From assembly GCA_050732955.1 (NCBI GenBank), contig JBOHRY010000269.1, positions 1 through 36,302 on the forward strand: a DNA stretch of 36,302 nucleotides, in the 5' to 3' direction. Shown here in pieces: positions 1 to 36,302 of this stretch. Origin of the DNA: Gemmatimonadales bacterium (lineage in GTDB: Bacteria; Gemmatimonadota; Gemmatimonadetes; Gemmatimonadales; GWC2-71-9). The translations under genes were made by a program, and so were the position numbers. The notes beneath the pieces were generated by a model. The model was given only the letters and a program-made list of their open reading frames with translations. It was not told the origin of the DNA and ran no database searches. Positions within the stretch are counted from its first letter, which is position 1, and each line of letters opens with the position of its first letter.

Positions 1-1
1 G

Positions 2-388
2 TATTTCGCAACAGGACTGACGAGCCACGAGGCCGACGCCGACAAGAACGGCAGCGTGTCGGTCGCCGAGGCGTTCAACTACGCGCGCGACCAGGTGGCC
101 AAGGAATACGAGGCGACGAACCGCCTGCAGACGGAACATCCGACCATGGTGGACAGTGCTGGCGTGGCTACCCGGATCGCATTTGGCGGTGCGTCAGCGA
201 GCGCCGATCCGCGTGTCATCGCGCTGGCCGGCGAGCGACGCGTGCTGGAGGCGCAGGTCGATTCGCTGCGGCACGTGAAGGCGAGCATGGATTCAACGAC
301 TTATGAGAGCGCCCTGGAAAAGTTGCTCTTGCAGATCGCGGCGAAGACGCGGGCAATAACTCAGGCGCAATCCGGGGCACACCCGTGA
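2..388 (+). CDS. Caspase-like (peptidase C14 family) protein, C-terminal fragment; the 5' end lies upstream of the window
   Basis: The frame is open from the window edge (YFATGLTSHEADADKNGSVSVAEAFNYARDQVAKEYEATNRLQTEHP...). The track start at 56 is only an internal GTG. The 'AD.DKNG.VS..EAF.Y....V......Q.P' segment resembles the end of the bacterial caspase/metacaspase-type fold and is followed by a helical tail. The stop (TGA 386-388) overlaps the next gene's GTG (GTGA). Confidence 0.45.
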   Translation, partial: YFATGLTSHEADADKNGSVSVAEAFNYARDQVAKEYEATNRLQTEHPTMVDSAGVATRIAFGGASASADPRVIALAGERRVLEAQVDSLRHVKASMDSTTYESALEKLLLQIAAKTRAITQAQSGAHP

Positions 389-2862
389 CGCTCGGTCGCG
401 CGTTCTGGTTGCTGATCGGTGTGTTACCTGCGTGTCTCGCTGGACAGGCCAGAAAGCCCGGGGATCAGCGTGGCGTGCCGGGCCTCATCGAGTCGGGAAA
501 GCCGGACGATGCCGAACGCGCGGCAAGAGCCGGCGGCAATGCAATGGCGGTGACGCTCGGCGAGATCCTCGTCCTTCGCGGCAAGTTGCCGGCGGCCGAT
601 TCGATCTTCCGTGCGGCGGTCGCTGCGAAGCTTCCCGCGTACCGTTCGGCGGAGGCGGCCCTGGCCGAACTGGCCGCTCGTCGCGGTGATCGCGTGGCCG
701 CGATGTGTCTCGCCGAGACAGTAACGCTTGCATATCAGCAGGGCGGCGGCTCGTGGCCACCCGACGACCAGGTCGCGGCCGGCCGGGCGTTCGCCGTGCT
801 GGGCCGTTGGGACCCGCAGGCATTTCACGACGCACTGCGCGCGTACGATCACGCCGTGGCGGTCGATAGCAGCAACGTCGATGCCGAACTCCGGGCCGCC
901 GATCTCTTCCTCGACAAGTACAATGCTCCGGACGCGCGGGCGAGCTACCAGCTGGTGCTGGCGCGAGTCCCCGATCAGCCGCGCGCGCTCTTCGGACTCG
1001 CGCGCGCCGACGCGTTCGAAGGAAATCCGGGAGCCATGGGGCTTCTTCGCCAGAGCCTCAAGAGCAATCCGGCGCTGGTCCCGGCATTGCTGCTGCTGGC
1101 GAAGCAACATCTCGATGCGGAGGCGTACGACTCTGCGACCGCCGCGGCTCGGCGCGCGCTCGCGATTGATCCGAGCGCGGTGGCGGGTTGGGGTGTGCTC
1201 GGCGCGATCGCCTGGTTGCACGGTGACTCCGCGGATTACCACACGGCGCTGGCGGCCGCGGAACGCGAGCAGCCGGCGCCGGTGGATTTCTACGCCCAGA
1301 TCGCCGAGCTCGCGGCACAGCAGCGGCGATATTCCGACGCCGTGGTCATGGCGAATCTGGCTGTCAATGCTGATTCCGAGTCGGCTCGCGCGGTCGCCGT
1401 CCTGGCGTACAATCAGCTGCGCACTGGCGACATGGTGGCCGGGCGCGCGAATCTCGACCGCGCGTTCGCACTCGATCCCTACAATCTCTGGCACAAGAAC
1501 ACGCTCGACCTGCTCGACCAGGTCGCCACGTTCAAGACAGTCAGCACGCCGCGCTTCCGGATCGTGGCACCGGCCGACGAGGCAGACTATCTCGCGCTCT
1601 ACCTCGGCCCGCTACTGGAGGCCGCGTACGATTCATTCGCGATCCGCTACCAGCACCGTCCGCCGGTGCCGATTCGCGTCGAGCTTTATGGCCGCCACGC
1701 CGATTTCTCGGTTCGCACTGTCGGCCTGACGGGGCTGGGTGCCCTTGGTGTGAGCTTCGGGCCGGTGTTGATCCTGGATTCGCCGCGCGCGCAACAGACC
1801 GGCGATCTCAATTACGGTTCGACTGCGTGGCACGAACTCGCCCATACGTTCACGCTGGGACTCTCGCAGCACCGTGTACCGCGCTGGATTTCGGAAGGGC
1901 TGTCGGTGCTGGAAGAACGGCGCGCGGGACATGGGTGGGGTTTCGAGGTCTCGCCCGATTTTCTGGCGGCGTACAAGGGCGGGGTTCTTCCCCGGGCGAG
2001 TCAGATCAACGACGGGCTCGTCCGACCAACCTTTACGAACGAGATCGGTTTCAGCTACTACGAGGCATCGCTGGTCTGCGCCATGATCGAGGGGGAAGAT
2101 GGCATCGCCGGAATTCGCGCGATGCTCACGGCCTACGCCGAGGGATTCGATACGCCGGCCGTGCTGCAGCGCGTGCTCGGACTGACCCGGGACGCGTTCG
2201 ACCAGCATTTCGATCAATGGCTGCGGAGCCGGTTCGCCAGTGCGCTCGCGGTGATCGACTCGTCCGATGGCACCCGGGGCGCCACTGGCGCGTATGTCAC
2301 GATGGTGCATCGCGGTGCCGCGTTGATCAAGTCGGGACAGATCGACTCGGCTCGAACGGTCCTTCGGCGCGCGCAGCAGCTCTTTCCGGAGGATGGTACC
2401 GTCGATGGGCCGGCCTGGCAGCTGGCTCACCTCGACCGTGATCAGGGTCAGCTTCAGGCGGCGATCTCGCAGATCGACGCGGTTACCATGCGCAGCGAGA
2501 CCGCGGCGGATGCCAACGACGTCGAAGCGACGCTCCGCCTGGAAGTGGGCGATTCGGCCGGTGCGCGTGACGCACTGGAACGCGAGCAGTGGATCCAGCC
2601 GTACGATATCGGCCTGCACCAGCGGATGGCTGGCCTGAGCGAGGCGATGCACGACATGCCGCGAGCGGTGCGCGAGCGGCGAGCGATCGTGGCGTTGGGC
2701 CCGCCCGATCCGCTGGAAGCACGGTATCAGCTGGCCCGCACCCTGGCCCGCGCCGGCGATCGCGCCGGGGCGCGACGGGAAATTCTGCAGGTACTCGAAC
2801 AGGCGCCCGCGTTCGAGAAAGCTCAGGCGCTACTCCTCGAGCTTCAGGGCAGTTCTCCTTGA
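385..2862 (+). CDS. Secreted or lipoprotein TPR-repeat protein with a central HExxH (gluzincin/MA-clan) zinc metallopeptidase domain
   Basis: 825-aa ORF with high GC3. The N-terminus looks like a signal peptide with a lipobox-like LPAC (MTLGRAFWLLIGVLPACLAG). TPR-like Ala/Leu-rich repeats sit in the N- and C-terminal thirds. The central motif is WHELAHTFTLG...ISEGLSVLEE (HExxH plus a downstream Glu). Confidence 0.8.
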   Translation: MTLGRAFWLLIGVLPACLAGQARKPGDQRGVPGLIESGKPDDAERAARAGGNAMAVTLGEILVLRGKLPAADSIFRAAVAAKLPAYRSAEAALAELAARRGDRVAAMCLAETVTLAYQQGGGSWPPDDQVAAGRAFAVLGRWDPQAFHDALRAYDHAVAVDSSNVDAELRAADLFLDKYNAPDARASYQLVLARVPDQPRALFGLARADAFEGNPGAMGLLRQSLKSNPALVPALLLLAKQHLDAEAYDSATAAARRALAIDPSAVAGWGVLGAIAWLHGDSADYHTALAAAEREQPAPVDFYAQIAELAAQQRRYSDAVVMANLAVNADSESARAVAVLAYNQLRTGDMVAGRANLDRAFALDPYNLWHKNTLDLLDQVATFKTVSTPRFRIVAPADEADYLALYLGPLLEAAYDSFAIRYQHRPPVPIRVELYGRHADFSVRTVGLTGLGALGVSFGPVLILDSPRAQQTGDLNYGSTAWHELAHTFTLGLSQHRVPRWISEGLSVLEERRAGHGWGFEVSPDFLAAYKGGVLPRASQINDGLVRPTFTNEIGFSYYEASLVCAMIEGEDGIAGIRAMLTAYAEGFDTPAVLQRVLGLTRDAFDQHFDQWLRSRFASALAVIDSSDGTRGATGAYVTMVHRGAALIKSGQIDSARTVLRRAQQLFPEDGTVDGPAWQLAHLDRDQGQLQAAISQIDAVTMRSETAADANDVEATLRLEVGDSAGARDALEREQWIQPYDIGLHQRMAGLSEAMHDMPRAVRERRAIVALGPPDPLEARYQLARTLARAGDRAGARREILQVLEQAPAFEKAQALLLELQGSSP

Positions 2863-2878
2863 TCGGAAAGGAATCCGT

Positions 2879-3910
<1,032 letters not shown>

Positions 3911-3917
3911 GGCGGCC

Positions 3918-4817
3918 ATGTCCGACGCGCCGCAGTCGTTCATCGATCCCGCGGTCCTCGGGCGGATCGGCGATCTCGCGCTCCTGGCGCGAAGCGTCGT
4001 CAATGGGTTCGTGCATGGACTGCACCGCTCGATGCGGGCGGGCGTTTCCGTCGACTTCGCGGAGCATCGCCCATACCAGCCGGGCGACGACCTCCGGCGC
4101 GTCGACTGGCGAGTGTATGGCCGGACCGATCGCTTCTATCTCAAGACTTACGAGGCCGACACCAATGCCGATGTGATCTTCGCGCTTGATGCGTCGGCGT
4201 CGATGGATTTCGGCTCGGGACCGGTTGGCAAGTTCGATTACGCCCGGTTCCTGGTCGCCTCGCTGGCCTGGCTGGCGCAGCGACAGGGCGATCGGGTCGG
4301 CCTGGTGACTCTCGCCGGCGATCTGCTCGACATCGTGCCGCCGTCGACCCGGCATCTGCAGCTGCTGCTGCACACCCTTGGGCGGGTCAAAGCCCGCGGT
4401 GCCGGCCAGATTCCCGCCATGCTGGAGCGGGTCGCCCAGCTCCGCGGCCGGAACGGCATCGTCGTGCTGGTGTCCGACTGCTACGAAGAACCGGCGGTAC
4501 TGCGGCAGTCGCTGGCCGGGCTGCACGCCCGCGGCGACGACGTGATCATCTTCCACGTGATCGATGCGGCCGAGCGCGACCTGCCGTGGACGGCGCCGGG
4601 AAACTTCGAGGATTCGGAAACCGGTGTCCGCATGCCACTGCGGCCAGATGAACTTCGCAAGCAGTACCGGGAGATCTTCGACGCGCACCGGTCCGAGCTG
4701 GCGCGCGAGCTGAGCCGCGAAGGGATCGACTATGTCACGGTTGCAACGGACCAGCCGCTCGACGGCGCGCTCCGGACGTTTCTTGATCTTCGACTGATGG
4801 GAAGCCGGGTGCGCTGA
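3918..4817 (+). CDS. DUF58 domain protein (vWA-like partner of MoxR)
   Basis: The typical DUF58 motif RPYQPGDDLRRVDWRVYGRTDRFYLKTYEADTN, followed by a MIDAS-like DASASMDFG. Lies immediately downstream of the MoxR gene. Confidence 0.9.
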   Translation: MSDAPQSFIDPAVLGRIGDLALLARSVVNGFVHGLHRSMRAGVSVDFAEHRPYQPGDDLRRVDWRVYGRTDRFYLKTYEADTNADVIFALDASASMDFGSGPVGKFDYARFLVASLAWLAQRQGDRVGLVTLAGDLLDIVPPSTRHLQLLLHTLGRVKARGAGQIPAMLERVAQLRGRNGIVVLVSDCYEEPAVLRQSLAGLHARGDDVIIFHVIDAAERDLPWTAPGNFEDSETGVRMPLRPDELRKQYREIFDAHRSELARELSREGIDYVTVATDQPLDGALRTFLDLRLMGSRVR

Positions 4818-6895
4818 TGCCGGTGGTCTTCCTCGTCCCGGCGATTCTGGGCGGCTTGCTGGCGCTTGGCGTGCCATTGCTGTTGCATCTGAGACGGCGG
4901 GAGCGCGAACGACCGATGCGCTTCCCATCACTGATGTTCCTGCAGCGCGTCACGATCAGCACGGCGCGCCGCCGGCGCATTACCGATTGGCCGCTCCTGC
5001 TGGTGCGAGCCCTGATCGTGGCACTGGCGGTGCTGGCATTCGCGCGACCTGTCGTGCGGCCCCACCCAGGTGCCGCGGCGGCGCGCGGCACCCGACGCGT
5101 GGTGCTGCTGGTGGATCGCTCGATGAGCATGGGCCACACCGCTGTCTGGCCAGCGGCCATCGACTCGGCGCGCAGTGTGATCGGGGCATTGGCGCCGGGT
5201 GACCGGGTCGCCGTCATCACGTTCGATGAGGATGCCACGATCGAACAGCCGCTGACCCTCGATCACGCGGCGGCGCTCGCGGCGGTGAACCGGATTCGGC
5301 CTGGAAGTCGCGCGACCCGCTTTGGCTCGGGGATCCGGGCAGCGCGGGAGTTGCTGCTCAAGGAAGCGGATGTGCAGGGCGGCGAGATCGCGATGGTGAC
5401 CGACCTGCAACAGAACGTAACCGCCGGCATCGTGGGCTTGACGCTCCCACCAACGGTCCATCTCCGGGCCATCGACGTCGGCGCGAGACAGCATGGCAGC
5501 GCTGCCGTGGTCGGCGTGGATGTTGAACGTCTTCCTGGCACCGCGGACGCGCCCAACCGGCTCGCCGTGTCGGCGCATATCGCGACGCGGGGATTCGCGG
5601 CACCGCGCAAAGTGCACGTTACGCTCTCAGCCAACGGTCGGTCGAGCGGATCGCGCGAAGTGACGCTGCCAGCCGACGGCAGCACCGCCGCCGCATTCCC
5701 ACCCGTCGCCCTTCCACTTGGCGTGATTCGCTTGGTTGTCTCGATCGATCACGATTCGCTCCGCGCTGACGACGTGTTCAATGTGGTGGTTCCGGCGGAG
5801 CTGGTGCGTCGCGTGGTGATGGTCGTCCCCCGTGATCTCGAACCCGACGAAACACTGTATCTCGAGCGGGCGCTCGCCACGGGGCAGGATCCCGCAATGC
5901 GCGTCGAGCGGCGCAATGCCGCCGGACTCGATGCCGCGACGCTGCGCGATGCGGTTGCCGTCGTGCTCTACGACGTGCCGATGCCGGCAGGATCGAGTGG
6001 CAATGCGCTCGCCGCGTGGGTGCACGACGGCGGCGGCCTGGTGAGCGTAGCCGGGCGCCGGATGGGCGGACGCACCGGCATCGGCGGGCTGCTCCCCGGA
6101 GTCGCTCGCGGGATGGTGGATCGCACGGGTGATCACGGTGGCGTGCTCGGTGCAACCGCGCCCGAGCATCCGATCTTCGCGCCGCTCGGTCGAGCCGGTG
6201 GTGGGCCGCTCGGCGGCACCAGATTTTTTCGGTATCCGAGACTTGTCCCCGCCGCGGATGCGCAGATCGTGGCGCGCTTCGACGATGGATCGCCGGCGCT
6301 GGTCGAGCGCCAGGAGGGCTCCGGGCGCGTCGTGATGACGGCGACGGCACTCGATGCAACGTCCGGGGATTTTCCCCTTCAGCCTGCCTACCTTCCCTTC
6401 GTGAGAGGAATGGTGCTGTATGCGGCCGGGACGGCGGCGGCGCCGCTCTGGCACTCGGCGGGAGATGGATGGGTCGTGCCGCCAGCCGTCCGGAATCCGG
6501 TGGTGAAGACGCCGTCCGGTGCGTTCCTGCGGCCGGATGTCGGTCGGACTCTGAACGCTGTTGCGCTGGACGAGGCCGGCTTCTACACGATGTACGAGGG
6601 CCAGGCCTCCGGCGATCCGCTCGCTGTCGTGGCGGTGAATCCGCCGGCGCTCGAATCGGACCTGACGTCAATCAAGCCGAACGAACTCCTCGTGGGTGTG
6701 GGGCAGGACAGCGTCAAGGCATCGACACTCACCACGGCATCGCTGGCCGAGGCGGAACGACGGCAGCGCATCTGGCGCACTCTGCTGTTGGTTGCTGCCG
6801 CGATGCTTCTGGGTGAGCTGGTGATGACCACTCGCGGCTGGCGTGGCACCGCCGCGAAGTTCGTCGGCACGGCTCCGGACGGGACAGCACCATGA
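4817..6895 (+). CDS. BatA-N-terminal-domain / vWA domain membrane protein
   Basis: N-terminal double-TM BatA-type motif (LGVPLLLHLRRRERERPMRFPSLMFLQRV), vWA MIDAS VVLLVDRSMSMG, and a C-terminal TM (WRTLLLVAAAMLLGELVM). Its ATG overlaps the upstream stop (TGATG). Confidence 0.85.
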   Translation: MPVVFLVPAILGGLLALGVPLLLHLRRRERERPMRFPSLMFLQRVTISTARRRRITDWPLLLVRALIVALAVLAFARPVVRPHPGAAAARGTRRVVLLVDRSMSMGHTAVWPAAIDSARSVIGALAPGDRVAVITFDEDATIEQPLTLDHAAALAAVNRIRPGSRATRFGSGIRAARELLLKEADVQGGEIAMVTDLQQNVTAGIVGLTLPPTVHLRAIDVGARQHGSAAVVGVDVERLPGTADAPNRLAVSAHIATRGFAAPRKVHVTLSANGRSSGSREVTLPADGSTAAAFPPVALPLGVIRLVVSIDHDSLRADDVFNVVVPAELVRRVVMVVPRDLEPDETLYLERALATGQDPAMRVERRNAAGLDAATLRDAVAVVLYDVPMPAGSSGNALAAWVHDGGGLVSVAGRRMGGRTGIGGLLPGVARGMVDRTGDHGGVLGATAPEHPIFAPLGRAGGGPLGGTRFFRYPRLVPAADAQIVARFDDGSPALVERQEGSGRVVMTATALDATSGDFPLQPAYLPFVRGMVLYAAGTAAAPLWHSAGDGWVVPPAVRNPVVKTPSGAFLRPDVGRTLNAVALDEAGFYTMYEGQASGDPLAVVAVNPPALESDLTSIKPNELLVGVGQDSVKASTLTTASLAEAERRQRIWRTLLLVAAAMLLGELVMTTRGWRGTAAKFVGTAPDGTAP

Positions 6896-9800
6896 GCGAA
6901 ATCGCCAGCAACAGAGTCGGGCGAGACGACGCGCTTCAGGCCGCGGTCGCGACGATGCGTAGGAAGTGGCGGATGCGTCGCGTGCTGGAGGGCGGTCCGG
7001 CAATACTCGCTGCGGCACTCGCCGCGCTGCTCGTAGGACTTGCACTGCGGAGCGCACTCGGATCGCCAGCCGCAATCATCATGGCGACTCGGGTGGCCGG
7101 ATACGCGGTCCTGATTGTGGTGGCAGCGTGGTGGATAATCCGGCCCGCCCTGCGGCGCGTCGATGACGAACAGATAGCGTTGTACGTCGAGGAGCAGGCG
7201 CCTGAACTGCGCCAGCTCTTCCTGAGCGCTGTCTACGAACTGGGACATCCCGCGGCGCCCGGAGAATCCCCCGCTCTCCGGCAACGGGTGATCCAGCGCG
7301 CCCTCGACGAGTTCGAACGGCTCGAGCAGGGGACTGCGATCGAGCGGCCCCGCACACGCCGGGCACTCGTGCGACTCGGCGCGCTGGCGCTGGCCGGCGC
7401 TCTGCTCGTCGCCCTCGGGCCTGCGGCGGTTCGCGACAGCGCGCGAATCCTCTTCGTGCCGTGGTCCCGCGCCGCGGCGGCCACCGTGCCGAGTCTGTCA
7501 GTATCGCCGGGCAATGCCAGTGTCCCACGCGGCGCGGCGCTCGATGTCGCCGCGCAATTGCGTGCGCTGCCGGATCGTGGTGCCGAGCTTGTGCTGCGCA
7601 CGGACAGTGCTGCGACATGGATCCGCATTCCCATGGTGCACGACTCGACCGGCACTCGATACGTTGCCCGCATCTTCGACATCAACGAAAACACTCACTA
7701 CTACGTCGAGGCAGGAGGGTTTCGCTCGCCCGAATACCAGGTGAGCGTGACCGATCTGCCGACGGTCAAGCAGTTGTCGCTGGAACTGCGGTACCCGGCC
7801 TACACCGGGCTCGCGCCGCAGAAGATCGAGAACGGCGGTGATGTGGCCGCGGTGACCGGCACCACCGCGGCGGTCAACATCGCGGCCACGCTTCCGGTCA
7901 CAGCGGGCTCGCTCCAGTTCGATGACGGAACCGCCTCGCCGCTCGTGCTGGGAAGCGACGGCCGGCTCACCGGATCATTCAAGGTGACTCACGACGGCTT
8001 CTACCGCGTTGACCTGGTCGCCAGCAATGGCACGAAGGTACCGGGCACGGTGCAGCACTCCGTCGAGGCGCTGGTAGACCATCCACCCACGATCCGGATT
8101 GACAAGCCAGGACGCGACACTCGCATCACTTCGGTGGAAGAGGTTCCCGTCTCGATTCGCGCGAATGACGATTACGGCGTGCGCGACGTGCGGCTCCATT
8201 ACAGCGTCAATGGCGGGAAGGATCAGATCGTGGCCCTGAGCGACAGCGCCCGCCGGGGGAGTCTCGACTTCAGCGCGGTGCACACGATGTTCCTGGAGGA
8301 GATGTCGCTGCACCCGGGCGACCTGATTGCGTACCACGCCACCGCGCGCGATGACGCCGGCAACACCGCCTCGAGTGATATCTACTTCATGGAAGTGCGG
8401 CCCTTCGGGCGGGATTATCGCGCCGCGGAGGACGACGGCGGCGGGGGTGGTGGTGGTGGCGGGAACAATCCTGGACAGTTTACCCAGCGCCAGCGTGAAC
8501 TGATCGCCGGAACGTTCAACTGGCAGCGTGACAGTGCGCGAACCGCTGACCGTGATCGTCGCGCCAACGCGGCAACGCTCGCGATTGCGCAGGGAAAACT
8601 GCACGAGGATGTGACTGTCCAGGCAGAGCGGATGGCCGCTCGCGGCGTGTCCGGGGAAGACAGCGGCTTCGTGGTCGTGCAAGCGGAGCTCGACAGCGCC
8701 GGCCAGGCGATGAAGCCGGCCGAGGATGGGCTCGGGCGGCACGCGATGGGTGATGCGATTCCGGCGCAGGAACAGGCGTTGCAGCACCTGCAGGCCGCCG
8801 ACGCGGCGTATCGCGACATCACGGTACGCCGTGGAGGCAGCGGGGGCGGTGGCGGCGGTGGTGGTAGCGGTGCCAACGCGCAGGATCTGGCCGATCTCTT
8901 CGAGCTGCAGACCGACAAGCTCAAGAACCAGTACGAAGCGCCGCGCGCCGAAGCATCCAGCAGCACGCAGCAGGCGCTGGATTCCACCCAGGAAAAACTG
9001 CGGCAGCTCGCCGCACGCCAGCAGGAAGAGAATGAGCGGCAGCAGCGCATGGCCGATGCGCTTCAGCAGCGCATGGGATCGCAATCCGGGGGCCAACAAC
9101 AGGGCGGCGCCGGTCAGCGCGCCGGTCAGTCGGGCGCAGGACAATCCGGCGGAGGACAAAGCGGTCGTTCGGGCGCGAACGGCACGCGCTCGGCGCAGCA
9201 GCTGTCGCGAGCACCGAGTGGTGGTGGGCAGTCGGGAAGCGCACAACGGGACCTGGCGCGACAAGTCGAAGAGCAGGCGCGGCAGCTCGAGCGCCTCTCG
9301 CGAGACCAGAATTCCGCGGAATTGGCCGAAGCGGCGCGGCGGCTGCAGGAAGCCGCCGATGCGATGCATCAGGCCGCCACTGGCGCAACGCAGCAGGGAA
9401 ACACGGCACTCGACCGGTTGCGTCAGGCATCGCAGAGCATCGAGGGCGCCCAGACTGCGTCCGAAGGAGCGGCGATTCAGGGCCTGGCGCGGCAGGCAGC
9501 CAACCTGGGAGAGCGGCAGCGCGAGATCGCGAAGGATGTCGCCGGGCTCCAGACGATGAACCCGGCCGAACAGGACCAGCGCGCACCGGGACTGATGCAG
9601 CGCAAGGATTCGCTGAGCGACGCGGTGCGCCAGCTCGCCGCCGACGCTGAGCGGGTCGCGCGGCAAACGCGCTCTGATCAGCCCAAGCCGGCCGCGGCGG
9701 CGCAAACCGCCGCCAACGATATTCGCGATCGTCGCGTGCTCGAACAGATCGAGGCGTCGAAGCGGATCATGCGCGCGGGCTCGCCGGAGTACTCGCGAAG

Positions 9801-10707
9801 CCTGGAAGGAGTGATCGGCGAAACGCTCGATAGCGTCGCGAGTAGGCTGGCACAGGCGGCGGGAAGTGTCGGCGCGCGTCGCGGAGCGCAGCAGTCGCTG
9901 GCGCTGGATCGCACGCGCGACCTGGTGCGCGATCTCGAGTCGTTGCGTGATCGAACGCTCAGCGATTCGGCAGCCGGAACCGATGCTGCCAACGCGCGCG
10001 GCGGTGGCTCACGCGATGCGCCCGATGGTCGGAGTCAGGCCGGTGGTGCGCGACCCGGGTCAGCGGAATCGCCCCAAACTGATGAGGCCCGATCTGGTCA
10101 GGCTCAGTCGGGATCCCAACCAGGGCAGGGTCAACAAGGTCGGGCTGGCTCGTCGGCTGGTCAGGGCCAGCCGGGGCGCGCGAGCGGGCAGAGTCAGTCC
10201 GGCCGGGGGGCAGCGGGGCAGCCGGGTCAAGGGCAACCGGGACAGGGTCAGCCAGGCGGGGGCCAGGCTGCACAAGGGGGTCAGCAAACCGGCCAAGCCG
10301 GCGGTGCAGGATCGAGAATCGGTAATCAAGTGGCTGGTGGCGGCGCTGGCGGAGTTGATCGCAGCAATGTCGATCCGCGCCAATTCCGAGGTGAAGTGGG
10401 AGCCCGGATTCAATCCGCCGAGCAGCTGCGGCGAGACCTCTCGGCGCAGGGTGTCGATGTGGCGCCGCTCGACCGCGCCATCGGTCAGCTCAAGAGGCTC
10501 ATGGATGCCACCAATCCAGGCCGCACCGACGATCTGCAAGCGGCGATCGTCACCGGGCTCAAGGAGTTTGAGTTCGACGTCTGGCGGAAATTCAACGGTG
10601 ACCCGGCCGGTACGCCTGCGCTGGGGTCAGCGGCGCAGGTGCCGCCACAGTACCGCGCGATGGTGGAGGAATACTTCCGTTCACTAGCGCGGAAGGGACC
10701 GAATTAG
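6892..10707 (+). CDS. Large membrane-anchored low-complexity protein (DUF4175-like terminal member of MoxR/BatA clusters)
   Basis: 1271-aa ORF with an ATGA overlap onto the upstream gene. Three N-terminal hydrophobic segments, then a beta-rich middle region, then a coiled-coil-like Q/A/R/E-rich region containing poly-Gly and Q/G/S/P-rich tracts. The family assignment comes from position and architecture only. Confidence 0.7.
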   Translation: MSEIASNRVGRDDALQAAVATMRRKWRMRRVLEGGPAILAAALAALLVGLALRSALGSPAAIIMATRVAGYAVLIVVAAWWIIRPALRRVDDEQIALYVEEQAPELRQLFLSAVYELGHPAAPGESPALRQRVIQRALDEFERLEQGTAIERPRTRRALVRLGALALAGALLVALGPAAVRDSARILFVPWSRAAAATVPSLSVSPGNASVPRGAALDVAAQLRALPDRGAELVLRTDSAATWIRIPMVHDSTGTRYVARIFDINENTHYYVEAGGFRSPEYQVSVTDLPTVKQLSLELRYPAYTGLAPQKIENGGDVAAVTGTTAAVNIAATLPVTAGSLQFDDGTASPLVLGSDGRLTGSFKVTHDGFYRVDLVASNGTKVPGTVQHSVEALVDHPPTIRIDKPGRDTRITSVEEVPVSIRANDDYGVRDVRLHYSVNGGKDQIVALSDSARRGSLDFSAVHTMFLEEMSLHPGDLIAYHATARDDAGNTASSDIYFMEVRPFGRDYRAAEDDGGGGGGGGGNNPGQFTQRQRELIAGTFNWQRDSARTADRDRRANAATLAIAQGKLHEDVTVQAERMAARGVSGEDSGFVVVQAELDSAGQAMKPAEDGLGRHAMGDAIPAQEQALQHLQAADAAYRDITVRRGGSGGGGGGGGSGANAQDLADLFELQTDKLKNQYEAPRAEASSSTQQALDSTQEKLRQLAARQQEENERQQRMADALQQRMGSQSGGQQQGGAGQRAGQSGAGQSGGGQSGRSGANGTRSAQQLSRAPSGGGQSGSAQRDLARQVEEQARQLERLSRDQNSAELAEAARRLQEAADAMHQAATGATQQGNTALDRLRQASQSIEGAQTASEGAAIQGLARQAANLGERQREIAKDVAGLQTMNPAEQDQRAPGLMQRKDSLSDAVRQLAADAERVARQTRSDQPKPAAAAQTAANDIRDRRVLEQIEASKRIMRAGSPEYSRSLEGVIGETLDSVASRLAQAAGSVGARRGAQQSLALDRTRDLVRDLESLRDRTLSDSAAGTDAANARGGGSRDAPDGRSQAGGARPGSAESPQTDEARSGQAQSGSQPGQGQQGRAGSSAGQGQPGRASGQSQSGRGAAGQPGQGQPGQGQPGGGQAAQGGQQTGQAGGAGSRIGNQVAGGGAGGVDRSNVDPRQFRGEVGARIQSAEQLRRDLSAQGVDVAPLDRAIGQLKRLMDATNPGRTDDLQAAIVTGLKEFEFDVWRKFNGDPAGTPALGSAAQVPPQYRAMVEEYFRSLARKGPN
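8437..8463 (+). repeat. In-frame run of 9 glycine codons (GGN)9
   Basis: ggc ggc ggg ggt ggt ggt ggt ggc ggg, encoding DDGGGGGGGGGNN inside the 6892-10707 CDS. Confidence 0.9.
8833..8871 (+). repeat. Second in-frame Gly-rich codon run (GGSGGGGGGGGSG)
   Basis: gga ggc agc ggg ggc ggt ggc ggc ggt ggt ggt agc ggt, within the same CDS. Confidence 0.9.
9076..9183 (+). repeat. Q/G/S-rich low-complexity coding tract
   Basis: Encodes GSQSGGQQQGGAGQRAGQSGAGQSGGGQSGRSGANG, with reiterated (A/G)GQSG units. Confidence 0.8.
10093..10314 (+). repeat. Q/G/P/S-rich low-complexity coding tract with tandem QPGQG units
   Basis: Encodes SGQAQSGSQPGQGQQGRAGSSAGQGQPGRASGQSQSGRGAAGQPGQGQPGQGQPGGGQAAQGGQQTGQAGGAGS. 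The DNA shows imperfect 15-nt periodicity around 10219-10254. Confidence 0.8.
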
Positions 10708-10729
10708 CGCGCCGCGCCATGCGGCGCGC
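10707..10729 (+). terminator. GC-rich stem-loop directly after the stop codon; possible intrinsic terminator without a U-tract
   Basis: GCGCGCCGC gccat GCGGCGCGC is a perfect 9-bp stem with a 5-nt loop. It starts at the last base of the TAG stop (10705-10707) and precedes the longest non-coding gap in the window. No T-run follows. Confidence 0.45.
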
Positions 10730-10965
10730 ATGAATCACGAGCAGTTGATTCTGATGCGTTGACGGCCTGCTACACCGGCGATCCGGAGCCTGTTGCAACT
10801 TCCCGGCACCGCCGGTATCTCCCGAAGTGGCTTGACGTTCGGACGCCGCGGCGCGACAGACCCGATCGTCGTCTGCAGTCTGCTCGGGTGAGACCGGAGC
10901 GCTTGCTGGTGTTGCGCCATGCAGCGATCCCGATTCGGGACCGATCCTTGCGTTCTCCCTGGTCA

Positions 10966-11745
10966 ATGCCGCAGCTCCCACAGAAACCGCAACCGACCCA
11001 GACCACCACCGACGCCTTGTGGCGCCGTTGGCGCGATCATGGTGACGTCGAAGCCCGACGAGAATTGCTCGGGCGCTACCTCGGCCTGGTGCATCACGCG
11101 GCGCGCGAAGTGGCGCCACGCGTTCGCGACGCGGTTTCACTCGATGAGCTGGTGTCGGCGGGATCGCTCGGACTGATGCAGGCGATGGCCGGCTTCGACA
11201 TCGATCGCGGGCTGGCGTTCTCCACCTTTGCGATGCGCCGGATCCGCGGAGCCATCCTCGACGAATTGCGCGCGCGCGATCCGCTCTCGCGCGCGGACCG
11301 CGCTCACGTGCGCCGGCTTGATTCGGCGGTGGCCGAACTCGAGCAGCGCTCGGGTCGCGCTCCAACACCGCGCGAAGTGGCTCATCACCTCGGTGTGGAC
11401 AGCGATACGCTCCATCGCTGGCGTGAGCGCACAGCGCACGCGGGTGTCGTCTCGCTCGAGAGCGAACCCAATGGGCGGGTGCTCGCGGATCAGCTGGGCG
11501 ACGACGGCACCGACGCCGTGCACGGCGCAGTGGAGCGTGCCGAGCGGCGGGGTGCCATCCGCGCTGCGCTGGCCAATCTCCCGTCGCGCGAACGCCTGGT
11601 CGTGTCTCGTTCCTACTTCGAGGAGAAGCCGCTTCGCGAGATCGCGGCGGAGCTCGGAGTGACCGAGTCGCGCGTCTGCCAGTTACGAGCCCAGGCGCTG
11701 GCGCGCCTGCGCCGAGTCCAGACCCTGGAGTTTGCTCACGAGTAA
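10966..11745 (+). CDS. fliA: FliA/WhiG-type (sigma-28) RNA polymerase sigma factor
   Basis: Region 2: LVSAGSLGLMQAMAGFDIDRGLAFSTFAMRRIRGAILDELRARDPLSR. Region 4 HTH: LPSRERLVVSRSYFEEKPLREIAAELGVTESRVCQLRAQALARLR. I moved the start to ATG 10966 (259 aa). The TTG-10759 extension has visibly lower GC3, is Arg-rich and has no sigma-like sequence. Confidence 0.85.
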   Translation: MPQLPQKPQPTQTTTDALWRRWRDHGDVEARRELLGRYLGLVHHAAREVAPRVRDAVSLDELVSAGSLGLMQAMAGFDIDRGLAFSTFAMRRIRGAILDELRARDPLSRADRAHVRRLDSAVAELEQRSGRAPTPREVAHHLGVDSDTLHRWRERTAHAGVVSLESEPNGRVLADQLGDDGTDAVHGAVERAERRGAIRAALANLPSRERLVVSRSYFEEKPLREIAAELGVTESRVCQLRAQALARLRRVQTLEFAHE

Positions 11746-11834
11746 TCCGGCGTCAAGTATCCTCCTCGCCTGCTGTTGATCCTCCGTTGATGGTCCGCCC
11801 TTAGATTCCCGCATTGCTCCTCGACCACCGGTCC

Positions 11835-11840
11835 GGAGGG
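11835..11840 (+). promoter_or_regulatory. Shine-Dalgarno-like GGAGGG, 5 nt upstream of ATG 11846
   Basis: ccGGAGGGcaccgATG. Confidence 0.5.
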
Positions 11841-11845
11841 CACCG

Positions 11846-12721
11846 ATGCGGGCTCCATTCACCGAAATCGTCGACTACGCGGGGCTTTTTCCACCCGCGA
11901 CGTGCAGCATGGCCGACGCCGTGCGCCAATACGATGTCTACCGGCGTTCCGAAGATCGGTGGATGCTGGGACGCTTTGTCGTCGCCGCGATCCGGCTGGA
12001 GGAACTGGGTGAGGCGCTGGTGGCCGGTGGAATCGTTCCCGATCCTGGCGATCCGTGGCTGCTCACCGTGGTCATGGGAGCGGTCATCCCGGTCGAGCTC
12101 GAGCGGATCGCGGCGTTCGATGCCCAGTGGAGCGTTCGCGGCGTCGTGGCCGACAGCATCGAGTACCGGGTCGGAAGTGTCGGGCAGGTCACGGTGGTCG
12201 GCGACCAGATTCCGCGCCGATTCCGGCGCTATTTCGAGGTGCCACAGGTCGGGCCGTACGACGCGCTGGTGGCCGCCATCGGGAAGACCGACGCCATGGC
12301 GAAGATTCGCACCGGCGGGATGTCTCCCGAGCTATTTCCCGACGCGAGCGAACTCGCACGCTTTCTCGCCGCGGTCGTCAAGCATCGCGTTCCGTTCAAG
12401 GCGACGGCGGGGTTGCACCATCCCTTCCGCGGTTCGTATCCGATCAGTTACGCTCACGACGCTCCGCGACAGCTGATGTATGGCTTCGTCAACCTGCTTG
12501 TCGCTACCGCCGAACTCCGGCGCGGCGGTAAACGTGCCACGGCACAAGCGATTCTGGAGGAGAGCCGGCGGAACGCGTTTGCCTGGCACGACAAGGGGAT
12601 CGACTGGATGGATGAGCAGTACACCGAGGCCGAATTGGCGGCGGCGCACCAGCAACTGTTCGTCGGGTTCGGCTGCTGCTCTTTCCGGGAGCCGGTCGAC
12701 GAACTGAGCCTTGTCGGATGA
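11846..12721 (+). CDS. Hypothetical protein of unknown function (soluble, probably an enzyme)
   Basis: 291-aa ORF with high GC3 and a good RBS. Its stop overlaps the fahA start (ATGA at 12718-12721). No TM segments. I do not recognise the family. Notable motifs are AMAKIRTGG and PFKATAGLHHPFRG. Confidence 0.75.
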   Translation: MRAPFTEIVDYAGLFPPATCSMADAVRQYDVYRRSEDRWMLGRFVVAAIRLEELGEALVAGGIVPDPGDPWLLTVVMGAVIPVELERIAAFDAQWSVRGVVADSIEYRVGSVGQVTVVGDQIPRRFRRYFEVPQVGPYDALVAAIGKTDAMAKIRTGGMSPELFPDASELARFLAAVVKHRVPFKATAGLHHPFRGSYPISYAHDAPRQLMYGFVNLLVATAELRRGGKRATAQAILEESRRNAFAWHDKGIDWMDEQYTEAELAAAHQQLFVGFGCCSFREPVDELSLVG

Positions 12722-14010
12722 GGTCGCTCGACCGTTCCCACGATCCGGAGCGCCAGTGCTGGGTGGCCAGTGCGCGATCGCATCACGACTTTCCGATCCA
12801 GAATCTCCCGCTGGCCCGCGTCAAGCACGGCAACACCCCCGGAGCAATCGCCGTGGCGATCGGAGACGAAGCACTGCTCCTGCCGCTCGCGATCGATGCG
12901 GGGTGGGGGAAGGATCTGCCGCCGGGCGCCTTGAGTCTTGGCTTGTCCGCCCTGAACATTTTCGCCGCACGTCCGCCGGCAGAATGGCGCGCGGCCCGGC
13001 TGGCGCTGAGTGATGCGCTCAGCGATCCCCAATGGGAATCACGGCTCCGCCCGGCGTTGCGAGCGCGTGACGAGCTGGAATACCTGGTGCCGTTTCAGGT
13101 ATACGACTACACCGACTTCTACGCCTCGGCCTATCACGCCACCAATGTCGGATCGATGTTCCGCCCCGACAATCCGCTCCTTCCGAATTACAAGTGGGTG
13201 CCGATCGGATATCATGGGCGGGCGTCGTCGATCATCGTGTCCGGCACGCCGGTACGGCGGCCCAGCGGTCAGACGGCGCCAGGCGAGGGCGGTACGCCGG
13301 TGTTCGGTGCGACCAGGTCGCTCGACTACGAACTCGAACTGGGGATCTTTCTCGGCGGGCGCAACCCGCTGGGAACGCCGGTTGCAGCCTCGGAAGCCGC
13401 GGCGCGGATCTTCGGCGTCTGCCTGCTCAACGATTGGTCCGCGCGGGACGTCCAGGCGTGGGAATATCAGCCGCTCGGCCCCTTTCTCGCGAAAAATTTC
13501 GCCACCAGCATCTCGCCGTGGGTCGTGACCGCCGATGCGTTGCTGCCGTTCCATGTCCCGATGCCGGCGCGGCCGGCTGGCGATCCCGAGCCGCTGGAAC
13601 ACCTGCGCGTGCCGGAGAACTGGACCATCGCCGCCCAGCTCGAAGTTCTCCTCAGTACCGCGGCGATGCGAGCGCGTCACGACCCGGAGATGGTTGTGAG
13701 TCAGGTGCAGTTTGACCAGGCGATGTACTGGAGTCCGTCTCAATTGGTGGTGCACCACGCCAGCAACGGCTGCAATCTGTACATGGGCGACTTGCTCGGC
13801 ACCGGCACCGTTTCGGGAGCCGAGCCGGCGTCGCGCGGCTGCCTCCTCGAACGAACCTGGCGTGGCACCGAACCGCTCGCCCTGCCCGACGGCGAGACGA
13901 GGAAGTTTCTCGAGGACGGTGACGAGGTGGTCTTCCGCGGAACATGCCAGGCGCCGGGTGCGGTCGCGATCGGCTTTGGCGAATGCCGCGGGGTCGTAAT
14001 TCCGGCATGA
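12718..14010 (+). CDS. fahA: Fumarylacetoacetase (fumarylacetoacetate hydrolase)
   Basis: 430 aa. The N-terminal FAH signature HDFPIQNLPLARV, then YTDFYAS..HATNVG, WVPIGYHGRASS, DYELELG and YMGDLLGTGTVSG. Confidence 0.9.
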   Translation: MRSLDRSHDPERQCWVASARSHHDFPIQNLPLARVKHGNTPGAIAVAIGDEALLLPLAIDAGWGKDLPPGALSLGLSALNIFAARPPAEWRAARLALSDALSDPQWESRLRPALRARDELEYLVPFQVYDYTDFYASAYHATNVGSMFRPDNPLLPNYKWVPIGYHGRASSIIVSGTPVRRPSGQTAPGEGGTPVFGATRSLDYELELGIFLGGRNPLGTPVAASEAAARIFGVCLLNDWSARDVQAWEYQPLGPFLAKNFATSISPWVVTADALLPFHVPMPARPAGDPEPLEHLRVPENWTIAAQLEVLLSTAAMRARHDPEMVVSQVQFDQAMYWSPSQLVVHHASNGCNLYMGDLLGTGTVSGAEPASRGCLLERTWRGTEPLALPDGETRKFLEDGDEVVFRGTCQAPGAVAIGFGECRGVVIPA

Positions 14011-14531
14011 GCCGGGAAGTCGATGTGGTTATCACCTATCTGGAGTTGCCGGCGCTCGGCAGCGCGTTCCGGCCGGCAGCTCGTGAGCTTCCTCCAGACT
14101 GCGAGCTGCAGCTCGAACGGCCACCGGAAGCAGCGCGGATTGCCGGAGAGATGTATCGCTGTGTGGGCGCGGAGTATTACTGGCTCGACCGGATCAGGTG
14201 GACCGATGATCAGTGGCGCGAGGTCGTCGATCAGCCCGGCGTCGAACTCTGGACGGCGCGGATCGGGGCCAGGATTGCCGGCTATTATGAATTGCATGGC
14301 GACGCGAGTGCCGTCGAAATCAAGTATTTCGGATTGACCCCTCCGTTCATCGGACAGGGGGTCGGCGGGCCGTTGCTCTCTGCTGCGGTCCGGCGCGCTC
14401 TGGCGATCGGTCCGGGGACGGTGAAGCTCAATACCTGTACCCTGGATCATCCCGCCGCGTTGGCGAATTATCTGGCCCGCGGTTTCGCGCCGGTGCGCAC
14501 CGCGCGGGAACGACGAGTGCTCCCCACATGA
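14007..14531 (+). CDS. GNAT-family N-acetyltransferase
   Basis: Acetyl-CoA-binding motif FIGQGVGGPLLSAAV and a C-terminal ANYLARGF. The start was set at ATG 14007 (ATGA overlap with the fahA stop) rather than track start 13944. Confidence 0.8.
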   Translation: MSREVDVVITYLELPALGSAFRPAARELPPDCELQLERPPEAARIAGEMYRCVGAEYYWLDRIRWTDDQWREVVDQPGVELWTARIGARIAGYYELHGDASAVEIKYFGLTPPFIGQGVGGPLLSAAVRRALAIGPGTVKLNTCTLDHPAALANYLARGFAPVRTARERRVLPT

Positions 14532-15163
14532 GTCTCGCATCACGCCGCCGTAACTACGCCCGCGCCGCGCTCGACGAAGCGAAGTTGTCTCGCGATCCGA
14601 TGCTGCAATTCGGCGAGTGGTTTGCCGAAGTTGAACGCAGCGAGCTCGCCGAGCCAAACGCGATGACGCTCGCGACCGCGGATGCGCGCGGCCGGCCCAG
14701 TGCCCGGATCGTGCTGTTCAAGGGTTTCGACGCCGAGGGGTTCGTGTTTTACACCGACTACCGATCGCGAAAAGGTCGCGAGCTCGAGAGCAATCCGTAC
14801 GCAGCGCTGGTCTTCCACTGGATGGAACTCGAGCGTCAGGTGCGCGTCGTCGGCCGGGTCGAGCGCGTCGATGAGGCGCAGTCGCTGGCATACTTTCGCT
14901 CCCGTCCGATCGGCTCCCAACTGGGTGCCTGGGCGTCGCGGCAAAGCGCCGTGCTTCGTGACCGCAGCGAGCTCGACGCTCAGGTGGCGAGGGTGAAGGC
15001 GGAGTTCGCCGGGCGCGACATCCCGTTGCCACCGCATTGGGGCGGCTTCCGGCTCCGGCCGGATGAGGTCGAATTCTGGCAGGGGCGTCCGGATCGCCTG
15101 CATGACCGGATCCTGTACACGCGCGGTGCCGACGAGTGGACGCAAGTACGACTGTCGCCATGA
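14528..15163 (+). CDS. pdxH: Pyridoxamine 5'-phosphate oxidase
   Basis: ARIVLFKGFDAEGFVFYTDYRSRKGRELESNPYAALVFHW..LERQVRVVG..YFRSRPIGSQLGAWASRQS...WGGFRLRPDEVEFWQGRPDRLHDR. ATGA overlap with the upstream stop. Confidence 0.95.
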   Translation: MSLASRRRNYARAALDEAKLSRDPMLQFGEWFAEVERSELAEPNAMTLATADARGRPSARIVLFKGFDAEGFVFYTDYRSRKGRELESNPYAALVFHWMELERQVRVVGRVERVDEAQSLAYFRSRPIGSQLGAWASRQSAVLRDRSELDAQVARVKAEFAGRDIPLPPHWGGFRLRPDEVEFWQGRPDRLHDRILYTRGADEWTQVRLSP

Positions 15164-16059
15164 CGAGTCACGAGCGAGGGCTTCGGCTCGTGCGGCTCGG
15201 ACTCGTGGCCAACGCGCTGCTTGCAATTGCCAAGGGCATCGCCGGGGCGCTGGGGCATTCGTATGCCCTGCTGGCCGATGCGGCAGAATCGGCGGCGGAC
15301 GTCGGTGGCTCGATCGTGGTCTGGAGTGCACTGCGCGTCTCGGCACAGTCACCCGATTTCGATCACCCGTATGGTCACGGCAAGGCCGAACCGCTCGCGG
15401 CGGCTGGAGTCGGAGTCCTCCTCTGCCTCGCCGCGCTCGGCATCATGGTGAAGGCGGTCGCCGCCACCGTCTCGCCGCACCGCGCACCCGCGCCGTTCAC
15501 GCTCGGCGTCCTGGTGCTGGTGATTGCCGTCAAGATGACGCTCGCGAAAACGGTGCTCAAGGCGGCGGACGACGCCGGGAGTCGCGCGCTTGCCGCCGAC
15601 GCGTGGCATCATCGCGCCGATGTCGTCACGTCCGCCGCCGCGTTCGTCGGAATCTCCGCCGCGTTGCTTGGCGGCCCCGGGTGGGAGTGGTGCGATGGCG
15701 CGGCCGGGTCGATTGCATCGATCGTGGTCTTCATGAACGGAATGCACATCCTGCGTCCCGCGCTGCACGAACTGATGGACGGTGCGCCCGACATCCAGGT
15801 GCTGGAACGGGTATTCGTCGCGGCACGCTCGGTGAGCGGCGTCCGCCTGATCGAGCACCTCAAGGCTCGCAAGCTCGGCGCCCATTTTCTGGTGGATTTG
15901 CATGCGCAGGCTGATCCGGAGATGTCGCTCGACCAGGCGCATCTTCTGAGCGGACGGATCAAGACCGCGGTGCGGGAGGCGGTCCCGGCCGTCCAGGATG
16001 TCCTGGTGCACATGGAGCCGTTTCACCAGCCGAGCGGCGAAGGCATGGCATCGCGATGA
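15160..16059 (+). CDS. Cation diffusion facilitator (CDF) family metal efflux transporter
   Basis: TM-rich N-terminus with HSYALLADAAESAADVGGS and ADAWHHRADVVTS (metal-site His/Asp), and a cytoplasmic C-terminal domain. The start was set at ATG 15160 (ATGA overlap with the pdxH stop). Confidence 0.88.
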   Translation: MTSHERGLRLVRLGLVANALLAIAKGIAGALGHSYALLADAAESAADVGGSIVVWSALRVSAQSPDFDHPYGHGKAEPLAAAGVGVLLCLAALGIMVKAVAATVSPHRAPAPFTLGVLVLVIAVKMTLAKTVLKAADDAGSRALAADAWHHRADVVTSAAAFVGISAALLGGPGWEWCDGAAGSIASIVVFMNGMHILRPALHELMDGAPDIQVLERVFVAARSVSGVRLIEHLKARKLGAHFLVDLHAQADPEMSLDQAHLLSGRIKTAVREAVPAVQDVLVHMEPFHQPSGEGMASR

Positions 16060-17390
16060 CAGCGGCGCTTACCACCCTGGAGCAGCACGCCGCCAGCGAA
16101 CTCGCCCGGCTGGCGCCGCCCGGCGTTGCCTGTCTGCTGGCGGTATCGGGCGGTCCTGATTCCCTGTCGCTGCTCGAGATCTTACATCGAAGTCGCGAGG
16201 TACACCAGCACCGGCTTATCGTCGCGCACGTTGACCACGGACTGCATCCCGAGAGCGGGGCCGTCGCGGCCGCCGTTGCCGGCGCCGCGGAAGCGCGCGC
16301 GATCGAATGCCATGTGGTCCGGCTGAACCTTCCTGCCGGAGTCAGCGAGACCATTGCCCGGCGCTCCCGTCGCGCGGCATTACGCCGGATCGCCGCCACG
16401 GCCGATGCCGGGGCGATCGTGCTGGCGCATCATGCCGACGATCAAGCCGAGACGGTACTGCTGCGCGTGCTGAGGGGATCGGGACCGGCGGGGCTCGCCG
16501 GAATGACTGCGCGCCGTGGACCCTGGCTACGTCCGCTCCTTCGGGTGCGCCGTGCCGAACTTGCCGATTACCTCACGTCACGGCGGCTCGTCGCGTGGGC
16601 CGATCCTGCCAACAGCGATCCCCGGCACCTTCGGTCCTGGGTTCGCACCCGGATCGTTCCAGCGCTGCAACAGCGCCTTCCCGATCTGGTCGAGCGATTG
16701 ACCGGTCTCGGCGCGCAGGCGGCGGCGGCTCGGGCTGCCTGGAGCGAGGTACTCGACGCGCTTCCCCAGCTCGACGTACGGGCAGAGCTTCGTGGCATTT
16801 CCGTTGCTGCACCTGTGCTGCAGGGGTATCGTTCAGCGCTGCGGCACGCCATTCTGGCGGCGGTCGGACGACAGATTGGCGTGCTGATCGGAAGCCGCCA
16901 CCTCGCGGCGCTTGATCGGCTGCTCGCGGCGGGAGCTCAAGGCGGAGCGATCGATCTCACGGGCCGGTTCAGAGCGGAACTGGCGTTTGGCCGATTGGCG
17001 TTGTACCAGAGCGAAGACGCTGTACCGGATCCGCGCCGATTGGCTCCGGGAGAAGATGCCACATTCGGAGCGGCACGATTTCACACCCGGGTGGGAAAGG
17101 CGGATTCGCCGACGCGCGACGGATGGCAAGCGGCACTTCATCCGGGTGCGTACTTCGTGCGACGGTGGCAACCAGGAGACCGGATTCGTCCTCTCGGAGG
17201 AACCGGCACCCGTCCGGTTGCGGTGCTGTTGCGGGAAGCGCGAATTCCTCCGGCGCGGCGCACGTCGTGGCCAGTGGTGGTGAAGGCTGATGATGCAACC
17301 ATCGTGTGGGTTCCGGGCATCTGTCGGGCTGATGCCGGGGTACCCGCGAAAGGGACCGAGGCCTGGCGTGTCGAGTGTGCTTTCGCCTGA
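16056..17390 (+). CDS. tilS: tRNA(Ile)-lysidine synthetase
   Basis: PP-loop LLAVSGGPDSLSLL, AHHADDQAETVLLRVLRGSG and RPLL..RR. Conserved tilS-hpt-ftsH order. ATGA overlap upstream. Confidence 0.9.
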   Translation: MTAALTTLEQHAASELARLAPPGVACLLAVSGGPDSLSLLEILHRSREVHQHRLIVAHVDHGLHPESGAVAAAVAGAAEARAIECHVVRLNLPAGVSETIARRSRRAALRRIAATADAGAIVLAHHADDQAETVLLRVLRGSGPAGLAGMTARRGPWLRPLLRVRRAELADYLTSRRLVAWADPANSDPRHLRSWVRTRIVPALQQRLPDLVERLTGLGAQAAAARAAWSEVLDALPQLDVRAELRGISVAAPVLQGYRSALRHAILAAVGRQIGVLIGSRHLAALDRLLAAGAQGGAIDLTGRFRAELAFGRLALYQSEDAVPDPRRLAPGEDATFGAARFHTRVGKADSPTRDGWQAALHPGAYFVRRWQPGDRIRPLGGTGTRPVAVLLREARIPPARRTSWPVVVKADDATIVWVPGICRADAGVPAKGTEAWRVECAFA

Positions 17391-17391
17391 A

Positions 17392-17925
17392 ATGAAACGC
17401 CGTGCCGGCGGACACGATCTGCGCATCGTGTTCGACGAAGCAACGATCGCCGCCCGGGTCCGGCAGCTGGGTCAGGAGATCACCGCGGCATTTCCGGATG
17501 GCGACCTGCTTGTCCTCGGTTTGCTCAAGGGCAGCTTCATCTTTCTGAGCGACCTGGTGCGGCAGATCGACCGCCCGCTGCATCTCGACTTTCTCGTCGC
17601 CGCATCGTACGGAGCCGGGACAGTGTCGAGCGGCACCGTGCGACTGGTCTACGATCCCGAGACTCCCCTTGAAGGAAAACATCTGTTGATCGTCGAAGAC
17701 ATCATCGACAGCGGACGCACGATGCAGAAGATGCTCTCATTGCTCGCGGTGCGGCGTCCGGCAACGCTGGCGGTGTGCGCTCTGCTCGACAAGCAACTCC
17801 TGGCGGTCCCCATTCCCGAGGTTCGCTGGGTGGGGTTTTCCGCACCTCCCGCCTTCCTGGTCGGCTACGGCCTGGATCACGCGGAAGACTTTCGACATCT
17901 CCCGTTCATCGGTGACCTGAGCTGA
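17392..17925 (+). CDS. hpt: Hypoxanthine phosphoribosyltransferase
   Basis: LLKGSFIFLSDLVRQI and the PRPP-binding motif HLLIVEDIIDSGRT, ending VGYGLD. The start was set at ATG 17392, 1 nt after the tilS stop. Confidence 0.9.
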   Translation: MKRRAGGHDLRIVFDEATIAARVRQLGQEITAAFPDGDLLVLGLLKGSFIFLSDLVRQIDRPLHLDFLVAASYGAGTVSSGTVRLVYDPETPLEGKHLLIVEDIIDSGRTMQKMLSLLAVRRPATLAVCALLDKQLLAVPIPEVRWVGFSAPPAFLVGYGLDHAEDFRHLPFIGDLS

Positions 17926-19919
17926 TGCCTGACCGCAATATTTCGCGCCCGCCCTCCGGTGGCTGGGGGGCCATGAGCAAGCACCTGGCGTTGTGGGTGC
18001 TCGCCATCCTGATCTTCATCGGCGGATTCCAGTACATCTCGAAGCAGCACGCGCCGAGCCAGATCGCCTACACCGAATACACGCACCAGCTGGACGCCGG
18101 CAACGTGAAGTCGGTGGAAATCGTCGAGGGCAAACTGGTGACCGGTGACTTCCGGCAACCGGTGACTTTGCCACCGGATAACCGCGCGGCGAGCCAGTTC
18201 ACGGTGCTGTTGCCGGTGGCCAATTCCGAAGCCGAGATCCAGCGCCTCAAGGCCGCGAACGTCGAAATCACCGCCAAGGAGCCCAAGGAAAACCTGGTGG
18301 CGCTGCTGATCGCCATCCTGCCGTGGGCGGCGCTGGTGCTGCTCTACTGGTTCATCTTCCGGCAGATGCAAGCCGGCGGGAACCGCGCCTTCTCGTTCGG
18401 GAAGTCGAAGGCGAAGCTGCTGACCGGCGACACCCCCAAGGTCACCTTCGCCGACGTCGCAGGTGCCGATGAGGCGAAGGTCGAATTGCAGGAAATCATC
18501 GAGTTCCTCAAGGACCCGCAGAAGTTCACCCGTCTGGGCGGGCGGCTGCCGAAGGGCGCGCTGCTGGTCGGTCCTCCGGGCACCGGCAAGACGCTGCTCG
18601 CCAAGGCCGTCGCCGGCGAAGCCGGGCGGCCGTTCTTCTCGATGTCGGGCTCGGACTTCGTCGAGATGTTCGTGGGCGTCGGCGCGTCACGGGTGCGCGA
18701 TCTCTTCGAACAGGGAAAGGCGCACGCGCCGTGCATCATTTTCATTGACGAGATCGACGCCGTCGGGCGGCATCGCGGCGCGGGTCTTGGTGGCGGCCAC
18801 GACGAGCGCGAACAGACGCTCAACCAGCTGCTGGTCGAAATGGAAGGATTCGAGTCGAACGAAGGCGTCATCCTGATCGCGGCCACCAACCGTCCCGACG
18901 TGCTCGATCCCGCGCTGCTGCGGCCGGGACGCTTCGATCGTCAGATCGTGGTGGATTCGCCGGATGTGCGGGGCCGCGAAGGCATTCTCCGGGTGCATAC
19001 CCGGAAGATTCCGCTCGCGAGCGATGTCAATCTCGGCTACATCGCCCGGGGCACGCCGGGCATGGCGGGCGCCGACCTCGCCAACCTCGTGAACGAGGCA
19101 GCGCTGCTCGCCGCGCGGCGCAACAAGAACGCCGTCGACATGGCGGACTTCGAGGAAGCCAAGGACAAGGTGATGCTCGGCGTCGAGCGCAAGTCGCTGG
19201 TGCTGACCGAGGATGAGAAGCGATTGACGGCGTATCACGAGGCCGGCCACGCCGTGGTGTCGATGAAGACCGAGGGCAGCGATCCGGTGCACAAGGTCAC
19301 CATCATCCCCCGGGGTCGCGCCCTCGGGCTCACCGCTTCGCTTCCCGAGACGGATCGCCACAACTACACGCGCGACTGGCTCATCGGGCGACTGGCAATG
19401 TGCTACGGCGGCCGCGCCGCCGAGGAGATCACCTTCGGCAAGGGCGCAGTGACGACCGGAGCCGGCGGTGACATTCAGCAGGCGACGGCACTGGCCCGCC
19501 GCATGGTCATGGAATACGGCATGAGCGATGTCGTCGGCCTCATGGCGGTCGGCGAACGCGAGCAGGAGGTATTTCTCGGCCGCGAATTCGGTAGTCGTCG
19601 CGAGACCTCCGAGCGCACCGCGGAACTGGTGGATGAAGAGGTGAAGCGCCTGCTGGACGAGGCGTTCGCCACGGCACTCCGGCTCCTTCGCGAGCATCAC
19701 GACCTGCTGGAACGGATTGCGCAGGCACTGCTCGAACGCGAAACGATCGATCGTGACGACCTCGACCTGCTGGCGAAGAACTTGCCGTTGCCGCCGCGGC
19801 CTGCCGCACCGCCGCCGTCCTCGCCGCCGCCGGGCGTCCCGGTGGGACGCGAGTCGCCCGCGCTCCGCGGTTCACCACCGATCCTGGGAGCGCCGCCGGC
19901 CGAACCCGCCGGCGCGTGA
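17925..19919 (+). CDS. ftsH: ATP-dependent zinc metalloprotease FtsH
   Basis: Two N-terminal TMs, Walker [19 protein letters not shown], Walker [14 protein letters not shown] region [19 protein letters not shown], and zinc site HEAGHAV. Pro-rich C-terminal tail. Confidence 0.97.
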
Positions 19920-21091
19920 TCGTCACACCGCTGTCGGACCGCGCCACCGCGGTTCGTGACGCCCTCCTGTCCCACGGATGGGAGGGCGATCTTGCGCGCC
20001 TCGCGGCGGGCGGCCTCGCCGTGGCGGCCTTCGAAGCGCGTGACCTCCCGCCCGGAACCACCGAAGCGATGCTGCCGGTCGCCGCTCGCCTCGGCCTCGA
20101 GCTGGTCACTGGCGACGACTGGCTGATCCTCGCGGGACCGCGTTCTCGCTTTGGGGCATTCGCCCGGCCATGGATGCAACCCGAACCGCTACGCGAACTC
20201 GCGACAGCGATCGGCCTCGCGCTTCCCGAAGACAATCATTCCTCCTGGCGCCACGCGCGCGGTGTCATCGACGTCGAACAAGCCGTGATGATCGGTGTGC
20301 TCAACGTGACGCCCGATTCGTTCGCCGAATCAGTCGCCGCGATCACGCCGGACGACGCACTTCGCCGCACTGACGCGCTGCTCGCTGGCGGCGCCTCGAT
20401 CATTGACGTGGGCGGAGAGTCGACGCGGCCGGGTGCCGAGCCGGTGTCGCTCGAGGTTGAGCAGTCCCGCATCCTGCCCGTGGTGGAGGCGATCGCGCGG
20501 GTCCACGCCACCGTGCCGATTTCGGTAGACACGGTGCACGCATCAACTGCCGCCCGTGCGCTCGACGCCGGCGCCACGATCATCAACGACGTGACGGCCG
20601 GCCGGCACGATCCAGCCCTGTTGACGGTGACGGCAACGCGACAGGCCGGAATCGTCCTGTCGCACTCGCGGGGACCGCTGGGTCAGTTGGCATCGTATGC
20701 CGCGGCCGCATATCAGGGCGACGTCGTCAGTGCGGTCGCCAGGGAAATCCGCGATGCGATGACGCTGGCTACCGCTGCCGGCATCAGCGCGGAGTCAATC
20801 GTCGTCGACCCCGGATTCGGGTTCGGCAAGACGCCGGAGCAGAGCTTCGCGCTGCTCGATCGACTGGATGCCATCGTGGCGCTCGGCCGGCCGGTGCTCG
20901 TCGGTGTCAGCCGCAAGCGGTTCCTCGGCGTGGCCTCGGGCCGGGCGGTCGACGATCGCGATCGCGCCACCGCCGCGGCGTGCGCGCTCGCCTTCGCGCG
21001 CGGGGCGCGGCTCTTCCGCGTTCATTCGCCGGAAGCGGTACGGGACGCGCTGGCAGTCGCCGAGGCGACCGTCGAGCGATCGCCGGCGTGA
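19916..21091 (+). CDS. folP: Dihydropteroate synthase with an N-terminal extension of about 110-120 aa
   Basis: The core begins at VMIGVLNVTPDSF and continues IIDVGGESTRPGA, SVDT, IINDV and DPGFGFGKT. GC3 is high through the upstream extension, and the GTG start overlaps the ftsH stop (GTGA). Confidence 0.88.
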   Translation: MIVTPLSDRATAVRDALLSHGWEGDLARLAAGGLAVAAFEARDLPPGTTEAMLPVAARLGLELVTGDDWLILAGPRSRFGAFARPWMQPEPLRELATAIGLALPEDNHSSWRHARGVIDVEQAVMIGVLNVTPDSFAESVAAITPDDALRRTDALLAGGASIIDVGGESTRPGAEPVSLEVEQSRILPVVEAIARVHATVPISVDTVHASTAARALDAGATIINDVTAGRHDPALLTVTATRQAGIVLSHSRGPLGQLASYAAAAYQGDVVSAVAREIRDAMTLATAAGISAESIVVDPGFGFGKTPEQSFALLDRLDAIVALGRPVLVGVSRKRFLGVASGRAVDDRDRATAAACALAFARGARLFRVHSPEAVRDALAVAEATVERSPA

Positions 21092-23466
21092 CAGCGCGCG
21101 TGCCGTACCGGACCGCCGGCATGGTCGTGCTGGCGGTGCTCATCGGCTACCTGATCTCGCTGGCGCCGACGGTGACGTTCTGGGACGCCGGCGACTTCAT
21201 CACCGCCGCCCACACGCTTGGCATACCACACCCTCCTGGCACGCCGCTCTTCGTGCTCCTCTCCGCAGTGTGGTTGCATCTGGTGCCGTTCGGCAACGAG
21301 GCGTGGCGACTCAACCTGTTCAGCGCCGTGTGCGGAGCTCTGGCCGCGGGCTGCTGGTTCCTGGTGACGCACGACATCATCGGCCGGTTGCATGTCGACG
21401 TCGACGCTGCATCCCGTCGCGGGTTGGCACTCGTCGGTGGACTCGCCGCCGCCGCGCTGAGCGCGTTCTCCTTCACCAACTGGCAGGACGCGAACGGCAC
21501 CGAGGTCTACGCGACCGCGAGTCTGGTGATCGCGCTGGTAGCCTGGCTGGCCATTCGCTGGCGTGCCCGGCGACGCGAGCCGGCGAGTTCGCTAATCCTT
21601 CTCGGCGCGCTCCTGTTGTGCGGCCTTTCGGTCGGTATCCACCTGATGGGGCTGCTGGCCGGGCCGGCGTTCATTGCCATGCTGATCGTCGAGGCACGGG
21701 GAGAACCGTTACTCGACCCCCTCGCATCGCGGGAGGAGTGGGCGCGGATCGGCGTCGTCGCCGCCGGCTGGCTCTTGCTGGTCGGCATCGGACTCGGCAA
21801 CACCGCACTGACTGTGGGCGCCGGCGTCTTGCTGATCATTGCCGGCGTGCGGGCCGCGGGAACACGGCAACTCGGATTCGCGCTGACCGTGCTGCTGATC
21901 GTCGTGGTCGGCGCGTCGACGCTGGCATTTCTCCTGATGCGAGCCCGGCAGCAGCCGTGGCTCAACCAGGGTAATCCGTCGACCTGGCACGACCTGCTCG
22001 GAGTGATCCGGCGCGCGCAATACCCGCCGCGGACGCCGTTCGACGATCCGACCGTGATGCACGGGCCGGGTAATCCGGGACGAAGCATCACGCTGTTGGG
22101 CTACCAGATCGCCAACTACGCCCAGTATTTCGACTGGCAATGGGCGGCGGGTATTGGAGACCTGACACGCGCATCAGTCATTCGCCTGATGATCACGCTT
22201 GTGATGGCGACGATCGGCATCCGGGGAGCCTTTGCTCAGCGGCGAGCAGATCGGTCGTCGTTCGCATTGATCGCAGGACTCTTCCTCGTCGCAGGGCCGG
22301 TGCTGGTGTGGTACCTCAACTTCAAGCCGGGTCCGTCGATCGGTTGGGACCGATGGACCAGTCTCGCCGGCCACGAAGTCCGCGACCGGGACTACTTCTT
22401 CGTGGTGAGCTTTGTGGCATGGGGCATCTGGGTTGCGATCGGCCTCGCGGACCTGGCGCGCGAGTGGATTCCGCGATTTCGTGCGCGCGGACGACAGCTT
22501 GCGGCGGGAGTCTTCGCCGTGGGACTCGTGCCTCTGGTGCTCAACTTCCGCGCGGCGACGCGTCGCCAGACGCCGGAAGCTACGCTGGCGCGGGATTTCG
22601 CCCACGCGCTGCTGCAGTCCGTGCCGCCCAACGCGGTGCTGTTCACCTGGGGCGACAACGACACCTTTCCCCTCTGGTACGTGCAGTCGGTGGAAGGTTT
22701 CCGCCCCGACGTCACCGTCGTATGCCTCGCGCTGGCGCAGACCGCCTGGTACATCAAGCAGATTCGCGACCGGCCGCATGTCGATGCGACGCACGCGATG
22801 CTCGCTCCAGTCTGGCGCGACGCGCCGCTGGTGCCGGTAACGCTGCCGCTTCACGGCATCACCGATGCGGCGATCGATGGGTTCGTCCCGTTCCGGGCGG
22901 GCGAAACGCTGCGGCTTGACCTCGGTGCGCACGGTGTCGCGAGCTTGCCGGCCGGGAGCATTGTGTGGCCGCGTGACATCGCGCTGAGTGAAATCCTGCG
23001 CCAGAATGCCGGACATCGCGCCGTGGCGTGGTCGATCAGCGCCGCGGATGCGCTCGACGGCCTCGGCCCTCATCTGGTGCAGGAGGGGCTGGCGCTCGTG
23101 ATGCCGATCGATACCGTCGATCCGCGCGGACTGGTGGCCGGGGCGGCAGCGGGCCCCGGTGGAACTCCACTCGATCTCGCCAACACGCGACGAATGATCG
23201 AAGGCTGGAACTTCGGCCGGCTCGAAACCGACGGACCACAAGGACTCGACCCCAATATCCGGGCGATCGCCTCGACCATCGCCGGGCCGATCACCCAGGT
23301 CGGCACGGCGTTGCTGATGCAGGGCGACACCAGCAGTGCAGTCCGCATGTTTCGCCGTGCGGCGCGACTGGGTGACGATTCGGTGGCCAAAGCAACGCTG
23401 ACGCGCCTCGGCCCTGCCGTCCTGCAGCGCGCTTCCGGGACGCGGACCGCCGATTCAACCCGTTAG
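21088..23466 (+). CDS. DUF2723-family polytopic membrane protein (TMEM260-like putative glycosyltransferase)
   Basis: N-terminal signature VTFWDAGDFITAAHTLGIPHPPGTPLF, at least 10 hydrophobic segments, and a large soluble C-terminal region. Start is GTG 21088 (GTGA overlap with the folP stop) or ATG 21118. Track start 20980 lies inside folP. Confidence 0.8.
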   Translation: MTARVPYRTAGMVVLAVLIGYLISLAPTVTFWDAGDFITAAHTLGIPHPPGTPLFVLLSAVWLHLVPFGNEAWRLNLFSAVCGALAAGCWFLVTHDIIGRLHVDVDAASRRGLALVGGLAAAALSAFSFTNWQDANGTEVYATASLVIALVAWLAIRWRARRREPASSLILLGALLLCGLSVGIHLMGLLAGPAFIAMLIVEARGEPLLDPLASREEWARIGVVAAGWLLLVGIGLGNTALTVGAGVLLIIAGVRAAGTRQLGFALTVLLIVVVGASTLAFLLMRARQQPWLNQGNPSTWHDLLGVIRRAQYPPRTPFDDPTVMHGPGNPGRSITLLGYQIANYAQYFDWQWAAGIGDLTRASVIRLMITLVMATIGIRGAFAQRRADRSSFALIAGLFLVAGPVLVWYLNFKPGPSIGWDRWTSLAGHEVRDRDYFFVVSFVAWGIWVAIGLADLAREWIPRFRARGRQLAAGVFAVGLVPLVLNFRAATRRQTPEATLARDFAHALLQSVPPNAVLFTWGDNDTFPLWYVQSVEGFRPDVTVVCLALAQTAWYIKQIRDRPHVDATHAMLAPVWRDAPLVPVTLPLHGITDAAIDGFVPFRAGETLRLDLGAHGVASLPAGSIVWPRDIALSEILRQNAGHRAVAWSISAADALDGLGPHLVQEGLALVMPIDTVDPRGLVAGAAAGPGGTPLDLANTRRMIEGWNFGRLETDGPQGLDPNIRAIASTIAGPITQVGTALLMQGDTSSAVRMFRRAARLGDDSVAKATLTRLGPAVLQRASGTRTADSTR

Positions 23467-23477
23467 ATTTGTGGGTT

Positions 23478-24161
23478 ATGTCGGAATCGGCACTTCCGGG
23501 GCGACTCGACGAAATCCGGTCGACGATCGCGAAGCGCCAGGCGGCGGGCGGGTGGACGCATCCGGTGCGCATCGTGGCGGTGACCAAAGGGCATGGTCCC
23601 GAGGCGGTGCGGACTGCCGCGGCAGCCGGTCTCGACAGCGTCGGTGAAAACCGGGTGCAGGAAGCACTGGAGAAACAGGAGCTCTGCGAGGGCGTGCCGG
23701 TCGAGTGGCACTTGATCGGTACGCTGCAGCGGAACAAGGTGCGTCTCGTGGTGCGCCGGTTCTCGCTGATTCATTCGATCGATCGGCTCGACCTGGCACA
23801 GGCGCTCGATCAACGGCTGGAACCTGGCGCGGTGCAGCCCGTGCTGGTGCAGGTCAACTGTTCGAACGAGTCACAGAAAGGCGGCGTCGAACCCGATGAT
23901 CTTCCGAGCTTGCTCGATGCGCTCCGTACTCTCGCGCGTCTCGAGGCGCGCGGCCTGATGACGATGGCCGCGTTCACCTCCGACGAACGCGAGCAGCGGC
24001 GATCATTCGCCTTGCTCAGGACGCTCCGCGATCGGGCCCGTGCGTCGGGTCACGCGCTCGCCGAGCTCTCCATGGGGATGTCCGGAGATTTTGCCGCCGC
24101 GGTCGAGGAGGGCGCCACGATGCTGCGCCTCGGCACCGTCCTGTTTGGCGCGCGGGAGTAG
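23478..24161 (+). CDS. yggS: YggS-family pyridoxal-phosphate homeostasis protein
   Basis: VRIVAVTKGHGPEAVRTAAAAGLDSVGENRVQEA..W.LIG.LQRNK...IHS.D and LSMGMSGDF..A...GATMLR.GT..FG. Confidence 0.9.
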   Translation: MSESALPGRLDEIRSTIAKRQAAGGWTHPVRIVAVTKGHGPEAVRTAAAAGLDSVGENRVQEALEKQELCEGVPVEWHLIGTLQRNKVRLVVRRFSLIHSIDRLDLAQALDQRLEPGAVQPVLVQVNCSNESQKGGVEPDDLPSLLDALRTLARLEARGLMTMAAFTSDEREQRRSFALLRTLRDRARASGHALAELSMGMSGDFAAAVEEGATMLRLGTVLFGARE

Positions 24162-24175
24162 GAGACGCACGCGCC

Positions 24176-27100
24176 GTGACCGACACCGTTGCGGTGGATC
24201 AGGGTGCGATGCACCGCCGTCCGACATGGCCGGATCGCGGTGCGGACGCGTTCGAGCGCGAACTCCTCGCCACCTGGGAGCGCGAGCACCTCTTCGATCG
24301 GGTTCAGCGTGCCACCGCCGACGGCGCGCCGTGGGTCTTCTTCGAGGGACCTCCCACCGCGAACGGTCGCCCCGGAATTCATCACGTCTTTTCCCGGACC
24401 ATCAAGGACATGGTATGCCGGTATCACGGCATGCTCGGTCAGCGGGTCACGCGGATCGGCGGGTGGGACACGCACGGTCTACCGGTCGAGCTCGAAGTCG
24501 AGAAGCAGCTCGGCTTCAAGGGAAAGAAGGACATCGAGGCGTTCGGCGTCGCGGAATTCAATCGCCGCTGTCTCGACAGTGTCTTCACCTATCGGGACGA
24601 ATGGGTCGATCTCTCCAATCGGATCGGGTACTGGCTCGATTACGAGCATGCTTACGTCACGTGCACCAAGGAGTACATCGAATCGGTCTGGTGGCTCCTC
24701 AAGCAACTCCACGAGAAGAACCTGCTTTATCGCGGGCATCGGGTCCTGCCATACTGCCCGCGTTGCGGCACCACGCTCTCGAGTCACGAACTGGCATTGG
24801 GGTACGAAGAAGTTCGGGACAAGTCGGTGTACGTCACGGTCCCACTCGCGGACGATTCGGGGCGCGAACTCGTGATCTGGACCACGACGCCGTGGACCTT
24901 GCCGAGCAATGTCGCGATCGCGGTGCACCCGGATCTCGACTACGGCACCTATCGCACCGTCGACGGGCGGCAACTCATCGTCGCGACGTCGCGCAGCGTG
25001 GTGCTGGAGCACGCCGGTGTCACGGGCGATCCGGTGGAAACCATTCCGGGAAAGGCTCTCGTCGGGCTGCGGTATCAGCGGCCGCTCGACCTGGTGCCAC
25101 TCCCCGACGCGGGCGAACACTCGATCGTGGTTTCCGGAGACTTCGTGAGCGCCGTCGACGGTTCCGGCCTGGTACACATGGCACCGGCGTTCGGATCGGA
25201 CGATTTTGCTGCGGGTCAGGCGCATGGTCTCGCCCTGCTCAGGCCCGTCGCCGCTGACGGCACATTCCAGGGCACCAACTGGCCCGAGCTCGAAGGCCAG
25301 CTCGTGACAGCCGATGCGACCAACGAGTTGATCATTCGCAAGCTCAAGGAAGTCGGTCGTCACTTCCGTACCGAACAGCATGTCCACAGCTATCCCCATT
25401 GCTGGCGGTGCCAGAGCAAGCTGATCTACTACGCGCGCGATTCATGGTTCGTCCGCACGTCGGCAGTGAAGGACCGGATGTCGCGGTTCAATGCCAACAT
25501 CGCGTGGCACCCGCCGGAGGTCGGCCAGCGCCGATTCGGCGAATGGCTGGCGGGAAACGTCGACTGGGCTCTCTCGCGTGAGCGGTACTGGGGAACCCCG
25601 TTGCCGATCTGGGTGAACGATCGCGATCCGGCATGCATCGAGGTGATCGGGTCGTACGAGGAATTGCGCGCGAAGTCCGGTGTGGCGCCCGAACGCGATC
25701 TCGACGTGCACAAGCCCTGGATCGACGAGATCACCTGGCCCGCACCGGACGGCGGGACCATGCGTCGTGTGCCGGAAGTGATCGACACCTGGTTCGACTC
25801 CGGCTCGATGCCGTACGCGCAGTGGCACTATCCATTCGAGCACCAGGCCGAGTTCGCGACGCACTTTCCCGCCGACTACATCTGCGAGGGAATCGATCAG
25901 ACGCGCGGCTGGTTCTACTCGCTGCTGGCGATCGCCACCGGTGTCTTCGACCGGCAGCCCTACCGCAACGTGATCGTCAACGAGCTCGTGCTGGATGCCC
26001 GCGGCCAGAAGATGTCGAAGAGCCGGGGCAATGTCGTCAGCCCATGGGAAATGATCGAGGCGCACGGCGCCGATGCCGTGCGACTCTACCTGCTGCTCTC
26101 GAGCCAGGTCTGGCAGCCGAAACGGTTCGATCCGGCGCAACTGGCCGAAACGGCCGGCCGTTTCCTCAACACCTTGCGCAATACCTACCAGTTCTTCGCG
26201 CTGTATGCGAGCGATCGCCAGCCGGCGGGAGAGCTGGCATTGACACGTGCCGACCGCTGGATCCTGGGTCGCCTCGACGCGACCGTGAGCGCGGTCCGCG
26301 CAGCGTTTGACGGATACGATGTCACCACCGCCACCCGTGCGATCGCCGAGTTCGTCGATGTCGATCTGTCCAACTGGTATGTGCGGTTGAATCGCGGCCG
26401 GTTCTGGGCACCGGACGGCGACGCCGATCCCGCGGCGACGGCGACACTCGCCGAGGCTCTCGTCACCACCGCGCGATTGCTGGCTCCGGCGGCACCGTTC
26501 GCGAGCGACTGGCTCCATCGGGCGCTCACGGGAGATTCCGTGCACCTGGCCGCGTTCCCGTCCGATCGCGGCCGGCTCGATCCGGACCTCGACCGCGCCA
26601 TGGGCGCGGTGCGCACGCTCGCATCGCTGGGACGGGCTGCGCGCGAGAAGGCCGGCTTGCGGGTGCGCCAGCCCTTGGCCTCGATCAAGGTCGCCGTGCC
26701 TCCGGGCGTGCAAGGTCCGACGTTCGACGCGCTCCTCCCGTTGCTCGCGACCGAAACCAACGTCAAGCGGGTCGAAGTCGTGGCTTCCGATGCCGACCTC
26801 GTCCGCCTTCGCGCCAAGCCCAACTTTCGCACGCTCGGCAAGAAGTTCGGTGCGGACGTGAAAGCCGTCGCCGCGTGTGCCGGAGCGCTCGACGCGGACG
26901 CGTTGCGGGGGCTGGAACGCGGCGAGTCGTGGCGTGGCACCGCCGCCGGGCGCGCCATCGAGCTCCTTCCGGAGGATGTCGTCGTCGAGCGCGACGTGGT
27001 GACCGATTGGCCGCTCGCCAGTGACGGGCCGTTCGTCGTGGCGCTCGATCCGGCCGTCTCGCCGGATCTGGCCAGTGAAGGATTGGCCCGCGAGCTCGTC

Positions 27101-27379
27101 AACCGCATTCAGCGTCTGCGCAAGGACGCCGGATTCGACGTCAGCAGTCGGGTGGCGTTGTCGATCGACGGGCACGCCGCGTTGCTCGAAGCTGCCGAGC
27201 GGCATCGCGACGCGATCAGTTTCGAGACGCTGACGCGGGAATTCCACGTCGGCCAGCGCCTGCCGACCTTCGACCGCGTCGAGGACATCGTCATAGATGA
27301 ATACGCCGCCGCCCTCGCGGTGCGGCGGATCGGGGACGGCCGGACCCTTTCCGGCCCAGCACCTTTGGACCACCCGTGA
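24176..27379 (+). CDS. ileS: Isoleucine--tRNA ligase (type 2, eukaryote-like class)
   Basis: 1067 aa. PPTANGRPGIHHVFSRTIKD (HIGH region), the editing domain, EGIDQTRGWFYSL, and KMSKSRGN. Confidence 0.97.
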   Translation: MTDTVAVDQGAMHRRPTWPDRGADAFERELLATWEREHLFDRVQRATADGAPWVFFEGPPTANGRPGIHHVFSRTIKDMVCRYHGMLGQRVTRIGGWDTHGLPVELEVEKQLGFKGKKDIEAFGVAEFNRRCLDSVFTYRDEWVDLSNRIGYWLDYEHAYVTCTKEYIESVWWLLKQLHEKNLLYRGHRVLPYCPRCGTTLSSHELALGYEEVRDKSVYVTVPLADDSGRELVIWTTTPWTLPSNVAIAVHPDLDYGTYRTVDGRQLIVATSRSVVLEHAGVTGDPVETIPGKALVGLRYQRPLDLVPLPDAGEHSIVVSGDFVSAVDGSGLVHMAPAFGSDDFAAGQAHGLALLRPVAADGTFQGTNWPELEGQLVTADATNELIIRKLKEVGRHFRTEQHVHSYPHCWRCQSKLIYYARDSWFVRTSAVKDRMSRFNANIAWHPPEVGQRRFGEWLAGNVDWALSRERYWGTPLPIWVNDRDPACIEVIGSYEELRAKSGVAPERDLDVHKPWIDEITWPAPDGGTMRRVPEVIDTWFDSGSMPYAQWHYPFEHQAEFATHFPADYICEGIDQTRGWFYSLLAIATGVFDRQPYRNVIVNELVLDARGQKMSKSRGNVVSPWEMIEAHGADAVRLYLLLSSQVWQPKRFDPAQLAETAGRFLNTLRNTYQFFALYASDRQPAGELALTRADRWILGRLDATVSAVRAAFDGYDVTTATRAIAEFVDVDLSNWYVRLNRGRFWAPDGDADPAATATLAEALVTTARLLAPAAPFASDWLHRALTGDSVHLAAFPSDRGRLDPDLDRAMGAVRTLASLGRAAREKAGLRVRQPLASIKVAVPPGVQGPTFDALLPLLATETNVKRVEVVASDADLVRLRAKPNFRTLGKKFGADVKAVAACAGALDADALRGLERGESWRGTAAGRAIELLPEDVVVERDVVTDWPLASDGPFVVALDPAVSPDLASEGLARELVNRIQRLRKDAGFDVSSRVALSIDGHAALLEAAERHRDAISFETLTREFHVGQRLPTFDRVEDIVIDEYAAALAVRRIGDGRTLSGPAPLDHP

Positions 27380-27759
27380 CCAAGACGCAATTGAAGCATC
27401 TGGAGAAGCGCCTGCTCGAAGAGCGGACTCGCGTGATGAAGGAGCTCGGCACGTACGATGAGTCCTTCAATTCGACGCTGCAGGGCGCCGACGGCGATCT
27501 CTCGTCCTACTCGTTTCACATGGCGGATCAGGGGACTGACGCCATGGAACGGGAGAAGCAGTTCCTTTTCGCGTCGCAGGAAGGCCGTTACCTCTGGCAC
27601 ATCAACGAAGCCCTGCGGCGGATGTACAATCAGCCCGATCAATTCGGCAAGTGTCATCAGTGCGGCGCGGAAATCGACTTCGAGCGGCTGGATGCCCTGC
27701 CGCACGCACGACTGTGTATCGCCTGCAAGGAGAAGGAAGAGGATGCCAAGCGCCGATGA
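27376..27759 (+). CDS. DksA/TraR-family C4 zinc-finger protein
   Basis: C-terminal CHQCGAEIDFERLDALPHARLCIACKEKEE (CxxC...CxxC) after a coiled-coil region. Occupies the conserved position between ileS and lspA. GTGA overlap with the ileS stop. Confidence 0.85.
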   Translation: MTKTQLKHLEKRLLEERTRVMKELGTYDESFNSTLQGADGDLSSYSFHMADQGTDAMEREKQFLFASQEGRYLWHINEALRRMYNQPDQFGKCHQCGAEIDFERLDALPHARLCIACKEKEEDAKRR

Positions 27760-28249
27760 GGCGAGCCGGCCGTTCTGGGCGGTGATGACGTTCACCGTCC
27801 TGCTCGACCGGGTGACCAAGGTCATCGCCGAGCGGACGCTGGGCGACAGCGGCGTACCGCTCATCGGCAACGCGGTGCAATTCCGGCTGGTGCACAATCA
27901 GGGCGCGGCCTTCGGCCTCGAACTGGGAATCTGGCAGCGCTGGATCTTCATCGTCATCGCGCTGGTGGCGATCGTCTGGCTGTATCGCGCCGCGAGGCAC
28001 GCGCCCGCCTCCGACCGGCTGCGGCAGCTTGCCGTGGCGTTCGTTGCGGGCGGTGCCGCCGGCAACCTGGTCGACCGGCTGCTCTCGGCGCGCGGCGTGG
28101 TGGATTTCATCGACATCGGCGCCGGCACGTTGCGCTGGCCGACCTTCAATGTCGCCGACATTGCCGTGACGTGCGGTGCCGTCGCACTGGCCTTCTCACT
28201 CTGGCGCGAGGATGCGCGCCGCGTTCCCGTTCCCTCCTCACCTGCCTGA
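27743..28249 (+). CDS. lspA: Lipoprotein signal peptidase (signal peptidase II)
   Basis: DRVTK, FRLVHNQGAAFGL, GGAAGNLVDRL, VVDFIDIG and PTFNVADIAV. The start was set at ATG 27743, not track start 27458. Confidence 0.9.
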   Translation: MPSADEASRPFWAVMTFTVLLDRVTKVIAERTLGDSGVPLIGNAVQFRLVHNQGAAFGLELGIWQRWIFIVIALVAIVWLYRAARHAPASDRLRQLAVAFVAGGAAGNLVDRLLSARGVVDFIDIGAGTLRWPTFNVADIAVTCGAVALAFSLWREDARRVPVPSSPA

Positions 28250-29264
28250 GTCGCCCGCGCCGTCGCTGACGTTCTGCGTCACCGTCGCGCTGACCGAGCG
28301 CATCGATCGCTTCCTTGCCGATCAACTGGGAATGTCCCGCACGCAATCGGCGCGGCTGATTGCTGCGGGATGCGTCGCGATCGACGGCATCTTGGTGCGC
28401 GCGTCACGCGTGCTCGTGCGGGGTGAAGTGGTCGCCATCCAGTTGCCGGAGCAGGAACCCCCGCGTCAGATCACGCCGTCCGATATCGCACTCGACGTGG
28501 TGTACGAAGACGATGCCCTGGCGGTCATCGACAAGCCGGCCGGGTTGGTGGTGCATCCGGCCCCGGGTCACTGGGGCGACACCCTCGTCAACGCGTTGGT
28601 CGCCCGCGGGACGACGCTGTCAGGCGGCGCCGAGGGTCGCCCCGGAATCGTTCACCGGCTCGACCGCGACACCTCCGGCCTGATCATCGTCGCCAAGACG
28701 GACCTGGCGCACCGGCGACTGGCCGGGATGATCGCGGCCCGGCGCGTGGCGAGGGTCTATGCCGCGCTGGTCTGGGGTCACCTCGACCAGAGTCCGCTCA
28801 CGATCGATGCGCCTATCGCCCGCGATCTCCGAGACCGCAAGCGGATGGCGATACTTCCCGGGGGCCGCCGGGCGCAGACCGACGCCTTTGTCATCGCCCG
28901 GCTCGGCTCCGTGGACCTGCTCCGGCTCGAATTGCTGACCGGGAGAACCCATCAGATCCGGGTGCACCTGCAATCGGTCGGTCACCCGGTGGTCGGGGAC
29001 GCCGTCTACGCGGCAGGCGGGGCTCAGCGGATCGGCGGGCCCGCCCGACTCGAGGCCAGGCGGCTGGAATCCCTGGCTCCCAGACAGGCGCTCCATGCCG
29101 CGCTTCTGGCGTTCCGCCACCCGATCAGCGGATCGCCCCTGCGCTTCCGTTCGCCATGGCCAGCCGATCTCTGGCCGCTTCTCGAGGCGGCGGCGGGAGC
29201 TGGGCACTTGAGCACCCGGGAGGAGGCCTTGGCGGCGATGGGGTTCTTCCGTAACGATGACTGA
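28212..29264 (+). CDS. rluD: RluA/RluD-family 23S rRNA pseudouridine synthase
   Basis: S4-like RIDRFLADQLGMSRTQSARLIAAGCVAIDG. Catalytic motif GIVHRLDRDTSGLIIVAKT, then GRTHQIRVHL and LHA. The start at ATG 28212 is tentative because it overlaps the lspA 3' end. Confidence 0.88.
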   Translation: MRAAFPFPPHLPESPAPSLTFCVTVALTERIDRFLADQLGMSRTQSARLIAAGCVAIDGILVRASRVLVRGEVVAIQLPEQEPPRQITPSDIALDVVYEDDALAVIDKPAGLVVHPAPGHWGDTLVNALVARGTTLSGGAEGRPGIVHRLDRDTSGLIIVAKTDLAHRRLAGMIAARRVARVYAALVWGHLDQSPLTIDAPIARDLRDRKRMAILPGGRRAQTDAFVIARLGSVDLLRLELLTGRTHQIRVHLQSVGHPVVGDAVYAAGGAQRIGGPARLEARRLESLAPRQALHAALLAFRHPISGSPLRFRSPWPADLWPLLEAAAGAGHLSTREEALAAMGFFRNDD

Positions 29265-29619
29265 CGGGGCCAAGGCAGTCGAGGGACTGGTGGTGCGCGT
29301 GGCCGGGGTCCAGCGCTACCTGCCAATTGCAAGCGTCATAGAGGTATTGCGAGAAGTGAATATCATCAGGGTCCCCGGCGCTGTTGCCGCGGTCCTGGGG
29401 ATGGTGAATCATCGGGGTCGGGTCATCGCCGTGGCCGATGCGCGCCAGGCGCTAGAACTCATCGGCGATCCGACGACCGGCCGCGACATCGTGGTGGTGC
29501 AGTGGCGGGAGCGGCGATTCGGCGTGGCAGTCGACGCGGTCGTCGAGCTGATGGGTGAGGCGCGCACGGGGCTTGCAGAGATCGACCTGGATCGCATCGC
29601 GGCGGCTGTTTTCGCCTGA
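29257..29619 (+). CDS. cheW: CheW-like coupling protein (short, 120 aa)
   Basis: The pattern matches a CheW domain: LVVRVAGVQRYLPIASVIEVLREVNIIRVPGAVAAVLGMVNHRGRVIAVADARQAL...VVVQWRERRFGVAVDAVVEL. The ATG sits 8 nt inside the rluD 3' end. Confidence 0.8.
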   Translation: MTDGAKAVEGLVVRVAGVQRYLPIASVIEVLREVNIIRVPGAVAAVLGMVNHRGRVIAVADARQALELIGDPTTGRDIVVVQWRERRFGVAVDAVVELMGEARTGLAEIDLDRIAAAVFA

Positions 29620-29629
29620 GGTCTCGAAC

Positions 29630-29635
29630 GGAGGA
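29630..29635 (+). promoter_or_regulatory. Shine-Dalgarno GGAGGA, 4 nt upstream of the cheY GTG
   Basis: cGGAGGAtgctGTG. Confidence 0.5.
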
Positions 29636-29639
29636 TGCT

Positions 29640-30005
29640 GTGGCGCACCGGATCCTGATTTGCGATGACGCGATCTTCATGCGGACGATGATCGCCGACA
29701 TTCTGACCGGCGCCGGCTACGAAATCGCCGGCGAAGCGGAGAGTGGGTTGCAGGCGGTCGAGCGGTACAAGACGCTGAAGCCCGATCTCGTCACCATGGA
29801 TATCGTGATGCCGGACATGGGCGGCATCGACGCGGTCAAGGCGATCGTCGCGGTGGATGCCAAGGCCCGCATCCTGATGTGCAGCGCCATGGGTCAGCAG
29901 TCGCTGGTGGTCGAAGCGATCCAGGCGGGCGCCAAGGACTTCGTGGTCAAACCGTTTCAGCCGGCGCGGGTTCTCGAAGCCGTGCAACGCGTCCTGGGTG
30001 GATGA
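29640..30005 (+). CDS. cheY: CheY-like single-domain response regulator
   Basis: ILICDDAIFMR (acidic pair), DLVTMDIVMPDMGG (phospho-acceptor Asp), MCSAMG and KDFVVKPF (conserved Lys). Confidence 0.9.
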   Translation: MAHRILICDDAIFMRTMIADILTGAGYEIAGEAESGLQAVERYKTLKPDLVTMDIVMPDMGGIDAVKAIVAVDAKARILMCSAMGQQSLVVEAIQAGAKDFVVKPFQPARVLEAVQRVLGG

Positions 30006-31504
30006 CCGACGCCCGGCGCGCGCGTTACGTCGCCCTCTACTCGTCTGAGGCGCGATCGCTGCTGAGCACCGCGCGGCGCGCCCTGGAGCGATGGCAGGAG
30101 CGTCCCGCCGATTCCGAGGCCGGTGAGGAAATCTTCCGGGCGCTGCACACGGTGAAGGGAATGGCGGCGTCGCTCAACTTCACCGCGACCGCCGAGCTGG
30201 TTCACGCCACCGAGACGACGTTGAGCGACGTGCGGCGCGGTGGCGTCCGCGCCACGTCGCAGTGGCTCCGGGAGTTCGAGTCATCGCTCGACGCCATCGC
30301 GCTCTCGTCCGAGGCGGCGATCGTGGGCGCCGGGGGCACCGCTGCGACCGAGCCGGCGCGGCGAACCGGTCCGCGCATCGTTCGCGTCGATCTCGATCGT
30401 CTCGACGCGCTGCTCAGCGATCTCGGCGCGCTGGTGCTGGCGCGACAGGAGCTCGAACGCCGAGCGGAATCCGATCCGTTTTCGCCGATCGCGCACGCCG
30501 CGTGGCAGATGGCGGGCCGGCTGGACGCTCTGCAATCACGGATCCTCGACGTTCGGCTGGCGCCGCTCTCCGAGATCCTGGAGCGCATGCCGCCGCTGGT
30601 GCGGGATCTCGCGCGCCAGCTCCGGAAGGAGGTCACGATCGAAGTAACCGGCGAGTCGCTCGAAGTCGATCGTGCCATCCTTGATCAACTCGCCGATCCG
30701 CTGCTGCACCTGCTGCGCAACGCGGTGGATCACGGGCTCGAATCGCCGGAGGCGCGGCGCGCCGCAGGCAAGCGCAGCGCCGGCAAGATCGCGGTGTCCG
30801 CACGGCAGGATGGCGACGCCGTGGTGCTCGAAATCGCTGACGACGGCCGCGGGGTGGATCGCGAGCTGGTCGCCGAGCGCGCGCGAGCCATGGGGATCCT
30901 GGCGCCGGGCGCCGTGTTGAGTGACGATGGCCTGCTCGCGGTGCTGGAGCGGCCCGGGTTCAGCACGGCCGATCGCGTCACCGAGGTGTCGGGTCGCGGG
31001 GTCGGGCTCGATGTAGTGGTCGCGCGAATGCGCGAAGTCGGCGCCGCGCTCACGTTGACGACCGTCGTGGGTCATGGAACCGTCTTCAGCATTCGCCTGC
31101 CGACGAGGCTCGGTATCGTGCGGGCGCTGGTGACCGGGATTGGCGACGAGCGGTACGTCATGCCGATGACGCATGTGGTGGAACTGGTTGCCTGGCAATC
31201 CGACCTGGTGTCGCAGCGCGACGGTCGCGCGGTCCTGATGGTTCGCGACGAGGCGCTGCCGATCGTCGACCTGCGCCGGCTGCTGCAGTATCGCGGTGCC
31301 GAGCCGCCGGCACGGAGGCCGGCGGTCATCGTCGAGGCGAATGGCCAGCGAGTGGCACTCCTGGCGGATGCCGTGCTGGGTCAGGTCGACGCCGTCGTGC
31401 AGGCAATCGACCGGCCGAACGGGATGGCGCGATGGCTGACCGGTGCGACCGTTCTGGACGACGGCCGGCCGGCGTTGTTGATGGATCTGGCGAGCGTGGT
31501 GTAG
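30002..31504 (+). CDS. cheA: Chemotaxis histidine kinase CheA (P1-P3-P4-P5 architecture, apparently no P2)
   Basis: Hpt H-box FRALHTVKGMAASL; dimerisation segment IVRVDLDRLDALLSDLGALV; N-box LLHLLRNAVDHGLE; G1 DDGRGVD; G2 SGRGVGLDVV; C-terminal CheW-like domain. The start was set at ATG 30002 (ATGA overlap with the cheY stop). Confidence 0.9.
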   Translation: MTDARRARYVALYSSEARSLLSTARRALERWQERPADSEAGEEIFRALHTVKGMAASLNFTATAELVHATETTLSDVRRGGVRATSQWLREFESSLDAIALSSEAAIVGAGGTAATEPARRTGPRIVRVDLDRLDALLSDLGALVLARQELERRAESDPFSPIAHAAWQMAGRLDALQSRILDVRLAPLSEILERMPPLVRDLARQLRKEVTIEVTGESLEVDRAILDQLADPLLHLLRNAVDHGLESPEARRAAGKRSAGKIAVSARQDGDAVVLEIADDGRGVDRELVAERARAMGILAPGAVLSDDGLLAVLERPGFSTADRVTEVSGRGVGLDVVVARMREVGAALTLTTVVGHGTVFSIRLPTRLGIVRALVTGIGDERYVMPMTHVVELVAWQSDLVSQRDGRAVLMVRDEALPIVDLRRLLQYRGAEPPARRPAVIVEANGQRVALLADAVLGQVDAVVQAIDRPNGMARWLTGATVLDDGRPALLMDLASVV

Positions 31505-31515
31505 GGATCTCAACT

Positions 31516-31520
31516 GGAGG
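31516..31520 (+). promoter_or_regulatory. Shine-Dalgarno GGAGG, 4 nt upstream of the cheC ATG
   Basis: ctGGAGGcacgATG. Confidence 0.5.
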
Positions 31521-31524
31521 CACG

Positions 31525-32145
31525 ATGACCGCAGCGAACGACATTGACACCCTGCGCCACGATGGATTGCGCGAGGTCGCGACGATCGGTGCCGGACACG
31601 CGGCGACGGCGCTGTCGCAGCTCACCAATCGACGCATCATGATCTCGGTGCCGCACGTGCAGCGGATCCACTTCGGCGAGGTGCCCGACCTGGTCTCCGC
31701 GTTCGGTGATCACGTGGCGGTGGTAGCGATGCGGATGCTTGGCGATCTCACGGGGCGGGCGTTGCTGGTCTTCGAAGAATACGATGCGACGCGCCTTTGC
31801 GACCTGATCCTTCGCCGCCCCGCGGGTCCTCCGCGGGCCCTGGGCGAGCTGGAACAATCAGGCCTCAAGGAGGTCGGCAACATCGTGTGCTCGGCGTATC
31901 TCACCGCGCTGAGCAATTTCATGGGGATGATGTTGCTGCCGTCGGTCCCCGCGCTGACGATCGGTCCGACCGATCAGGCAATCGCATCCACGGTGGATCC
32001 TGCCGAAGCGCCAGGCGACCTGGTGTTCTGCGTGGACACGGCGTTTCGCGCCGAGGGCGCGGAGACACCGCTGACGGGAGCGTTCCTGCTGATGCCCGAC
32101 CAGGCATCGGTGCGCGCGATTCTCGAGGCGATCCGGCTCGACTGA
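31525..32145 (+). CDS. cheC: CheC-family CheY-P phosphatase
   Basis: 206 aa with two internal repeats. The second carries an intact E-x2-N-x22-P motif (LKEVGNIVCSAYLTALSNFMGMMLLPSVP). The first reads E-x2-T-x22-P (LREVATIGAGHAATALSQLTNRRIMISVP). Confidence 0.8.
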   Translation: MTAANDIDTLRHDGLREVATIGAGHAATALSQLTNRRIMISVPHVQRIHFGEVPDLVSAFGDHVAVVAMRMLGDLTGRALLVFEEYDATRLCDLILRRPAGPPRALGELEQSGLKEVGNIVCSAYLTALSNFMGMMLLPSVPALTIGPTDQAIASTVDPAEAPGDLVFCVDTAFRAEGAETPLTGAFLLMPDQASVRAILEAIRLD

Positions 32146-32146
32146 C

Positions 32147-33274
32147 ATGGGGTCCGTCGCCTCGGCGGTCGCGGCGCTCCGCCAACGACTCGGCCGCGCG
32201 GACGCCGCAGCGCTCAGCAACTTCGCCTGGTTCGCCGCGCGTCGCGGTGAGCACGACGCGGCGCTGGAAGCCGCACGGGCCGCGGTGGCGCTTCCCAATG
32301 CTCCGCGCGCCGCGTGGCGATCGCTCGAGCGGCTCGCGGCCGGACGTGTCGACGGAATGCTGCTTACCGCGGGGGGCATCGCGGCGGCGCCCTCGCCACG
32401 ACACGGCAATCCGCTCGCGACGGCGCACGTGGCGCACCGCGAACGGGAATTCGCGGTGGCCGAAGCCTGCTATCGCGCCGCGCTGGATGATGCCGCGCTC
32501 GCGCCGGCCGCGCTCAACGGCATGGGCGTGTTGCACGAGCAGCGGCGTGAACGCGCCGCTGCCGACGAAGCGTGGCGCGGTGCGATCGCTGCCGGCAGCA
32601 TCGCCGCGGTGCACAACCAGGCGCTGGCGCTCCTGCGGCGCGGATTGCCGCACCGCACGCGCGCCGTGCTGACGCCGTGGCTGACGCGCCCGGAGCCGGC
32701 AGCCTCGCTGCAATTCCTGGCCGGATACGCCGCACTCGTGGATGAGGATCCCGCGGCCGCGCTTCCGCTCCTCACCAAGTCGGTAGCGCTCGATCCGGAA
32801 TCGGCGCGGGCGCAATTCAGTCTCGGGCTCGCCTGCGAGCGGCTCGGCATGCACGCCGACGCGCTGGTCGCGATTCGTCGGGCGCTGCTCCTCTCGCCGT
32901 GGTACCAGCCCCAAGCCTGGCTGGTCGAGTCGGGACCGGATGGCCCGGCGGTGGAACTCCCGATGGATCCGGGAGAAGGCGGCCCGGCGACACAGACCGA
33001 CGACGTGCTCCTCTCGCTGGGTCGCTCGCTCCTGCAGACTGCTCATCTCGGCGAGGCGCTCGCGGTCTTCGACCAGGTGCTTGCGGGTCATCCCTCGCAG
33101 ACCGCCGCGCTCTTTCATCGCGGTGTGGTACTCGCCAAGCTCCGGCGATACGACGAGGCACTCGAAGACTGGGAGAGCGTCGGGCGCGTCGATCCCGGCA
33201 GCGAGATCGGCGACGCCAGCCGCCGCCACGCGCGGTCGGCGCGTCAACTCGCGTCCCTCTTCGCCGGGGCGTAG
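32147..33274 (+). CDS. TPR-repeat protein
   Basis: 375 aa with repeated Ala/Leu-rich TPR-like units (for example AEACYRAALDDAALAPAALNGMGVLHEQ, AQFSLGLACERLGMHADALVAIRRALLLSP, ALFHRGVVLAKLRRYDEALEDWESVGRVDP). The ATG is 1 nt after the cheC stop. Confidence 0.75.
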   Translation: MGSVASAVAALRQRLGRADAAALSNFAWFAARRGEHDAALEAARAAVALPNAPRAAWRSLERLAAGRVDGMLLTAGGIAAAPSPRHGNPLATAHVAHREREFAVAEACYRAALDDAALAPAALNGMGVLHEQRRERAAADEAWRGAIAAGSIAAVHNQALALLRRGLPHRTRAVLTPWLTRPEPAASLQFLAGYAALVDEDPAAALPLLTKSVALDPESARAQFSLGLACERLGMHADALVAIRRALLLSPWYQPQAWLVESGPDGPAVELPMDPGEGGPATQTDDVLLSLGRSLLQTAHLGEALAVFDQVLAGHPSQTAALFHRGVVLAKLRRYDEALEDWESVGRVDPGSEIGDASRRHARSARQLASLFAGA

Positions 33275-33276
33275 CG

Positions 33277-34203
33277 ATGCACGGACCGTTGAGCGAAATC
33301 GGCCTGATCGAAGTGTTGCAGCTGCTCGAGCGTGGCCGACGGAGCGGCGCGCTGCACGTCACCGGCGGCGTACCGGAGCGCACCGCGTCCGTGCACCTCC
33401 GCGACGGCGGGATCGTCGCCGTCGACCCCGATGCCGGCGACGATGCGCTGCGTTCGGCTCTGGTCGGCCGATATCTCGCCAGCGAAAGCGAATCGCAGAA
33501 CGATTCCGGGTTGCTCGCCCGCGAGGATGCCACAGCGCTTCGCGAGGAACTCGCCTTGCACGCGCTCGGGACGATGCTGCATTGGCGGGCGGGGCGGTTC
33601 GACTTTCGGTCCAGCAACATTTCCGGTGGTCCGCTGTCGATCTCGCCGGATGCGCTGGTGTTTCAGCTGGTGGAGTCGGAAACACGCCGAGTCGAGCTTT
33701 CCGACGCCACCGTCGGATTCCGCGTCATCCCTGCGTTCGCTGCACCGGAAATCGTGACGCGGGGGGATCCGCCGGCGCTGACACCGCGGGATTGGCGGGT
33801 GCTCGACGTGGTGGATGGCACCCGCGACATCGCGGGCATTGCCGCGGTGCTGGGCGAACCGCTCGAGGACATCGCGGCCCGGGTCCAGTGGCTGGAGGCC
33901 GCCGCTATACTTGAACTCAACCGGCCCGGTCCCGATCTGACCGTCGTGGTGCGTTCGGCGATCGAGGCCGGCCGCTACAACGAGGCCGCCCAGTTGCTTC
34001 AGGTTCGCCTGGCGTCGTATCCGGCGGACGCCGACGCATGGCGTGTGCTCGGTCTGGCCGAGGTCGGAGCGGGTCGCTTCGAGCGCGCGATCGAGGCCTG
34101 GCAAAGCTGGCGTGCCAGCGATCCCGAGCACGCGGGCGATGCGGTGGAACTGATGCAGGCGGCTCGTACCATGGTGGAGGCTCTCCGCGACTCCCGTGAC
34201 TGA
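33277..34203 (+). CDS. PATAN/DUF4388-domain protein with a C-terminal TPR-like region
   Basis: The N-terminus GPLSEIGLIEVLQLLERGRRSGALHVTGG....SVHLRDGGIVAV matches the DUF4388 opening (G.L....l.dvlQll......G.L.v.......i.f.dG.iv.A). The C-terminal part reads EAGRYNEAAQLLQVRLASYPADADAWRVLGLAEVGAGRFERAIEAWQ. The start was set at ATG 33277, 2 nt after the upstream stop; track start 32899 lies inside the previous gene. Confidence 0.72.
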   Translation: MHGPLSEIGLIEVLQLLERGRRSGALHVTGGVPERTASVHLRDGGIVAVDPDAGDDALRSALVGRYLASESESQNDSGLLAREDATALREELALHALGTMLHWRAGRFDFRSSNISGGPLSISPDALVFQLVESETRRVELSDATVGFRVIPAFAAPEIVTRGDPPALTPRDWRVLDVVDGTRDIAGIAAVLGEPLEDIAARVQWLEAAAILELNRPGPDLTVVVRSAIEAGRYNEAAQLLQVRLASYPADADAWRVLGLAEVGAGRFERAIEAWQSWRASDPEHAGDAVELMQAARTMVEALRDSRD

Positions 34204-34951
34204 CATCTCCATTCCCGCGGGATCCCCGTCACAGGGTCTGGCCTTTCTCGAACTTGGTGAGCGGTTGCGGCAGCGCGGACAGTTCGCCGCTGCGGCGACG
34301 GTGGCGCTCGCCGGACTCGCCCACTACCCGGCGGTCGCCGACGCCCATGACCTGCTGGCCCGCATTCGCGTCGATCAGGGCGACGACCCTGCGGCGATTG
34401 CGGCATGGCACGCCGCGCTGGAGTGCGATCCCCTGCACATCGGGGCGCGGAAAGGCCTCGCCTTTGTCGCATTCCGCGCCCGGGATTTCGTCACCGCCGA
34501 ACGACACCTCGAACTGGCGGCAATGCACGCGCCGCACGACACCAGCGTGCTCGCGGCGCTGGATCGGGTGCGTTCCGTCCAGCCGAATGCCGTGGCCGAA
34601 CCGGTGCCGCGGCTCACCGATCCCGGTAGTGGTTTGCTGCTGTACGACCTGCAAGGAATGCGTCTCGCCGGGGGACTCACCGATTCAGGCGACGAAGCGC
34701 TGGCGGACGCAGCCGCCGCCGAAGGCGCCGGTCTCACCCGGGAGACCGAACGCGCAGCGCGATTGCTCGGTCTGGGCCGCCCGCGCCACCTCCTGGTAGA
34801 AACGGCGCAAGCGCGAATCGCCATGGTCCCGGTGAGGTCCGACGCGGCGCTGCTGCTGCACCGCGGCGCCGCGATTCCGATCGGGCGCCTTCTGGCGCTG
34901 GTCAATCGCGCGGCACAAGCGGCGACGCAGTGGCTCGAGTCGATGCGATGA
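34196..34951 (+). CDS. TPR-like N-terminal domain fused to a C-terminal Roadblock/LC7-like domain
   Basis: N-terminal half: ELGERLRQRGQFAAAATVALAGLAHYPAVADAHDLLARI..GDDPAAIAAWHAALECDP. C-terminal half, Roadblock-like: GLLLYDLQGMRLAGGL....AAAEGAGLTRETERAARLLGLGRPRHLLVETAQARIAMVPVRSDAALLL. The GTG start is 8 nt inside the upstream 3' end. Confidence 0.65.
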   Translation: MTDISIPAGSPSQGLAFLELGERLRQRGQFAAAATVALAGLAHYPAVADAHDLLARIRVDQGDDPAAIAAWHAALECDPLHIGARKGLAFVAFRARDFVTAERHLELAAMHAPHDTSVLAALDRVRSVQPNAVAEPVPRLTDPGSGLLLYDLQGMRLAGGLTDSGDEALADAAAAEGAGLTRETERAARLLGLGRPRHLLVETAQARIAMVPVRSDAALLLHRGAAIPIGRLLALVNRAAQAATQWLESMR

Positions 34952-35301
34952 ATCGCAACGCCTGGCAGGAGGCGCTCCGCGAGCTCACCGGCGTTGGCGG
35001 TGTGCTCGGCGCGCTGGTCATCTCGGCGGACGATGGGCTCGTGGTCGAGGAGGCCGCCATCGACGATCTCGCCACCGCCGACGTCGCGGCTCTGTCGGCC
35101 GCGCTGGTTGCGCGCGCCGCACGTTGCACCGGAGCGATGCGAAGCGGACCGCCATCCAGTCTGCACCTCGTCGCCGAATCGGGCACACTCCTGGCCGTCG
35201 CCGGACCGCCCCCGCTCTGGCTCGTGGCCGTCGCGCGCCCGGATGCCGAAGTCGGCCGGTTACGGTTGCTGCTCCGCGATTTTGCCGGCGGACTCGCCTG
35301 A
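34948..35301 (+). CDS. Roadblock/LC7 domain protein (MglB/MglC-like)
   Basis: LRELTGVGGVLGALVISADDGLVVEEAA.......VAALSAALVARA......M..G...SLHLVAESGTLLAVAG.....LVAVARPDAEVGRLRLLLRDF is a classic Roadblock pattern. The ATG 34948 forms an ATGA overlap with the upstream stop; the alternative is GTG 34930. Confidence 0.8.
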   Translation: MNRNAWQEALRELTGVGGVLGALVISADDGLVVEEAAIDDLATADVAALSAALVARAARCTGAMRSGPPSSLHLVAESGTLLAVAGPPPLWLVAVARPDAEVGRLRLLLRDFAGGLA

Positions 35302-35771
35302 TGCGGGTGATCGAGCCGTGGGTGGCGGCACCGCTCACCGAGCTGCTCGGTGAATCAAGTGCGCGACTTGCCTTGATCATGACCAGCTCCGGACAGGTCA
35401 TCGGCCAGCATGGATTCACGCGTTCGCTGGACGTCATGGCGGCGGCCTCGCTGGGCGCGGGGATCCTCGCCACCACCGGTGAATTGGCGCGCACGGTCGG
35501 AGCGCCATCGGGGTTTGGTGCCGTGGTGCACCAGGGTGAGCGGCAGGGTGTGTGGCTCGCCGGTTTTGACACCCCGCGCGGGCGCTGGATCGCGCTGGTG
35601 GTGTTCGGACCCGAATCCTCGATCGGTCTGGTGCGACTCTTTTTCGCGCGATTCGCCGAACAGGTTGCCGCGGCCGCACCGCCACTCGCGCCGATGCGTG
35701 AGGTGCTGGCTGAAGGCTTCGAGCGCGAACTGGACCAGTCATTGCGCGCGCTCTTCGGAGCGAACACCTGA
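35301..35771 (+). CDS. Roadblock/LC7-like protein with a C-terminal helical extension (MglB-like, directly coupled to the GTPase gene)
   Basis: LLGESSARLALIMTSSGQVIGQHGF....DVMAAASLGAGILATTGELARTVG......VVHQGERQGVWLAGFDTPRGRWIALVVFGPESSIGLVRLF, followed by a tail of about 40 aa. The start was set at ATG 35301 (TGATG overlap); track start 35124 lies inside the previous gene. Its stop overlaps the GTPase ATG (TGATG at 35769-35773). Confidence 0.65.
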   Translation: MRVIEPWVAAPLTELLGESSARLALIMTSSGQVIGQHGFTRSLDVMAAASLGAGILATTGELARTVGAPSGFGAVVHQGERQGVWLAGFDTPRGRWIALVVFGPESSIGLVRLFFARFAEQVAAAAPPLAPMREVLAEGFERELDQSLRALFGANT

Positions 35772-36302
35772 TGGCGCGTCTCAACCCCGATCGTCGGGAA
35801 CTTGGAGCGTCGTTGGTGGTCTACGGCGCGCCCAAGTCCGGCAAGACTGCGATTCTTCATTGCATCCGGGAGCGTGTGGCCCCGGAACGGCGCGGCGGAT
35901 TCGAACCGTTTGGCAGCGACGCCGGCGTCGCACCTCTGCTCGACTGGATTCCGCTCGATCTGGGCGCGATCGGCGGCTGGCAGGTACGCGTCGACCTCTA
36001 CGCGATTCCTGATCAGCGCCACGCCGACGCGACCCGCCGGATGATTCTCTCCGATGCCGACGGAGTCCTCTTCATCGGCGACGCGCAGGCGGCGCGGCTG
36101 AGCGACAATCTCGGCGCCGTGGCCAGCCTGCGCGAGAATCTTGAGGCGCTCGACGGGCGCCGTCCCGATCTCCCGACGGTGTACGCCTACTCCAAGTCCG
36201 ATCTTCCGGGCGACTTGCTGCTCGGTCGCGACGCGCTCAATCAGGCGCTCAATCCGCGCGGATTCCCGGATTTCGCCTGCAGCGCCTTGCGCGGTGAAGG
36301 GG
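35771..36302 (+). CDS. MglA-like Ras-superfamily small GTPase, 3'-partial (runs off the window); absent from the supplied ORF track
   Basis: My own translation from ATG 35771: MARLNPDRRELGASLVVYGAPKSGKTAILHCIRERVAPERRGGFEPFGSDAGVAPLLDWIPLDLGAIGGWQVRVDLYAIPDQRHADATRRMILSDADGVLFIGDAQAARLSDNLGAVASLRENLEALDGRRPDLPTVYAYSKSDLPGDLLLGRDALNQALNPRGFPDFACSALRGEG. There is no stop before the window end. It has a P-loop GAPKSGKT and appears to align without gaps to my recollection of Myxococcus MglA (IVYYGPGLCGKTT ... [26 protein letters not shown] ... VDGVVFVADSQ ... YNKRDL). Confidence 0.8.
   Translation, partial: MARLNPDRRELGASLVVYGAPKSGKTAILHCIRERVAPERRGGFEPFGSDAGVAPLLDWIPLDLGAIGGWQVRVDLYAIPDQRHADATRRMILSDADGVLFIGDAQAARLSDNLGAVASLRENLEALDGRRPDLPTVYAYSKSDLPGDLLLGRDALNQALNPRGFPDFACSALRGEG

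Follow-up and report, generated by a model that had tools for sequence, protein, structure and literature searches.

Does the run of chemosensory (che) genes that leads into Roadblock and mgl-like genes in this genome encode one signalling system, in which a CheA kinase acts on a small GTPase, or do separate systems lie side by side? The window, by which we mean the whole 36,302-nt stretch of DNA analysed, comes from a lineage of soil bacteria of the order Gemmatimonadales, and a sequence-only reading had described in it 10 consecutive genes as one tightly coupled unit. We read gene coordinates and junctions directly from the window sequence, and found all 10 of the junctions claimed to be correct: -8 (into cheW), +20 (cheW-cheY), -4 (cheY-cheA, ATGA), +20 (cheA-cheC), +1 (cheC-TPR gene), +2 (TPR gene-PATAN-TPR), -8 (PATAN-TPR-TPR-Roadblock), -4 (TPR-Roadblock-Roadblock), -1 (Roadblock-MglB-like gene) and -1 nt (MglB-like gene-GTPase). 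The 10 gene assignments also held. The start of the row at cheW did not, as the first -8 junction is an overlap with an upstream gene that had been left unnamed, coding for an rluD-type pseudouridine synthase (28176..29264, on the + strand like every gene given below; Pfam PseudoU_synth_2 and S4). The start of rluD is itself uncertain, its alignment with orthologues opening at 28272. Thus the tight packing was confirmed, and the limits of 10 genes were not, since the row is translationally coupled to rluD upstream and at least 3 more genes follow downstream.

Our observations show that the row is a cytoplasmic signalling array, lineage-specific and found in Gemmatimonadales. It comprises at least 13 genes, the first being cheW and the thirteenth coding for a third TPR protein, and the window holds the first 10. 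TM segments were predicted in none of the products from CheW through the third TPR protein. There is no terminator-like site inside the array, so that a single transcription unit is plausible from the sequence; the cheA-cheC spacer, which ranges from 13 to 193 nt across loci, could leave room for an internal promoter.

The cheW gene (29257..29619; Pfam CheW, 58.6 bits over profile positions 1-90 of 138) encodes a short CheW-like protein of 120 aa, which in PDB alignments spans only about residues 26-104 of canonical CheW proteins (151-165 aa), and conservation is lower in this gene than anywhere else in the row, with 11% invariant columns. The most constrained gene, with 55%, is cheY (29640..30005), whose product is a single-domain response regulator (Pfam Response_reg, 100.9 bits) with residues D9, D10, D54, S82 and K104 all present and with 65% identity to the flagellar-type CheY of Thermotoga maritima (PDB 1tmy, E 3e-50). 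CheA (30002..31504), a histidine kinase of 500 aa (496-505 aa in orthologues), comprises P1/Hpt, with His49 in LHTVKG, followed by P3, P4 and P5 (Pfam Hpt 9-99, H-kinase_dim 125-159, HATPase_c 232-368, CheW 376-499); its P3-P5 portion matches PDB CheA at E 8e-80, and neither a P2 nor a receiver domain is present. The last of the 4 genes, cheC (31525..32145; Pfam CheC, 58.6 bits), encodes a CheC-type CheY-P phosphatase that resembles those of the Thermotogales (NCBIfam CheC_Thtogales, 135.6 bits, though below the cut-off). Its second active-site motif, S-x3-E-x2-N, is intact and invariant; in the first, the conservation map shows T in place of N. MCP, CheR, CheB and CheD genes were found neither within 29 kb upstream, in the window, nor within 10 kb downstream, in orthologous loci. 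The absence of MCP, CheR and CheB from the window, remarked on earlier, was therefore borne out over the 29 kb upstream of the array, and the accompanying suggestion that input genes might lie downstream found no support within those 10 kb. Flagellar genes, cheB, cheR and cheD are likewise lacking across approximately 40 kb.

Profile HMM searches upheld the original domain calls for CheW, Response_reg, Hpt/HATPase_c, CheC, TPR, DUF4388/PATAN and Robl_LC7. To the 3' side of cheC lie the genes for a soluble TPR protein of 375 aa that has no TM segment (32147..33274; Pfam TPR_16, TPR_2, TPR_1 and others) and for a PATAN-TPR protein of 308 aa (33277..34203; Pfam DUF4388/PatA_N, 54.9 bits, plus TPR), in which no MshEN-type c-di-GMP motif was detected (no match to NF053729). 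These are followed by 3 Roadblock genes. The product of the first, a TPR-Roadblock fusion of 251 aa (34196..34951; Pfam TPR and Robl_LC7), is borderline for Robl_LC7 (22.9 bits; cut-off, 23), and its orthologues in loci L002 and L054 clear that cut-off. The second, a stand-alone Roadblock/LC7 protein of 117 aa (34948..35301; Pfam Robl_LC7, 29.3 bits), yielded a profile (A3) that matched 7f8m (2.8e-10) and CvnB5 (3leq, 8.6e-6) in the PDB, with MglB chains absent from its matches; by these profile comparisons it is of a generic or CvnB-like type and not MglB-like. The third protein, of 156 aa (35301..35771), had been called a Roadblock with a C-terminal tail. A Pfam search with the window copy gave no match, and NCBIfam MglB scored it at 28 bits, below the cut-off. 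Nevertheless, a 17-sequence profile (A2) matched MglB chains only in the PDB, at E 1e-12 to 1e-6 (best 6izw_B and 6h5b_B, E 1e-12; 1j3w, 3e-9), which confirmed the Roadblock fold and identified the protein as MglB-like. Its C-terminal motif, LAEGFERELDxSLRALFG, is invariant, and across loci the MglB-like protein is better conserved than the GTPase encoded next to it (72-89% versus 43-81% identity).

The GTPase gene (35771..36302) runs off the end of the window, which includes the first 177 of its approximately 201 codons, and the window copy gives only weak Pfam matches. A full-length relative that is 91% identical to it (P0001, from locus L055) matched MglA chains only in the PDB (E 3e-29 to 3e-25), and the AlphaFold model has the MglA fold, superposing best on MglA (top 14 Foldseek matches, TM 0.84-0.88); model confidence is low precisely over residues 48-55. 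By homology, the protein belongs to the MglA family. It retains the P-loop (G19-T26) and the NKxD motif (S141-K-S-D144), and differs from MglA in having V53, A54, A78 and D81 in place of R53, T54, T78 and G81, with Q82 retained. Among 85 homologues, G19, G24, K142 and D144 are invariant and K25 occurs in 83; R53 occurs in none, T54 in one and Q82 in only 60, and position 81 is D, A, L or another residue. Such degenerate motifs were seen in only about 12 of the 150 closest 50%-cluster representatives. Published MglA groups carry either RT with TVPGQ or TT with GTPGQ (PMC4316618); judged by its motifs, the GTPase fits none of the 5 published groups (1 to 5) and lacks their defining catalytic residues. 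With nucleotide-binding motifs kept, and with the arginine finger, the threonine of switch I, the glycine of G3 and, in many species, the catalytic glutamine lost, the protein probably binds guanine nucleotide and hydrolyses it poorly. The family assignment in the earlier description stands, on the MglA-only PDB matches and the model fold; a polarity switch timed by GTP hydrolysis is not to be assumed.

In every one of the orthologous loci the row goes on 7 nt past this gene. The next gene encodes a tandem DnaA-domain-III/Hda-like AAA+ protein, the one after it a second PATAN-TPR protein, and then comes the gene for the third TPR protein. The AAA+ protein opens with a near-canonical DnaA domain III, which makes up its N-terminal half (TIGR00362, 409 bits, cut-off 344; 8bv3, E 6e-50, TM 0.92, rmsd 1.7 A) and in which Walker A/B, box VII and sensor II are all invariant; the second half of the protein is Hda-like. 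DnaA domains I and IV are absent and no clamp-binding motif was identified. The downstream PATAN-TPR protein carries an MshEN-type c-di-GMP motif that scores above the NCBIfam cut-off, and is a probable c-di-GMP sensor. The dcw genes come shortly after the row's last genes. Beyond the last gene for a cytoplasmic array protein, 3 envelope genes (peptidase MA, a 63-aa membrane protein and a TPR protein) precede rsmH-ftsL-ftsI, and about 180 nt separate the end of the third from rsmH.

We compared 33 Gemmatimonadota loci, 31 from species-level genomes found in a genome scan and 2 from further metagenome contigs. The order of the array genes is invariant in all 33, at GTPase identities down to 43%, and the overlaps hardly vary among the genome-scan loci: -8 (PATAN-TPR/TPR-Roadblock) in 30 of 31, -4 in 28 and -1 in 28. 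The rluD-cheW overlap of -8 was seen in 19 of 25 loci and the +1-nt gap from cheC to the TPR gene in 19 of 30. Chance adjacency, with che genes unlinked from the Roadblock/GTPase genes in relatives, had been considered possible; instead, both were present in every locus that reaches far enough (cheA in 30 of 31, the sole exception ending at a contig edge), and in the genome-scan loci the degenerate GTPase clade was never met without che genes. No independent occurrence of the array was found outside the Gemmatimonadota. However, the housekeeping flanks, ileS-dksA-lspA-rluD upstream and rsmH-ftsL-ftsI downstream, are equally collinear in every locus, so that synteny alone does not single out or prove che-mgl coupling. 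Nor were the partial correlations of evolutionary rate between CheA and array genes (0.3-0.74) clearly above those of housekeeping controls (0.28-0.58).

The collinear flanks, the rluD-cheW overlap, the variable cheA-cheC gap, the Thermotoga-like CheY and CheC, and a covariation test that did not discriminate array genes from controls would all suit a reading in which cheWYAC is the core of ordinary (flagellar) chemotaxis and the TPR, PATAN, Roadblock, GTPase and AAA+ genes are a separate matter, adjacent only through inheritance of a collinear region. We regard this as unlikely. The cheC-TPR spacing and the overlaps of later genes argue against it, as do the lack of flagellar, cheB, cheR and cheD genes, the P2-less CheA, the truncated CheW, the constant company of the degenerate GTPase clade with che genes, and the associations of PATAN, REC and che that are established elsewhere. 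Functional coupling of the che and mgl parts is likely on this comparative evidence.

The direction of signal flow is a separate question. A complex of GTPase, Roadblock, TPR and PATAN proteins, in which the downstream PATAN-TPR protein would sense c-di-GMP, might replace MCPs as input to the P2-less CheA, with CheY-P as the output to a motor, either FliM of the flagellum or a pilus ATPase. The missing MCP, CheR and CheB genes and a truncated, little-constrained CheW that looks ill-suited to classical receptor arrays favor this arrangement, as do the strong constraint on CheY and the c-di-GMP motif of the downstream PATAN-TPR protein; judged from their sequences, a motor-directed output suits the Thermotoga-like CheY and Thermotogales-like CheC just as well. 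It is doubtful all the same. We know of no precedent for a small GTPase that controls CheA, signals in the Myxococcus precedent pass in the opposite direction, PATAN is documented as an output and not an input domain, and a missing MCP is weak evidence, as MCP genes often lie dispersed elsewhere in genomes. On the other side, in the actinobacterial conservon, too, a kinase is encoded alongside Roadblock and MglA-like proteins, and a response regulator is missing (PMC4316618). More improbable still is a role for the array in placing or timing some step of division or replication rather than in motility, with its AAA+ protein acting on DnaA or the replisome and its genes functionally tied to the dcw cluster. 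The DnaA- and Hda-like halves of that protein and the envelope genes that bridge the array to rsmH-ftsL-ftsI are consistent with such a role, and Gemmatimonas reportedly buds; but the AAA+ protein lacks the domains and motif named above, the dcw adjacency may be inherited synteny, and a literature search found no link between MglA-type proteins and replication.

The best explanation, which we favor tentatively and with somewhat less than even confidence, is a Che phosphorelay that would steer the MglA-like protein through PATAN/Roadblock adaptors. Its components are those shown above: a receptor-less phosphorelay (short CheW, CheY, P2-less CheA, CheC), TPR/PATAN adaptors, 3 Roadblock proteins and an MglA-family GTPase. 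CheA would phosphorylate CheY, with CheC resetting it, and CheY-P would act on the separately encoded PATAN-TPR protein and also on Roadblock proteins, so that the MglA-like protein changes partners or cellular location. The GTPase may then serve as a nucleotide-dependent adaptor and not as a self-timing switch, with timing supplied by the CheA/CheC phosphorylation cycle, and the MglB-like protein as a platform or an exchange/anchoring partner rather than a classical GAP. The AAA+ protein, the PATAN-TPR protein with the c-di-GMP motif and the third TPR protein would likely form an effector and second-messenger arm; candidate targets are type IV pili, another polar machine, or a cell-cycle/division process. 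The design would resemble that of Myxococcus, where Frz acts on the polarity module of MglA and its partners, the Roadblock proteins MglB and MglC in complex with RomR (PMC10329633). A literature search found no published characterisation of the array, in agreement with the sequence-only reading, and we regard it as an uncharacterised variation on the Che-to-MglA/MglB theme. In the PATAN-REC regulators of che-like systems, PATAN serves as the output domain, and it binds PilB/PilC (bioRxiv 10.1101/2021.06.11.447907); CheY and PATAN-TPR may be a split counterpart of these "PatA-type" regulators. In G. aurantiaca, too, PATAN genes lie near mglA, as listed in Wuichet's table S2.

When the ten junctions of the row at 29257-36302 were re-read from the sequence, all of the lengths given in the sequence-only reading proved exact. 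The ten gene assignments of that reading also stood, and its gene count did not: because the first junction (-8 nt) ties cheW to the upstream rluD, eleven genes participate rather than ten. Pfam supported 8 of the 10 assignments at or above threshold, and for the remaining two a profile of the MglB-like protein and a PDB search with a relative of the GTPase matched MglB and MglA, respectively. The observation is thus confirmed; the interpretation placed upon it, that a chemosensory kinase module and a small-GTPase switch are hard-wired to each other, is supported in part only.

A pattern scan with one genome per species recovered 50 loci, 31 of them from Gemmatimonadota. As to whether the neighbourhood is conserved in relatives, which had been proposed as a check, the genes between lspA and rsmH stand in the same order at all 31 of these loci, as far as each contig extends, and their spacing is near-identical. 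Among the 50 loci there was no independent occurrence of the array outside Gemmatimonadota; the MglA relatives at such loci are all canonical (DRTL/TVPGQ/NKRD), and the partner genes are present at none of them. Homologues of the window proteins came nearly always from Gemmatimonadales or Gemmatimonadota metagenome-assembled genomes, and the best 120 matches listed for CheA, as for the AAA+ protein described below, were solely Gemmatimonadales orthologues. The position of the array is fixed between housekeeping genes, which argues against a mobile island. A reading as a defence system was rejected, PADLOC having matched nothing beyond a generic AAA+.

The window ends within the GTPase gene, after 177 of about 201 codons. 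The suggestion that the contig be extended downstream could be followed through orthologous contigs (L001, L002, L053, L054 and L055), in which six further genes follow the GTPase. The GTPase of L001 is 74% and that of L002 ~50% identical to the window copy; L055 is the closest relative (91%), and there too a DnaA-like gene begins 7 nt past the GTPase. In the row common to these contigs, a tandem AAA+ protein of 646-707 aa is encoded 7 nt 3' of the GTPase, a second PATAN-TPR gene (PATAN-TPR2, 540 aa) overlaps the AAA+ gene by 1 nt, and a third TPR gene (TPR3) overlaps PATAN-TPR2 by 4 nt. There follow genes for three envelope proteins, namely a peptidase-MA protein, a 63-aa protein with two TM segments and a signal-peptide TPR protein (TPR4), and next comes rsmH-ftsL-ftsI. 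The products from CheW through TPR3 are all predicted to be soluble, and the three envelope proteins may not be part of the cytoplasmic system. At L001:14976-18112 and in its orthologues, the Peptidase_MA_2 protein begins with a signal-like stretch and has a TM segment at its C-terminus, the 63-aa protein is conserved, and no mraZ was seen between the envelope genes and rsmH.

Junction lengths are retained through most of this row: -8 nt for rluD/cheW (19 of 25 loci), -4 nt for cheY/cheA (22/28), -8 nt for PATAN-TPR/TPR-Roadblock (30/31), -4 nt for TPR-Roadblock/Roadblock (28/31), -1 nt for Roadblock/MglB-like (28/31), -1 nt for AAA+/PATAN-TPR2 (23/26) and -4 nt for PATAN-TPR2/TPR3 (25/26). 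Only three gaps are sizeable, those of cheA/cheC (13-193 nt), the 63-aa gene/TPR4 (~150 nt) and TPR4/rsmH (~180 nt). Constraint varies widely from gene to gene across the array: 11% of the columns in the orthologue alignment are invariant for CheW and 55% for CheY, and identity is 68-92% for CheC, 72-89% for the MglB-like protein, 44-77% for the 117-aa Roadblock protein and 43-81% for the GTPase. One locus, L013 (OY970263.1:535865-556461, on a complete chromosome), carries the array with a CheA (40% identity), CheY (58%) and TPR protein (41%) far more diverged than elsewhere; its CheC (81% identity to the window) and MglB-like protein (76%) are not, and its PATAN-TPR2 ORF, as called, is shorter (400 aa). 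OY970263.1 (3.3 Mb) and CAWCMH010000001.1 (3.2 Mb) are complete or near-complete genomes in which the array occurs.

The GTPase belongs to the MglA family by its closest relatives in both sequence and fold. With a full-length relative 91% identical to the window copy, the only PDB matches at E<0.01 were the MglA proteins of M. xanthus and T. thermophilus (E 3e-29 to 3e-25), the best of them (E 3e-29) gapless over residues 4-106. An AlphaFold model of the GTPase (pLDDT 84, pTM 0.83) had MglA for all of its top 14 Foldseek matches, led by GTP-gamma-S-bound M. xanthus MglA (TM 0.84/0.88; Ras scored ~0.66), and confidence in the model was lowest precisely at residues 48-55. Public records name this protein 'SRP receptor beta subunit', 'MglA' or 'GTPase domain-containing protein'; the SRP receptor beta/Arf-like identity implied by the JGI names was rejected, the PDB matches being to MglA alone, and 'SRP receptor beta subunit' is a misleading annotation.

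For the motif survey, 85 sequences homologous to the window copy were compared. The nucleotide-binding motifs G1 (GxxxxGK[ST]) and G4 are both present: G19, G24, K142 and D144 are invariant, K25 is found in 83 of the 85, and the window copy has the P-loop GAPKSGKT and the G4 motif SKSD, with S at a first position that is N, T or S among homologues ([NTS]KxD). Arg occurs at position 53 in none of the 85, where V, A, G and other residues stand instead; Thr occurs at position 54 in 1 and Ala at position 78 in 80; 6 retain Gly81, which is otherwise replaced by Asp, Ala, Leu or another residue; and 60 retain Gln82, which 25 have lost. The window protein has V53, A54 and the G3 motif AIPDQ (A78-I-P-D81-Q82), and orthologues have AVPAQ, GVPAE, AVPGH, AIPLL, AVSSR and others in its place. 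Group 1 of MglA is defined by an intrinsic arginine beside the G2 threonine (RT) together with the G3 motif TVPGQ (Wuichet and Sogaard-Andersen 2014, PMC4316618), and groups 2-5 by TT with GTPGQ (PMC4316618); on its G2 and G3 motifs the present GTPase falls outside all five groups. In a comparison set comprising the best 150 representatives of 50%-identity clusters among 1.84 billion proteins, RT was found in 137 and TVPGQ in 125, and the degenerate pattern was confined to the dozen representatives closest to the query. From these motifs we infer a protein that keeps nucleotide binding and has relaxed its machinery for hydrolysis and switching; it is predicted to bind GTP without hydrolyzing it efficiently. 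Most of the nearest relatives outside the degenerate clade (P0232, P0233 and many of the homologous proteins P0231-P0370) carry a canonical MglA domain N-terminally within a much longer protein (300-970 aa). In a small group of nearest relatives RT is kept and G3 reads AIPYI or AVPYI.

The ninth protein of the row, described in the sequence-only reading as a Roadblock protein with a tail, has no Pfam match in its window copy, which falls below both Pfam and NCBIfam cut-offs. When a profile of 17 orthologues was compared with all PDB sequences, MglB was the sole match (M. xanthus, E 1e-12; T. thermophilus, 3e-9), and the alignment with T. thermophilus MglB reached residue 149, into the C-terminal tail. 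Its C-terminus is the invariant motif LAEGFERELDxSLRALFG, and its stop codon overlaps the start of the adjacent mglA-like gene. The protein accordingly combines the marks of MglB, a homologous Roadblock domain, a C-terminal extension and adjacency to mglA. MglB acts through Arg53 and Gln82 of MglA itself (PMC4316618). Because this action needs catalytic residues of MglA, and Arg53 is absent here, GAP activity of the MglB-like protein on its GTPase would be doubtful in principle, and the partner, well conserved as it is, seems unlikely to be a classical GAP. A GTPase whose catalytic residues are lost and which is yet coupled to a well-conserved MglB-like protein offers a natural experiment on what an MglA/Roadblock pair can do in the absence of such a cycle. 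A parallel may lie in the Roadblock platforms and pseudo-GTPases of eukaryotes.

The other proteins between CheC and the GTPase were assigned as follows. The TPR protein was confirmed by Pfam. The first PATAN-TPR protein has a DUF4388/PatA_N domain (PF14332; 54.9 bits, cut-off 25) in addition to TPR; since its PATAN domain is fused to TPR and not to REC, it is no PatA-type response regulator, and NF053729 detected no MshEN-type c-di-GMP motif in it. The TPR-Roadblock protein scored 22.9 bits with Robl_LC7, against a cut-off of 23, and its orthologues have a Robl_LC7 match on record. The eighth protein (117 aa) is a generic Roadblock protein by Pfam Robl_LC7, and its profile matched Roadblock/LC7 structures and CvnB5 (3leq, E 8.6e-6), with MglB not among the matches. 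That it and the MglB-like protein might be close paralogues was considered and rejected (hhalign probability 5%, E 0.008), so that each is linked to Roadblock structures separately.

For the che genes, Pfam found a CheW domain (58.6 bits) that covers profile positions 1-90 of 138 and spans residues ~26-104 of solved CheW proteins; the window protein aligns with the first two-thirds of canonical CheW, and about 45 C-terminal residues appear to be missing from it. CheY shares 65% identity with its T. maritima counterpart, and its phosphorylation-site residues (D9, D10, D54, S82 and K104) are all present. CheA, which is predicted to be soluble, has P1, P3, P4 and P5 (Hpt, H-kinase_dim, HATPase_c and CheW-like in Pfam), with His49 within LHTVKG and with P3-P5 aligned end to end to solved CheA structures (PDB E 8e-80); P2 is absent, the distance from P1 to P3 being just ~25 residues. 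CheC was recognised by Pfam and resembles Thermotogales CheC (NCBIfam); one of its active-site motifs is intact and invariant, and in the other N is replaced by T. The earlier remark that MCP, CheR and CheB are missing holds for all 36 kb searched with Pfam. Neither in the 29 kb upstream of the array nor, for L001, L002 and L053, in 10 kb on the downstream side was there a gene for MCP, CheR, CheB or CheD.

The AAA+ protein encoded next to the GTPase has two modules. The N-terminal half comes close to a canonical DnaA domain III (TIGR00362, 409 bits, cut-off 344; 8bv3 of B. subtilis DnaA, E 6e-50; Foldseek TM 0.92, rmsd 1.7 A, 40% identity in the structural alignment), and the ATPase motifs GLGKTHL, VDDAQ, SDRPP, RLxRRF and RELxGAL are invariant. 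The C-terminal half resembles Hda (TIGR03420, 162 bits, below the cut-off) and shares 32% identity with the N-terminal one; a helical region links the two, and the tail, disordered yet conserved, ends in E-E-W-x. Neither domain I nor domain IV (Bac_DnaA_C) of DnaA was matched, and for want of these domains the protein is no DnaA orthologue, despite its JGI name 'chromosomal replication initiator protein'; that name is misleading, and 'DnaA/Hda family protein' is also in public use. In PATAN-TPR2, an insertion in the PATAN domain holds two MshEN-type c-di-GMP motifs, visible in all aligned orthologues (NF053729: 49.6 bits in L001 and 43 bits in L002, cut-off 38); the MshEN motif is a tandem 24-residue RLGxx(L/V/I)(L/V/I)xxG(L/V/I)(L/V/I)xxxxLxxxLxxQ (PMC5013675). 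By this match the PATAN domain of PATAN-TPR2 probably binds c-di-GMP. This domain and the tandem DnaA-domain-III protein, for which no function has been described, are new leads.

How the parts might work together can be suggested from known systems. CheA, CheY and CheC would form a phosphorylation cycle with CheY-P as its output, and CheY-P, acting on PATAN-TPR and the Roadblock proteins, would thereby alter which partners the MglA-like protein has or where it is located. We favour this course tentatively, as possible rather than probable, because PATAN is fused to REC in the PatA-type regulators of che-like systems, where it is an output domain that binds PilB/PilC (bioRxiv 10.1101/2021.06.11.447907); because Frz in Myxococcus targets a polarity module of MglA, MglB, the Roadblock paralogue MglC and RomR (PMC10329633); and because gene neighbourhoods of PATAN with MglA were known before, including G. 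aurantiaca GAU_1409, given as 'PATAN>MglA>-PATAN>' (PMC4316618; Wuichet table S2). For G. aurantiaca T-27, a cultured strain, GAU_1115 is given as 'MglB>MglA>'. The AAA+ protein, PATAN-TPR2 with its c-di-GMP motifs and the TPR proteins would then be an effector and second-messenger arm, and one may speculate that the E-E-W C-terminus docks on a TPR domain. The signal might also run in reverse, a complex of the GTPase and c-di-GMP serving as input to the receptor-less CheA, and CheY-P passing to a motor. We consider this direction unlikely.

We attach a similarly low probability to independent units, adjacent through inherited gene order. Collinearity is as strong in the housekeeping flanks as in the array itself, so that synteny shows an old, stable arrangement and not by itself functional coupling; and in rate covariation (partial Mantel, 15 species) CheA against the array genes gave r = 0.3-0.74 and housekeeping controls 0.28-0.58, the two groups not being separated. 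More doubtful still is that the receptor-less kinase, a c-di-GMP-binding PATAN protein and a hydrolysis-dead MglA/MglB-type pair are joined in a single soluble complex with the tandem DnaA-like/Hda-like AAA+ ATPase as its effector, a pathway by which Gemmatimonadales would couple environmental or second-messenger signals to chromosome replication, cell polarity or division. Such an output is not known for Che pathways or for MglA-type proteins. Least probable, by a little, is a polarity or cell-cycle device that works by way of the DnaA/Hda-like ATPase, close to the dcw genes: the array does lie a few genes upstream of rsmH-ftsL-ftsI, and the ATPase is without the DNA-binding domain IV.

In its working, the array with a Che cycle acting on the MglA-like protein is most like Frz with MglA/MglB/MglC(/RomR-RomX/RomY) of M. 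xanthus. Both have a CheA-type pathway, an MglA-family protein, an MglB-type Roadblock protein directly upstream of it and further Roadblock paralogues; in both all components are cytoplasmic, and TPR proteins may act as partners. In Myxococcus, however, frz and mgl are at separate loci (PMC4316618), whereas the Gemmatimonadales array is one contiguous, overlapping row. The array locus is without an FrzCD-type receptor, an FrzE-type CheA-CheY fusion, FrzZ and RomR/RomX, and has CheC, PATAN proteins and the DnaA-like AAA+ in addition. Since the array GTPase also is without R53, T54, T78 and G81 of MglA, the MglB GAP cycle of the Myxococcus oscillator is not to be assumed for it. The link of Frz to MglA/MglB was assembled from dispersed genes; because equivalent parts form one conserved row here, the protein-protein wiring is directly testable by reconstitution.

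The actinobacterial conservon (CvnA kinase, CvnB Roadblock, CvnC and CvnD, an MglA of group 2) also unites a histidine kinase, a Roadblock protein and an MglA-family GTPase as a conserved unit. Its kinase, however, is the membrane HAMP protein CvnA, whereas that of the array is a soluble CheA with CheW, CheY and CheC; a Pfam search of the array had no match to DUF742/CvnC; and the group 2 GTPase motifs are NxFD and DAR (PMC4316618), whereas G4 of the array GTPase is [NTS]KxD. Cyanobacterial Tax/Pix systems with PatA-type (PATAN-REC) regulators likewise tie PATAN, a protein-binding output module whose alpha-clip insertion is related to MshEN repeats (bioRxiv 10.1101/2021.06.11.447907), to a che-type kinase pathway. 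In the array, by contrast, PATAN is joined to TPR and not to a receiver, CheY is separate, the row is without MCP or photoreceptor, and Roadblock and GTPase genes are added. The CheA-CheW-CheY-CheC core of Thermotoga and Bacillus is matched in CheY, in the Thermotogales CheC model and in P3-P5 of CheA; it differs in that the array CheA is without P2, CheW is short, and CheD, CheB, CheR, MCP and flagellar genes are not nearby. Compared with DnaA and Hda, the AAA+ protein is alike in its N-terminal module, with all ATPase motifs, and in its Hda-like C-terminal module; it differs in having the two in tandem with a helical linker and an E-E-W-x tail, in being without domains I/II and IV, and in that its gene sits in a signalling array and not beside dnaN.

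The earlier statement that such an array had not been characterised agrees with the literature: publications on Gemmatimonas MglA, on che with Roadblock and on DnaA-like proteins with small GTPases yielded no description of it, and only two lines of one supplementary table (Wuichet table S2) hint at it. A small GTPase again stands beside two-component and c-di-GMP/pilus-ATPase parts at L038:7218-14055 (Marinobacter zhanjiangensis KCTC 22280, NZ_BMXV01000001.1, + strand), where genes for a histidine kinase, REC-HD_5, REC, MglA, a second histidine kinase and a REC-MshEN-T2SSE (PilB-like) ATPase follow one another; this MglA is canonical (DRTL/TVPGQ/NKRD), and no MglB is visible.

All genes of the window are on the + strand, and G+C is 64-71% along it. 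Upstream of the array are a MoxR/DUF58/BatA-VWA/DUF4175 set; a sigma-70 family factor, metabolic genes, tilS, hpt, ftsH and folP; and a TMEM260-like glycosyltransferase, yggS, ileS, a DksA/TraR zinc-finger protein, lspA and rluD. A scan for promoter-like sites found none, and one for terminator-like sites found a single site, within ileS; such a scan is uninformative for this lineage. The start of rluD is ambiguous: the ORF opens at GTG 28176 or ATG 28212, with an lspA overlap of up to 74 nt, and the orthologue alignment begins only at 28272, with no ATG, GTG or TTG at the expected 28269. Between the sigma-70 family and fumarylacetoacetase genes, a 291-aa ORF at 11846-12721 (+ strand) has no Pfam match. 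The row at 2879-10707 (MoxR AAA+ of the AAA_3 family, DUF58, BatA/VWA and DUF4175) is like the Bat 'aerotolerance' operon; in its DUF4175 protein (1271 aa), long low-complexity stretches rich in Gly and Gln account for the AT-skew spike (+0.21) at 8001-10000.

Follow-up and report, generated by a model that had tools for sequence, protein, structure and literature searches.

The last gene of the window, the 36,302-nucleotide stretch of DNA analyzed here, encodes a divergent GTPase of the MglA family. In the explanation that best accounts for the evidence as a whole, and that we consider probable, it is a genus-specific, fast-evolving orthologue of the paralogue here called MglA2 and would serve as a hydrolysis-deficient, nucleotide-binding partner. 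MglA and MglB form the model bacterial Ras-like switch, and to our knowledge every described Group 1 member retains the arginine finger and the Gly-Gln pair. The clade to which the window protein belongs has dropped that machinery yet has kept the nucleotide-binding residues and a GAP-type partner.

Results

Gene cluster and full-length GTPase gene

The window is the whole of contig C269 of its source assembly (72% complete, 408 contigs). Its 3' part holds a co-linear cluster with the following genes.

29257–32145, plus strand: CheW, CheY, CheA and CheC genes, head of the co-linear cluster
32147–33274, plus strand: TPR protein
33277–34203, plus strand: PATAN (DUF4388)-TPR protein (Pfam DUF4388, E = 1.3e-12)
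34196–34951, plus strand: TPR-Roadblock fusion (Pfam TPR_2, 29.8 bits; Robl_LC7, 22.9 bits, just below the cut-off of 23)
34930–35301, plus strand: minimal Roadblock/LC7 protein (Pfam Robl_LC7, 29.1 bits, cut-off 23)
35301–35771, plus strand: MglB-like Roadblock protein, MglB2, 156 amino acids (PDB MglB, E = 1e-9), translationally coupled to the GTPase gene
35771–36302, plus strand: divergent MglA-family GTPase gene (g1div, the MglA2 orthologue), first 177 codons (from ORF reading, phmmer and the join to contig C28)

The complete order of the cluster is CheW-CheY-CheA-CheC, TPR, PATAN/TPR, TPR-Roadblock, Roadblock, MglB-like, GTPase, double DnaA-like AAA+ ATPase and PATAN/TPR. When the window genes were mapped by tblastn onto six congeners and eight genomes outside the genus, the cluster was co-linear in all six congeners; outside the genus it was found in seven of the eight genomes and was co-linear in six of those seven, one of the seven being without Roadblock genes. 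In the class-level genome L044, the sole match was to canonical MglA, and no cluster was found.

The ATG of the GTPase gene at 35771 has one base in common with the TGA that ends the MglB-like gene upstream (TGATG, 35769–35773), and the same stop/start overlap is present at the preceding junction, into the MglB-like gene. The product of that gene, MglB2, scores 28 bits with the NCBIfam MglB model, which is under the cut-off of that model, and is 37% identical to the canonical MglB of the genome. Among congeners, MglB2 is 75–82% identical and ranks with the better conserved cluster genes; the GTPase, at 47–67%, evolves at a higher rate than the rest of the cluster genes that were compared.

The GTPase reading frame (35771–36301, plus strand) comprises 177 codons and one further base. 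As the window is the entire contig, the frame is open at its 3' end, in agreement with a previous sequence-only reading in which the gene had been found to lack a stop codon within the window; it runs to the last base. Contig C28 of the same assembly starts with GGGGTGCTGGAAGCA and shares a 4-nucleotide GGGG overlap with the last bases of the window. Read in the GTPase frame, C28 yields VLEALHALIVLVMRALAPARSERA followed by a stop codon, which would be the last 24 codons of the gene. This tail agrees with the C terminus of the full-length orthologue P0001, to which the protein is 91% identical, and the complete GTPase would thus have 201 residues, extending a frame that had been available only in truncated form. 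We infer the join of C269 to C28 from reading frame and homology; a 4-nucleotide overlap is by itself no proof.

Homology and fold

A phmmer search against all PDB sequences returned MglA as the sole significant match (E = 1e-25 for M. xanthus MglA and 1e-22 for T. thermophilus MglA), with 33–36% identity to these two proteins. The alignment with M. xanthus MglA is gapless over residues 2–103 and has its first indel after residue ~150, so that MglA residue numbering carries over directly. Homology to MglA and a gapless register had been proposed by eye, and HMMER bears out both over residues 2–103.

AlphaFold2 was used to model P0001 from an 86-sequence alignment (pLDDT 84.8, pTM 0.84). The model is weak in switch I (pLDDT <50 for residues 45–55) and switch II (~63), and because of this low confidence it is silent on the geometry of the switches. 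In a Foldseek search of the PDB, the best 14 matches were all MglA (TMq 0.75–0.84), headed by 6izw_A (TMq 0.84), with KRAS at ~0.67. The protein is thus homologous to MglA in both sequence (phmmer) and fold (Foldseek), and its gene adjoins an MglB-type Roadblock gene (35301–35771).

When the GTPase was scanned with Pfam and NCBIfam, no GTPase model rose above cut-off, and DO-GTPase2 and AAA_16 scored below threshold. This failure is uninformative, as even the genome's canonical MglA scores just 23.6 bits with the Pfam Arf model. Proteins of this kind carry the database names "gliding-motility protein MglA," "GTPase domain-containing protein," and "SRP receptor beta subunit," which is of relevance for annotation.

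Motifs of the window protein

The nucleotide-binding and switch motifs are placed as follows.

35825–35848, plus strand: G1/P-loop, GAPKSGKT, Gly19–Thr26, read directly; Gly19, Gly24, Lys25 and Thr26 retained
35906–35944, plus strand: switch I, residues 46–58 (PFGSDAGVAPLLD); Arg53 replaced by Val and Thr54 by Ala
35999–36016, plus strand: G3/switch II, YAIPDQ, Tyr77–Gln82; Thr78 replaced by Ala, Gly81 by Asp, and Gln82 retained
36191–36202, plus strand: G4, SKSD, Ser141–Asp144; family pattern [T/N/S]KxD

Compared with M. xanthus MglA, the P-loop reads GAPKSGKT versus GPGLCGKT, G3 YAIPDQ versus YTVPGQ, and G4 SKSD versus NKRD. Within the P-loop, the equivalent of Ras Gly12 (MglA Gly21) is Pro21 and that of Gly13 is Lys22. 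The sequence-only reading had noted the intact P-loop and catalytic Gln, both of which can be read in the sequence, and the change of the switch II Gly to Asp, which is seen as Asp81 in the phmmer alignment. It made no mention of the replacements of Gly21 by Pro and Thr78 by Ala or of a canonical MglA elsewhere in the genome.

In switch I, the codons for Val53-Ala54 (35927–35932) stand in place of MglA Arg53-Thr54, and the loss of both residues, as previously described, is real. Family-conserved residues in this region are Pro46, Gly48, Leu57 and Asp58, together with Trp59 just outside residues 46–58. Residues 46–57 (PFGSDAGVAPLL) contain neither Arg nor Thr, so hidden indels, once raised as a way to place these residues at the functional positions, cannot restore the arginine finger or the Thr. 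An indel-containing alignment that rescues them is ruled out, and HMMER, MAFFT and Foldseek agree on the unchanged register.

The SKSD motif had also been listed as a departure from NKxD. The reading itself stands, in that only Lys and Asp are kept, but the weight placed on it does not: the first G4 residue in the family is Thr (66), Asn (18) or Ser (7) with Lys and Asp invariant, which makes SKSD a minor variant. Rac1 and Cdc42 function with TKxD.

Constraint across the divergent family

A word-indexed protein search yielded 92 homologue clusters whose source names were Gemmatimonadales or Gemmatimonadota; these were aligned with MglA, and counts are given out of 93. Nearly invariant are Gly19, Gly24, Lys25, Thr/Ser26, Asp58, Trp59, Lys142 and Asp144. 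The catalytic positions show a different pattern. Position 53 is Val, Ala, Gly, Leu or another residue and is Arg in none of the family sequences; position 54 is Ala, Gly, Asp or Val, with Thr in a single sequence; and position 21 is Pro, Ala, Arg or Ser. Position 78 is Ala in 87/93. At position 81, Asp predominates (52), with Ala, Leu, Gly (7/93), Ser, Pro and Met also found, and position 82 is Gln in 64/93 (~70%) and otherwise Val, Glu, Arg, Thr, His, Asp or Leu. Position 22, which is Lys in the window protein, is basic (Lys or Arg) in 81/93. Site-specific conservation therefore shows catalytic motifs lost and nucleotide-binding motifs kept, as in a pseudo-GTPase. Since the substitutions of the window protein recur across 92 independent homologue clusters, they are neither sequencing nor assembly noise, which disposes of a second objection that had been foreseen.

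Residues invariant in MglA1 (the canonical MglA of the genome) and MglA2 but free to vary in the divergent clade include Glu10, Cys13, Gly21, Asn28, Thr49, Arg53, Thr54, Thr72 and Gly81. Those newly fixed in the clade include K14T, S46P, A48G, F57L, F59W, F70W, F74V, T78A and K90R, none of which appears to be an obvious catalytic substitute.

Protein length in the family is steady at 198–204 residues. dN/dS was estimated by NG86 for the closest relative and three more distant congener pairs and is well below 1: the GTPase gives 0.06 for the closest pair and 0.16–0.19 for the other three, and MglB2 gives 0.05–0.08 for the same pairs. The GTPase gene is under purifying selection, less tight than that on MglB2. 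Pseudogenization is ruled out by dN/dS together with constant length.

Origin of the divergent copy

A canonical mglB-mglA pair lies on contig C82 of the same genome. Its MglA (MglA1, 224 amino acids) carries GPGLGGKT, ERT, YTVPGQ and NKRD and is 74% identical to M. xanthus MglA in the genome search (70% by MAFFT). Across 31 related genomes, those of the window's genus have MglA1 and the divergent copy (30–41% identical to M. xanthus MglA), and canonical MglA2 was not found in them; families f2 and f3 of the order have MglA1 and a second paralogue at 56–62% identity. Outside the genus, the GTPase slot of the cluster is filled by the canonical paralogue MglA2 (55–59% identical to M. xanthus MglA), with GPGRSGKT, DRT, YTVPGQ and NKQD, the exceptions being YAVPGQ in L040 and NKQG in L041. 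The presence of a canonical paralogue in the same slot elsewhere identifies the window gene as that paralogue after loss of its catalytic residues. Among 201 sampled genomes of the phylum, only those of the window's genus gave matches at or above 43% identity (9/9 genomes, including the window's own), and the best match outside it was 33–42%.

Maximum-likelihood trees were built without and with 30 unrelated MglA-domain representatives drawn from a library of 1.8 billion proteins. The divergent clade joins MglA2 at an SH-aLRT of 100 in both trees, although its long stem (2.33 changes per site) makes this position less certain than the support values imply and calls for some caution. In the tree with the 30 representatives, six degenerate database representatives fall into the divergent clade. 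End branches span 0.06–1.3 changes per site in the divergent clade versus 0–0.1 for MglA1 in the same genus; the internal branches of the clade likewise exceed those of MglA1 many times over in length.

Mapped on the family tree, the losses of Gly21 and Arg53 are single events that fall on the stem of the divergent clade, after which the residues at 21 and 53 changed identity 14–15 times. The state of Gly81 changed at least four times, Gln82 was lost at least five times, and the basic residue 22 was lost at least seven times. Some divergent members still have YAVPGQ, and thus Gly81-Gln82, L032 being one of them. Taken together, synteny, the trees and the fact that no canonical MglA2 was found in the genus argue that the gene degenerated where it stands, and against a third paralogue or a transfer; they indicate that the window gene is MglA2 after a fast, lineage-specific loss of catalytic residues.

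Discussion

Proposed function

In MglA of T. thermophilus and M. xanthus, the canonical γ-phosphate contacts come from Thr54 and Gly81, the water is positioned by Gln82, and Arg53 serves as the intrinsic finger, with MglB merely orienting them; the G21V, R53A and Q82A variants have strongly reduced or abolished intrinsic and MglB-stimulated hydrolysis with unchanged affinity for MglB (Miertzschke et al. 2011, PMC3199381). The window protein carries natural equivalents of two of these mutations and has lost both γ-phosphate sensors. Both the family pattern and the published mutants agree with what had been suggested earlier, namely a GTPase with an altered cycle, one in a constitutively bound form, or a pseudo-GTPase. 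It is rather likely, in our estimate, that the protein binds nucleotide, has little or no ability to hydrolyze it, and remains a partner of the MglB-like protein; nucleotide binding and slow or absent hydrolysis are what we infer from the residues kept and lost.

On our reading, Gly21, Arg53, the Mg/γ-phosphate residue Thr54 and Thr78 were lost on the stem of the genus, Gly81 and Gln82 went repeatedly later on, and the P-loop Lys and Thr/Ser, Asp58 and KxD were maintained throughout by purifying selection. The resulting GTPase would bind guanine nucleotide and hydrolyze GTP very slowly or never. It could then act in the Che-PATAN pathway as a static, nucleotide-loaded partner (a pseudo-GTPase) of MglB2 and the Roadblock proteins rather than as a GAP-timed switch, with no canonical loaded-spring mechanism, and the ordinary cycling switch would be kept by the separate canonical MglA1/MglB1 pair. 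The bound nucleotide may be either GTP or GDP. The affinity of MglA for GDP is ~100-fold above that for GTP (PMC3199381), and the lost γ-phosphate contacts would be predicted to lower GTP binding further. Gln82 is kept in the window protein and the P-loop has a basic residue (Lys/Arg22), so that the protein may retain some hydrolysis or hydrolyze GTP with different assistance.

The state of the partner bears on this proposal. Phe57 and Phe59 of MglA, exposed in the GTP state, contact MglB (PMC3199381), and the divergent family has Leu57 and Trp59 fixed at these positions. The MglB2 architecture, including a TPRGRW insertion, is the same in genera with a canonical and with a degenerate GTPase, and in MglB2, the one of the three Roadblock proteins that was compared, no genus-specific Arg or Gln was seen. 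The idea that the GTPase depends on its Roadblock partners in a new way thus finds no positive support in the unchanged MglB-like architecture. The strong purifying selection on MglB2 is unexpected if there is no GTPase to activate, and it stands as an observation against our main reading. Where Gly21 is lost, mglB tends to be missing as well, Bdellovibrio being an example (Milner et al. 2014, PMC3983030). That MglB2 is well conserved even though a non-Gly residue 21 elsewhere goes without mglB suggests that it may have a role beyond GAP activity.

Alternative explanations

The protein could instead still hydrolyze GTP with the help of different catalytic groups, either Lys/Arg22 as a finger in cis or a Roadblock or TPR residue in trans, with Gln82 still positioning the water. 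The prevalence of a basic residue 22 and of Gln82 (81/93 and 64/93) is in keeping with such an enzyme, as are the strong conservation and translational coupling of MglB2, and the catalytic arginines of GBP1 (R48) and atlastin (R77) occupy what we take to be the P-loop position of Lys/Arg22. However, sister genera whose MglA2 is fully canonical already have Arg22 in it, which is therefore ancestral, not compensatory, and within the family both the basic residue and Gln82 have been lost repeatedly (at least seven and five times, respectively). As a relocated arginine finger, Lys/Arg22 is downgraded on both counts. The newly fixed residues offer no plausible catalytic group, no Arg or Gln specific to the genus was seen in MglB2, and when the Gly12 position carries a residue other than Gly, access of a finger is normally barred (PMC3199381, for G21V). 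We therefore regard retained activity of this kind as unlikely, although it deserves some weight.

Two further possibilities concern whether nucleotide is bound at all and where the gene came from. A pure scaffold, or the product of a decaying gene, would be compatible with GTPase models all below cut-off in Pfam and NCBIfam, with evolution much faster than that of the canonical MglA of the genus and faster than that of the compared cluster genes, and with switch regions modeled at low confidence. But weak Pfam scores are normal for MglA, the canonical copy itself reaching only 23.6 bits with the Arf model, and the (near) invariance of Gly19, Gly24, Lys25, Thr/Ser26, Lys142 and Asp144 in 92 clusters, the constant length of 198–204 residues and dN/dS of 0.06–0.19 make a nucleotide-free scaffold or a decaying gene most improbable. 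A transfer event in which a gene from some unknown distant lineage displaced canonical MglA2 would suit the very long stem (2.33 changes per site) and an identity to MglA2 (36–42%) that is no higher than that of some unrelated MglA-domain representatives (35–45%). Against it, the gene sits in the identical slot, flanked by MglB2 and the double DnaA-like gene; its grouping with MglA2 keeps an SH-aLRT of 100 when 30 outside representatives are included; such matches occur, as far as the 201-genome phylum sample reaches, only in the genus; and intermediates such as L032 (YAVPGQ) retain Gly81-Gln82. We consider transfer very improbable, and degeneration of MglA2 in place into a hydrolysis-deficient partner is the reading that we carry forward.

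Implications

More tentatively, the MglA/MglB module may have been turned into a hydrolysis-dead, permanently nucleotide-loaded adaptor, with MglB repurposed as a stably binding, exchange or effector subunit. If so, a polarity-switch module on a Che-PATAN-Roadblock pathway would have been converted, in one genus, into a bacterial pseudo-GTPase. The unaltered orthologues in the same cluster of neighboring genera provide a natural before-and-after pair and an evolutionary control, and with this system one could ask how pseudo-GTPases arise and which functions other than GAP activity MglB-type Roadblock proteins have. Our literature search on MglA pseudo-GTPases and on Gemmatimonadetes MglA found no description of the divergent clade.

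Comparison with known systems

Group 1 MglA proteins have an Arg-Thr G2 motif, with the Arg in all members, and TVPGQ in G3, whereas Groups 2–5 have Thr-Thr in G2 and GTPGQ in G3 (Wuichet & Sogaard-Andersen 2014, PMC4316618). Like the Group 1 proteins of M. xanthus and T. thermophilus, the window protein has the MglA fold (TMq 0.84), GxxxxGKT, Asp58, a hydrophobic β2 face and KxD; an MglB-type Roadblock gene lies directly upstream, and the protein descends from a paralogue with every Group 1 motif. Its GAPKSGKT fits the Group 1 consensus GxxxxGK[ST], and in SKSD the Ser falls outside the written G4 consensus [NT]KxD, with the Lys and Asp pair retained. Unlike Group 1 MglA, it is without Arg53-Thr54, Thr78, Gly81 and Gly21: Val53-Ala54 takes the place of Arg-Thr (family, no Arg53 and one Thr54), and AIPDQ that of TVPGQ (Ala78 in 87/93, Gly81 in 7/93). 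It also differs from the canonical MglA of its own genus in evolving far faster. With the GTPases of Groups 2–5 (the conservon GTPases CvnD/MfpB and their relatives), which sometimes couple two Roadblock genes to one GTPase, it shares the lack of a switch I Arg finger and the coupling to Roadblock proteins, but it has neither Thr-Thr nor GTPGQ and branches within Group 1-type sequences. Judged by its motifs, the clade is MglA by descent and fold and fits the catalytic motifs of no described group.

The MglA of Bdellovibrio bacteriovorus has Ser21 and, according to a published proposal, stays loaded with GTP permanently (Milner et al. 2014, PMC3983030). The two proteins are alike in their natural non-Gly residue at position 21. 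In Bdellovibrio, however, MglA still has Arg53, Thr54 and the Gly-Gln pair, and mglB is gone, whereas the genus of the window has lost far more of the catalytic apparatus and has retained a well conserved MglB-like partner. The Gly13 position, where GBP1 and atlastin have their catalytic Arg, is Lys22 in the window protein and Lys or Arg in 81/93 of the family; this basic residue is, however, ancestral in the canonical MglA2 and was lost at least seven times.

Eukaryotic pseudo-GTPases such as Rnd, RhoH and RGK have a Ras-like fold, keep nucleotide motifs, carry substitutions at Gly12, Gln61 and the switches, and are thought to be static binders. The window protein resembles them, as far as its sequence tells, in the retained nucleotide-binding motifs and the substituted Gly12 and switch positions. 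It differs from them in being bacterial, derived from MglA, and paired with a homologue of a Roadblock GAP.

The divergent GTPase gene of the MglA family spans two abutting contigs, C269 and C28 (window 36299-36302; L049, contig C28, 1-78), and a 4-nt GGGG overlap between them restores the frame to give a 201-aa GTPase. We infer this join from frame and homology, the 4-nt overlap alone being no proof. At the other end of the cluster, genes for lipoprotein signal peptidase II and an RluA-type pseudouridine synthase lie immediately upstream of cheW:

27458-29264 (window), signal peptidase II and pseudouridine synthase genes

No MCP gene was seen beside the che core within the window.

Genes downstream of the GTPase

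Following the GTPase gene by 8-80 nt is a gene whose product, a double DnaA-like protein, is 648-670 aa long and carries a pair of AAA+ domains of the Bac_DnaA type (Pfam E 1.8e-87). This gene was found at these loci:

L049 (own-genome contig C28), 86-2098
L036 (another genome), 10191-12194
L033 (another genome), 10990-12936

A 540-aa PATAN/TPR protein is encoded next, and this three-gene layout is conserved across the order. The pairing of an MglA/MglB module with a DnaA-like ATPase as partner is puzzling.

Cluster variants

At L043 6566-8266, in a genome of another family, the PATAN/TPR gene leads directly to canonical MglA2, with no TPR-Roadblock, Roadblock, or MglB-like gene detectable between the two. 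The TPR-Roadblock, PATAN/TPR, and TPR genes of two congeners (L034 8374-9125; L035 8274-10295) gave split tblastn matches in different frames, which may reflect frameshifts or assembly errors.

Comparison with other MglA-like proteins

The window's own genome also encodes a separate canonical MglA:

L022 (own-genome contig C82), 291-965, minus strand, MglA1

MglA1 proteins of the order are 224-225 aa long and carry an ~30-residue insertion (NPGWPVEDADRQKLTPDPYRPGEYLVKEVDGVWVERVP...) ahead of the G5 region. The nearest MglA-like representatives mostly form the N-terminal domain of larger proteins, 300-970 aa in length. Two library representatives, P0100 and P0104 (384 and 524 aa), have an N-terminal MglA domain of a separate degenerate class (motifs GPARSGKT, NRT, YA[IV]PYI, and NKSD), in which the Arg-Thr pair is kept and the Gly-Gln pair is absent.
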